From Actinomycetota bacterium (GTDB lineage Bacteria > Actinomycetota > UBA4738 > HRBIN12): a stretch of 39,146 bases of DNA. Position numbers and translations under genes: made by a program. Below, one piece after another: positions 1 to 39,146 of this stretch; positions within the stretch are counted from its first letter, which is position 1; the number at the start of each line of letters is the position of its first letter. The notes below the pieces were generated by a model. That model worked only from the letters and a program-made list of their open reading frames with translations. It had not been told where the DNA came from and did not search any database. The stretch spans positions 1 through 39,146 of the forward strand of contig DATAEV010000043.1 of assembly GCA_036257875.1 (NCBI GenBank). The letters run 5' to 3'.

Positions 1-254
1 GGGACGATGACCGTGCTCTTGGGAACGAAGCTGTAGGCGGTGTTGAGGTGACCCGGAACGCCGAGCGTGACCGGACCGCTGATCGCACCGTTGTTGCCGT
101 TTCCGCTGCTGTCGAAGGCGGTCGTGCCGCTCGTCTCGTCTAGGTGCCACAAGCCGACCACAGAAGAGCCAGCAGCTGAAGCTCGAAACGCGGGCGCAAG
201 CGACGCGATCATCAGAAGAGCGACGAAGACGATCGGCTTCCGAGTAGTCCTCAC
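1..254 (-). CDS. Secreted LamG/concanavalin-like domain protein, N-terminal part only (gene runs off the window start)
   Basis: Own minus-strand translation. GTG at 252-254 is preceded by a GGGGGAG SD. The product starts VRTTRKPIVFVALLMIASLAPAFRASAAG (signal peptide), then GLWHLDETSGTTAFDSSGNGNNGAISG, a typical start of Laminin_G_3-type domains. Not in the ORF track. Confidence 0.55.
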   Translation of the reverse strand, partial: MRTTRKPIVFVALLMIASLAPAFRASAAGSSVVGLWHLDETSGTTAFDSSGNGNNGAISGPVTLGVPGHLNTAYSFVPKSTVIV

Positions 255-440
255 GCTTTCGCTCCCCCTGTCCGGAAGATGAGGCTCCGGACGTTATGGC
301 TCCCGCTCGCAATGGGTGGTCCGAGGAGGGTCGCCGGTCGGTATTGGCGGCAACCCTCGCAGGCCGAGGTTGCGGGGGCAATCATCACTTCTAACTGGAC
401 GGGTCGCGCGACGCGGAGCAACTCGTTACGCGGCAGAACC

Positions 441-487
441 AATGAACGTCCGCGGCCACCCGTACAGCTTGCAGATCCGCTGGAACG
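441..487. repeat. Copy 1 of a ~40-nt repeated motif (core GCCACCCGTACAGCTTG, then AGATCCGCTGGAACG)
   Basis: The 17-nt core at 455-471 is identical to 870-886. The extended motif recurs at 1446-1485. It lies directly 3' of the VOC gene stop on the minus strand. Confidence 0.7.
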
Positions 488-488
488 C

Positions 489-839
489 CTAGTCGTGTTG
501 GGTGACATTGATGACGGCCCCGTTCGGATCTTGCACGAAGAACCGCCTGAGCCCCCAGTCCTCGTGCGTGAGTGGATAGACAATCTCGGCACCCGCAGTC
601 GTAGCGCGCTCGTGGGCCGCTTCGATATCGTCAACCTCGATCGTGATATCTGGATGCACCTTGGCTTTGATATCGAGCCTCATGACGCTGAGCTGGACCT
701 CGCGCTGGTCCGTCCCAAAGAAGAGGATCCAGTCGAGACCTTCCCCCTCATCGAGGCCGATGACTCCCTGGTAGAAGACTCGACTTTCCTCGAATTGATC
801 CGACAGGACGTTGGGCTTTATCCGCTTGACCGCCATCAT
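489..839 (-). CDS. VOC/glyoxalase-bleomycin resistance family protein (116 aa)
   Basis: C-terminal part of track ORF 489..1148. An internal ATG ATG at 839 follows an AGGAGGAA SD. The sequence RVFYQGVIGLDEGEGLDWILFF...VDDIEAAHERATTAGAEIVYPLTHEDWGLRRFFVQDPNGAVINV is a typical single VOC module. Confidence 0.8.
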   Translation of the reverse strand: MMAVKRIKPNVLSDQFEESRVFYQGVIGLDEGEGLDWILFFGTDQREVQLSVMRLDIKAKVHPDITIEVDDIEAAHERATTAGAEIVYPLTHEDWGLRRFFVQDPNGAVINVTQHD

Positions 840-860
840 CGGAGCGTTCCTCCTGTCACG

Positions 861-900
861 AATGTCTGCGCCACCCGTACAGCTTGATGCATCCGCGGAC
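861..900. repeat. Copy 2 of the repeated motif, in the divergent VOC/PPOX intergenic region
   Basis: AATGTCTGCGCCACCCGTACAGCTTGATGCATCCGCGGAC aligns with 441-487; 17 nt are identical. Confidence 0.7.
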
Positions 901-914
901 TCGACGCGCCTCGT

Positions 915-1346
915 GTGACTAGACTCGCCGGCATGCGAGAGGGCCTCAGCCCCGACGACCTCGACGGGCTGCTCGAGCGGCCCTTCGTCGCCGTACTCGC
1001 GACTTACCGAGCCAAGGGCGACGTGCTCCTCTCGCCGGTCTGGCACCGATGGCGAGACGGCGGCTTCGACGTCGTGACGGGCGGAGACGACGTGAAGGTG
1101 CGCCACCTCCGCGGAGATTCCAGGGCGAGCATCGTCGTCTTCGAGCACGACCCGCCCTACCGCGGCATCGAGGTCCGAGGCAGTGCGGCGCTCGGTAGTG
1201 CCGATGCCGACGTCGTCCGCGACATCGCTGTCCGGTACCTCGGCGACGAGGAGGGCGGGGCCTACGCGGACCGCGGGTATGACGACACCCTCATCCGGCT
1301 CGAGCCCGGCCGTCTACGTGCCTGGGACTTCGCCGACGACGTCTAA
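915..1346 (+). CDS. Pyridoxamine 5'-phosphate oxidase-like (PPOX/F420-binding split-barrel) family protein
   Basis: Track ORF. PFVAVLATYRAKGDVLLSPVWHRW...ASIVVFEHDPPYRGIEVRG...IRLEPGRLRAWDF matches the PPOX-class fold pattern. GC3-rich. The start may be ATG 933 instead of GTG 915. Confidence 0.7.
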   Translation: MTRLAGMREGLSPDDLDGLLERPFVAVLATYRAKGDVLLSPVWHRWRDGGFDVVTGGDDVKVRHLRGDSRASIVVFEHDPPYRGIEVRGSAALGSADADVVRDIAVRYLGDEEGGAYADRGYDDTLIRLEPGRLRAWDFADDV

Positions 1347-1445
1347 GTGGAGGAGCCGAGCACGTTCGGAATGAGCCACAAGAGGCCGCGTTTCTCGGAG
1401 AGCAGCGTGCGGGTCAAATCACGTCTCGTGAACTACTAGCGAAAC

Positions 1446-1485
1446 ATATGCGGCAACCCGTACAGCTCGGAGATCCGCTGGTACG
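1446..1485. repeat. Copy 3 of the repeated motif (ATATGCGGCAACCCGTACAGCTCGGAGATCCGCTGGTACG)
   Basis: Shares CCCGTACAGCT and AGATCCGCTGG with copy 1. It lies 100 nt 3' of the PPOX gene. Confidence 0.6.
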
Positions 1486-1641
1486 TATCTGGGCTCGGCG
1501 CCCGGTCCCCCGGCCTCGATCTCGGTACTCCCGGACGCTCACGCCTTTCAGCCAGGCGGCGCGACAGGGGGTGGACCTCGCGCTTGCGGTCGCGCCGCGG
1601 ATCATCGCCGGATACGCAGCTAACGAGGCAACGGGTCGATC

Positions 1642-2103
1642 CTAGTCGGTCGCTCCGTCATTTCCCGACACCTGCTCGCCTTCGCCTCGGGCCTTTTCGC
1701 GCACCGCTGCCTCGTAGACATCAAGCAGCTGCTGGTACCCACGCTTCTTCGCCTGCGGAATCACCTGGAGGAAGAAGGCCACGACGACACCGGTCCAGAG
1801 AGCCCAACCGAATGTGTAGAGGAAGTCGGCCACGAACCCAAGAGGTTCCGTCGTCACGGACGATCTCAGCGCATATCCGGCCGCGTACACGGCCAAGCCG
1901 ACCACGAAGCCGACCCCGAGGGCCCAGTACAAGCTCCGCTGCCCGTAAGCGGATCGCCGCACCTCCGGCAGGTTGTCGCCCACCCAGTTCAGTGCTTCAC
2001 GACGTTCTTGCTCCCCGAGATCCGACAGCCAGTCGTTCCCCGGAGTCCTCTCCTCGTCGTCCAGTGCGCGTGGGACGTCGTTCGCTCCCGATTTGTCGGT
2101 CAT
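1642..2103 (-). CDS. Hypothetical membrane protein (153 aa, 2-3 predicted TM helices)
   Basis: Track ORF 1642..2337 trimmed to the internal ATG at 2103 (MTDKSGANDV...). Hydrophobic stretches: LYWALGVGFVVGLAVYAAGYAL and FGWALWTGVVVAFFLQVI. The upstream extension of the ORF is Arg/Gly-rich junk overlapping a repeat element. Confidence 0.6.
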   Translation of the reverse strand: MTDKSGANDVPRALDDEERTPGNDWLSDLGEQERREALNWVGDNLPEVRRSAYGQRSLYWALGVGFVVGLAVYAAGYALRSSVTTEPLGFVADFLYTFGWALWTGVVVAFFLQVIPQAKKRGYQQLLDVYEAAVREKARGEGEQVSGNDGATD

Positions 2104-2169
2104 GGTCGACCTCCCGACGGCTAGCTCGGATCGCGTTGCATCATCGATCGTAGCCGCACCTTGATCAGC

Positions 2170-2258
2170 GAGGGCGGGTCTAAGCAGCCCTCGGGCTCGG
2201 GGGCGCGAACGACGGGTGAAACAAGTCCCTCTCCGTTCGCAAGCCCGACCTGCCCTCC
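2170..2258. repeat. ~89-nt hairpin-forming element, copy A (terminal inverted repeat GAGGGCGGGTC ... GACCTGCCCTC)
   Basis: Aligns with 9177-9258. Shared blocks are GAGGGCGGGTC, AAGCA, CCTCGGG, CGGGGG and GCGAACGA. The ends can pair over 10 bp with one G-U. Confidence 0.6.
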
Positions 2259-2302
2259 AGGCCTCGGCTCCCCCGGCCGGAATCTGGCTCTTCACGAAAT
2301 GG

Positions 2303-2343
2303 CCACGAAACGGCCAACGCCCGAGGGAGCGCCCCACCCAGCG
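2303..2343. repeat. 41-nt conserved post-stop element, copy 1 (CCACGAAACGGCCAACGCCCGAGGGAGCGCCCCACCCAGCG)
   Basis: About 35 of 41 nt match 3914-3953. It sits 13 nt 3' of the cyclase stop codon on the minus strand. Confidence 0.65.
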
Positions 2344-2355
2344 AACACGGTCGGT

Positions 2356-3711
2356 TCAGCTCATCACTCCGTAAAGACGCCAGAGGTCAGGGACGCCCTT
2401 CAGCTCATGTTCGCCTGCGGCCTCGAACGTGAAACCGGATCCGGCCACGAGATCCTTGACCGTCTGCGAGATCAGGATCTCGGATGGGCCAGCGATCGCG
2501 GCGATCCGAGCGCCGATCGTGACCGCGATCCCCCCGACCTTGTCGTTGATGCGCTCGCACTCGCCAGTGTGGATGCCCGCACGAATCTGGAGACCTAGAT
2601 CGCGAACGCGCTGGCTGATCTCTTGTGCACACCGGATCGCTCGCGCCGGTCCGTCGAAGGTTGCGAAGAAACCGTCACCCGAGTTGTCGTTCTCGATTCC
2701 GAGCCACCGGTCCAAAGCATCACGGACTATGGCGTGATGATGTTCGACCAGTTCCTTCCACGCGTGGTCACCGAGTGCCGCCTGACGCTCGGTCGACGCG
2801 ACGATGTCCGTGAACAGCACCGAGGAGAGGAACGCGTCGAGCTCTGCTCGAGGTGGGTCGATCCCGACGAATCGCCTGATGGCCTCGAGTCGAGGGCGAG
2901 CTTGCGCGCGATGCCCTCCGCTCCGCCACTCGCTCCAGGACGGCATGACCGCGAGCTCGGCCCTGGGCATGATGGAAGCAACGTACTCGGCCACACCTGG
3001 CTCCCCATCTGCCCCCCCATCCGTCAGCAGCATCGTCGGAACCTGAACCGTGGGTAGGACTGCTCGGATGTCCGTTTCGAACCAGATCCGTGCGAGTTCG
3101 ATCGCGACGTCAGGCGTGCAGGTGTTCCGGCTCGCCCTGCCCATCGCTTGGATCTCGTCGTCGGGAGGGGCGACGCCCGTTTCCTCCTCGAATTGCGCGG
3201 CCCACGCTCGTCCGTATTCGATGGTTCCCCAATGTTCGAGCGAGCGCAGCTCGCGCTCTCGCTGATCCGCGTTCTGGCCCCACGGGTAATCAACCGCCCA
3301 GGCAAAGCGTGGCTGAGGGCCGTCCCACACGAGCGCGCGGAGGCGGTCGGGGTCTGATGCCGCGAGAAGGATCGCGGGTGTCAGTCCTTCGTGAAAACTG
3401 CCGATCACGGGTCGTTCCGATCCCGCAGCGTCCAATACTTCTGCAAGGTCGGCCGAACGGGTCTCGAGGTTCGGCGGCGGTACGTTCCGGCTGGAGAGCC
3501 CGGTCGCCCGACGGTCATGCAAGATCACGCGGGCGAACGCGGCGAGGCCGCTCCACCAGGTCTTCCCGAAGGGGTCTTCCCAAGACGAGTCGATGGTGCC
3601 GTAGATATCGAACTGCCACGCGATGTCGATCGGGCCGTCGCCGAAGACCTGGTAGGCGATGTACGTCCCGTCCCTGGTCTTCACGTACGCGGGATCGGGG
3701 ATATCCATCAC
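2356..3711 (-). CDS. Alpha/beta-hydrolase domain fused to a class III adenylate/guanylate cyclase domain
   Basis: Track ORF, 451 aa. The C-terminal half has VLFTDIVASTERQAALGD...GDGFFATFDGPARAIRCA...IRAGIHTGECE...GIAVTIGARIAA, which are class III cyclase motifs. The N-terminal ~270 aa resemble an alpha/beta hydrolase fold (YIAYQVFGDGP..., ...HDRRATGLS). Confidence 0.85.
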   Translation of the reverse strand: MMDIPDPAYVKTRDGTYIAYQVFGDGPIDIAWQFDIYGTIDSSWEDPFGKTWWSGLAAFARVILHDRRATGLSSRNVPPPNLETRSADLAEVLDAAGSERPVIGSFHEGLTPAILLAASDPDRLRALVWDGPQPRFAWAVDYPWGQNADQRERELRSLEHWGTIEYGRAWAAQFEEETGVAPPDDEIQAMGRASRNTCTPDVAIELARIWFETDIRAVLPTVQVPTMLLTDGGADGEPGVAEYVASIMPRAELAVMPSWSEWRSGGHRAQARPRLEAIRRFVGIDPPRAELDAFLSSVLFTDIVASTERQAALGDHAWKELVEHHHAIVRDALDRWLGIENDNSGDGFFATFDGPARAIRCAQEISQRVRDLGLQIRAGIHTGECERINDKVGGIAVTIGARIAAIAGPSEILISQTVKDLVAGSGFTFEAAGEHELKGVPDLWRLYGVMS

Positions 3712-3913
3712 TCATCCCACCGTCTGGGCAGAGGTGCGACGGGTCGAGGGAGCCTTGAGCTCCGGCTCGCCATCGTATTCGAACCACGAGCAACCAGTGT
3801 CGAGGGCGTCGAGCATGGACCGAGCGTAAGACGAGACGTCTGGGGACGCCATCGGAAGATCACGAAGGACTTGGGACCCCGGCGAGGGGTCTGTGCGTCT
3901 TTCGGCCCGCTGT

Positions 3914-3953
3914 CCACGAAACGCCCACGCCCACGGGAGCGGCCCACCCAGCG
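3914..3953. repeat. Conserved post-stop element, copy 2
   Basis: CCACGAAACGCCCACGCCCACGGGAGCGGCCCACCCAGCG. It sits 4 nt 3' of the stop of the 3958..4323 gene on the minus strand. Confidence 0.65.
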
Positions 3954-3957
3954 TCTT

Positions 3958-4323
3958 CTACTCGAAGTAGCGAACCCTGCTCTCGTCACGCGCTCGAGGC
4001 TGCCGTAGCCACCGCAAGGTTCGGGGCTGCAGGAGTGTGCCGAGCAGTACGAGACCGGGCAACAGGAACAGGACCACGGCGATCAACTGTGCACCAGGTG
4101 CCGCGATATCCCCGGGGCTCGTCGCAGCCAGCACGCCGAGGACGATTCCGCCTGCGCCTGCGAGGAGGGCCAGAGCCCACGCCCAACGTTGACTGAAGAG
4201 GAGTCCAAGACCGATACCGATCAGCGCCGGGCCGAAGGCCCAGTCGATCCACGAGTACTCGGTTCCGCTGGAAGTCTCGACCGTCGCAAGCAACCCGAGC
4301 GCTCCCACACCCAGCGGTATCAA
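3958..4323 (-). CDS. Hypothetical small membrane protein (about 121 aa, 3-4 TM helices)
   Basis: Track ORF. Strongly hydrophobic (ALIGIGLGLLFSQRWAWALALLAGAGGIVLGVLAA, LIAVVLFLLPGLVLLGTLL). The start is a TTG at 4323, or GTG 15 nt downstream. It could be the 3' remnant of a longer decayed gene. Confidence 0.5.
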   Translation of the reverse strand: MIPLGVGALGLLATVETSSGTEYSWIDWAFGPALIGIGLGLLFSQRWAWALALLAGAGGIVLGVLAATSPGDIAAPGAQLIAVVLFLLPGLVLLGTLLQPRTLRWLRQPRARDESRVRYFE

Positions 4324-4526
4324 CCCAATGGCACGCGCCGGCGGACACCAACACCGGTCGGCTCCTCATGGTGGACGGTGACGGCGGATTCACACCGGTC
4401 GCTTGGCATCTGAACCAGCCGACCTCGCTCGAGTTCATCGGAAGGACCGCGTACGTCGTCACACTGGGAGGAGAGATCTGGTCGATCCGCCTGGGTGCCT
4501 GATCGCCGCATGACCGATCGTCAGAG

Positions 4527-4566
4527 CATCCCCGGAGCGGGCTCTCTGCCCGCGACCGGGGATGCT
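4527..4566. terminator. Strong nested stem-loop (GCATCCCCGG-A-GCGGGC-TCTCT-GCCCGC-GA-CCGGGGATGC)
   Basis: A perfect 10-bp outer stem plus a 6-bp inner stem, read directly from the sequence. There is no clear U-tract on either strand, so terminator function is inferred only. Confidence 0.4.
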
Positions 4567-4908
4567 TCCGAGCCGCCGTCAGCTGATCTTCATCTACAGC
4601 CACGCCCTTCTTTGAGTTCAAAGGACTGACGACGACCCACGCATAGCCGGTCGTCAACATGCGACGGCACCCATCGCGGAAACCGGGCGTGTGGGACGAG
4701 AGCGACAATCCGAGCCCAGCGAGACCGGCTGCGCGACCGGAACGAGGATGGGCACGGTTGTGGGCGAGAGCGCCACCGTCCCACCCAGCCACGACGCAGT
4801 TCGGGTCCATCGGCTCGCTGAACGTGAACGTGATCGGGCGGGCACGAGACGACTCCAGACGACATGGGACGACGGGGATGACCTCATCTCGTGCTTGGCG
4901 CGAGCAAC

Positions 4909-4962
4909 CTTAGGATCCGGTGGCCGAGAGGCCGCGGGAGTTCGAGTCTCCCCTCTCGCACC
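4909..4962 (+). pseudogene. tRNA-Leu(UAG)-like 3' fragment, from anticodon loop to acceptor end, lacking a matching 5' half
   Basis: Components in order: CTTAGGA loop, TCCGG, a long variable arm (GGCC-GAGA-GGCC), T-arm GGGAG-TTCGAGT-CTCCC, 3' acceptor CTCTCGC, then A73 and CC. The upstream sequence has no GCGAGAG acceptor partner, D-arm or 5' anticodon stem. Confidence 0.5.
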
Positions 4963-5200
4963 GCTCTGACTAGTGGATCTAGGCCGCTTACGTAGGATGA
5001 TCCCGTTCCGGCCCAGTCGCCAACATCCGCAGCGGACCGCTCGCGGGTGTCAACGAGCAGTGTGGCTGCCTTCCTGGGCCGGGGCGAGGAGCCGGGCGAG
5101 CTCGGTGCGCGAACGGTTGGCTTCCAACGTTGACCGGCGTCAGCTCAAACGAGGTGTAACGGATCAGGCGGAGCCATTTCGTTACGCGTCAGGCGAACCC

Positions 5201-6439
5201 TCAGTGGGGCACCGAGGACTCTTGTTTGGCTCCGACTAATCGGCTGGCCCGGTGCAGTCGGATGGGGTGCGGCAGGCCCTTCAACTCAACGAGTCCGATG
5301 TCCACGAATCGTATCGCCGGGTTCTGTGACAATCGGACGACGCTGTCGCTGACCAAGACCTGCCCAGGCCCACCATGAGAGGCAATCCTGGCGGCGGTGT
5401 TGACCGTCCTACCGAAGTAGTCACCGTCCTGGAAGATCACCGGGCCAGCATCTATGCCCGTGTGAGGCGGCGGAAGGCCAGCGGCCGGAACGCGCTCGGC
5501 GAGCTCCAGCGCCGAGATGACTGCCCCATCGGGCTCGGCGAAATAGAGCATCACGCCATCCCCCAACCACTTGACGGGCCGGCCTCTTTGGTCGTTCGCA
5601 CTGCGCTGGACTAGTCCCCCGAGGACGGCCGCCATCTCGGCGGCGGCCTCATCCCCTCGCTCCTCGGTCAGCTGCGTGTAGCCGGAGAGGTCGAGGAAGC
5701 ACATGGCCGGCAGTTCAGCAACCGTGTGATGCAGCCCCGCCTTCTCCAGGGTCGCCTCTACCGCTTCGACCACGTTGGCCATCCAGGTGTGCTCCGACTG
5801 GCCGTGGTACATCGATGCGAGCGCTCGATCGATGTACGGGATACCCGCTGCGACGGCTTCGTTAGCCGCCTGCAGAACCTGAGCCTCGCTTAGCCCCGAT
5901 CGAAGGAGCGGGACCTCGATCTGGCCGCGGTAAAAGGTCGCCGATGCTTCGGTGATGCGGCGCATGCTCTCGCCCCACACCCGGACCAACCGCTCGATCG
6001 CCACAGGGTCCGCCCCGGCCTCGAGGGCTATCTTCACCACGGGGACCAGATCGAGCGCTTCCTCGTGGACAGGATCCTCCGGCTCGGGACGAGCGAACCC
6101 CATCGACTCCCGAATGACCTGCAGGAGCTCGAGGCCCAGTCCGGTCTCAGCGCTGAGCTCCCGATAGGTCTTCCCGATGAACCCGCCGTACCACTCCCAG
6201 CTCGCGAGATCCAAGAACCCGAAGGAGAGATCCCCCTTTCGGACGGCTGTGCCCATCCCCTCGAGCGGCAGACCTCCCTCCTCGAGACCCCGAACCAAGC
6301 GCACTCTCCGAACATCACCTCCGGTGAACAGCGAGCCGGTCTTCGGTGCAGCGAGGATGCCGAGCTCGAGCAGCCGATCCACGTACCCAACATGGACCCC
6401 CGCTCGCTCGGCCAGTGCTTCGCGCGTGAGTCCGCCCAC
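5201..6439 (-). CDS. MerR-like HTH domain / helical linker / class III adenylate-guanylate cyclase domain protein
   Basis: Track ORF, 412 aa, GTG start. The N-terminus LTREALAERAGVHVGYVDRLLELGIL is HTH-like. The C-terminus has MCFLDLSGYTQLTEERGDE...KWLGDGVMLYFAEP...HTGIDAGPVIFQDGDYFGRTVNTAARI, which are class III cyclase motifs. Confidence 0.85.
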   Translation of the reverse strand: MGGLTREALAERAGVHVGYVDRLLELGILAAPKTGSLFTGGDVRRVRLVRGLEEGGLPLEGMGTAVRKGDLSFGFLDLASWEWYGGFIGKTYRELSAETGLGLELLQVIRESMGFARPEPEDPVHEEALDLVPVVKIALEAGADPVAIERLVRVWGESMRRITEASATFYRGQIEVPLLRSGLSEAQVLQAANEAVAAGIPYIDRALASMYHGQSEHTWMANVVEAVEATLEKAGLHHTVAELPAMCFLDLSGYTQLTEERGDEAAAEMAAVLGGLVQRSANDQRGRPVKWLGDGVMLYFAEPDGAVISALELAERVPAAGLPPPHTGIDAGPVIFQDGDYFGRTVNTAARIASHGGPGQVLVSDSVVRLSQNPAIRFVDIGLVELKGLPHPIRLHRASRLVGAKQESSVPH

Positions 6440-6475
6440 GACCCAGGCATGGTATCGGCTGCCTTAGGGCGACGG

Positions 6476-8011
6476 TCAGCCCGACGGGGCACCCGGCAGA
6501 CCCGCCAATCGTTGGAGCCCGTCATAGGCAGCGTACTTGTAAGCCTCGCTCCGAGTCGGAATGTTGAAGGTCGCGTGGATGAAACGGTCGATCACTCCGC
6601 CCTCGTGCATCACGGCCTGACCCTGGTGGATGAGCTCCGACGCGATATCGCCCAGGATGTGCACGCCGAGCAACACTCGGTCCTCGCGTCGGAAGACTAA
6701 CTTCACCAGTCCGTCGGTCCCACCGTCTATCACCGCCTTGATGTTGCGTGAGAACCAACCTCGGCCGACCTCGTACGCGATGCCTTGCCTCGTCGCGGCC
6801 TCCTCCGTCAGGCCGACCATGGCCACCTCGGGGATGGAGTAGATGCCGTACGGCGGGAGGGGATCAACCGTTTCTTTGAACGGGATGCCGAAGGCGTGGC
6901 AGGCGGCGACCCTTCCCTGCTCCATCGAGACCGAGGCCAGGGCAGGGGGGCCGATGACGTCGCCAGCCGCGTAAATCCCCTTCGCGGTCGTTCGGAACTC
7001 CTCGTCCACGACGATCCGGCCTCGGGCATCGATCTGCACGCTCACCTCCTCGAGGCCCAGGCCTTCGGTATTTCCTGCCCGGCCCGCCGCGAACAGGACT
7101 TTCTCGGGCCGGATGACCTCCCCGCTCTCGAGAGTGACCCGCAGCTCACCGTCCGCCCGCCGAACCGCACCGACCCCGGACCCCAGGACGAGGCGCACCC
7201 CCATCCCGGAGAAGGTCGCTCCGAGGAGCCGGGAGATCTCACCGTCCACGAACGGAAGGAGCCGCTCACCGGAATCGAGCAGCACCACCTCGGTCCCGAG
7301 CGAGGTGAAGATCGAAGCGTACTCACACCCGACCGGTCCCCCTCCGACGACCACCATGCTGCGGGGGATCCTGTCGATGCCGAGAATTCGTTCCGAGTCA
7401 TACACGTCGGGGTCGTCGAACGGAACGTCGGGAGTGTGAAAGGGCCGAGATCCGGTGGCGACCAGAACGATGTCAGCCTGTAGCGTCCTCGGTGCGGCAT
7501 CCCTGTCCGGGGTTACAACGACGGTTCGATTCGGCCCGAAGCTACCGGTTCCCCGCACCATCTCGATCTGGTGACGCGCTATGTTCTCCTTGACCTGGCC
7601 AACCATGGCGGCCTGGACGTGCGCAGTTCGATCCATCAGCCTGTCGAGCGTCGCGTCCGGATCGAGATGAATGGACAGGCCGTAGACCTCGCGTCGGCGG
7701 TACCCCGTTAGATACAGCGCGGTCTCCCTCAACGTCTTCGTCGGGACCCCTGCGCTGCTGACCAGGGCTCCCCCTGGGGCCGCCCGCCGCTCCACGATGG
7801 CCACCCGCTTGCCGAAGAACGCGGCCTGGGCGGCGGCTTTCTCGCCCGCGGGCCCAGCACCAATCACCACCATGTCGAAGCTTGCCACTGCGGCAGCGCT
7901 TGGCGTTGTCTCGATGTGGGGAGACGAGCTTGCGGTGGCCTGAGATTCCGGTCCGGGCCGCGGGACGGCGGGCACGCGGACCTCCTCCTCCGATCCATCG
8001 GTGAATTCCAT
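6476..8011 (-). CDS. sthA: Soluble pyridine nucleotide transhydrogenase-like flavoprotein (FAD/NAD(P) disulfide-reductase fold)
   Basis: Has FDMVVIGAGPAGEKAA (FAD GxGxxG), GGALVSSAGVPTKTLRETALYLTG (no redox-active CxxxxC, as in SthA) and VVGGGPVGCEYASIF (NAD site). Track ORF 6476..8152 is trimmed to ATG 8011, which has a GGGAG SD. The N-terminal ~45 aa extension is uncertain. Confidence 0.75.
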   Translation of the reverse strand: MEFTDGSEEEVRVPAVPRPGPESQATASSSPHIETTPSAAAVASFDMVVIGAGPAGEKAAAQAAFFGKRVAIVERRAAPGGALVSSAGVPTKTLRETALYLTGYRRREVYGLSIHLDPDATLDRLMDRTAHVQAAMVGQVKENIARHQIEMVRGTGSFGPNRTVVVTPDRDAAPRTLQADIVLVATGSRPFHTPDVPFDDPDVYDSERILGIDRIPRSMVVVGGGPVGCEYASIFTSLGTEVVLLDSGERLLPFVDGEISRLLGATFSGMGVRLVLGSGVGAVRRADGELRVTLESGEVIRPEKVLFAAGRAGNTEGLGLEEVSVQIDARGRIVVDEEFRTTAKGIYAAGDVIGPPALASVSMEQGRVAACHAFGIPFKETVDPLPPYGIYSIPEVAMVGLTEEAATRQGIAYEVGRGWFSRNIKAVIDGGTDGLVKLVFRREDRVLLGVHILGDIASELIHQGQAVMHEGGVIDRFIHATFNIPTRSEAYKYAAYDGLQRLAGLPGAPSG

Positions 8012-8300
8012 TTCGGAAACTCCCACGACGGGGCACACCCCCTCCTTGGATCTTCTTCTGCCGGCAAGATTCTCTCCCACGGCCGCTTTCGCCCTCGTCG
8101 CTACCCAGGGAGCGAACGACCGGCTCTTGCAAGCTCTATGAACTGGGCCCATCGGTCCCGGACCGAGTCACCCGATTGGGGGAAACAGAATTCACCCGTT
8201 GCCGCACGTGCAGAAATCGCCCAGTACTCCGATGCAGGTAGTAGACGCATGCATTGAGTGGGGACCGGTGGGCGGGCCCGTCTTGGCGTCGAGAGGGGGC

Positions 8301-9092
8301 ATGATGGTTGGCGGAGCAGACGACGCTCGAGACGGGGTAGGTGTTCGTTCAACCCTGAGCGATCAAGCGCTCGGGGGAGAAGTCGTACCGCTGAAGCTCG
8401 AGCCGGCGGGTATCGGCCATAGCCCTCAGCAGATCCTTGAAGAACGAGAGAACGCGCAGCTGCGGGCCCTCGTGGCGGAGCAGAGGTTGGCTGAGATCGA
8501 GGCGGCGCGTGCGGCGGCCCAGGATCAGCTTCAGAACTCCCCCACCAACGAGGCGGAGCTATCAGCCACCCGAGAGAAGCTCCGCGCTCGCGCACAGGTT
8601 CGTGCCGCCGAAGAGAGGGAGGAGGCGGTCGAGGCCGAGCTGGTGATCACGCGGGAAGAGCTCCGCTGCGTGTCTGCCGAGGCCCGGAGGGCGAACGCGA
8701 GATTCGTCGAGCTACAGGCGGAGTTCCGAACGACGCTCGAGTCTACGAGTGACCAACTGCGCGAATCTACTGCAACCACCGAGGCCGAGCTCTTAACGAT
8801 ACGGGGGGAGCTCGCCGAACGGATCGACGAGGCAAGACGCGCCCAGGCTGAGATCGCCGAGCTCCGAGCCGAGCTGAACGCCCGCGAACGCGCGGGACCC
8901 GAGCTGGTCCAGTCGATCCTGACGGCTGTCTTTGGTGCCCGGTCCAGCGTCGATGAGGTGCCGAACCGCATAAAGGACGCTCTGGCTCCGACCGCCGACG
9001 CCGTCGCGAGACTGGGCGACTGCCTCGACCAGCTAACCCGATCGCCAGACTTGGCACGCCGCGAGCCCACGCTGGGTGTGGAGGAGGCATAG
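8301..9092 (+). CDS. Hypothetical Ala/Glu/Arg-rich coiled-coil protein
   Basis: Track ORF 8199..9092 trimmed to ATG 8301, which follows GAGAGGGGG. It has long heptad-like stretches (AELSATREKLRARAQVRAAEEREEAVEAEL..., EARRAQAEIAELRAELNARE). I recognise no catalytic motif. Confidence 0.6.
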   Translation: MMVGGADDARDGVGVRSTLSDQALGGEVVPLKLEPAGIGHSPQQILEERENAQLRALVAEQRLAEIEAARAAAQDQLQNSPTNEAELSATREKLRARAQVRAAEEREEAVEAELVITREELRCVSAEARRANARFVELQAEFRTTLESTSDQLRESTATTEAELLTIRGELAERIDEARRAQAEIAELRAELNARERAGPELVQSILTAVFGARSSVDEVPNRIKDALAPTADAVARLGDCLDQLTRSPDLARREPTLGVEEA

Positions 9093-9176
9093 CGTTCGAG
9101 GAAGCGAACGACGGGCGGCGACGAACACTCCTTGCTCGCCCGGCCGCCCTTCCGGTCAGCGCAGCCGTGCTTGGTT

Positions 9177-9258
9177 GAGGGCGGGTCGAAGCACCCTCGG
9201 GGCCCGGGGGGCGGCGAACGATCGGCGTATCCCTTCTCCGACCCCTGACCCGCCCGTC
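9177..9258. repeat. Hairpin-forming element, copy B (GAGGGCGGGTC ... GACCCGCCCGTC)
   Basis: Aligns with 2170-2258; the ends form a perfect 9-bp stem. A partial extra copy of the internal GCGAACGACGGG block lies at 9104-9115, 12 nt identical to 2205-2216. Confidence 0.6.
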
Positions 9259-9298
9259 TGTTCGGTTCCACCTCAGGGATCTCGGGTCGCCGAGGACA

Positions 9299-9550
9299 TC
9301 ATCGGGTCGTCGAAACGGTGCGTGAGCTTTCTGCATCACGCGTCCCGTCGGGGGTGTGTTCGGGTCGCCGCTCCACCCTTGGCAGTCGCCTCCGCCGAGG
9401 CCCATCGCCAGCTTCGAGCGAAACGCTCCACCCTTCGGCCTCAAGCCTCGTCCTGATCTGGGAGGCCACTTCCGGGTGAACGTCCCACGTCAGCAGCGTT
9501 TCACCTCTCATCGCTCGCAACTCCACGAGACGGTTCATCACCTGACTCAC
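9299..9550 (-). CDS. Hypothetical small protein (83 aa; the C-terminal half is low-complexity)
   Basis: Track ORF with GTG start at 9550 or ATG at 9538. The N-terminal MNRLVELRAMRGETLLTWDVHPEVASQIRTRLEAEGWSVSLE looks protein-like; the rest is Arg/Pro-rich. Confidence 0.3.
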   Translation of the reverse strand: MSQVMNRLVELRAMRGETLLTWDVHPEVASQIRTRLEAEGWSVSLEAGDGPRRRRLPRVERRPEHTPDGTRDAESSRTVSTTR

Positions 9551-9658
9551 CTACAGGGTGTCGGCACAACGGGGGGGCACCTGAAGGCGGACTCGCGAAT
9601 GCTGAGACTTTGCTCTAAGAGATGGACGATCTAGCCTCTTCCTTACACCAAGGATGGC

Positions 9659-9847
9659 TCATTCTCCTTTCAGCCGACGGCGCTTCGCCTTCGCGTCCTG
9701 CCGGCCGAGTTCCGTGACGCGATACACGGGCGCGAGCGTCCCATCGCGCCGAGGCCGGAATTCGCCGGTCGGCTCGATCAGGCCGTCGGCCACGAGCTCG
9801 GCGATCTCATAGCGGATCCCGCTCAGACTCGGATCGACCTGGTTCAC
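9659..9847 (-). CDS. Small winged-helix-like DNA-binding protein (62 aa)
   Basis: GTG start after a GGAGGTGG SD. IAELVADGLIEPTGEFRPRRDGTLAPVYRVTELG resembles the recognition helix plus wing of wHTH regulators, followed by a basic tail KAKRRRLKGE. Confidence 0.5.
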   Translation of the reverse strand: MNQVDPSLSGIRYEIAELVADGLIEPTGEFRPRRDGTLAPVYRVTELGRQDAKAKRRRLKGE

Positions 9848-9911
9848 GGGGCCACCTCCAACGAGCTCGCCGCACGGTCGCGATCAAGTGCCGGGTTCTG
9901 CCTCACGAGTG

Positions 9912-10241
9912 TCATCGACGCTCCTTCCGCTGCTTGGCCAGTGCTCCTTGTCGGCCGGTGCGGGTGGCGTGGCATCGCCGGCAGACGGCCCGCAGGTTCT
10001 CAAGCTCATCAGTGCCTCCAGCCTCCGGCTGGACGATGTGATCGACCTGGGAGGCTCGCCCGAGGCAGCCGGGGTACCGCAGCTGGCAGACGTAGCCGTC
10101 CCGCTTGAGCACTCGCGCTCGGCGCTCCGGCCAGTCCCCCTTGTAGGCGTAGGCGTTGGCCGGGGGCTTCTTGGTCCAGGCCTTCCCGCCATGCCGCGTG
10201 CATCCCACAACCCCGCAGTGGGGACAGGCCCGGCGGATCAT
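9912..10241 (-). CDS. HNH endonuclease (109 aa)
   Basis: N-terminal CPHCG...C..H Zn knuckle. The core VLKRDGYVCQLRYPGCLGRASQVDHIVQPEAGGTDELENLRAVCRRCH has the D-H...N...H signature. The ATG overlaps the upstream stop (ATGA 10238-10241). Confidence 0.85.
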   Translation of the reverse strand: MIRRACPHCGVVGCTRHGGKAWTKKPPANAYAYKGDWPERRARVLKRDGYVCQLRYPGCLGRASQVDHIVQPEAGGTDELENLRAVCRRCHATRTGRQGALAKQRKERR

Positions 10242-10555
10242 CGGGGCAACTCGTAGCCGACCACCGGATGCGGGAGGAACCGGACCCGGACCTCGGCGAT
10301 CCGCGTGGTCCCCTCTACCTGCTCGAACCGCGCCTCGACCGGGTAGACCCCGTCGCCGAGACCCGTCCCGACGAGCACCGCGACGCCGACGCCACCCTCG
10401 TTCGTGACGACTACGTAGTTCATCGAGCCGGACTCGCCCAGGTCGTAGCGGGAGACGTCGTCCGCGTTCATAGGATCAACGAGCGCCAGCAGCCCCGTGT
10501 CGACGGGTACGTCAGCGATTCGCTGCCACTCGCCGCTCTGCGGTGATCCGGTCAT
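10238..10555 (-). CDS. Hypothetical protein, DUF4241-like (105 aa)
   Basis: VDTGLLALVDP...VLVGTGLGDGVYPVEARF...IAEVRVRF resembles, from memory, the DUF4241 C-terminal pattern. It has ATGA overlaps at both ends. Confidence 0.55.
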   Translation of the reverse strand: MTGSPQSGEWQRIADVPVDTGLLALVDPMNADDVSRYDLGESGSMNYVVVTNEGGVGVAVLVGTGLGDGVYPVEARFEQVEGTTRIAEVRVRFLPHPVVGYELPR

Positions 10556-11001
10556 CTCGGCTCCTTCCTGGCACTCATCGGTTCCTCCTCATCCGTTCCG
10601 GTCATTTCGGCCTCCTTCTGGTTTCCCCCGGCGCGCTGTTTTTCGCGAAGCCTGGCAGGTGGCAGTGCCGTGCGCGGGCCGGGAAAAGCAGGTTCGGCGA
10701 AGAAATCTGTCGGACGCGCGCCAGGTGGCACTGAGCGGGAGTGGATGGGAAGAAACGGGATTCTCCACGCGTGCTCCAGGTCGTGGGTCAGGGTGACAAG
10801 CTGCACGGCTCGGACATGACTGCATCGACCGAGCGCAGGACATCCGCAGGACCACCCGTCCGGATCCCACGTCACGACGTAAACCTCGGCCTCATCGCCT
10901 CGGACATGGGCCACGATCAGGTCGTCACCGATACGCCGGATGGTGACCCTGCCTTCTGACACGAGCCGGCGGGCCTTGGTCTGGGCGTCCTCACGGGTCA
11001 T
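10552..11001 (-). CDS. SWIM zinc-finger protein (149 aa, disordered C-terminal half)
   Basis: VTWDPDGWSCGCPALGRCSHVRAV fits the CxCx(n)CxH SWIM signature. There is a GAGGAGG SD upstream of ATG 11001. Confidence 0.75.
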   Translation of the reverse strand: MTREDAQTKARRLVSEGRVTIRRIGDDLIVAHVRGDEAEVYVVTWDPDGWSCGCPALGRCSHVRAVQLVTLTHDLEHAWRIPFLPIHSRSVPPGARPTDFFAEPAFPGPRTALPPARLREKQRAGGNQKEAEMTGTDEEEPMSARKEPR

Positions 11002-11030
11002 AGTTCCTCCTCAGTTACGAAAAGTCTGAT

Positions 11031-11062
11031 AAGGGGGAAGAGGGGGTATGTATAAGAGGGGG
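11031..11062. repeat. Iteron-like direct repeats: AAGGGGG, AAGAGGGGG, TATGTAT, AAGAGGGGG
   Basis: Three G5 repeats around an AT-rich core, in the 77-nt gap directly 3' of the replication-type ATPase gene. An inverted copy, TTCCCCCT, lies at 11088-11095. Confidence 0.5.
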
Positions 11063-11078
11063 TCCCGACTTCTCGTGT

Positions 11079-12356
11079 TCACGCGGTTCCCCCTATGGCC
11101 AGCGTCTTTATGGTGTTCATGCCGTCCGTGGTGAGGGTCCAGCGCAGATCTTGGCCGGTGCCTGAACGCTGCACGAGGCCGATCGCGGTGAGGTCCTCGG
11201 CCACAAGACGCAGCGTCGAGATCGGCAGGTTCGTGGCGTTGGCGAGGTCCGCGGTTGAGGCCGGATCCTCCCCGACGAGCTGCCCGAGGACACCGACACG
11301 AACCTGCGGCATGGAGTCCCGGCCGACCCGCGCAACGACCTGGAGGGCACCCGGCTCGTCGTAGCCGATCGCCATGAGTGCGTTCGCCAGCGCCGCCACG
11401 GCCTTGGCGAACCTCGCTGGCACCTCTAGCTCGGGGACCACGAGGATCTCTCTCGTGTAGCCGTCGCGCTCGATGCCGGTCCGGCCTTGGGTGGCGTAGC
11501 GGGACACCGCCACGATCTCGGCGGTGGCTTCAGGCGAGAGGCTCCCACCGGCGGGAGGCACGTGCGCGAGGAACGCACGCATAGCCTCCCGGAGCTCGGC
11601 CCGCATCTCGTGCTCGTGGCCCCTCGTGGCCAGCGCCCTGGCGGTGAGCGTGTCCCGATCCTCGGGAGGCAGGCGCAGCATCAGGAACCGCTGCCCCAGC
11701 ACGGCGAGCACCTGGTGGTGGCGGTCGATCACCGGGGTGACGCCGGCCAGGAACCCGAGACGCCCAGTCCAGGACACCGACTGCCCATTACCGAAGTCCT
11801 TGGAGTACTCGCCGTCGTAGATCTCCCTCAGTGCCCCGAGGATCTCTGAGCGTGCGTCGCGGTGCAGGCTCAGCACGGTGGTGAAGTCCTTGAGCACGAG
11901 GAACGACAGCCCTTTGTCCTCAAGCCGGTTGAGCAGGCTGGACGACCGCCCCTTGAACCCGGACACGAACGTCTGGCCGGTGAGCGACGACAGCTTGTAG
12001 ACCTCGGGACAGTCGGTGAGGGACTGCAGGATCTCGGTCTTGCCCGAGGACGGCGGCGAGACGAACTGCAACCACAGCGGATCTCCGCCAGCCCGATGGG
12101 CCACGACGGCCGCCGCCGCAACGTCGATCGCCACCAGATCGGGCAGGTACAGATAGCGCTGAAACTGCTCGTGCAGCTCCTGGAGCGATGGCGAACCTCC
12201 TGCAACCGTGGCCGCAGGTTCGGTCGAGGGTTCGCGCGTGACGTCCAGACCCTCAAGCTTCGGCCGCCCGTTGGTTGAGGGTTCGGAAGTTACTTCCAGA
12301 CCCTCAAGTGCCAACCACTCCTGCTCCTCCTCCCACGTCTTGAAGAAGGGCATCAC
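11079..12356 (-). CDS. P-loop NTPase of the plasmid/phage replication (DUF3987 / primase-associated helicase-like) type with a C-terminal winged-helix region
   Basis: Walker A is VSPPSSGKTEIL; Walker B-like is LSFLVLKDFTTVL. HRDARSEILGALREIYDGEYSKDFGNG...WTGRLGFLAGVTPVIDRHH matches a family I recall from actinobacterial plasmids and integrated elements. The N-terminus has a duplicated LEGL(E/D)VT(S/R)EPST. The start is GTG 12356 or ATG 12353. Confidence 0.7.
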   Translation of the reverse strand: MMPFFKTWEEEQEWLALEGLEVTSEPSTNGRPKLEGLDVTREPSTEPAATVAGGSPSLQELHEQFQRYLYLPDLVAIDVAAAAVVAHRAGGDPLWLQFVSPPSSGKTEILQSLTDCPEVYKLSSLTGQTFVSGFKGRSSSLLNRLEDKGLSFLVLKDFTTVLSLHRDARSEILGALREIYDGEYSKDFGNGQSVSWTGRLGFLAGVTPVIDRHHQVLAVLGQRFLMLRLPPEDRDTLTARALATRGHEHEMRAELREAMRAFLAHVPPAGGSLSPEATAEIVAVSRYATQGRTGIERDGYTREILVVPELEVPARFAKAVAALANALMAIGYDEPGALQVVARVGRDSMPQVRVGVLGQLVGEDPASTADLANATNLPISTLRLVAEDLTAIGLVQRSGTGQDLRWTLTTDGMNTIKTLAIGGTA

Positions 12357-12538
12357 GTGATCCGCCCTTGGTCGCGCCAGCGGAGCTCACGGAGGAACCA
12401 GGACTCGTGTCGGTCCAACCACCGGATCAGATCGTCCATCCGGCGCATCGACCGTTCGTATTGCTCTCGTTCGGCGTGTGAGCTATCCTGGTCCCAGCCG
12501 AGGGCGGTCTCGCGGGTTTCCCGCGGGGCCGCTTTCAT
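12353..12538 (-). CDS. Hypothetical small protein (61 aa)
   Basis: C-terminal part of track ORF 12353..12859, starting at an ATG that overlaps the upstream stop (ATGA 12535-12538). MKAAPRETRETALGWDQDSSHAEREQYERSMRRMDDLIRWLDRHESWFLRELRW is helical and charged. Confidence 0.5.
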   Translation of the reverse strand: MKAAPRETRETALGWDQDSSHAEREQYERSMRRMDDLIRWLDRHESWFLRELRWRDQGRIT

Positions 12539-12807
12539 GTCTGGACCTTCTTCCGGCGAGCTTGCGCGGACTTCAACGCGAGCGAGAGGAAGTGGGGCTT
12601 CTTGGCGTGGCCTGCGCGGCGAGCCCGCTCGGCCGGATCCAAGAGACCATCGGGGTCTACCTGCTTCTCCCAGTACCCATCGGCACCGGGCGAAGCAGCG
12701 CGAGCGTTCTTCGTCAGCTGGCGGTCGTCGTACTTCGGGTTCGCGTGTAGCGAGTGGGCACCGAGCGTCGAGATGATCGATCGCTCTTGGGGGGACTTCG
12801 AGGGCAT
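12535..12807 (-). CDS. Conserved hypothetical protein of actinobacterial integrated elements (90 aa)
   Basis: Track ORF. LGAHSLHANPKYDDRQLTKNARAASPGADGYWEKQVDPDGLLDPAERARRAGHAKKPHFLSLALKSAQARR resembles small proteins I recall beside integrases in actinobacterial elements. Confidence 0.6.
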   Translation of the reverse strand: MPSKSPQERSIISTLGAHSLHANPKYDDRQLTKNARAASPGADGYWEKQVDPDGLLDPAERARRAGHAKKPHFLSLALKSAQARRKKVQT

Positions 12808-12922
12808 TGCCGAGCCTCCTGGCTCGGCGGTGCCCTAGGCCGCACGATCTTCCCGGCACAGCCGGAGGAGGTTCGGACTTTTATGCCTGCGTCATCCTAC
12901 AACGCTGTGCTGTGCCGTGCGG

Positions 12923-13183
12923 TCAAGGATCGCCCATCCGACGCACGCTCCTGGTCATGATCACGGGTGGAGAGGGGTTGAGCGCCAGCCGCAGTAGGTC
13001 CTCGTCGTGAACCTGCATCGCGCCGTGCTTGGGGCAGTCGTAGAACCGCTCCTGCCATCGCAACGGGTCGAAGGTGACGATGCCCTTGGCGAAGTTCAGG
13101 TCCTCCCGCTCGATCTGGGGCTCCAGCCTGCGACCGCACGGCTTCCCGCCGTTGAGCACTCCGCATCGAACGGTGATCTTCAC
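12923..13183 (-). CDS. Cys-rich (zinc-ribbon-like) small protein, 86 aa, translationally coupled to the integrase
   Basis: Track ORF 12923..13327 trimmed to the GTG that overlaps the integrase stop (GTGA 13180-13183). [17 protein letters not shown]...(45 aa)...YDCPKHG gives a C..C...C..H arrangement. Confidence 0.5.
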
Positions 13184-14106
13184 AGCCGGTCCCCCGGGGA
13201 GAGCCGACGGTGCGCGTCGCGGGCTCGCTCGGTCGCCGTGGCGGCGGCGTAGCGCTGCAGCATCGTGCGGCTGTTCCACCCGGCGAGCCGCATGAGGTCG
13301 GTCTCTTCGCCGCCCGCCTGGAGCCACGCGCTCGCGAAGGAGTGTCGGAGCCGGTGGGGCGTCACCGCGCCGATGCCGGCCTGGATCCCGCGCCGCTCAA
13401 GCATCTGCCGGATGCCGCTCGTCGTCATAGGCCCGCGTGCTCCGAGCCAGAACTCGGGCCGATCGGCTTCCGGATGCGTTCGCCGCGACCGCAGGTACCG
13501 GCCGAGCGCCTTCGCGGTTTTCGCGCCGAACGGGACCTCGCGGAGCTTCCGGCCCTTGCCGAGGACACGTATGCCACGGCGCTCGGCGATGTCGACGTCG
13601 TCAATCATCAGGCCCGTGCACTCAGCGAGTCGGATCCCGGTGTCGTACAGGAGCGCGACGAGCGCGGCGTCACGCCGGTCCGCGAACGTTCGACCCTCGC
13701 ATGCGCCCAGCAGCGCACGGATGTCTTCGGAACGGAGCACGGGGGGCGGCTGCACGATCACCTTCGGCGGACGGACGTGGCGCATCGGGTTGGAAGCCTC
13801 GGCGACCTCGCCCTCCTCGACGAGCCAGCGGAAGATCTGCTTGATCCCGTCGTAGTACGCCTTCGCCGACGCGGCCGCGTATCCACCCTCCCCGAGCATC
13901 CACGCGAAGAACGCCTCCAGGTGCTCGCGAGCGATCGCATCGGCCGCGGTCGGCATGCCCTGCCGGCGACAGAACGCCTCGAACATCGTCACGCCGCGGA
14001 CGTAAAGCTCCACGGTCCTCGGCGACCGGTTCGTCGCTTCCAGGGAGATCCGCCACTCAGGGAGCAGCTCGACGATGTCGTTCGGTGCCCTGGTCGCCGT
14101 ATCCAT
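13180..14106 (-). CDS. Tyrosine recombinase / phage-type integrase
   Basis: Has an SAM-like N-domain ([19 protein letters not shown]). Catalytic residues are in [12 protein letters not shown] (R), HRLRHSF (HxxR) and [13 protein letters not shown] (Y). I prefer ATG 14106 over the TTG at 14142 used by the track. Confidence 0.9.
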
Positions 14107-14170
14107 GACCGGGATGTTATCCGCTGTGCTACCGCTGTGCAACTGCCAGATACGGCGTTTGTCCTGCTAG

Positions 14171-14243
14171 TGGACCCAGGGGGATTCGAACCCCCGACCT
14201 CATGGCTGCCAGCCATGCGCTCTACCAGCTGAGCTATGGGCCC
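14171..14243 (-). tRNA. tRNA-Ala (anticodon GGC)
   Basis: The reverse complement GGGCCCATAGCTCAGCTGGTAGAGCGCATGGCTGGCAGCCATGAGGTCGGGGGTTCGAATCCCCCTGGGTCCA folds as a cloverleaf. It has the G3:U70 alanine identity pair, anticodon loop CTGGCAG and T-loop TTCGAAT. CCA is not encoded. Confidence 0.9.
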
Positions 14244-14256
14244 GAAGCCGGGAAGT

Positions 14257-14661
14257 CTACCCGGCGGACGCGGCCTCGGATCCGTCTTCCCAGCCCACGC
14301 GTGGCGCGTCGCTCCACAGCCGCTCGAGGTCGTAGTACGAGCGTTCCTCCGTTCCGAACACATGAACGACGACGTCGACGTAGTCGAGAAGCCACCACCC
14401 CGCGCCGGCTTCACCTTCCCGTCGGACCGGGCGGACCCCCAGCCGTTCTCGGACCCGATCCTCGATGCTCTCGATCACCGTCTTGACCTGCCGTTGGGTG
14501 CCCGCGGAGCAGATCACGAAGAAGTCGGTGATCACGATGAGCTCGTGGACGTCCAAGATGACGATGTCGTCTGCCTGCTTGTCCGACGACGCTCGGGCTG
14601 CCGCGACGGCGACGTCCCTGCTCGGGGGTAGCACGTCGCTCCCCTGCCCTGCCATCGTCAT
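14257..14661 (-). CDS. rsfS: Ribosome silencing factor RsfS (iojap-like)
   Basis: DIVILDVHELIVITDFFVICSAGTQRQVKTVIESIEDRV...WWLLDYVDVVVHVFGTEERSYYDLERLW is the RsfS pattern. ATGA overlap with the upstream gene. Confidence 0.9.
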   Translation of the reverse strand: MTMAGQGSDVLPPSRDVAVAAARASSDKQADDIVILDVHELIVITDFFVICSAGTQRQVKTVIESIEDRVRERLGVRPVRREGEAGAGWWLLDYVDVVVHVFGTEERSYYDLERLWSDAPRVGWEDGSEAASAG

Positions 14662-15761
14662 CCCTTGAAGTCGCTCCCCACCACGATCGTCACGTCTGCC
14701 AGCCCCGATGGTACCTGGCTCTCCCGAACCACCCCGACCCCCAGCGCATCTTTCGCGCGGTTGGCATCATCGAGATGATCCGCGCCGATCGCCGTGATGA
14801 TGGTCGTGTCGTGGTTGAACGACTCGGCATTCCCGCTCAACACGATCCGGAATCCCTGCGGTAAGAGGTCACGCGCGACCGCCTCGCCGATCCCCGGACT
14901 CCCGTTCCCGTTCTGTACGAAGGCGCGGACCGGAGGCGGTGTTCCGAACAGCCTCCCGACCAAGTCATCGAAGTCCGGCTGCGCCGGGACGATCGCGGTG
15001 GCGCCCACGACCTTCGTGGGCGCCACCTGCACCTCGGCGCCGCTCGCGGCGCCGAGGACGGCTGCGGCGGCGGCCGCATCATCGGTCTCCGTCAGATCGC
15101 TCTGCGGGATGGCCGGCGCCGCCTTCAGGAACGCCTCCAAGACCGAGGACCAGCGGATCGCCGTGTCCTCGGCCTGTTCGTAGAGGAACGTCACGACTTG
15201 GTTGCCCGACATGTGCGTTCGGCCCGGACCGAGGACCGACCCCCCCACGGTGTAGACGTCTGCCAGGTTCACGGTGAGGCCCCCGACCTGGTCGATCGTG
15301 TCGCCGAACCCGTTGAGGTTCATCACCGCGTAATGGGGCGCCCACGCTCCCACCGCGTTCGACACGCTGATCCGCATCGCGTCACCGGGGAGAGCCTGCA
15401 CCTGTTCCGTCGGGGTTTCCCCTTGGCCCGGGACGATCACGGTCATCCCCGGCGGGAGCACGAAACCCGCGGGTGGTTGCCCGCCGCCGGTCCCGACCAC
15501 CGCGAGCAGGGCGCTTGGCGAGCCGGTGACGGAGAAGGCCAACAGCTGCGAGGGGCCCCTGCCTCGCTGACCCGTCGAGTCGGTCCCGGTCGGTGACAAC
15601 CCCGTCGACGTTCCCCCGTCCCCCAGGCGCCACGCGGCCAGCCCGAGCGCAACCAGGACCAGCACGGCCACGACCGCGTAGATCCGGCGACGGCGGAGCA
15701 ACGCGTCGGCTCTCGTGGTGCGCGACGGCCGCACCGGACCGTCGCCGAGCCCCAAGCTCAC
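14658..15761 (-). CDS. LytR/CpsA/Psr-like membrane-anchored protein with a LytR_C domain
   Basis: Track ORF 14658..16001 trimmed to the GTG overlapping the nadD stop (GTGA 15758-15761). It has one TM helix ([18 protein letters not shown]) and a C-terminal [18 protein letters not shown]...TIVVGSDF (LytR_C-like). Confidence 0.7.
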
Positions 15762-16345
15762 CGGTAGAGCCCCGCCTTCCCGACGTAGCTGACGACTCCC
15801 TCGGGCACGAGGTACCGGATCGGCTGTCCACGCGCGACCCGCGCGCGGATGTCGGTGGAGGAGATGGCGAGTGCCGGGATGCTCATGTTGCTGATGCCGT
15901 CGTGTCCGGGCACCTGCTCCTCGAGCGCCGCGATGTCGTATCCGGGTCGGGTCGCAGCGATGAAATGCGCCATCGCGAACAGCTCCGACGGATCTTTCCA
16001 TTGGAAGATCTCGAGGACCGCGTCGGCGCCCGTGATGAAGTAGAGGTCGGCGCCGGAGATCTCCTTCATCGCCCGCAAGGTGTCGATCGTGTACGTCGGT
16101 CCTTCGCGATCAACCTCCACGCGTGACACCGAGAAGCGGGGGTTCGACGCCGTGGCGATCACCGTCATCAGATAGCGGTCCTCGGGTGCCGAGACGACCT
16201 CGTGCTCCTTCATCCAGGGTTGACCGGTCGGCACGAAGACGACCTCATCCAGCTCGAACTGGTGCAGCGCTTCCTCGGCCGTCACGAGGTGGCCGTAATG
16301 GATGGGGTCGAACGTGCCGCCCATGACGCCCAGACGTCTCCCCAT
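15758..16345 (-). CDS. nadD: Nicotinate-nucleotide adenylyltransferase
   Basis: [15 protein letters not shown] (HxGH motif), with ISSTDIR near the C-terminus. Confidence 0.9.
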
Positions 16346-16382
16346 CGAGCGGCATCCTACCGCCGGCCCCGCGGCCGACCGA

Positions 16383-16823
16383 TCAGGCGCTGAGCCATCG
16401 TTCGAGGTCGACGACGTGTTCGTCGTAGTGGAGCCACGCCGATTCCTCGAACCATCCGCGGGCGTCGGTCGTCAGCGTCGGGAGCGCACCCAGCGCATCG
16501 CGAGCGATCACGCGCGCGGACTCGAGCTCGGCGCGCGCGGTCGGGACATCGAGCGTCCGCGACAACGCGAACCACGCGCGGTTCAGCTCCTCGACGGTGT
16601 CTTCCTGCTGCCGATACGTACCTTCGCGCATGCGGTCGAGCTGCCGCGCCGCTTCGGCCAACCACGCGCCGATGTGGAACATCACGTCCTTCGGCGACCA
16701 TCCCTCCGGGGTCACCGTCGGCTCGTCCAGCCGATGCGTCGGGATGCTCCGCAGCAACAGATGGAGCCGGCGCCATCCCCGGTCCTCTTCCAGGAGCATC
16801 GACTCGAGCTGGGGATCGTTCAT
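16383..16823 (-). CDS. DinB-like / mycothiol maleylpyruvate isomerase N-terminal domain family protein
   Basis: [21 protein letters not shown] and a helical-bundle-like composition. ATGA overlap with the obg stop. Confidence 0.55.
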
Positions 16824-18073
16824 CGGGGCCCGTCCTCGGTGTCGGGAACGAACGCGAAGACGAGGCCCCGGATCTCCACATCGTCGCCCTCGGCGACCCC
16901 GGATGCCTCGAGCACCCGGAAGACACCTTCGCGGCGAAGGTTGCGCTGCAGCTTCGCGAGTTCGTCCGCGTCGTCGAGGTCGGTCTCGAGGACCCAGCGC
17001 TCGACGCTTCGACCCTCCACGTGCCAGGTGCCGCGCTCATCGCGCTTGACCGCGAACCGCGGCCGGCCGGGACGGAGCACGACATGTGTGCTCCGCTCGG
17101 GCTCGGAGGCGGCGGCCTCGCTCGCGAGGGCGTTCACGCGCTCGCGGAGCTCCTCGAGCCCTGTCCCGGTGATCGCCGAGACCGCGAGCGCGTCAGGCTG
17201 CAGCGTCGCCGAGGCCGCCGCCGGATCGTCGACCAGGTCCGCCTTCGTGCCCACGACGATCGACGGCCGGGTGACGAGCGTCTCGTCGTAGCTCCCGAGC
17301 TCCGTGCGAAGGACGGCGAGGTCGGCGGGCGGGTCGGCGCTCGAGAGGTCCACGACGAGCACCAACGCGCGACACCGGACGATGTGTTTGAGGAATCGAT
17401 GTCCGAGGCCTCTCCCTTGGTGCGCGCCCTCGATCAACCCAGGGACGTCGGCGACCACCGCCCGCCCCTCCCCGGTCTCGGCGACGCCGAGGTTCGGCGT
17501 GAGCGTCGTGAAGGGATAGTCGGCGATCTTCGGCGTGGCGGCCGTGAGGCGGGAGAGCAGCGTCGACTTGCCGGCGTTCGGGAGCCCCACGAGCCCGATA
17601 TCGGCCACGGTCCGCAGCTCGACCTGAAGGCGCTTGGTCTCCCCCGCCTCACCGGACTCGGCGACCCGAGGCACACGGTTCCGCGCGGTGGCGAGCTGGG
17701 CGTTCCCACGCCCCCCTCTGCCCCCGCGCGCAACGACGACCCGGGCTCCTTCTCCCACGAGATCGGCAAGTGGTCCGTCCTCGTCGAACACCATGGTGCC
17801 GTCGGGAACCTGGATCACCAGATCCTTGGCGGAGGCTCCATCGCGCCGGGCGGATCGGCCCGATCCGCCCGGCCGCGCCCGCTGATGCGGATGATCCGCC
17901 AACCAGGAAAGGTCGTGGATCCCCCGGGCCACCTCGAAGACGATCGATCCTCCGCGGCCGCCGTTCCCCCCGTCGGGGCCACCACGCGGCTTGTAGGGCT
18001 CGGAATGCAGCGAAGCGGACCCGCCCCCACCCCGCCCCGCCTCCACGAAGACCGTGCATTCGTCGATGAACAT
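16820..18073 (-). CDS. obg: GTPase Obg/CgtA
   Basis: MFIDECTVFVEAGRGGGGSASLHSEPYKPRGGPDGGNGGRGGSIVF (Obg fold), GLVGLPNAGKSTLL (G1), DVPGLIEGA (G3), and a C-terminal OCT-like domain. Track ORF trimmed to ATG 18073. Confidence 0.92.
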   Translation of the reverse strand: MFIDECTVFVEAGRGGGGSASLHSEPYKPRGGPDGGNGGRGGSIVFEVARGIHDLSWLADHPHQRARPGGSGRSARRDGASAKDLVIQVPDGTMVFDEDGPLADLVGEGARVVVARGGRGGRGNAQLATARNRVPRVAESGEAGETKRLQVELRTVADIGLVGLPNAGKSTLLSRLTAATPKIADYPFTTLTPNLGVAETGEGRAVVADVPGLIEGAHQGRGLGHRFLKHIVRCRALVLVVDLSSADPPADLAVLRTELGSYDETLVTRPSIVVGTKADLVDDPAAASATLQPDALAVSAITGTGLEELRERVNALASEAAASEPERSTHVVLRPGRPRFAVKRDERGTWHVEGRSVERWVLETDLDDADELAKLQRNLRREGVFRVLEASGVAEGDDVEIRGLVFAFVPDTEDGPR

Positions 18074-18115
18074 CCGAGATAGCGTAGGTGGTCGCGAGAC
18101 GGCGTCGCCGAGAAG

Positions 18116-18580
18116 ATGGACCCCGTGATCGAACCGACGACCGTGTGGATGGTGCACCTCGACCGCACGCCTACCGACGAGACCGAGGGGATCCTGTCCG
18201 CCGACGAGTGGGAGCTCGTCTTCGTGGATGCCGGCTCACCGGAGACGACGCGCTTCCCGTTCGTCGACATCGTGAACGTCAAGCGCGTGCTCGGCTCCCC
18301 GGTCTTCACGCTCGGATGGCGCTTCCACGACGAACGGCGTCAGACCGCGTTCTATCTGACGCGCCCGCCCCCGCTCGGCACCCTCCCTCCGGGGGGCGGG
18401 CCGCCGGACATCCCCGACCTCAGGGCCGCCACGACGTTGCGCAGGAGTGGGCGGTGGCGTCAGCGCCGGGACAACACGCGGTACCTCGTCGCGACGTCGA
18501 CCTCGTTGAAGGAACAACGTGACGCGTTGGTGTCACAGATCAAGGCGGCGATGAAGCAGGCAGGGGGCGAGCCGTCTTAG
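18116..18580 (+). CDS. Hypothetical protein (154 aa) encoded antisense between obg and rpmA
   Basis: Track ORF with strongly GC3-biased codons and a non-repetitive N-terminal 90 aa ([39 protein letters not shown]). I recognise no family. Confidence 0.5.
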
Positions 18581-18834
18581 GCCGGTGCGGCCGTCACGGT
18601 CGCGTATCTTCGACCGCGAGACTGTCGGTAGTCGACGACGCCCTCGCGCGTGGCGAACAACGTATCGTCGCCGCCCTTGCCGACGCCGTCGCCGGGATGG
18701 ATCTTCGTCCCCCGCTGGCGCACGATGATCGAGCCCGCGGTGACCGTCTGGCCGCCGTAGGCCTTCACGCCGAGGCGTTTCGACGTGGAGTCCCGGCCGT
18801 TCCGGGACGAGCCGCCGCCCTTCTTGTGCGCCAT
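18577..18834 (-). CDS. rpmA: 50S ribosomal protein L27
   Basis: [29 protein letters not shown]... Confidence 0.97.
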
Positions 18835-18874
18835 AAGGTCTCCAGGCTACCAGCCGTCTCCGCCGCGCCGCGCC

Positions 18875-19183
18875 TTAGCCGAGCTCGACGGTCTCGATCT
18901 GCAGCAGCGTGAGCTGCTGACGGTGTCCGGTCTTCTTCGCGTAGCCACTCTTCGGCCGGTACTTGAAAACCTTGACCTTGTCGCCCTTCTTGTCGCCCAG
19001 GGGCTTCGCGGTGACGGTCGCCTTCGACGCGGCGGGGCCGGCGTGGGTCTTTCCGTCGTCATCCACGACGAGCAGCGGCGTGAACGTGACCGTCTCGTCC
19101 GCGCCGACCAGCTTCTCGACCTCGATCACGTCCCCGGCTTGGACCTTGTGCTGTTTGCCGCCGGTCTTGATCACCGCATACAT
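18875..19183 (-). CDS. rplU: 50S ribosomal protein L21
   Basis: MYAVIKTGGKQHKVQAGDVIEVEKL... Confidence 0.97.
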   Translation of the reverse strand: MYAVIKTGGKQHKVQAGDVIEVEKLVGADETVTFTPLLVVDDDGKTHAGPAASKATVTAKPLGDKKGDKVKVFKYRPKSGYAKKTGHRQQLTLLQIETVELG

Positions 19184-19198
19184 CGTCAGACGATCCTC

Positions 19199-21340
19199 TC
19201 AGTCAACGTCGTAGGTGAGGATGATGCCCCGGCCTTCGCACGTGGGGCAGATCTGGGAGAACGATTCGACCAGGCCCGAGGATACCCGCTTGCGTGTCAC
19301 CTGCATCAAGCCGAGTGGGCCGATCTCGAACACCTGCGATCGTGTCTTGTCGATCGCCAGCGCATCCCGCATCGTGTCCTCGACCTGCTTCTTGTTCTTC
19401 TCGAGGAGCATGTCGATGAAGTCGATCACGATGATGCCGCCGATGTCGCGGAGCCGGAGCTGACGAGCGACCTCCCGAGCCGCTTCCAGGTTCGTGTTGA
19501 CGACCGTCGCCTCGAGGTTCGTCTTCCCGACGCTCTTGCCGGTGTTGACGTCGACGATCGTCATCGCCTCCGTGCGCTCGATGATGAGGTAGCCGCCCGA
19601 GGGCAGCCACACCTTGCGATCGAGCGCCTTGTGGATCTGCTCGACGATCCGGTAGGCCTCGAACGCCGGGAGTGGGCCCGTGTGCAGGGTGACCTTCTCG
19701 GCCAGATCGGGCGCCACCTCGCGGACGTAGTCCACCACCAGCCCGTACACGCGCTGTGAATCGGTCACGAGCCCCCGGTACTCCTCGTCGGTGAAGAGGT
19801 CCCGGACGACCCGAACCGTCAGTTCCGGCTCCTCGTAGAGCACCGTGGGCGCCTTGCCCCTCGTCGCCTTCGACCGGATCTGATCCCAGATCGCCAGCAG
19901 CCGCCGGAGATCTGCCTCGAGTGCCTCCTCGGTTGCGGACTCGGCCGCGGTCCGGACGATCACGCCGTGCTCCGGCGGCTTCACCCGCTTGAGGAGGGTC
20001 TTGAGTCGTTTGCGAGCTTCATCCGGGAGCCGCCGGCTGATGCCCTGGAGATCCTGGTTCGGCGCGAGCACGAGGTAGCGTCCCGCGAGGCTCAGGTTGG
20101 CGGTGAGCCGAGCGCCCTTGCCGCCCATCGGGTCCTTCGTCACCTGGACCATGACCGCCTGTCCCGGCTTCAGGAGTTGCTCGATGCGCGGTGCGGCTCC
20201 CTCGATGTCTTCCGGCGAGTAGTTGACCTCGCCCGCGTACAGGACGCCGTTGCGACCGCGACCCACGTCGACGAACGCCGCCTCCATGCCGGGAAGGACG
20301 TTCTGCACGCGACCCAGGTAGATGTTGCCCACCATCGAGGTCGCCCCGGCCCGTGTCACGTAGTGCTGGACCAAGACATCTTCCTCGAGCACTGCGATCT
20401 GGTCGCGGTCGCCGCGCTCGGTGATCACCATGAGTTTGTCGGTCACACGCGGAGGCGTCGGCTGTGGCTGGCGACGCCGGCCCTCGCGTCCCGTGCGGCT
20501 CCGCGTGGTGCGGATCCCGCGGGTCGGGCCGCCGGCGGCCACCTGCTCCTCGATCGTCTTCGCCTTCGCGGGTCGCGAGCGGGCCGGCTGCGGCGCGGCC
20601 GGCTCGGTCGCGGCCGTCAGACCGGTCGGGGCTTTCGTGGTGCGCTGAGGGTCGTCGGCGCGGCTCGCAGAGGAGCGCCGGCGACGTCGCGCGGGAGGCT
20701 TCGCGGCCGCGTCGGCGTCCGGTTCGGCCTCGTCCCGCTGGGCGTCGACCGGATCGATCACCGGCGCGTCGTCGGCGTCGGCGTCGGCCGGAGCGGCCCC
20801 GGCCGGCTTCCTGCTTCGGCCCCGGCCGCCACGACGCCGCCTGCGCTTCTTGACCGCGGTGGTGGCGCCATCAGCCTGGGCCTCCGTCTGCGCCGGCTCC
20901 GCGCCGTCGTCGGAGACGGGGGGCTGGGGAGAGCCCGTCGTCTCCGACGGATCCCCGGTCGTCGGCGTGGTCGCCGTGGATCCGGCGGGCTTCCGTCTCC
21001 GAGGCTGCCCGGACCGCTGCGGTGACTTCGGCTTCGAGGTTCCGCCCGTCTCAGCCGGCCGATCGGGCTCGGATGACGCGTCGGCCTCAGCCCGGACGCT
21101 GGCCGATCCCTCGGACGGCTCGGCCGGCGTTGTCGCGACGTCGCCGGATCCATCGCTCGTGCCGGATGCGGCCGCGGCCCCCGACCGGCCTCGGCCCCGC
21201 CCGCGGCCACCTCGACGGCGGCGGCGGGACGCGGAGGTTCGGGTCGGTGCCCGCTCGGCAGGCGATGTGGTGCTGGTCCCCTCCTCGGGGGTCGGCGTCA
21301 CGGACGCCGCTCGGCCCTCGACATCGATGTCGTGGTCCAT
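19199..21340 (-). CDS. rne: Ribonuclease E/G family endoribonuclease with a long Arg/Pro/Ala-rich N-terminal extension
   Basis: S1 domain GNIYLGRVQNVLPGMEAAFVDVG; catalytic region DVNTGKSVG...GGIIVIDFIDM; Zn-link CPTCEGRG. Track ORF trimmed to ATG 21340, which has a GAAGGGAG SD. Confidence 0.9.
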   Translation of the reverse strand: MDHDIDVEGRAASVTPTPEEGTSTTSPAERAPTRTSASRRRRRGGRGRGRGRSGAAAASGTSDGSGDVATTPAEPSEGSASVRAEADASSEPDRPAETGGTSKPKSPQRSGQPRRRKPAGSTATTPTTGDPSETTGSPQPPVSDDGAEPAQTEAQADGATTAVKKRRRRRGGRGRSRKPAGAAPADADADDAPVIDPVDAQRDEAEPDADAAAKPPARRRRRSSASRADDPQRTTKAPTGLTAATEPAAPQPARSRPAKAKTIEEQVAAGGPTRGIRTTRSRTGREGRRRQPQPTPPRVTDKLMVITERGDRDQIAVLEEDVLVQHYVTRAGATSMVGNIYLGRVQNVLPGMEAAFVDVGRGRNGVLYAGEVNYSPEDIEGAAPRIEQLLKPGQAVMVQVTKDPMGGKGARLTANLSLAGRYLVLAPNQDLQGISRRLPDEARKRLKTLLKRVKPPEHGVIVRTAAESATEEALEADLRRLLAIWDQIRSKATRGKAPTVLYEEPELTVRVVRDLFTDEEYRGLVTDSQRVYGLVVDYVREVAPDLAEKVTLHTGPLPAFEAYRIVEQIHKALDRKVWLPSGGYLIIERTEAMTIVDVNTGKSVGKTNLEATVVNTNLEAAREVARQLRLRDIGGIIVIDFIDMLLEKNKKQVEDTMRDALAIDKTRSQVFEIGPLGLMQVTRKRVSSGLVESFSQICPTCEGRGIILTYDVD

Positions 21341-21786
21341 GTGGTGCTCCCTTCGCTCGATGCGAGGGGGCGTGCGCCGGAAAGGGCGATATCGGAGCAC
21401 AGCCAACTGACTGCGCCGCAAGACGTTGCTGTGGGTCCGCTCACACTGCATCTGTTGCGCGTGCTGCGAATGACGTCGTGCACCCGGTACGTACCTTCTC
21501 CCGGCGCTGCGGCCCTACGCGGCGGCCTCGTCTGGGCCGCTCGGGCGCGGTCGCGCGCCTCCTCGACTTCCTTGGATCCCGCCGCTCCCGGTTGGATCCG
21601 GTCGCGGGCGGGGACGTCTGCACTCAGGATAGCAGCGGGTTCGGCGCCGTCGCTCCAAGCCGGTGGGCTATCTCCGGTGGCCCGTCGGGACGAGGGCCTG
21701 GGCCATCCGGCCCACACGCGTGTCCCTCGAAGGAACCCTACGACGGTCGGATACCGGGAGGCCTTGGCGGGGCGCACCCTCTGCAC

Positions 21787-22980
21787 ATGCCTCAGGGCAC
21801 CCTTCCCCTGTCCGGTCGCGTTCGCGTCCTCGTGGTCGACGACAACGACGGCTTCCGGGGTTCCCTGGCTGCCCTCCTCGGCGGCGAGGACCTGGAGGTC
21901 GTCGGCCAGGCGTCGAACGGCATCGAGGCGATCGAGCTCGTCAACGAGCTGGGACCCGACGTCGTCCTGATGGACATCCGCATGCCGCAGATGGACGGGA
22001 TCGAGACCACGCGCCGGCTGAAGGCTTTGCACCCCTCGCTCGAGGTCGTGGCGCTCACCGGGCTCGAAGAGGAGCGCGCCGTGCGCGAGATGTTGGTCGC
22101 TGGGGCGTCGGGCTACGTCCTCAAGGATTCCGAGGGCGACGAGATCATCCACGCGGTCCGGCGTGCCGCGAGCGGGGGCGCACTCCTTTCGCCCGACGTC
22201 ACGCCGACCGTGATCGAGCAGCTGCTCGAGGCGCTCGAACGCGAACGAAGGCGGACGCGACAGTTGGAGATCGCGCAGGAAGCGCTGCTCGAGCGCGGGG
22301 CACGCCGGCAACAGCTGATCGGCCGTGTCGGTCATGAGCTCCGCACCCCCGTGACGGTCCTCCTGGGCCTCGCCCAGACGCTTCGCCGTGGAGGGCTCGA
22401 CGACGAGCAGCTCGATGAGGTCCTCGACACGCTGGTGTTCCGCACCGAGGGGCTGGCTCGGCTCGTTCGCCGCTTCGAGGCGGCGATCGAGGCGGGGCTG
22501 ACGGAATGGGCCAACGTGACGGAGCTCGCGAAGGAGGTCGGAACGCGTGATCCGCGGATCCGCGTCGAGGCCCCGCTCGCGCCGGTGATGACGGCTCTGA
22601 ACCGGACCGCCGGCATCCGGATCCTCGAGGAGTTGGTCGAGAACGCGTTGGCGTTCTCGCCGGAGACGACGCAGGTCGTGATCCGCGTCTCCAACGATGA
22701 CGGCATCCCGCAGGTCCGGGTGATCGACCGCGGACAGGGCATCGAGCCCGACGCGATCCCGCGGATCTTCGAGCCGCTCGAACAGGCGCAGGAGCTCCAC
22801 ACGCGCACCCACCCGGGGATCGGCCTGGGACTCAGCCTCGCGAGACTCTCGGCACGCGCGATGGACGGGGACGTGACCCTCGAATCGACCGGCGTCGCCG
22901 GCACCACCTTCCTCTGGTCCGTCGCGGGTGGACCGGGCGTCATCACCGAGCTCCCGCCGCGGATCGCCGCGCTCAGCTAG
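21787..22980 (+). CDS. Hybrid receiver (REC) - HisKA - HATPase_c histidine kinase, with no TM or sensor domain
   Basis: Track ORF 21022..22980 trimmed to ATG 21787. REC: VLVVDDNDGF...DVVLMDIRMPQMDG...VVALT...GYVLKD. H-box: GHELRTPVTVLLG. N/G boxes: LVENALAF, DRGQGI, GIGLGLSLA. Confidence 0.85.
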   Translation: MPQGTLPLSGRVRVLVVDDNDGFRGSLAALLGGEDLEVVGQASNGIEAIELVNELGPDVVLMDIRMPQMDGIETTRRLKALHPSLEVVALTGLEEERAVREMLVAGASGYVLKDSEGDEIIHAVRRAASGGALLSPDVTPTVIEQLLEALERERRRTRQLEIAQEALLERGARRQQLIGRVGHELRTPVTVLLGLAQTLRRGGLDDEQLDEVLDTLVFRTEGLARLVRRFEAAIEAGLTEWANVTELAKEVGTRDPRIRVEAPLAPVMTALNRTAGIRILEELVENALAFSPETTQVVIRVSNDDGIPQVRVIDRGQGIEPDAIPRIFEPLEQAQELHTRTHPGIGLGLSLARLSARAMDGDVTLESTGVAGTTFLWSVAGGPGVITELPPRIAALS

Positions 22981-24125
22981 CTGAACCGGCGCATGTGGAT
23001 GCTCTCGAGCATCCCGACCGCGGTGAAGCTGACGAGGATCGAGGATCCTCCGTACGACAGGAACGGCAACGGGATCCCGGTGATCGGCATGATCCCGATC
23101 ACCATCCCGATGTTGACGAACATCTGGATCGCGAACATCGACGCGATGCCGGCCGCCACGAGCGTGCCGAACGGATCCTTCGATAAGGTCGCGATCCGGA
23201 TCGCGCGCCAGAGGATCAGGGCGTAGAGGAGCAGGACGAACATCGCACCGACGAACCCGAACTCCTCTCCCGCCACGGTGAAGATGAAATCGGTGTGCTG
23301 CTCCGGCACGTAGTCGAGGTTCGTCTGCGTTCCCTTCAGGTACCCCACGCCCGTCAATCCCCCCGACCCGACCGCGATCAATGATTGGTCGAGGTTGTAT
23401 CGGGCGTCCTGGGGAGCGTTCGTCCGGTCGAGGAACGCCGTGAGCCGTTCCCGCTGAAAGTCCTTGATCACGCCGAGTTGGAACGTGAGGAAGATCAAGA
23501 TGAGTCCGGCCGCGGTCAGCATGAGGAGGTGCTTCAGCCTCGTCCCCGCGACCACGAGCATCCCGACGACGATCGCCGCGAGGGCGATCGACGTGCCGAT
23601 GTCCGGCTGGAGGAACACGAGGACCAGCGGGACGGCCGCGACGGCGAGGACCTTCACGACGTCCGACAGGGTGGGTTCCGGCGTTCGCAGTTCGGAGAGG
23701 ACAGCTGCGAGCATCACGATCACCGAGAGCTTCGCGACCTCCGACGGGGTGATCTGGAAGCCGGCGACCACGAACCAGCGCTGCGCGGTCCCGGTGGTGT
23801 CCGTCGCACCGATCCCGGGGACCTTGACGAGCACGAGCGCGGCGAGCGTCGCGAGGTAGATGAACCCTGCGTACACCTTGAAGAAGCGATAGTCGAACGT
23901 CGTGATCACCAACACGATGACGAACCCAAGGATCGCCGTGATCGCCTGCTTCTTGACGCGCACGAAGGGGTCGAGGCTCTCACCGCGAAGGGTCGAGGCC
24001 GTCGCCGAATACAGCAGGAAGAGACCGACGACGACGAGGGCTCCCGTGAGCAAGAGCAGGAACCAATCGACATGGCGGATCGGCCGGCGCTCGTCGGCCC
24101 AGACGCGCCCCGCCACCATGTCCAT
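22977..24125 (-). CDS. rodA: SEDS-family peptidoglycan glycosyltransferase RodA
   Basis: Track ORF trimmed to ATG 24125, which overlaps the mrdA stop by 1 nt. Multi-TM, with QPDIGTS, TDFIFTVAGEEFGFVG and GIPLPFLSYGGSS motifs. It sits directly after mreBCD-mrdA. Confidence 0.9.
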   Translation of the reverse strand: MDMVAGRVWADERRPIRHVDWFLLLLTGALVVVGLFLLYSATASTLRGESLDPFVRVKKQAITAILGFVIVLVITTFDYRFFKVYAGFIYLATLAALVLVKVPGIGATDTTGTAQRWFVVAGFQITPSEVAKLSVIVMLAAVLSELRTPEPTLSDVVKVLAVAAVPLVLVFLQPDIGTSIALAAIVVGMLVVAGTRLKHLLMLTAAGLILIFLTFQLGVIKDFQRERLTAFLDRTNAPQDARYNLDQSLIAVGSGGLTGVGYLKGTQTNLDYVPEQHTDFIFTVAGEEFGFVGAMFVLLLYALILWRAIRIATLSKDPFGTLVAAGIASMFAIQMFVNIGMVIGIMPITGIPLPFLSYGGSSILVSFTAVGMLESIHMRRFS

Positions 24126-26029
24126 CAGCGGTCCCCCACGGCGCAGCCGCCCTGATGGTTGTTCGGCAGGTGGTAGATGTCCTCGATCACGTGCCGGGCG
24201 ATGGGAGCGGCGGCCTCCGCGCCGAAGCCGCCCTGCTCCACCATCGCGATCACGACGTACTTCGGCGCGTTCGGGTTCTCCCCGGCCATCGCCGCGAACC
24301 ACGACGTGTCCTGGTGCGGCGGACGCTCGGCCGTCCCGGTCTTCCCGCCGACCCAGACCTGGGAGGTCGGGAACCCGCTGAACGAGCACTGTGCCGTCCC
24401 CGAGGTGATCACCGAGCCCAACGCTCCACGGACGTAGGCCAGCTCGCTCGGCGTGTATGGGAGCGTGCGGCTGCAGTGATCGTCTGCGTGTTTGACGACG
24501 GCCCCGTCGGGTGCGACCACCTGGTCGACCACGTGGGGTCGGCACAGGTGCCCGCCGTTGGCGATCGCCGAGTATGCCTGGGCGAGCTGCAGGGGCGTCG
24601 CCATCACGTACGTGGAGCCGATCATCGTGAGGATGTCGCCGCCGGGGACCCACCCGTCCGGGAACAGGGTGGGTTGCGTCTTCGCCCACGCCGGGTCGGG
24701 GACCAAGCCGGATCCCTCCGACGGCAGGTCGATCCCCGTCGGCGCTCCGAAGCCGAACCCACGCAGGTCGTTCTGGAGCAGGAGCCCATTATCGGAGAGC
24801 TGGTTCTGGACGTAGCGGAAGTAGAAGTCCGACCCGAAGCGGTCGAACACGGTGTCGCAGGAGATACTGATCGCCTTCGCGAGGCTCATCGTGCCGAGGT
24901 TCGCGGTCGTCCAGTTGTGGAAGACGGTTCCCGACGTGTCGCCCGGATGGGTGTACGTCGCGTCGCACGGGTAGTAGCCACCGAGCGTTGCGAACCCTTC
25001 CTTCAACGCCGCGAGGGCGGTGATCGGCTTGAACGTCGAGCCGGGCACGTACCCCAGCTGCATCGCCCGGTTGAGGGATGGAGCCGCGGCGCTCTTGTAG
25101 AGGTAGCTCGCCTGACTCTTCGTGAGTCCCTGCACCAACCAACGCGGGTCGTAGCTCGGGAGCGACGCCATCGCCTTGATCGCGCCCGTCTGCGCGTCCA
25201 TCACGATCACCGCTCCGGCATTGGCTTTCAGCGGCAGCCCGTTGATGTCGTGGCCGCTGCGAGCCCGAGCCAGCTCATCCGCCAGCTCACGTTCGGCAGC
25301 GCGTTGGATCCGGAGATCCAACGTGAGATGCAGATCGTCCCCCGCGGTCGGGTCCTTCACGCCGAGCGCACGGATCGTCTCTCCGTCGGAATTCACGATG
25401 AACTTCTGGACGCCTTGGCTTCCCCGCAGGAAACGCTCATACACCTGTTCGAGGCCCGAGTGTCCGATCACGTCGGACTGCACGTAGCCCTTGTCCTTCA
25501 ACCGGTCGTACTCGGAGGCGAAGATCGGGCTGACGTATCCGAAGATGTGCGCGGCGGTGCGTCCCTGCGGGTACGCGCGCACCGAGGTCGGGACCACGTC
25601 GACGCCCGGGAACAGATCCTGGTACTCGGCGATGTAATTTCGTACCTGCGGCTGGACGAACTCCGCGACCGGGATCGGCTGGAACGAGTAGTACTTGTTG
25701 GTCTGCAGCCGAGCCACGAGCCGGCGGACGGGAACGTTCAGGAGGTGCGCCAACCGGTAGACGACCGCTTCCGCCTGGCTCCCCATAGCGTCACGGTTGA
25801 CGCGGACCTCGAGGCTCTCCTGATTCTCGACCAGCGGGCGGCCCCGGTCGTCGTACATCAGGCCACGCAACGGTTCCGTGTACACGAACCGGACGCTGTT
25901 GTCCCGGGCCTCCTGTTGGAACTGGGTCGTCGCGAGGACCTGGAGGAACCACAGCCGGGTCGAGAGCGCGACGAACATCAACGCCACCAGCAGCGCCAGC
26001 ACCTTGATCCTGGACGACATCTTGTCCAT
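24125..26029 (-). CDS. mrdA: Penicillin-binding protein 2 (elongasome transpeptidase)
   Basis: N-terminal TM anchor, STFKP (SxxK), KTGTA, and an operon position between mreD and rodA. Confidence 0.9.
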   Translation of the reverse strand: MDKMSSRIKVLALLVALMFVALSTRLWFLQVLATTQFQQEARDNSVRFVYTEPLRGLMYDDRGRPLVENQESLEVRVNRDAMGSQAEAVVYRLAHLLNVPVRRLVARLQTNKYYSFQPIPVAEFVQPQVRNYIAEYQDLFPGVDVVPTSVRAYPQGRTAAHIFGYVSPIFASEYDRLKDKGYVQSDVIGHSGLEQVYERFLRGSQGVQKFIVNSDGETIRALGVKDPTAGDDLHLTLDLRIQRAAERELADELARARSGHDINGLPLKANAGAVIVMDAQTGAIKAMASLPSYDPRWLVQGLTKSQASYLYKSAAAPSLNRAMQLGYVPGSTFKPITALAALKEGFATLGGYYPCDATYTHPGDTSGTVFHNWTTANLGTMSLAKAISISCDTVFDRFGSDFYFRYVQNQLSDNGLLLQNDLRGFGFGAPTGIDLPSEGSGLVPDPAWAKTQPTLFPDGWVPGGDILTMIGSTYVMATPLQLAQAYSAIANGGHLCRPHVVDQVVAPDGAVVKHADDHCSRTLPYTPSELAYVRGALGSVITSGTAQCSFSGFPTSQVWVGGKTGTAERPPHQDTSWFAAMAGENPNAPKYVVIAMVEQGGFGAEAAAPIARHVIEDIYHLPNNHQGGCAVGDR

Positions 26030-26539
26030 CTAGAACCGCACCACCCTCCGAGGTCGGGATCCCTCGGTGATGCGTCGCAGGAGGGGGTAAAGGATCGGCG
26101 TAAGCACGGCGTTGTACAGAGCCGCTAGGAGGGCAACGCGAACACCGTATGCCGCTTGCTCGTGGAAGTTCCCGAGCAGCACCGACACGATCTCGTAGAA
26201 GGCCAGGCCCGCGGCCGTTCCGACCGCCACGACGATCGTCGGCACGAGCGGCGACGGCGACACGATGAACTGCCGGAACATCCCGACCGAGTAGCCGAGG
26301 AGCGTGAGCGTGAGTGCGGTCAGTCCCTTCGGTTCGTTCATCAGGAAGTCTTGCGCGAGGCCGCTCGCGAATCCGACGGTCGCACCCTCGTTCGGGCCCT
26401 CGAGCAGAGCGATCGCGATCGTCACGAGATAGAGCAGCTCGGGTCGAACGCCCAGCAGACGGAGCTGTCCGAAGACGGTGGATTGCAAGAGCAGCGCCGT
26501 CACCACCACCGCGGCGATCGCGAGGACCCTGCGGATCAC
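26030..26539 (-). CDS. mreD: Rod shape-determining protein MreD
   Basis: 169 aa polytopic membrane protein directly after mreC. GTGA overlap 26536-26539. Confidence 0.8.
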   Translation of the reverse strand: MIRRVLAIAAVVVTALLLQSTVFGQLRLLGVRPELLYLVTIAIALLEGPNEGATVGFASGLAQDFLMNEPKGLTALTLTLLGYSVGMFRQFIVSPSPLVPTIVVAVGTAAGLAFYEIVSVLLGNFHEQAAYGVRVALLAALYNAVLTPILYPLLRRITEGSRPRRVVRF

Positions 26540-27420
26540 CCCGTCGAGCCTCCCTGGCCCTGATCGGTCTTGTAGACGAGGACGTACTCGAGCGCCGAGA
26601 AGTCGACCGCCGGTCGGACGGTGACCGCGGTCTCGAGCGCATTGGTGCTCTGGATCACGCTCGCGACCTCACCGATCAGGATCCCCGGCGGGTACAGGCC
26701 ATGCTGGCCGTTGATCTCGTAACTCACGGTGAACACCTGGACGGGCTGGTCACCGTCGAGCGGGATCTGCGTGTCCTGAGGGATGCCGTCCATCCGGGGA
26801 TCCTGCTCCCCTCGCCCGCGGACCAGTCCGGTGGCGCGGGTCGGGCTGAGGCGTCCAGCGACCGCGAAGTTCTGATCGATCAAGAGCTGCACGTCAGCCG
26901 AGACGGGCGTGACGGAGACGACGCGGCCCACCAGACGCGGTGTCGTCGCCGATCCGGCGACGACCGGCTGATCGACCGCCACCCCGTCGTCCGAGCCCGC
27001 GCTGATCGTGATCGTCCATTCGAAGTTCGAAACACCGTTCCCGATCACGACGGCCGGGATGCCGGTGGGGTCGAGCGTCTGCTTCAGGTGTAACAGGTCC
27101 TCCAGCGTTCGGAGTCGGTCCTGGATATCGCCGGCGCCGGCGATCTGGGTCTGGAGGTCGGCGACCTGCCCCCGCAGATCCGCGTTGTCTCGCTCCAGCG
27201 AGGGCAGGTGTGCGAGGCCGGAGAAGAAGTCGCCGATCGGGCGCGTGACCGTTGAGACACCCTGCTGCAGAGGAGCCATCACGGTCTGTGTCCAACGACC
27301 CGCCTCGGCCAGCGGGCCTGCGTCGCCCTCCCGATAGTCGAGCGTGATGATCGCGAGCGAGATCGAAACGAGCGCGATGACGAGCAGCCGCGTGCTGCGG
27401 GGGCGTGAGCGCGTGACCAC
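26536..27420 (-). CDS. mreC: Rod shape-determining protein MreC
   Basis: N-terminal TM helix, a coiled coil (NADLRGQVADLQTQI), then beta-rich domains. It lies between mreB and mreD. GTG start. Confidence 0.85.
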   Translation of the reverse strand: MVTRSRPRSTRLLVIALVSISLAIITLDYREGDAGPLAEAGRWTQTVMAPLQQGVSTVTRPIGDFFSGLAHLPSLERDNADLRGQVADLQTQIAGAGDIQDRLRTLEDLLHLKQTLDPTGIPAVVIGNGVSNFEWTITISAGSDDGVAVDQPVVAGSATTPRLVGRVVSVTPVSADVQLLIDQNFAVAGRLSPTRATGLVRGRGEQDPRMDGIPQDTQIPLDGDQPVQVFTVSYEINGQHGLYPPGILIGEVASVIQSTNALETAVTVRPAVDFSALEYVLVYKTDQGQGGSTG

Positions 27421-27426
27421 GCCGGT

Positions 27427-28512
27427 CTACCGCCGGCTGCTCGGGCTCACCAGGACGCGCTGCAGAACCTCGAACTCCTCGAGGCACTTCCCTGAGCCGA
27501 GCACCACCGCCTGCAGCGGTGTGTCGGAGATCCGGACCGGCATGCCGGTCTCGTGGCGGAGCCGCTTGTCGAGACCACGCAAGAGCGCGCCGCCGCCGGT
27601 AAGGACGATCCCGCGATCCATGATGTCCGCTGCGAGCTCGGGCGGGGTCCGGTCGAGCGTCGTCTTGATCGCGTCGATGATCGCGTTCACGGGTTCCTCG
27701 ATCGCGCGACGGATCTCCTCCGCGCTGATCGTGATCGTCTTCGGAAGGCCCGAAACCAGGTCTCGTCCCTTGATCTCGGCGACCAGCTCGTCCGGCGTGG
27801 GGAAGACCGACGCGATCGCGAGCTTGATCGCCTCAGACGTGCGTTCTCCGAGCAGGAGCGAGTACTCCTTCTTGACGTGCTGGATGATCGCCTCGTCCAG
27901 CTCGTCTCCGCCGATCCGGATGCTCGTCGACGTGACGATCCCGCCGAGGGAGATCACCGCGACCTCGGTCGTTCCCCCGCCGATGTCGACGATCATGTTC
28001 CCCGTCGGCTCGTGGATCGGGAGACCGGCTCCGATCGCCGCTGCCATCGGTTCCTCGATGATGTACGCGCGACGGCTGCCCGCGGCGATCGTCGCTTCCT
28101 CAACGGCGCGTTGCTCCACGCCGGTGATCCCGGACGGGACGCAGACGACGACGCGTGGCTTCGCGAGCAACCGCCGCTTGTGCACCCGTTGGATGAAGTA
28201 CCGCAGCATCTTCTCCGTGACGTCGAAATCCGCGATCACGCCGTCCTTCAATGGGCGGACCGCCTGGATATGGCTCGGGGTGCGCCCGATCATCCGTTTG
28301 GCTTCGGCGCCCACGGCCAGGATGGCGCCGGTAAGGGTGTTGATCGCGACGACGGACGGCTCGTTCAGGACCACCCCGCGACCGCGAACGTAGACGAGCG
28401 TGTTCGCGGTCCCGAGGTCGACCGCCATATCGCGACCAAGGAACCCGAGAACCCCCTCCGTTCCCTGGGAACGGGACGTGGGGGAAGGCGAATGCTGAAC
28501 CCTTTCGGCCAT
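27427..28512 (-). CDS. mreB: Rod shape-determining actin homologue MreB
   Basis: DMAVDLGTANTLVYVRG, VVCVPSGITGVE and MIVDIGGGTTEVAVISLGG. The N-terminal ~20 aa may be shorter if an internal GTG is used. Confidence 0.95.
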   Translation of the reverse strand: MAERVQHSPSPTSRSQGTEGVLGFLGRDMAVDLGTANTLVYVRGRGVVLNEPSVVAINTLTGAILAVGAEAKRMIGRTPSHIQAVRPLKDGVIADFDVTEKMLRYFIQRVHKRRLLAKPRVVVCVPSGITGVEQRAVEEATIAAGSRRAYIIEEPMAAAIGAGLPIHEPTGNMIVDIGGGTTEVAVISLGGIVTSTSIRIGGDELDEAIIQHVKKEYSLLLGERTSEAIKLAIASVFPTPDELVAEIKGRDLVSGLPKTITISAEEIRRAIEEPVNAIIDAIKTTLDRTPPELAADIMDRGIVLTGGGALLRGLDKRLRHETGMPVRISDTPLQAVVLGSGKCLEEFEVLQRVLVSPSSRR

Positions 28513-28598
28513 GGGTTTTGCGCGCGCTCATTCAACAGGACCGGGACGGAGGCTGGCAACCGGGGACGGGAAAGGCATAGGGGTGTCATAGGTCGGGG

Positions 28599-28723
28599 TG
28601 CAGGTCGCGCTGGCGCCGTCGCCGCGATCGGTCCCGGTTCAGTGGCATCGAGGAGCCGCTCGCGGCGCGTCGTCAGGCGCGCGACCTGCACCTCTCTCGA
28701 CCTGCACCCCTCCGCGACCTGCG
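28599..28723. promoter_or_regulatory. Candidate operator array in the mreB/fabD divergent region: CGACCTGC(A/G) three times direct, plus one inverted copy
   Basis: TGCAGGTCG lies at 28599-28607 (inverted). CGACCTGCA lies at 28682-28690 and 28698-28706, and CGACCTGCG at 28715-28723, with 16-17 nt spacing. The last copy is 25 nt upstream of the fabD ATG. Confidence 0.45.
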
Positions 28724-28747
28724 GCCCTCGCCGTTACGCTGCTGGGC

Positions 28748-29665
28748 ATGGGGTACGCGGTCGTGTTCCCGGGGCAGGGGTCGCAGTTCGTCGGGATGGC
28801 GGATGGCTGGGCGTCCGATCCGGCAGGGAAGGCGGTGCTCGATGAAGCATCGGAGGCGATGGGCCAGGACGTCGTCGCCGGGTGTCACGATGAGGACGCG
28901 CTCGCCACGACGGAGTTCGTGCAACCGGCGCTGCTCGCATGCGACGTCGCAGCCTTCGAGGTGATGCGGCACGACGGCGCGATCGATCCCGTCGGGGTGG
29001 CGGGGCATTCGCTCGGCGAGTTCGCGGCCCTGGTCGCCGGCGGCGCGATGTCGTTCCGCGACGCACTCGAGCTCGTCGTGATCCGCGGCGTGGCGATGCA
29101 GCGTGCGGGTGAGGACCAGCCGGGCGGGATGACGGCGCTGCTCGGCATCGGCTCCGCCGATGCCGAGCAGCTCTGCGCCGAAGTCCGCAGGGACGGGGTG
29201 CTGGTCGTCGCGAACGAGAACTCCCCCGTCCAGGTCGTGGCGAGCGGCTCGATCCCCGCGATCGAGCGGCTCGAGGCGCTCGCCGCCGAGCGCAAGGTCC
29301 GAACCGTGCGACTCGGGGTTGCGGGGGCCTTCCACAGCGAGCTGATGCGGCCGGCGCTGCCCGTGGTCAGCGAGGCGCTGGATGCGATCGAGATCCGGGA
29401 TCCCCGGATGGCGATCGCCGAGAACGTCACCGGCGAGCTCGTCACGGCCGCCGGACGGCTGCGGGAGCTCCTCGCGATGCAGTTGGTCTCGCCGGTCCGT
29501 TGGGACACGGGCATCCGCTCGCTGGCCGAGGCCGGAGCGACGACCTTCATCGAGGCGGGACCCGGCGAGGTCCTGACCAAGCTGATGAAGCGTATCGACC
29601 CGTCGGTGCGGGCGGTCGCAGCCGGCTCGCCCGTCGCGGCCCGCACCGCCGTCGCGGCCACCTGA
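28748..29665 (+). CDS. fabD: Malonyl-CoA:ACP transacylase
   Basis: Track ORF trimmed to ATG 28748. VFPGQGSQFVGM and GHSLGEFAAL motifs. Confidence 0.92.
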   Translation: MGYAVVFPGQGSQFVGMADGWASDPAGKAVLDEASEAMGQDVVAGCHDEDALATTEFVQPALLACDVAAFEVMRHDGAIDPVGVAGHSLGEFAALVAGGAMSFRDALELVVIRGVAMQRAGEDQPGGMTALLGIGSADAEQLCAEVRRDGVLVVANENSPVQVVASGSIPAIERLEALAAERKVRTVRLGVAGAFHSELMRPALPVVSEALDAIEIRDPRMAIAENVTGELVTAAGRLRELLAMQLVSPVRWDTGIRSLAEAGATTFIEAGPGEVLTKLMKRIDPSVRAVAAGSPVAARTAVAAT

Positions 29666-29701
29666 TCGCGCAGCCACCGTGCTGCCCTTCCGATATCCTC
29701 G

Positions 29702-30709
29702 GTGGCCGTGAGCAGACACGCCACCATCACCGGCGTTGGCTCGTCGCTCCCTCCCCGCCTCGTCCCCAACACGTGGTTCGAGGCACGGATCGACACGACC
29801 GACGAATGGATCCGGAGCCGTACCGGCATCGAGGCACGCCATTTCGCCGACGACGGAGTCGTGACCTCGGATCTCGCCGTCGAGGCCGCGCTGATCGCGC
29901 TCCGAACGGCCGGGATCCCCGCGGAACAGCTCGACATGATCGTGTGCGCCAGCGTCACCGGGGACACCCCGTTCCCGGCGACCGCGGTGTGGGTGCAGGA
30001 GAAGCTCGGGCTCTCGTGCCCGGCCTTCGACGTGAACGCCGCGTGCGCAGGCTTCTCCTACGGTCTGGCCACCGCCTCGGCATTCGTCGAGGCCGGGATG
30101 GCCGACACGGTCTTGTTGATCGGCGCCGAGGTGTTCAGCCGGATCCTCGACTTCACCGATCGGCAGACCTGTGTGCTGTTCGGTGACGGTGCGGGCGCGA
30201 CCGTGATCCAGGCGAGCGATCGGGCGGGGATCGAAGGGACGGTGCTCGGAGCGGACGGCACAGCGACCGAGATCCTGCTGGTTCCCGCCGGTGGCTCGCG
30301 CGAGCCGGCGTCCGCGGAGACCGTGGCGGCCTCGCGACACCGGATCCGGATGCCGAACGGCCGGGAGGTGTTCAAGCGGGCCGTGACCGAGATGGCGGCG
30401 TCCTGTCGGGAGGTTCTCGAGAAGAACGGACACTCTCCCGACGACGTCGACCTGCTGATCCCCCACCAGGCGAACGCGCGCATCATGGTCGCCGTCGCCG
30501 AACGCCTGGGGATCCCGCTGGAGCGAGCGGTCGTCGATGTCGCCGAGGTCGGGAACACGAGCGCCGCGTCCATCCCGATCGCGCTCGATCGGGCCTACCG
30601 CGCCGGGCGCATCCACGAGGGCGATCTCGTGCTGTTCACGTCGTTCGGCGCCGGACTCACGTGGGGCGCCACCGCGATCCGTTGGACGATGCCGGGGATC
30701 ATGCCGTGA
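29702..30709 (+). CDS. fabH: 3-oxoacyl-ACP synthase III
   Basis: NAACAGFSYGL (active Cys), HQANARI and GNTSAASIP. Confidence 0.92.
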   Translation: MAVSRHATITGVGSSLPPRLVPNTWFEARIDTTDEWIRSRTGIEARHFADDGVVTSDLAVEAALIALRTAGIPAEQLDMIVCASVTGDTPFPATAVWVQEKLGLSCPAFDVNAACAGFSYGLATASAFVEAGMADTVLLIGAEVFSRILDFTDRQTCVLFGDGAGATVIQASDRAGIEGTVLGADGTATEILLVPAGGSREPASAETVAASRHRIRMPNGREVFKRAVTEMAASCREVLEKNGHSPDDVDLLIPHQANARIMVAVAERLGIPLERAVVDVAEVGNTSAASIPIALDRAYRAGRIHEGDLVLFTSFGAGLTWGATAIRWTMPGIMP

Positions 30710-31443
30710 CGGCGAAGATCGCCGTCGTCACGGGTGGGTCGCGCGGGATCGGGCGCGCGTGCGCGGTCGCGCTCGCGGAGGCTGGCTGGACCGTCGCGAT
30801 CGGATACCGATCGAGCGAGAAAGACGCGAAAGAGACGGTCGAGGCGCTGACGGCTGCCGGCACACAGGGCCTCGCCGTCGCCCTCGACGTCAGCGACGAG
30901 GCAAGCGTCCACGAGGCGTTCCGCCGCGTGACCGACGAGGTCGGGAACGTCACCGGCCTCGTGAACAACGCCGGGATGTCGCGCGACGGCCTGCTGATCA
31001 AGTACCCGATGGACGTGTACGAGCAGACGATGGCAACGAACCTCCGCGGTTCGTTCCTCTGCTCGCAAGCGGCGCTCAGGGGGATGCTGCGCGAGAAGTG
31101 GGGGCGGATCGTCAACATGTCGAGCGCGGTCGCTATCCACGGCAACGCCGGTCAGACCGTCTACGCCGCCACCAAGTCCGGCCTCGTCGGCCTCACGAAG
31201 TCGCTCGCACGCGAGATGGCCTCCAAGGGCGTCACGGTCAACGCGCTGTGCCCCGGGTTGCTCGATACGGACATGACCTCGCATCTCACGGAGGAGATGC
31301 GCGCCTACTACATCGACCAGACGCCGCTGCACCGTGCCGCTCGGTTCGAGGAGGTGGCTGCGGTCGTCCGATTCCTCATGTCCGAGGAGGCCTCGTACGT
31401 GAACGGCACGGTGATCCCCGTCGACGGTGGGTTGACCGCGTAG
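30706..31443 (+). CDS. fabG: 3-oxoacyl-ACP reductase
   Basis: Track ORF trimmed to the GTG overlapping the fabH stop (GTGA 30706-30709). VTGGSRGIGRA, NNAG and YAATKSG (YxxxK). Confidence 0.9.
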   Translation: MTAKIAVVTGGSRGIGRACAVALAEAGWTVAIGYRSSEKDAKETVEALTAAGTQGLAVALDVSDEASVHEAFRRVTDEVGNVTGLVNNAGMSRDGLLIKYPMDVYEQTMATNLRGSFLCSQAALRGMLREKWGRIVNMSSAVAIHGNAGQTVYAATKSGLVGLTKSLAREMASKGVTVNALCPGLLDTDMTSHLTEEMRAYYIDQTPLHRAARFEEVAAVVRFLMSEEASYVNGTVIPVDGGLTA

Positions 31444-31511
31444 TGGATAGGCTGACCAGCCACGACCCAGAACCAGCCCAGAACCAGCCGAGAAGCAGGA
31501 GGAACGTGTCG

Positions 31512-31763
31512 ATGACCGAACGTGCAGAGATCGAGACCCGGGTGAAGAAGGTGCTCGCCGAGCAGCTCGCGGTGGACGAGGCGCAAGTCGTCCCCGACGC
31601 CCGGTTCCAGGAGGATCTGAACGCCGATTCTCTCGACCTCGTCGAGGCCGTGCTCGCGCTCGAAGAGGAGTGGAGCATCGAGATCCCCGAGGATGAGATG
31701 GAGTCCGTGAAAACGGTCGGTCAGGCGGTCGACCTCGTCGCGACCAAGCTCGGCGTCAGCTGA
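31512..31763 (+). CDS. acpP: Acyl carrier protein
   Basis: Tail of track ORF 30537..31763, starting at the ATG after an AGGAGGA SD. LNADSLDLVEAV carries the phosphopantetheine Ser motif. Confidence 0.93.
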   Translation: MTERAEIETRVKKVLAEQLAVDEAQVVPDARFQEDLNADSLDLVEAVLALEEEWSIEIPEDEMESVKTVGQAVDLVATKLGVS

Positions 31764-31783
31764 GCGCGGAGGCGCACGGAGCC

Positions 31784-33022
31784 ATGAGCCAACGCCCGCG
31801 GGTCGTCGTCACCGGGATCGGCGCCGTCACGCCGATCGGGACCGGCGTGGACGACTTCTGGGAAGGGATGACCTCGGGCCGGAACGGGGTCCGCCGGATC
31901 ACCCAGTTCCCATCGGAAGACCTGTCGGTCAAGGTCGCGGGCGAGGTCGATGGGTTCGACCCGTCCGCGTACCTGGAGACGAAGGAAGCTCGCCGCACGG
32001 ACCGGTACGTCCAGTTCGCGCTGGCATCGGCTTCGCTCGCGTGGGCGGACGCGGCGACGCCGGAGATCGTGTCCGAGCGTGGCGGCTGTATCTTCGGGAC
32101 CGGTATCGGCGGGATCCAGACGTTGCTCACCCAGCACTCGGTGCTGCTCGAGAAGGGACCCGGGCGGGTGTCGCCTTTCATGGTCCCGATGCTCATGGCG
32201 AACGCCGCCGCCGGACATATCGCGATGCGATACGGACTCACGGGCCACAACATGGCCACGCTCTCCGCGTGCGCGTCGTCGAACACCGCGATCGGCGAGG
32301 GGATGCGTCTGATCCGCGATGGATACCTCGACCTGTGCGTGGTCGGCGGCTCGGAGGCCGCGACGGTCCCGCTGACCGTTGCCGCGTTCGCCCAGATGAC
32401 CGCGCTGACGAAGAACCCCGATCCCGAGACCGCCTCGCGGCCCTTCGACGCCGCCCGCAGCGGGTTCGTGCTCTCGGAAGGCGCGGCGACGTTGATCCTC
32501 GAATCCGAGGAGCACGCGAAGGCCCGGGGCGTGCGGGTCTACTGCGAAGTGGCCGGATACGGCGCATCGGACGACGCGTACCACATCACCGCCCCGGACC
32601 CCAAGGGGGGCGGCGCGACGCTCGCGATGCGCTGGGCGCTCCGCGACGCCGGCGCGCGACCCGAAGACGTCTCGTACGTCAACGCCCACGGAACGTCCAC
32701 GCCGCTCAACGACGCCGCGGAGACGGTGGCGATCAAGGCGGCGCTCGGCGAGGACGTCGCCCATCGTGTGGCCGTGTCATCGACGAAGTCGATGACCGGC
32801 CACATGCTCGGCGCCGCAGGCGCCGTCGAAGGGGCGGCCTGCGCGCTCGCGATCACGAACGGGATCGTTCCCCCGACGATCCACTACGAGACACCGGATC
32901 CCGACTGCGACCTGGACGTCGTCCCGAACGAGGCACGGGCGATGGACGTGACGCTCGCGCTTTCGAACTCCTTCGGGTTCGGCGGTCAGAACGCCTGCGT
33001 CGCGTTCCGCGCGCTGAGCTGA
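31784..33022 (+). CDS. fabF: 3-oxoacyl-ACP synthase II
   Basis: LSACASSN (active Cys), NAHGTSTP, GHMLGAAG and NSFGFGGQN. Confidence 0.93.
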   Translation: MSQRPRVVVTGIGAVTPIGTGVDDFWEGMTSGRNGVRRITQFPSEDLSVKVAGEVDGFDPSAYLETKEARRTDRYVQFALASASLAWADAATPEIVSERGGCIFGTGIGGIQTLLTQHSVLLEKGPGRVSPFMVPMLMANAAAGHIAMRYGLTGHNMATLSACASSNTAIGEGMRLIRDGYLDLCVVGGSEAATVPLTVAAFAQMTALTKNPDPETASRPFDAARSGFVLSEGAATLILESEEHAKARGVRVYCEVAGYGASDDAYHITAPDPKGGGATLAMRWALRDAGARPEDVSYVNAHGTSTPLNDAAETVAIKAALGEDVAHRVAVSSTKSMTGHMLGAAGAVEGAACALAITNGIVPPTIHYETPDPDCDLDVVPNEARAMDVTLALSNSFGFGGQNACVAFRALS

Positions 33023-34642
33023 TCAGCCGTCGAAGGAGCGTGTGAGGATCGCCCCGTTGTACTCCATCGTCTGTGCGCGGCCGTCGACCATGTCCAGGAA
33101 CCGAACCCGGCGCGGGAGCGCGGGGTCGCCGACGGCGAGCGACCCCTCAGGCAGCGGCGTCAACTCGGACTCGTCGCCGTCCGAGGGCCACGTCGCGAAC
33201 AGCCGCCCACGCCGTTCGTAGACCCTGATCGCCTTGACCCACGGCGCGTCCGAACGGTAGAGACCGGCGAAAGCATGCCAAGCGCTCGCGGACGGCTCCG
33301 CGTCGCGGGGGTCGCCCTCCCGGCCATACCACCGCGGACCGTGGCTCACGCCGCGCACCGCCCCCGCCGGGTCGCGCGCGAGGCGCAGCAGATGCCGCTC
33401 GAAGGCCGGATGCGGGACGGCGAAGGCGTCGACCTCTTCGGGCCACCGCTCGAGCCGCACGCGCAGCGGCCCGGATCGCAGCACGAGCCCGCCGTCGGCC
33501 GCCTCCAGCTCGATCGCGCGACCGCCGCTCACGAAGCGGCCGGCCATCGAGGCGGCGTCGGGAACCAGCTCGGGAGGCTCGGGGATCGGAGGGTCGGGAA
33601 GCGGTCGCGCCCGGAGCGCCGCGGACACGACGCTGAGCGCGTACGCCCCAAGCGCGTCGCGCATGCCGTATCCGTTCAGACAGATCGCCACCGCCAGATC
33701 GTCGTCCGGCCGGATCGCGAGGGACGTGTTGAACCCCAACGTCTCGCCGGCGTGCCGGATCGTCCGACGACCGTCGAGCTCGACGACGTTCCACCCGTAC
33801 CCGTAGCGCGCGCCCCGCTCCTCGGCATCCGCGTACGGGCCGATCCAGCGTTCGAAGCGATCGGGCTCGAGGAGGGCGCCCGAGGGACCCCGCCCACCGC
33901 CGAGCACGACGCGCGCGTACGCGCAGAGGTCCGCCACGGTCGAGACGATCGAGCCGTCCGCCACGTTCGACACCTGCCAGACGGCGGGCGCGAGCTGACT
34001 CTGGAGATGGGGCGGCCGGTCCGAGAGGAGCGGCTCGTACCCAACGGCGGCGTCGGCGCGATCCTCTTCGAGGATCGCCCCGACGGACCTGGTCATCCCG
34101 AGCGGCCCGAGGATCCGCTCGTTGAGAACCTCATGGACCGGCATCCCGGTGACGCGCTCGAGCACGTGCCCCGCCAGCTTGTAGCCGAGGTTCGAGTACG
34201 AGAAGCGCTCGCCGGGTGCGAAGGTCGGCGGGTGGGAGCGCGCGAGCAGCGCGTCGCCGACCCCCCACGGTCCGAGCTCGACGCCACTCATCAACCCGCT
34301 CGTATGCGTCATGAGGTGATGGAGCGTGATCGGACCGAACGGCTCGGGCAGCTCGAGCCACGGGAGGAGCGCGTTCACCGAGACGTCGAGCGCGATGGTC
34401 CCGTTCGCCTCTTCCTGCAGGATGCAGAGCGCCGCGAAGGACTTCGAGATCGAGCCGATCTGGAACCGCGTGTCGGGCCTGATCGGGCGACCCGATGCGA
34501 CGTCGGCGAAGCCGCGGACCACGGCGCCGAGGGTGTCGCTGCCGTCGGTGACCGCCAGCGCGAGCCCCGGCGCGTGCGTGTGCGGGAGATCGAGCTCCGC
34601 GGCGCGGCCGATCCGCTCGAACGCTTCCTCGAGTCCGGTCAC
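33023..34642 (-). CDS. Serine hydrolase of the beta-lactamase / class C esterase family with a C-terminal extension
   Basis: GSISKSF (SxxK), FSYSNLGY (YxN) and HAGETLGF. 539 aa, 11 nt downstream of ndk. Confidence 0.8.
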   Translation of the reverse strand: MTGLEEAFERIGRAAELDLPHTHAPGLALAVTDGSDTLGAVVRGFADVASGRPIRPDTRFQIGSISKSFAALCILQEEANGTIALDVSVNALLPWLELPEPFGPITLHHLMTHTSGLMSGVELGPWGVGDALLARSHPPTFAPGERFSYSNLGYKLAGHVLERVTGMPVHEVLNERILGPLGMTRSVGAILEEDRADAAVGYEPLLSDRPPHLQSQLAPAVWQVSNVADGSIVSTVADLCAYARVVLGGGRGPSGALLEPDRFERWIGPYADAEERGARYGYGWNVVELDGRRTIRHAGETLGFNTSLAIRPDDDLAVAICLNGYGMRDALGAYALSVVSAALRARPLPDPPIPEPPELVPDAASMAGRFVSGGRAIELEAADGGLVLRSGPLRVRLERWPEEVDAFAVPHPAFERHLLRLARDPAGAVRGVSHGPRWYGREGDPRDAEPSASAWHAFAGLYRSDAPWVKAIRVYERRGRLFATWPSDGDESELTPLPEGSLAVGDPALPRRVRFLDMVDGRAQTMEYNGAILTRSFDG

Positions 34643-34653
34643 CGGTTCGGGGA

Positions 34654-35061
34654 TCAGCCGTCGAAGAAGAGCTTCAGCTCCCGGGCCGCGGACTCCGGCG
34701 AGTCCGACCCGTGGACCATGTTCTCGCCGATCACGGTCGCGTAGTCGCCGCGGATCGAGCCGGGCGGAGCGTCCACCGGGTCCGTCGGGCCCATCAGCGT
34801 CCGCCAGCAGACGATCGCCTGCTCGCCCGAGAGCTTCCCGACCACGACCGGCCCACTCGTGATGAAGTCGACGAGCTCACCGAAGAACGGCTTGTCGCGG
34901 TGCTCGCCGTAGTGCTCCTCCGCCGTCGCGCGATCGATCACGCGGAGCTCGAGCGCGTCGATCGCGAGGCCCTTCGCCTCGACCCGTCGCAGGATCTCGC
35001 CGACGAGGCCGCGGCGAACGCCGTCCGGTTTCACGATCAGCAGGGTCGACTCGGTGGCCAT
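34654..35061 (-). CDS. ndk: Nucleoside diphosphate kinase
   Basis: [12 protein letters not shown], and NMVHGSDS (active-site His). Confidence 0.95.
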
Positions 35062-35084
35062 GGTCGCGTCAGTCTAGCGGGCGC

Positions 35085-36365
35085 TCAACGCGCGGCCAGC
35101 GCTCGCTTCGCGTCGGCGACCGTGAACAGCGACCCGGTCACGAGGACGACGTCGGCCGGATCGGCCGCGGCTCGCGCGGCGGCGAGTGCGTCGGCGACCG
35201 ACCGGAACCGCGCCGCGGGACGGCCCAGCGCGGCCGCGACGGCGTCGGGATCGGCGCTCCGCACGCTGTCGTTCCTGGCGACGTACGCCTCGTCGGCGAG
35301 CGGAGCGAGCGGCGCGCAGATCCCCGCGAGATCCTTGTTCGCGCTCACGGCGAGCACCAGGTGCAGACGCTGCCACCGGAAGGATTCGCGCATCGCCTCG
35401 GCGAGGGCCGCCGCTCCGGCCGGATTGTGCGCACCATCCAGGATCACCGACGGCTCGAGCGCCGCGATCTCGAGCCGCCCCGGGCTCTGCACGACGGCCA
35501 GCCCCTCGCGCAACGTGTCGTCGTGCAACGGCTGGCCGGTGAGCGCCTCGACCGCGACGATCCCGGCGGCCGCGTTGTGCACGGCGTAGTCACCGAACAG
35601 CGGCAGGTAGAGGTCCTCGTACGACGCGTGGAGCCCGCGGAGACGGAACGCCTGCCCGCCAACGGCGAGCAGGCGTTCCTCGACCTCCCAGTCCTCGCCC
35701 TCCCACCGGGGCGTGCTGCCGACCTCGGCAGCACGACCCGCCAGCACCGCCGCCGCGGCGGGTTCCTGTTCCCGGAACACCGCCGTGGCGCCCGGCTTGA
35801 GGATGCCCGCTTTCTCCCCCGCGATGTCCTCGAGCGTCGGCCCCAGCTCGGCGACGTGATCCATCCCGATCGGCGTGACGACCGCGATCTCGCCGTCCAC
35901 GAGGTTGGTCGCATCCCATGTTCCGCCCAACCCGACCTCGAAGACCCCGAGTCCGACGGGCTTGTCGGCGAACCAGAGGTACGCGAGGGCGGTGACGGCC
36001 TCGAAGTACGTCACCTCACCGAACCCGCGTCCGTCCACGAGCTGGAGGAACGGTTCGAGGTGCTGCCATTCCTGGGCGAACTCCGCCTCCGTGATGTCCT
36101 GCCCGCAGATCGACAGCCGCTCCGTGACCGACAAGAGGTGCGGCGACGTGTAGAGACCGACGGTGATCCCGTGCGCACATGCCACCGACGCCGCCACCCG
36201 GGCCGCCGTGGTCTTCCCGTTCGTCCCCGTGATGTGGATCGAGGGATACGTCAACTGCGGCTGGTCGAGCAGCCCAGCGATCTCGCGGATCCGGTCCAAC
36301 GTCGGACCCGGCATGTGCTCGGGCTGGCGCGCGTTGAGCCGGCTCACGGCGTCCGAGAACCGCAT
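35085..36365 (-). CDS. folC: Folylpolyglutamate synthase / dihydrofolate synthase
   Basis: Track ORF trimmed to ATG 36365, which overlaps the valS stop by 1 nt. HITGTNGKTT P-loop, Mur-ligase-like layout. Confidence 0.9.
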   Translation of the reverse strand: MRFSDAVSRLNARQPEHMPGPTLDRIREIAGLLDQPQLTYPSIHITGTNGKTTAARVAASVACAHGITVGLYTSPHLLSVTERLSICGQDITEAEFAQEWQHLEPFLQLVDGRGFGEVTYFEAVTALAYLWFADKPVGLGVFEVGLGGTWDATNLVDGEIAVVTPIGMDHVAELGPTLEDIAGEKAGILKPGATAVFREQEPAAAAVLAGRAAEVGSTPRWEGEDWEVEERLLAVGGQAFRLRGLHASYEDLYLPLFGDYAVHNAAAGIVAVEALTGQPLHDDTLREGLAVVQSPGRLEIAALEPSVILDGAHNPAGAAALAEAMRESFRWQRLHLVLAVSANKDLAGICAPLAPLADEAYVARNDSVRSADPDAVAAALGRPAARFRSVADALAAARAAADPADVVLVTGSLFTVADAKRALAAR

Positions 36366-38938
36366 CACGGTTCGTCGGTATCGAGCTCGACCTCGACCGA
36401 CGCCTCGTCCGACTCGATGGGCTCGATCTTCTCGACGTTCCCCGCCTCGCACAGGTCGGCCTCCGCGAGGGCGAGCTTCGCCAGACGTTCGCGCGTATCG
36501 CGCACGATCACGCGCCGCACGCGCGCCCGGAGGGAAAGCTTCGCGAGCGCCTTCGTCCTGCGCACCGCCGTCAAGACGTCGGCGGCGCTCTCATAGACCT
36601 CGGGATCGCCGCCCTCGGGGAGGTCCTCTGGCAGGGGCCACGGGCTCCGGTGGACGGAGCCTTCGCGCCACCAAGACCAGACCTCCTCGGTCGCGTACGG
36701 CAGGAACGGGGCGAACGCACGCAGCAGGACGTCCAGGGCGGTGCGCAGCGCCCCCACCGCCGATCCGGCCGCCTCCGCCCCTCGCACGCCGTACGCCCGC
36801 TGCTTGACGAGCTCGAGGTAGTCGTCGGTGAAGCCCCAGAAGAACCGTTCCGTGACCTCGAGCGCCTTCGCGTGCTCGTACGCGTCGAGCGCTTCGGTCG
36901 CGGCATCCACCGTCCGGCGGAGCGACGCGAGCATCGCGAGGTCGAGCGGGTCGGTGACGCTCGTGCTCTCGGCTTCCATCCCCAGCGTGAACTTCGACGC
37001 GTTCAAGACCTTGATCGCGAGCCGGCGTCCGTCCTTCATCTGCTTCTCGTCGAAGGCGGCGTCGATCCCGAGGCGTGCCCGCCCTGCCCAGTACCGGACG
37101 GCGTCGGCGGAATGTCGCTCGAAGACCTCGGTCGGCACGACCACGTTCCCCTTGGACTTCGACATCTTCTTGCGATCCGGGTCCAGGACGAACCCGCTGA
37201 TCGCCGCGTTCCACCACGGCAATGATCCGTGCTCGATCTCCGAACGGAAGACCGTGTAGAAGAGCCACGTCCGGATGATGTCGTGGGCCTGCGGCCGCAG
37301 GTCCATCGGGAACAGCCGCTCGAACAGGTCGGGGTCCTCCTCCCACTTCGCAGCGATCTGTGGCGTCAGCGAGGACGTCGCCCACGTGTCCATCACATCC
37401 GGATCCCCGGTGAAGCCGCCGGGGATGCCGCGCTGTTCCGCCGTGAACCCCGGGGGCAGGTCCTCCTGGGGATCGATCGGGAGCGAGCCTTCATCGGCGT
37501 AGAGCGGATCCTCGTAGCGAGGGAGCCCCTGTTCGTCGAGGCGATACCACACGGGGAAGGGGACGCCGAAGAAGCGCTGACGGCTGATGCACCAGTCCTG
37601 ATTCAGGTTCTCCACCCAGGAGCGGTAGCGAGCCCCCATGTGCGCGGGATGCCACGAGAGCTCCTCGCCGCGCGCGAGCAGCCGATCCTGGAAGCGAAGG
37701 ATGGGCACGAACCACTGCCGGCTGCTGATGATCTCGAGCGGTCGCTCCCCTTTCTCGTAGAACTTCACGGCGTGTCGGATCGGTTGGGGCTCACCGAGGA
37801 GCGAGCCCGCTTCTCGGAGCATCTCGACGGCTTCGGCGCGCGCTCGTTTGACCGTGCGTCCGGCGAGCCGTTCCATCGCAGCGTTCGCGGCATCGGGATC
37901 GCGGGACTCCCATCCCGGTCCGCCGAGGCTCCGAGGACCGATGGTGCCGTCCTTCTCGACCACGACGCGCAGGGGCAAGCCGAGCTCGCGCCACCACGTG
38001 ACGTCGTTGAGATCGCCGAACGTGCAGACCATCGCGATCCCGGTGCCCTTCTCCGGATCGGCGAGCTCGTGCGCGACCACGGGCACCGGCACGCGGAACA
38101 GCGGCGTTAGGACGGTCGTGCCCATGAGGGCGGCGTAGCGCGCGTCCCCCGGGTGCGCGACGAGCGCCACGCAGGCCGGGAGCAGCTCCGGCCGAGAGGT
38201 CTCGACCTCCACGGTCTCGCCGTCTTCGCGATCGAACGCGATGCGATGGTAGAGACCCGCTTGCTCGCGATCCTCGATCTCCGCCTGCGCGACCGCCGTG
38301 TTGAAGTTGACGTCCCACATCGTGGGAGCCTCAGCCGTGTACGCGACGTCCTTGGCCACGAGATGCAAGAACGCGCGCTGGGAGACGCGGCGCGACCGCT
38401 CACCGATCGTCGTGTAGGAGTGGTTCCAGTCGACCGACCAACCGGCCCGCCGGAACAGCTCCTCGAACGCCTTCTCATCCTCGACGGTGAGCCGGTCGCA
38501 GAGCTCGATGAAGTTCCGACGGCTGACCGCGACCGGCTCGGCCTCGTCCGGCCGCTCCAGGGCGGCGATATCGAACGCGGGATCGTACGGCAGCATGGGG
38601 TCGCATCGGACCCCGAAGTAGTTCTGCACGCGTCGCTCGGTCGCGAGGCCGTTGTCGTCCCAGCCGATCGGATAGAAGACCTCCTTGCCGCGCATCCGTT
38701 GATACCGAGCGATCAGGTCGGTGTGCGTGTACGACATCACGTGCCCGACGTGGAGGCTTCCGCTGACGGTGGGGGGCGGCGTGTCGATCGCGAAGATCTC
38801 CTCGCGCGTCTTCGACCGGTCGAAGCGGAAGATGCCGGCGGTCTCCCACCATTCCCCCCACTTCGCTTCCAGACCATCGAGCGACGGCTTCTCCGGGACC
38901 TCCATGCGCGCGAGTGTAGCGAGCGGTGGCTCGCTCAC
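36365..38938 (-). CDS. valS: Valine--tRNA ligase
   Basis: PPTVSGSLHVGHV (HIGH) and KMSKSKGN (KMSKS), with an editing-domain insertion. The start is GTG 38938 or ATG 38905 (MEVPEKPSLDGLEAKWGEWWE). Confidence 0.95.
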   Translation of the reverse strand: MSEPPLATLARMEVPEKPSLDGLEAKWGEWWETAGIFRFDRSKTREEIFAIDTPPPTVSGSLHVGHVMSYTHTDLIARYQRMRGKEVFYPIGWDDNGLATERRVQNYFGVRCDPMLPYDPAFDIAALERPDEAEPVAVSRRNFIELCDRLTVEDEKAFEELFRRAGWSVDWNHSYTTIGERSRRVSQRAFLHLVAKDVAYTAEAPTMWDVNFNTAVAQAEIEDREQAGLYHRIAFDREDGETVEVETSRPELLPACVALVAHPGDARYAALMGTTVLTPLFRVPVPVVAHELADPEKGTGIAMVCTFGDLNDVTWWRELGLPLRVVVEKDGTIGPRSLGGPGWESRDPDAANAAMERLAGRTVKRARAEAVEMLREAGSLLGEPQPIRHAVKFYEKGERPLEIISSRQWFVPILRFQDRLLARGEELSWHPAHMGARYRSWVENLNQDWCISRQRFFGVPFPVWYRLDEQGLPRYEDPLYADEGSLPIDPQEDLPPGFTAEQRGIPGGFTGDPDVMDTWATSSLTPQIAAKWEEDPDLFERLFPMDLRPQAHDIIRTWLFYTVFRSEIEHGSLPWWNAAISGFVLDPDRKKMSKSKGNVVVPTEVFERHSADAVRYWAGRARLGIDAAFDEKQMKDGRRLAIKVLNASKFTLGMEAESTSVTDPLDLAMLASLRRTVDAATEALDAYEHAKALEVTERFFWGFTDDYLELVKQRAYGVRGAEAAGSAVGALRTALDVLLRAFAPFLPYATEEVWSWWREGSVHRSPWPLPEDLPEGGDPEVYESAADVLTAVRRTKALAKLSLRARVRRVIVRDTRERLAKLALAEADLCEAGNVEKIEPIESDEASVEVELDTDEP

Positions 38939-38968
38939 CGGTGACGGGCGGCCGAACGCGATGGCGGG

Positions 38969-39146
38969 TCAGATGTAGGCGCGGCGCCGCAGGATCCGCA
39001 TCGCGACCACGCCCCAGATCGGCGGCAGGTAGAACGTCACGAGGCGGAACGCGATCGCCGTGGCGACCGCGGCGCTCTCGGGGATCCCGACCGCGACGAG
39101 TCCACCGCTGATCGCGGCTTCCATGACCCCGATCCCGCCCGGGATC
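38969..39146 (-). CDS. C-terminal end of a UPF0104 / LPG-synthase-TM (flippase-like) membrane protein; gene continues beyond the window end
   Basis: Own translation: IPGGIGVMEAAISGGLVAVGIPESAAVATAIAFRLVTFYLPPIWGVVAMRILRRRAYI, then a stop at 38969-38971. PGG(I/L)GV.E is the family hallmark. Confidence 0.6.
   Translation of the reverse strand, partial: IPGGIGVMEAAISGGLVAVGIPESAAVATAIAFRLVTFYLPPIWGVVAMRILRRRAYI

Follow-up and report, generated by a model that had tools for sequence, protein, structure and literature searches.

A small tRNA-Ala-linked integrative island in an Actinomycetota bacterium and its likeness to phage satellites

The described elements closest to the locus considered here are phage satellites. 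PICI-type satellites, as delimited by SatelliteFinder, include phiRv1 and phiRv2 of Mycobacterium, two small elements that resemble prophages (PMC10085698). The PICMI are defined by int, alpA and prim beside fis, undergo headful concatemer packaging without an HNH protein and require 'iolg' for excision (PMC10803314). A first-pass annotation of a 39,146-nt contig from an Actinomycetota bacterium (the window, meaning the whole stretch analysed) had proposed a tRNA-Ala-linked integrative element with the architecture of a minimalist phage satellite. In our analysis, positions 8086-14169 probably are, or contain, a phage-derived integrative island of a satellite-like family, the window copy of which appears to be stranded and beginning to decay. 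The nearest analogues are indeed phage satellites and not prophages or AICEs, but the window copy is most likely not an active one.

Attachment site and limits of the island

The tRNA-Ala(GGC) gene lies on the minus strand at 14170-14243, as annotated (ARAGORN; Rfam, 71.6 bits). In relatives with flanks 84-98% identical, homology to the window stops exactly at its 3' end (14170/14169). The break falls at 14170 in two loci encoding an identical RsfS protein (L007, L009) and in five of the six recovered MAG loci (L018-L022; 84-96% flank identity), the sixth (L023) ending short of the tRNA; another contig (L006) terminates at this very base. Since homology in these flank-matched relatives breaks off at precisely the end of the tRNA gene, the segment is horizontally acquired; it is a tRNA-Ala-linked integrative island, as had been claimed, and close relatives lack it.

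Window-specific DNA spans 8086-14169 (~6 kb). Its left limit (8085/8086) lies ~55 nt upstream of sthA, where homology to L024 (95.8%) begins at 8085 and homology to L025-L027 at 8071. The left end had been placed at 9299; it moves to ~8086 if a coiled-coil gene and a 565-nt non-coding stretch are parts of the island. The former (8301-9092, plus strand) encodes a window-specific 263-aa protein on the strand opposite to the island genes, between the island and sthA, and is missing upstream of sthA in L024-L027. A family search with this protein returned only SMC/JetC-like coiled-coil noise, and metagenome and phage scans gave no relatives. The non-coding stretch (9093-9658) has no frame with coding-type GC3 and no Rfam match, and gathers SNPs and indels in the population. 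It includes an 83-aa ORF (9299-9550) that had been listed as a possible gene and was rejected on codon-position GC (GC3 0.68 vs 0.79-0.87 in real genes). No terminase, portal or capsid remnants, pseudogenes included, were found in 8000-9950. Core flanks had been described on both sides: nadD, LCP and rsfS are present at the right and sthA at the left, but the left side is not simply core, since the coiled-coil gene intervenes. The DNA beyond the window copy is not the ancestral tRNA flank; the island is followed by window-specific DNA and then by a relocated sthA block.

The att core of the island family is the 3' 46 nt of tRNA-Ala(GGC), at 14170-14215 in the window. Att repeats could be sought in three relatives of sufficient length (L117, L118, L119). 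Each of these islands is bounded by the 46-nt repeat (tRNA positions 29-74), with the second copy 3.07, 9.95 and 9.0 kb downstream, respectively, and each has conserved P and P' arms. The tRNA-proximal arm P' (14107-14169, minus strand) is conserved in the window, L003 and the same three relatives, while the adjoining bases diverge. It contains tandem GCACAGCGG repeats and a GCGGATAACATCC motif immediately upstream of int, and its CAGCGGATAACA motif is found again in the distal arms of relatives. The tRNA-proximal junction of the window copy, core and P' arm, is intact. The first-pass annotation had pointed to an attL duplicate of the tRNA 3' end as the feature to look for, and the window contains no such duplication: neither blastn-short nor Smith-Waterman comparison against shuffles found a tRNA-derived repeat in the window beyond tRNA-Ala itself, and in an nhmmer search of the window with an arm-plus-core profile the tRNA was the sole scorer (E 2.8e-14). 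No distal att core or arm was found within 14 kb of the window copy. Near the left end there are weak arm/core-like matches at 8103-8122 (rank 45 of 7794 windows) and at 9143-9205 (plus strand, the top-scoring window). A distal att could sit beyond these 14 kb, or an inversion could have moved it to another part of the genome.

Island genes and their relatives

The gene next to the tRNA (13180-14106, minus strand) encodes a Xer-like tyrosine integrase of 308 aa (PF00589, 1e-28; SAM-like N-domains; phrog_1), the translation of which shows the R..K..HxxR..W..Y residues and scores under the XerC/XerD equivalog cut-offs. Its start is ATG at 14106 or TTG at 14142, and the 64 nt reported between integrase and tRNA 3' end is correct (63-64 nt). 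Integrase homologues of 68-92% identity lie at the rsfS-tRNA-Ala locus (L003, 92%; L117-L120, 68-76%), and the integrase clade occupies rsfS-tRNA-Ala(GGC) in 6/6 loci examined. Eight co-oriented ORFs follow the integrase; a ninth had been counted, the non-coding 83-aa frame. The five 4-nt start/stop overlaps described for this gene string are present in the sequence (GTGA at 13180-13183 and 12353-12356; ATGA at 12535-12538, 10552-10555 and 10238-10241). A search of the minus strand gave no terminator-like site, which is compatible with read-through from rsfS-tRNA into the island.

Three small genes separate int from the replication gene, all on the minus strand. An 86-aa Cys-rich protein (12923-13183), whose start overlaps the integrase stop, has no family match in Pfam, PHROGs or NCBIfam. 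An int-overlapping ORF also occurs in L003 and L120, the latter with a CxCG..GGKPC motif like that of the 86-aa protein. In position it is an analogue of the PICMI 'iolg' (PMC10803314), and on this analogy it may act as an excision or directionality factor. The 90-aa protein p90 (12535-12807) has counterparts throughout the family, encoded between int and the replication gene (tblastn: 54% in L119, 43% in L061, 55% in L069, 42% in L118, 39% in L003). Its homologues adjoin three different replication ATPase types, and no match was found in cultured phages and plasmids. The 61-aa protein p61 (12353-12538) is translationally coupled on both sides and has no family match.

The replication gene, rep (11079-12356, minus strand), encodes a 425-aa protein with the Walker A sequence SPPSSGKT that matches nothing in Pfam, NCBIfam or PDB by sequence. 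Its AF2 model (pLDDT 90), which has a C-terminal winged helix, resembles MCM ATPase, BchI, RuvB and the SF3 helicases NrS-1, ASFV PrimPol and MPXV E5 in Foldseek searches (E 2e-7 to 5e-4). Among at least 496 homologues, fusion to primases is frequent, with PrimPol/PriCT, zf-CHC2, Toprim or PF22763 domains in 11 of the 120 top homologues. In IMG/VR there are 137 relatives, many of them on contigs of 35-65 kb, and the family is absent from 72,556 plasmids. Model and homologues support a replication-related, MCM/SF3-like AAA+ helicase with a winged helix, in agreement with the replication-type P-loop ATPase first proposed. Two regions are candidates for cis-acting sites. A tandem pair of 51-nt units, both of them internally palindromic (12210-12308; TRF score 135; repeat finder), may form an origin or operator; it lies in the non-conserved 5' end of rep, Rep homologues aligning from residue 57 onward only. 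The rep-SWIM intergenic region (11002-11078), in which population indels fall, may be an iteron-type origin. It holds two exact copies of ACCCCCTCTT (11038-11047 and 11054-11063), a partial third copy (CCCCCT), an inverted copy and an A+T-rich spacer, a weaker array than the iteron-like repeats originally described.

Downstream of rep on the minus strand is a 149-aa protein (10552-11001) with a low-complexity tail and no relatives in phages and IMG/VR. The SWIM and DUF4241 assignments made for the island both fall below Pfam cut-offs (PF04434, E 0.0075, and E 2e-4, respectively), but the SWIM-type CxC..CxH motif of the 149-aa protein is visible. The 105-aa beta-rich protein p105 (10238-10555; phrog_5209, 6e-6; 201 representative clusters) is a conserved partner of the HNH gene, and at least 35 metagenome loci have a p105 gene beside one for an HNH homologue; a fold search with its AF2 model (pLDDT 80) gave no informative match. 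The 109-aa HNH endonuclease (9912-10241) is as annotated (PF01844, 6e-9; phrog_333, 2e-25). It matches 1127 phage records, and its actinophage homologues are the first or last gene, adjoining the genome end and terminase. In L118 and L119 the HNH gene is directly 5' of TerL or TerS-TerL. By homology and gene order, this HNH protein is of the phage packaging (cos-end) type. The p105-HNH pair is also the last co-oriented module in at least 35 other small islands, where no following gene matched a query panel of terminase, portal and capsid homologues; Pfam likewise found none among ORFs sampled in three long loci. The last co-oriented gene (9659-9847; GC3 0.79, coding type) encodes a 62-aa putative winged-helix protein with a weak phrog_1123 match that the Rep C-terminus also gives. 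Searches of Pfam, PHROGs, NCBIfam and PADLOC found no capsid, portal, terminase, FtsK/Tra, relaxase or MerR/HTH_17 excisionase, so the reported lack of structural and transfer genes stands.

The att-bounded relatives L117, L118 and L119 are islands of 3-10 kb, and the cargo of the family is mosaic, combining three replication ATPase types with HNH, TerS/TerL or portal/protease/capsid genes. L003 has an AAA_25 helicase in place of the 425-aa type. L118 carries capsid, portal, S78 protease, HNH and TerL genes; L119 carries HNH, TerS and TerL; and L117 has int, WhiB and a tape-measure-like gene between intact att copies. The IMG/VR elements L051, L061 and L069 encode relatives of the integrase (43-45% identity) and of Rep together with capsid and portal, and L061 and L069 also have p90. 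HK97-type capsid and portal genes lie beside an int-rep module in L118, L061, L069 and L051, and among these four only L118 and L061 have a prohead protease. These small att-bounded islands with mosaic replication and partial packaging/head cargo resemble PICI/phiRv-type phage satellites. The family is lineage-specific to uncultured soil Actinomycetota and is a new family of a known kind of element, the window copy being the most reduced member seen. It may also be that the intact relatives arose from a full prophage by deletion.

State of the window copy and alternative origins

Copies of the island from many samples share 99.7-99.9% identity. Variants include a frameshifting 5-nt deletion in rep (L188), a frameshifting 1-nt deletion in p105 (L108/L109) and a Walker A substitution, G105S (L004); indels in metagenome contigs may be assembly errors. 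All 16 contigs with this exact integrase have the same integrated context, and none contains a circular junction. In the window itself no ORF is disrupted, and translational coupling links genes at five junctions.

The gene content of family members suggests a satellite life cycle. The island would have entered the 3' half of tRNA-Ala(GGC) by its own Xer-like tyrosine integrase. In an intact element, Int and a small directionality factor would excise the DNA between two att copies, the helicase would replicate the circle from an origin beside or within rep, with primase and polymerase supplied by the host or a helper, and the cos-type HNH with p105 would recruit the terminase and capsids of a helper phage. 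The window copy has probably lost its distal end through deletion or rearrangement. It is most likely stranded and decaying, given the lack of a distal core or arm, the non-ancestral flank and the frameshifted rep or p105 of some variants. Intact coupled ORFs and the 99.7-99.9% identity would also suit a recent, still functional island.

An intact, active minimalist satellite, which a helper would package and whose distal att would be non-canonical, very short or beyond the limits of the window, is unlikely, yet it accounts for several observations. Every gene is intact and coupled, the integrase retains its catalytic residues, the proximal core and P' arm are unbroken, and toward the left end there are weak arm/core-like matches. 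The PICMI show that an element can do with ~6 kb that hold int, a single regulator and a single replication gene (PMC10803314). Because p105-HNH ends at least 35 islands in which the query panel found no terminase behind it, integrase-helicase-HNH may be a complete design and not a truncation. Set against this, perfect 46-nt repeats and conserved arms accompany the integrases of 68-74% identity in relatives, and the profile finds no equal of these in the window; the flank beyond the island is not ancestral; rep and p105 are frameshifted in the population; and 0/16 contigs show a circular junction.

The absent distal att and ancestral flank would be explained by a remnant of a full-size temperate cos phage that kept its early region (integrase, replication, HNH) and lost its late genes by deletion. 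The order int ... rep ... HNH is that of the siphophage part ahead of cos and terminase, terminase genes directly follow HNH in L118 and L119, L117 looks like an internally deleted prophage, and viral contigs of 35-65 kb carry members of the Rep family. We nevertheless regard this origin as improbable: the att-bounded relatives are all ≤10 kb and have no tail or lysis genes, int to p62 covers only 4.5 kb with no cI/Cro-type switch or other early genes, 8000-9950 holds no terminase, portal or capsid pseudogenes, and 0/6 contexts of this integrase show a full prophage. A self-replicating, plasmid-like AICE derivative moved by a co-resident conjugative element is very improbable: it would suit the integrase, the own replication ATPase, the absence of capsid genes and the fact that actinomycete TraB-type transfer requires just a cis site, but there is no FtsK/TraB, RepSA/RepAM, Nudix/Pif or KorSA-type gene, the Rep family is in 0 of 72,556 plasmids vs 137 relatives in IMG/VR, the HNH is of phage packaging type and family members carry terminase, portal and capsid genes.

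Comparison with known systems

The 425-aa protein shares the AAA+ helicase fold and C-terminal winged helix of phage and mobile-element MCM- and SF3-type primase-helicases (NrS-1, ASFV PrimPol), and has homologues fused to PrimPol/PriCT, zf-CHC2 or Toprim. It differs in lacking a primase domain and a sequence-level family assignment, and TM-scores are only ~0.4. AICEs of the pSAM2 type are likewise small tRNA-integrating elements of Actinomycetota with a tyrosine integrase and their own replication gene; unlike them, the window island has no FtsK-like Tra, rolling-circle Rep, Xis, Pif or Kor, its Rep family is absent from plasmids, and the other family genes are phage genes.

The PICMI of Vibrionaceae share the size of ~6 kb, an integrase with one replication gene and a few unknown genes, the absence of capsid and terminase genes, a 4-nt overlap of int with a small gene and large non-coding stretches (PMC10803314), whereas the window island has no AlpA or primase, uses a tRNA site, carries a cos-type HNH and belongs to another phylum. 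In cf-PICI (capsid-forming PICI) HNH is a core marker, and the relatives L118, L061, L069 and L051 encode capsid and portal; capsid, portal, protease, connector and terminase genes are all missing from the window copy. From PICI-type/phiRv elements the window copy differs in lacking TerS, a capsid-related gene, an AlpA/Stl-type regulator, a primase domain and a distal att, and in its Xer-like, tRNA-Ala-specific integrase and its unclassified MCM/SF3-like helicase. It shares with them the plan of a small island in which an integrase gene comes first, a replication gene next and a selection of phage packaging/head genes after it, with HNH as a recurrent marker (PMC10085698), a plan also seen in its relatives L118 (capsid, portal, protease, TerL) and L119 (HNH, TerS, TerL), with 9-10 kb between att repeats.

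Acquisition of the island and of the DNA around it

The island, a minus-strand gene string led by an integrase gene behind tRNA-Ala(GGC), is an acquired segment. Metagenome contigs encoding an identical RsfS protein fall into three groups, the first comprising many contigs that carry the island at 99.7-99.9% identity, the second a contig (L006) that terminates exactly at the tRNA 3' end, and the third two contigs (L007 and L009; flank identity 96-98%) that carry unrelated DNA beyond base 14170. Of six MAG loci recovered via the LCP protein, the closest of which belongs to an 'uncultured Actinomycetes bacterium', five break at 14169/14170 with identities of 84-96%; the sixth, L023, stops short of the tRNA. 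The DNA after the tRNA differs from lineage to lineage, and one relative (L003; flank identity 94.8%) keeps the integrase at 92% and then has other genes, including an AAA_25 helicase. Because relatives break at the tRNA end and continue into differing DNA, the island segment varies between strains and is bounded on its right side by the tRNA. Island-free relatives often have a DUF222-type (13E12-like) HNH gene after tRNA-Ala, at variable distance and on the opposite strand, which is 81-86% identical across lineages amid variable DNA (L018 12479-13639; L007 2041-2871; L021; L022).

On the left, sthA of one relative (L024) aligns to the window from 8085 (95.8% identity) and that of three others (L025-L027) from 8071 (85% identity), in each case down to ~5240, and the DNA upstream of sthA in all four is unrelated to the window. 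Therefore, the plus-strand coiled-coil gene at 8301-9092, whose product found no match in the metagenome scan or among cultured phages, is also window-specific, and the window-specific segment spans 8086-14169, compared with the extent of 9299-14243 proposed for the element in the first-pass annotation. Since tRNA-Ala adjoins sthA in no relative, the island is not a simple insertion in an otherwise collinear site. No simple empty site was found among the relatives, where different DNA follows tRNA-Ala and different genes lie upstream of sthA. The sthA block itself (5236-8085) is a conserved patch of ~2.85 kb with 96% identity to L024, both flanks of which vary among close relatives. Its left breakpoint (~5236) falls within an adenylate/guanylate cyclase gene, and a paralogous cyclase fragment lies immediately upstream of sthA in L024 (2040-2315), which suggests rearrangements via cyclase paralogues at this block. 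Elsewhere in the window, 20501-21000 has a GC content of 0.78 and an AT skew of -0.47, far from neighbouring stretches.

Integrase clade and att structure

The window integrase has more than 1800 close homologues, and all four of those that were placed (L117-L120; 68-76% identity) lie in the order L21-L27-obg-nadD-LCP-rsfS-tRNA-Ala-int. Together with L003, these loci define a tRNA-Ala(GGC)-specific island family with a Xer-like integrase, and the window copy shares the family arrangement of an integrase orthologue (68-92%) directly downstream of rsfS-tRNA-Ala(GGC) and co-oriented with the tRNA. In three long loci, tRNA positions 29-74 recur downstream as a 46-nt copy, located 3.07 kb (L117), 9.95 kb (L118) and 9.0 kb (L119) away. 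Family-wide conservation extends to the P' arm (~60 nt by the tRNA) and the P arm (~75 nt ahead of the distal repeat), and the motif CAGCGGATAACA is common to both. The site specificity of the family and the att structure of these relatives are established. In L117, the same tRNA is followed by a tandem array (9864-15311), in which a 3.07-kb unit (int, WhiB and a 496-aa tape-measure-like gene) lies between two att copies and a further 2.3-kb unit is closed by a third, slightly degenerate copy.

Core and P' arm are both present in the window copy, with TTGCACAGCGG..GCGGATAACATCC between the tRNA and int, and no second 46-nt core or P arm occurs anywhere in the 39 kb. A tRNA-derived attL, anticipated by the first-pass annotation, failed to appear: with blastn-short, with Smith-Waterman comparison against shuffles and with an arm-plus-core profile in nhmmer, the tRNA itself alone scored. 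Two weak candidate remnants near the left end came out well in an ad hoc ranking of windows. The first, 8103-8122, matches the L118 arm at 14/15 positions and continues with CCCTGGGT; the second, 9143-9205 on the plus strand, matches an arm at 15/17 positions and has a degenerate T-arm. Neither is claimed, because the profile search supports neither. To the right of the island, in the core region, the 20 nt at 18412-18431 match part of the tRNA-Ala anticodon/T-stem at 90%, probably by chance. A single-protein IMG/VR scan with the integrase returned nothing.

Gene content, replication and packaging modules

At the gene level, the first-pass annotation was largely right. ARAGORN and Rfam both identify a single minus-strand tRNA-Ala(GGC) at 14170-14243, the only Rfam match; the integrase ORF begins 63-64 nt beyond its 3' end, and the five 4-nt start/stop overlaps that had been named can all be read in the sequence. 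Eight of the nine further co-oriented ORFs proposed were retained, reaching 9659, and the possible 83-aa ORF was dropped as non-coding by codon-position GC, which also classes 9093-9658 as non-coding. In family searches, the integrase matches PF00589 at 1e-28 and is Xer-like, with a score far under the XerC/XerD cut-offs, the 109-aa HNH endonuclease (9912-10241) matches PF01844 at 6e-9 and phrog_333 at 2e-25, and the 105-aa protein p105 matches phrog_5209. The SWIM match of the 149-aa protein at 10552-11001 and the DUF4241 match of p105 were both under threshold only. The 86-, 90-, 61- and 62-aa proteins gave no informative match in these searches; the first, p86, may act in excision. As had been read from the sequence, no capsid, portal, terminase, FtsK/Tra, relaxase or excisionase model matches any ORF. 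Tail, lysis and defence models likewise matched no island ORF, HTH_17, HTH_3 and AlpA matched none, and PADLOC reported no defence system. The non-coding stretch 9093-9911 yielded just a 45-nt chance match to phages, and tblastx of the left region gave low-complexity noise alone. The 115-nt gap between p86 and the 90-aa protein p90 (12801-12922) contains several inverted repeats, with 16-nt arms at 12801-12816/12821-12836, and a GCACAGCACAGCG stretch similar to the arm motif adjoining int; the gap may serve as an internal promoter or operator. On metagenomic contig S6ipZnPU (JGI sample 3300041966, 47 kb), the genes listed after rep differ from those of the window, being one of 62 aa on the minus strand and one of 72 aa with none further, and this contig may represent a variant that lacks SWIM-p105-HNH.

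The 425-aa protein Rep (11079-12356) received no sequence-family assignment, its family having no Pfam or NCBIfam model. Its AF2 model (pLDDT 90) ends in a winged helix and matches two groups of AAA+ proteins, one consisting of MCM, BchI and RuvB and the other of the SF3 helicases NrS-1, ASFV PrimPol and MPXV E5. Among the 120 best Rep homologues, 11 contain PrimPol/PriCT, zf-CHC2, Toprim or PF22763 domains; long N-terminal extensions are seen in many others. An AAA+ core, Walker A/B motifs, a C-terminal winged helix and the association with primase domains thus characterize Rep, by its modelled fold, as an AAA+ MCM/SF3-like replicative helicase, and the earlier assignment of this protein to replication is borne out by the helicase fold and the primase-bearing homologues. 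The family had no match in 50,697 cultured-phage records or in 72,556 PLSDB plasmids; it has 137 IMG/VR relatives, many on contigs of 35-65 kb, and hundreds of metagenomic members. A 51-nt tandem of palindromes at 12210-12308, within the first 56 codons of rep, in its non-conserved part, and CCCCCT repeats with an A+T-rich spacer at 11002-11078, immediately downstream of rep, are candidate replication origins.

The HNH endonuclease is of the phage genome-end type. It has homologues in 1127 phage records, and in actinophages the homologue is the first or last gene, adjoining the genome end, e.g., gp70 of Arthrobacter phage JasmineDragon, which stops 67 nt short of the right end, gp1 and gp2 being TerS and TerL. 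The p105 family comprises ~200 clusters, and in at least 35 metagenome loci p105 (60-74% identity) immediately precedes an HNH homologue (64-82%), in islands that have other integrases and DUF3631 ATPases. The co-oriented string of these islands ends with HNH; no homologue of the terminase, portal or capsid proteins in our own query panel lies beyond it, and the ORFs sampled in three long loci gave no such match with Pfam. No att repeats were found in three such islands (L136, L143 and L155). Fold searches of PDB and BFVD with p105 returned nothing informative, and neither p105 nor SWIM found anything in single-protein IMG/VR scans or among cultured phages. The p105-HNH pair may have a role in packaging.

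The cargo of related islands varies. L118 carries ClpP, a p90-like gene, a DUF3631 ATPase, capsid, portal, S78 protease, HNH and TerL; L119 a p90-like gene, an AAA_25 primase/helicase-like ATPase, HNH, TerS and TerL; and L117 WhiB and a tape-measure-like gene. Three IMG/VR loci (L051, L061 and L069) combine an integrase of 43-45% identity with a longer Rep homologue, capsid and portal; p90 is also found in L061 and L069, and a prohead protease in L061. Searches with p90 against cultured phages and plasmids gave no match. Rep homologues of 75-83% identity occur in separate islands behind secG-tRNA-Leu(GAG) (L013-L017), which have a different integrase (374-380 aa) and HTH_3 and HTH_17 regulators. 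One of these, in L014 (432-10831), spans 10.3 kb between 57-nt att repeats, and another, in L013 (7077-15379), ends in a lone HK97-type capsid gene adjoining a type I restriction-modification system.

State of the window copy and comparison with known satellites

The window copy is best read, with somewhat better than even confidence, as a stranded, decaying member of its family, because the search for a distal att failed, the copy is joined to non-ancestral DNA and inactivating variants are present. Among near-identical population contigs, a 5-nt deletion splits rep (L188), a 1-nt deletion affects p105 in two assemblies (L108 and L109), and the Walker A motif has a G105S substitution (L004), with a SNP tally of ~8 synonymous versus 12 non-synonymous. 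A deletion would have removed the distal end. An active minimalist satellite is an unlikely alternative. A more ordinary lesson for genome annotation is that intact-looking genes behind a tRNA-adjoining integrase do not prove mobility, since this copy has no second att. The exact integrase occurs on 16 contigs, always in the same integrated context, and these static assemblies contain no circular junction. A remnant of the early region of a prophage has a still smaller chance of being correct. Compared with a complete prophage, the copy has no terminase, portal, capsid, tail or lysis genes between att sites. A plasmid-like mobilisable element is very improbable. The island differs from an AICE in having no FtsK-like Tra translocase, RepSA/RepAM or prim-pol Rep.

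More tentatively, terminase- and capsid-free islands of integrase, helicase, p105 and HNH might form a distinct and widespread class of minimalist satellites in soil Actinomycetota. Such satellites would use their own HNH and its p105 partner to redirect the terminase of a cos-type helper, the integrase clade at rsfS-tRNA-Ala would be a hotspot for swapping replication and packaging modules, and the window copy would be a member that has either lost its mobility recently or retains it. Helper dependence of the island family would be expected. To our knowledge, phage satellites of high-GC Actinomycetota are barely described beyond phiRv1/2, MiniFlayer/MulchRoom and the recent EPIPs, and we know of none from uncultured soil lineages. 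The family offers concrete markers for satellite searches in metagenomes: a clean, recognisable att site of 46 nt of tRNA-Ala with conserved arms, interchangeable replication and packaging modules with a conserved p105-HNH end module, and a helicase family that has no Pfam model, is absent from cultured phages and plasmids and is common in viromes. It also provides a candidate HNH-based packaging hijack.

Measured against the SatelliteFinder model of PICI, the window copy has the integrase and, as regards the primase-replicase, a helicase-like AAA+ protein without a primase domain; its ORFs include no AlpA/Stl-type regulator, small terminase or capsid-related hijacking gene. PICMI are defined by an int, alpA and prim core beside fis (PMC10803314), whereas the window copy has neither AlpA nor primase and lies at tRNA-Ala. 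Of the cf-PICI set of capsid, portal, protease, head-tail connectors, TerS/TerL and HNH, it has HNH alone. The EPIP satellites of Mycolicibacterium, 11 kb in length with a serine integrase and structural genes (PMC12822802), were considered as relatives and rejected. The related islands are phage-derived mosaics of small size that lie between att sites and have neither tail nor lysis genes, the pattern that SatelliteFinder calls PICI or cf-PICI and that takes in phiRv1/2 (PMC10085698). The family of the window element belongs with these PICI/phiRv-like phage satellites, as a previously undescribed group with a tRNA-specific tyrosine integrase.

Follow-up and report, generated by a model that had tools for sequence, protein, structure and literature searches.

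A conserved pair of genes for an acidic DUF4241-like protein and a terminase-type HNH endonuclease on a small, possibly phage-satellite-like island of an actinobacterium

Introduction

Descriptions of phage satellites are good for Proteobacteria and Firmicutes but scarce for Actinomycetota, and the known satellite families hijack packaging by means of TerS, Rpp or capsid-remodelling proteins. The minimal Vibrio PICMI satellites presumably have a layout (integrase, Rep and a short hijack module) comparable to that of the island described below. In Mycobacterium tuberculosis, the small islands phiRv1 and phiRv2 carry an integrase, a primase-type Rep and terminase, protease and capsid genes. A terminase-associated zinc-ribbon class of HNH endonucleases, which works with terminase in cos cutting, has been described (PMC3592412), and such enzymes of cos phages are the subject of Kala et al. 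(2014), as cited in PMC10085698. HNH is furthermore a core gene of cf-PICIs and an occasional gene of PICIs and P4-like satellites (PMC10085698).

The island under study, located in a window of 39,146 nt (the whole stretch of DNA analysed; contig DATAEV010000043.1 of an Actinomycetota bacterium), encodes an HNH endonuclease next to a DUF4241-like protein, here designated MID as the middle one of three ORFs. This HNH protein resembles the HK97 gp74-type terminase-associated enzymes (PMC3592412) in size (~100–130 aa), in its His-Asn-His residues, in its CxxC-type zinc site and in the possession of an extra N-terminal knuckle. Unlike the genes of those enzymes, its gene lies on a chromosomal island of ~5 kb without terminase, portal or capsid genes, and, unlike phage HNH genes, the island HNH gene is always coupled to that of the acidic DUF4241-like partner, which is missing at the corresponding phage position. 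With PICIs, cf-PICIs and P4-like satellites (PMC10085698), the island shares an integrase, regulators/Xis, a primase/Rep of its own and a short putative hijack module, as well as its small size and the lack of tail and lysis genes. It differs from these in showing no homology to their marker genes, in its uncultured actinobacterial host and in a helper dependence that is only predicted; its hijack module would, moreover, consist of HNH and MID only, without TerS, Rpp, Sid/Cpm or capsid genes. Many islands that carry the MID and HNH genes resemble AICEs (e.g. pMEA300 with RepAM; PMC3218068) in using a module of tyrosine integrase, HTH_17 Xis and RepAM (DUF3631). They are distinguished from AICEs by their size of ~5 kb and by the MID-HNH cassette, which stands where transfer genes would be located. 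AICE Tra (FtsK/SpoIIIE) or Spd genes were found neither among the nine ORFs of the window island (Pfam) nor in loci L002–L005 (precomputed Pfam labels), and a literature search returned no account of minimal actinobacterial satellites that bear an HNH gene.

Results and Discussion

Organization of the island

The island region extends from 9.3 to 14.2 kb of the window (~5 kb) and comprises a tyrosine integrase, small genes, Rep and the cassette, beside a tRNA-Ala gene. The following features were assigned:

14170..14243, minus strand: tRNA-Ala(GGC), presumed integration target (ARAGORN, Rfam)
13180..14142, minus strand: tyrosine integrase (Pfam Phage_integrase, 1e-28; phrog_1, 3.5e-44)
12535..12807, minus strand: conserved 90-aa island protein (P90), no assigned function, with 45–72% identity in L006, L041, L042 and L073
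12353..12541, minus strand: small gene (~62 aa) overlapping the start of Rep, weakly similar to a 57-aa gene preceding the RepAM gene of related islands
11079..12356, minus strand: Rep (P425), P-loop ATPase with a C-terminal winged helix (weak wHTH matches)
11002..11078, minus strand: conserved intergenic region after Rep with CCCCCTCT repeats, GACTTTTCGTAACTG and an RBS, preceding a variable cargo/packaging slot
10777..11001, minus strand: SWIM-like zinc-finger domain (codons 1–75 of a 149-aa ORF)
10552..10776, minus strand: C-terminal tail of the SWIM ORF, a read-through candidate; unconserved, with flat codon-position GC, and holding the cis element
~10630..10695, minus strand: conserved non-coding element upstream of MID, composed of the T-run GCTTTTCCCGG, ~10 nt and then ACTGCCACCTGCCAGGCTTCGCGAAAAAC
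10238..10555, minus strand: MID, acidic (net charge -8) DUF4241-like protein (phrog_5209) of 105 aa, with an ATGA overlap into HNH
9912..10241, minus strand: HNH endonuclease with a zinc knuckle, predicted cos/terminase-associated class, 109 aa, net charge +15
9659..9847, minus strand: 62-aa ORF downstream of HNH with winged-helix-like sequence and coding-like GC3; no family match

The integrase gene, which like that of Rep is intact, lies 28 nt from tRNA-Ala. Exact and fuzzy searches of the window revealed no further occurrence of the tRNA-Ala 3' end that could represent an att repeat, and the tRNA end likewise lacks a second copy in L002-type loci. Rep has 496 homologues, many of which are fused to PrimPol/PriCT-1 or Toprim/zf-CHC2 primase domains, and shows no homology to RepAM; the ~62-aa gene matches the 57-aa gene preceding RepAM (BLASTP E = 4e-6), with a similar match in L070/L071. 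The region at 11002–11078, which the initial annotation had taken for a putative origin, is a conserved intergenic region common to related islands, with nothing to mark it as an origin, and aligns with the equivalent regions of L073 (ahead of HNH-TerS-TerL) and L070. The slot downstream of HNH is variable and is occupied by unrelated 89-aa or 103-aa genes in other loci. Conjugation (FtsK/Tra), tail and lysis genes were not detected among the ORFs of the window island using Pfam and PHROG profiles.

The conserved unit of the cassette

The three minus-strand ORFs at 10552–11001 (149 aa), 10238–10555 (105 aa) and 9912–10241 (109 aa), together with ATGA overlaps at both the SWIM/MID and MID/HNH junctions, were confirmed. 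The conserved unit consists of a ~60-nt non-coding element, MID and the zinc-knuckle HNH; the three-gene 'triad' as initially described is not conserved. Of the 44 related loci that could be assessed, 43 have MID and HNH adjacent (HNH within 120 nt); because the loci were mostly retrieved via MID, their constant company is partly a sampling effect as regards the islands, though not as regards the pairing of MID with HNH. The 4-nt overlap between the two genes is retained in ~30 of 38 loci, including those in which the gene order is swapped to HNH followed by MID (L046–48). Across the family, net charges range from -8 to -13 for MID and from +15 to +18 for HNH, and these opposite charges fit a direct complex. 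Both genes are under purifying selection (dN/dS across loci of ~0.34 for MID, ~0.36 for HNH and ~0.35 for both), and both are intact with coding-like GC3 in the window, while a frameshifted MID or HNH was observed in several related loci (L001, L011, L016 and L049). Replication modules of three unrelated kinds (P425, RepAM/DUF3631 and PrimPol+AAA_25) and a number of different integrases accompany the pair and its cis element, which thus behave as a portable module.

The assignment of MID to DUF4241 (PF14025) proposed initially holds as a distant relationship and not as a family match, since the window copy reaches 21.9 bits, where the threshold is 27, and covers profile positions 29–67 of 189. 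Among representatives of the MID superfamily, 32 of 80 match DUF4241 at E ≤ 1e-3 (best 1.1e-11), whereas phrog_5209 is matched by all 29 members tested (best 9.9e-11) and by the window protein at 6e-6 over profile positions 2–95 of 103. The motifs VDsG..l.DP and G.GDG.YPVEar are common to MID and DUF4241/phrog_5209. MID (145 homologues) is ~100 aa in length and matches only ~40 of the 189 DUF4241 positions below the gathering score; it is therefore, as judged from these profiles, a remote or partial relative of DUF4241, a domain that together with phrog_5209 is spread over at least 507 sequence clusters. An AF2 model of MID is all-beta with low confidence (pLDDT 63); a Foldseek search against the PDB returned noise only, and an HMM search of PDB sequences gave no match. 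In a literature search, DUF4241 was not mentioned, and the string 'PF14025' occurred only in unrelated malaria and Giardia contexts.

In complete actinophages, MID-like phrog_5209 proteins are encoded in early/DNA-metabolism regions and away from terminase, so that MID itself is no recognized packaging protein. Neighbours of these phage genes include early genes such as that for an Ocr-like anti-restriction protein. MID was not found in viral contigs (profile patterns, IMG/VR), neither SWIM nor MID had a tblastn match in 50,697 phage genomes, and a search among GTDB species representatives led to a single MAG. Two small proteins encoded directly upstream of phage HNH genes, prophiGD102-1 gp80 and JasmineDragon gp69, were considered as MID analogues and rejected, as hhalign revealed no similarity.

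Profile searches identified the last ORF as a true HNH endonuclease, in agreement with the initial annotation (Pfam HNH, 36.3 bits, cut-off 21.4; phrog_333, 2e-25), with the N-terminal knuckle CPHCGVVGCTRH (CxxCx4CxxH) at residues 6–17, in place of which its relatives carry Cx4C...CxxC. The catalytic residues His68, Asn82 and His91 and the zinc site Cx6C/CxxC (C52, C59, C87 and C90) are invariant in an alignment of 16 relatives. The window protein exhibits 35–47% identity to HNHs of actinophages that are encoded as gene 1 or the last gene and flank cos and TerS/TerL. Phage relatives at cos ends are likewise the first or last gene; in an evenly sampled set of 60 phage homologues, 52 are located no more than 3.6 kb from the end of a genome, and some adjoin TerS/TerL directly upstream. 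On the basis of this homology and gene position, the protein is assigned to the cos/terminase-associated zinc-ribbon class. Close relatives were not found in INPHARED or IMG/VR, and Pfam and PHROG profiles detected no terminase gene near HNH (8.2–14.2 kb of the window).

The element preceding MID follows the family consensus AGAGTGCCACyCAGCCGGCyCCGCGAGAAAAACCCC. Searching with the 34-nt core consensus while tolerating ≤8 mismatches located it in 35 related loci, in each case on the coding strand and directly upstream of MID. The window copy is more divergent (~10 mismatches) and was recognized by its CGCGAAAAA core and by alignment. The element is tandemly duplicated in L014–16 and L038, and in 8 of 26 distinct sequences it is accompanied by an inverted second copy, generating a ~130-nt hairpin (z = -7 in L049); short variants, including that of the window, have a single arm only. 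A general reading as a structured RNA was rejected, as the 3' arm is missing from the variants of the window and L002, which yield z > 0. No match was obtained in Rfam, INPHARED or IMG/VR, and 16-mers of the element gave chance matches in IMG/VR, none of which extended.

Sister islands

Sister islands were sampled via the Rep gene, independently of MID, and three kinds of island were obtained. The island of L073 is related to that of the window in its integrase, P90 and Rep (65, 51 and 79% identity, respectively), and following the homologous intergenic region its slot harbours HNH, a P27-like TerS and TerL (phrog_9, 2e-55). In L072, the post-Rep slot contains an HK97-type major capsid gene (phrog_10, 8e-27), and in L070 and L071 it contains another HNH. 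Likened by description only, phiRv1 and phiRv2 presumably resemble the islands of L072 and L073; by the same descriptive comparison, the window island is more reduced than either prophage-like element, with only HNH and MID. Within the window island, the packaging-type HNH gene is the sole packaging-related gene, and neither terminase nor capsid genes are present. The related element in L006 carries defence cargo (HEPN_AbiV); a circularity test of this locus revealed no terminal repeat, and its integrase gene is split over both contig ends.

Proposed role of the cassette and competing explanations

Our preferred interpretation, to which we assign an evenly balanced probability, is that the island is phage-satellite-like (PICI-like in logic) and that the MID-HNH cassette is its packaging-hijack module. 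Packaging hijack by all three ORFs had been one of two functions suggested initially; comparative evidence, namely the class of the HNH and the HNH-TerS-TerL or capsid genes in the corresponding slot of sister islands, backs it best among the options for the MID-HNH pair and does not extend it to the trio. The island would be a small, integrative and self-replicating element beside a tRNA-Ala gene of an uncultured high-GC actinobacterium, with a phage-exploitation module in the post-Rep slot made up of the cis element followed by the coupled MID and HNH genes. Upon replication of a cos-type helper phage, the island would excise and replicate, and the basic HNH would act with the helper terminase to cut and package island DNA. 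Acidic MID may bind HNH, either restraining the nuclease until its activity is required or serving as an adaptor to the island recognition site or to the helper machinery, while the element upstream of MID may represent that recognition site or an operator/leader that times expression. Counting against this interpretation, a helper phage was not found in INPHARED or IMG/VR, and neither a cos site nor att repeats were identified, so that mobility of this copy is only putative. The absence of terminase and capsid genes from the window island, the lack of matches for the cis element, for close HNH relatives and for MID in the viral collections searched, the position of MID-like phage genes away from terminase and the low-confidence model of MID weigh in the same direction. 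If this interpretation is correct, the island would exemplify a new and very economical form of piracy, in which the only phage-directed genes are a packaging-type HNH and an acidic partner behind a conserved site; a role would be assigned to the widespread DUF4241/phrog_5209 domain, and the spread of small Int-Xis-RepAM islands without an AICE transfer gene would be explained.

A bolder and more tentative proposal is that the element, MID and HNH together constitute a self-sufficient, portable minimal piracy module, in which the element would be the recognition site, MID the acidic adaptor or regulator and HNH the nickase. In that case, any small integrase-Rep island of soil Actinomycetota could become packageable via the terminase of a cos helper, and the islands would form an unrecognized family of ~5-kb actinobacterial satellites and provide a first function for the DUF4241/phrog_5209 fold.

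The main rival to the packaging-hijack interpretation is that MID and HNH form a nuclease-inhibitor pair, similar to toxin-antitoxin or colicin DNase-immunity systems, which would act in addiction or as an abortive-infection/interference effector, with the palindromic element as an autoregulatory operator. We regard this as unlikely, though worth serious consideration, as the two genes are small, share a 4-nt overlap and keep their coupling in either order; their products are strongly acidic (MID) and strongly basic (HNH); and the upstream element often forms inverted or tandem repeats, as operators do. The location of phage MID-like proteins among early genes (Ocr-like anti-restriction) would also suit an inhibitor, and the defence cargo of related elements, e.g. 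HEPN_AbiV in L006, points in the same direction. Small co-translated genes, complementary charge and an operator-like repeat are, however, permissive and not diagnostic for a toxin-antitoxin pair. The detectable relatives of HNH are packaging-type phage HNHs and not toxin HNHs, sister islands hold terminase or capsid genes in the same slot, and the element is single-armed in short variants such as that of the window, all of which argue against this explanation. The proposal of a defence cassette in the initial annotation likewise found no support in PADLOC: in PADLOC-DB v2, HNH gave only weak generic domain matches (DpdF, ZorE and REases), none of them system-specific, and MID gave no match, while the PADLOC and NCBIfam matches of HNH were to the generic HNH domain only and far below cut-offs. 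If the pair were nonetheless of this kind, it would represent a new HNH-inhibitor addiction or defence pair; under either this or the packaging-hijack interpretation, what is conserved is a two-gene cassette and not a three-gene system.

It is improbable that the island represents the decaying remains of a prophage or satellite in which HNH and its neighbour are left-over phage DNA without a present function. The missing att repeat, the seemingly lost stop codon of the SWIM ORF and the frameshifted MID or HNH genes of L001, L011, L016 and L049 are compatible with decay, but the window copies of MID and HNH are intact with coding-like GC3, dN/dS is ~0.35 across loci, integrase and Rep are intact, and the cassette recurs on different backbones. 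Marginally less probable still is a phage-independent role in which HNH, under regulation by MID, serves the island's own DNA metabolism (e.g. replication nicking, resolution of concatemers or recombination). The cassette follows Rep, with no sigma-70-like promoter or terminator detected by a scan between the two, and a palindromic element beside the gene of a nickase might act as a nicking site or an ori; however, the presence of the cassette with three unrelated Rep systems makes a tie to one replication mechanism unlikely, and homology points to packaging HNHs.

The SWIM-like ORF

That SWIM, MID and HNH form one three-subunit complex of fixed stoichiometry, as the initial annotation had considered probable, is very improbable, because the ATGA overlaps at both window junctions and the recurrence of the trio in L048 are outweighed by the absence of SWIM from all 45 close MID-HNH loci, its presence without MID or HNH in the related elements L006 and L007, and a SWIM/MID overlap that rests on an unconserved, non-coding-like tail. 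SWIM joins the pair in just 1 of 64 other loci (L048), in a different order and with a ~400-nt gap; the families hence essentially do not co-occur elsewhere as a SWIM-MID-HNH trio, whereas the MID-HNH pair clearly does. Judged by this distribution, the SWIM gene is an occasional, variable neighbour after Rep and lies outside the cassette.

The tail of ~70 aa, which had been described as disordered sequence, is not conserved in homologues (14 sequences, mostly 81–84 aa, of which only approximately the first 75 residues are conserved). Its GC content at codon positions 1, 2 and 3 is flat (0.67/0.59/0.64, compared with ~0.72/0.45/0.85 for real genes of this region), and it overlies the conserved non-coding element (here at ~10634–10689). 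The tail is therefore probably a read-through across the intergenic region, with the stop codon of the ORF seemingly lost, and the apparent coupling of SWIM to MID is probably accidental.

With respect to the domain itself, the CxCx5CxH motif reported initially is present, while the Pfam SWIM profile (PF04434) scores 16.2 bits (E = 0.0075), below its gathering cut-off of 19.6. No PDB match was obtained for the SWIM structure. The AF2 model (pLDDT 83) comprises a helix, four strands and a helix, and the motif C52-x-C54-x5-C60-x-H62, which is invariant in 12 sequences, is followed in this model by a helix at residues 61–70.

Conservation of the MID-HNH pair

In a ~67 % GC actinobacterial chromosome segment, three chained ORFs described in the initial annotation were recovered, with ATGA at both junctions:

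10552-11001, minus strand: SWIM ORF, 149 aa (SWIM-like zinc-finger domain in its N-terminal part)
10238-10555, minus strand: MID, 105 aa (acidic, DUF4241-like)
9912-10241, minus strand: HNH, 109 aa (zinc-knuckle nuclease)

Sixty-six loci were fetched and compared. HNH was located within 120 nt of MID in 43 of the 44 assessable loci with a MID identity of at least 50 %, and the 4-nt overlap between the MID stop and HNH start was present in ~30 of 38 loci; a 4-nt overlap also joins the two genes in L046-L048, where HNH comes before MID. The dN/dS values were ~0.34 for MID and ~0.36 for HNH, and the net charges were -8 to -13 (acidic) and +15 to +18 (basic), respectively. No HNH adjoins the more distant MID-like proteins of other and lower-GC organisms. 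SWIM was missing from all 45 close MID loci, accompanied the cassette only in L048 (~400 nt away from HNH-MID) and was present in L006 and L007, from which MID and HNH are absent. As judged from sequence comparison, the conserved unit is the MID-HNH pair and not the trio, and the three-protein SWIM-MID-HNH complex proposed for the coupled ORFs is accordingly given a smaller weight.

Features of the SWIM, MID and HNH proteins

The CxCx5CxH signature of a SWIM-like finger is present in the first ORF, but its Pfam SWIM score (16.2 bits) is below the cut-off of 19.6. Only 14 homologues were identified among 5.8 billion proteins, most of them 81-84 aa in length and alignable over residues 1-75 only; the additional 70 residues in the window, previously read as a disordered tail, are not conserved. 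The codon-position GC content (GC1/2/3) of this tail is flat (0.67/0.59/0.64), compared with 0.72/0.49/0.75 for the SWIM domain and 0.74/0.44/0.86 for MID, and the tail overlies a conserved non-coding element. These observations argue against a genuine protein tail and indicate that the SWIM/MID overlap most likely represents accidental read-through. For the N-terminal domain, a confident model (pLDDT 83) was obtained in which four strands are flanked by one helix on either side, and this model had no PDB match. In L046 (7422-7634) and L017 (~700-970), an extra small zinc-ribbon protein (endonuclease VII/Lar-like ribbon; phrog_1035 at 3e-11 in L046) is encoded just upstream of the cassette, in the position filled by SWIM in the window.

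The similarity of MID to DUF4241 was recovered, but below threshold (21.9 bits, cut-off 27) and over 39 of 189 profile positions; among the MID superfamily clusters tested, 32 of 80 matched DUF4241. Phrog_5209 was matched over the full length of MID and by all 29 members tested (best 9.9e-11). When 1.84 billion representatives were searched with a profile, 507 clusters were obtained, most of them made up of stand-alone proteins 85-135 aa long. The ~145 close homologues were derived nearly exclusively from soil and rhizosphere metagenomes, with one match (an Actinomycetota MAG) among 185,579 GTDB species representatives and none in IMG/VR. A MID-like (phrog_5209) gene was present in 105 complete actinophage genomes and, in the two that were inspected, is surrounded by early/DNA-metabolism genes and not beside terminase:

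L074, 3992-4291: Streptomyces phage RedBear gp60, neighbouring genes for a dNMP kinase, a DnaE-like polymerase and an Ocr-like protein
L075, 3962-4300: Mycobacterium phage LilhomieP gp129, away from terminase

Since the AF2 model of MID is all-beta, of low confidence and without structural neighbours, the family (DUF4241/phrog_5209) goes unmentioned in the searchable literature and the phage copies are located away from terminase, we infer a role for MID only from its strict coupling to HNH and from charge complementarity.

The last ORF was confirmed as an HNH nuclease (Pfam HNH 36.3 bits, cut-off 21.4; phrog_333 at 2e-25) with an extra N-terminal CxxCx4CxxH knuckle. No variation was seen among 16 diverse relatives in the catalytic residues (His68, Asn82 and His91) or in the Cx6C/CxxC zinc site. 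Homologues were detected in 1,127 phage genomes; 60 records were drawn at even intervals from the match ranking, and in 52 of them the gene was located within 3.6 kb of a genome end, as gene 1-5 or last. In prophiGD102-1, for example, TerS, TerL and portal come immediately after HNH, and in DroogsArmy HNH is gene 1, followed by TerS. The zinc-ribbon HNH class is known to adjoin cos and terminase genes (PMC3592412), and the window HNH is of this class. HNH is also a core gene of cf-PICIs and an occasional one in PICI and P4-like satellites (PMC10085698).

A conserved cis element upstream of MID

A non-coding element was identified directly upstream of MID in 35 related loci, consisting of a T-run such as CCGTTTTTCCCG, ~10 nt, AGAGTGCCACyCAGCCGGCyCCGCGAGAAAAACCCC, a variable stretch, an RBS and ATG:

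10630-10695, minus strand: window copy, inside the SWIM tail (T-run at 10689, core 10666-10634)
L002 7890-7990; L049 6700-6850; L014 4500-4700: copies in other loci

The window copy is more divergent than those of other loci. The element is doubled in tandem in L014-16 and L038, while in 8 of 26 distinct sequences an inverted copy produces a ~130-nt hairpin (L049: -84.7 kcal/mol, z = -7.0). Only the left arm is present in the variants of the window and L002, which do not fold (z > 0). A primary sequence that is conserved while copy number and orientation vary is more suggestive of a DNA site recognised by a protein, such as an operator, a packaging site or a nicking site, than of a structured RNA. 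The element corresponded to no Rfam family, and matches in phage genomes and IMG/VR did not exceed chance 16-mers.

Island organization and replication backbones

The island lies beside a tRNA gene:

14170-14243: tRNA-Ala, next to RsfS and Obg
13180-14142: integrase, abutting tRNA-Ala
6476-8152: pyridine-nucleotide disulphide oxidoreductase gene, probably chromosomal

Downstream of the integrase, a conserved 90-aa gene is followed by one of ~62 aa, which overlaps the start of Rep, and by the gene for P425, a 425-aa P-loop and winged-helix Rep protein. PrimPol/PriCT-1 or Toprim primase domains are frequent fusion partners in the P425 family (496 matches). After Rep come a conserved intergenic region (11002-11078), SWIM and the cis element, then MID and HNH, and lastly two small ORFs. 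The intergenic region, previously considered a putative ori, contains CCCCCTCT repeats and GACTTTTCGTAACTG before the RBS, and is common to islands L073 and L070; no evidence for an origin role was obtained, and it may be a promoter or operator of the post-Rep operon. Pfam and phrog searches of the window island revealed no FtsK-type Tra, tail, lysis or terminase genes. When 14100-14260 was compared with 1-14050, the 3' end of tRNA-Ala had no second copy as a direct repeat (attR) anywhere in the window, and none was found for the tRNA-adjacent islands of L002-L004, implying either a very short core or fixed islands.

In other MID-HNH loci, RepAM/DUF3631 is preceded, in this order, by an integrase, an HTH protein of 171 aa, an Xis of the HTH_17 type and a 57-aa protein, and is followed by a 58-aa gene and the cis element; after MID and HNH comes a gene of 89 or 103 aa. 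RepAM is a pMEA300-type AICE replication initiator (PMC3218068); it is common to AICEs and these islands, whereas the Tra gene is absent from the latter. PrimPol and an AAA_25 helicase replace RepAM in L046-48, and in L041 RepAM occurs together with an integrase and a 90-aa gene of the window type. P425 and RepAM have no detectable homology, and the pairing of the cassette with P425, RepAM or PrimPol plus AAA_25 indicates that it moves between unrelated backbones.

Sister islands and the proposed packaging function

Loci were also sampled through the Rep gene, which avoids the bias of MID-based selection. Sister island L073 (identity to the window: integrase 65 %, 90-aa protein 51 %, Rep 79 %) carries, after the homologous intergenic region (GACTTTTCGTAACTG.GAGGAGG), genes for a 136-aa HNH and for two terminases, one small and P27-like, the other large (phrog_9 at 2.4e-55):

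L073, 3591-6052: HNH, small terminase and large terminase, in the slot of window SWIM-MID-HNH
L072, 11210-12379: HK97-type major capsid gene (phrog_10 at 8e-27; Pfam Phage_capsid)

A different HNH (phrog_589) is encoded in L070 and L071. The contents of L070-L073 identify the SWIM/MID/HNH slot as a swappable position for phage packaging/capsid genes, which is a signature of phage satellites. The L073 terminases are followed by no portal gene, and an S49/SDH_protease gene is present on the opposite strand (7328-8287). L072 adjoins secG, and its capsid gene, apparently the sole structural gene, recalls the capsid homologue Ccm of cos-type SaPIs.

The conserved pairing and coupling, the HNH class, the exchange with terminase/capsid genes and the lack of conjugation or defence signatures point, with roughly even confidence, to a satellite-like island in which the MID-HNH cassette and cis element form a packaging-hijack module. 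HNH would cooperate with a helper terminase, MID would serve as a regulator or adaptor and the cis element would be a recognition site or operator. The initial annotation was partly confirmed in its observations and partly supported in its interpretation, as the hijack reading applies to the pair but not to the triad. The main rival, considered rather unlikely, is a nuclease-inhibitor addiction or defence pair; it fits the opposite charges and overlap of MID and HNH, the repeat-like upstream element and the early-gene setting of phage MID-like proteins. A decaying remnant and a function in processing the DNA of the island itself were each given a smaller weight. Satellites with HNH are of a known kind; the acidic partner, cis element and minimal Actinomycetota architecture of the favoured hijack module are not described in the searchable literature.

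Additional features of the islands

On the 9.9-kb contig L006 (1-9940), which lacks MID and HNH, the 90-aa gene and SWIM are accompanied by genes for an ECF-type sigma factor and HEPN_AbiV. Its window-type integrase is split over the two contig ends, so that the element on L006 may be circular or excised; the ends showed no overlap with each other.

The 5' end of the window Rep gene contains a 36-nt direct repeat (12222-12308; 83 % identity, 51-nt spacing), which gives the protein two copies of the peptide LEGLxVTxEPST within its N-terminus, a part that is not conserved. A 297-aa coiled-coil ORF (8199-9092, plus strand), with internal 34-nt repeats at 8549, 8630 and 8780 and weak SMC/JetC/LmuB-like matches, is located at the expected far island boundary and may represent either island cargo or a chromosomal gene. 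Adenylate/guanylate-cyclase genes with similar N-terminal sequences (IDIPDPAY.KT.DGTYIAYQ) occur near islands in the window (2356-3711 and 5201-6439), L005 (8903-10252) and L046 (9969-10178, fragment), suggestive of related host genomes or neighbourhoods.
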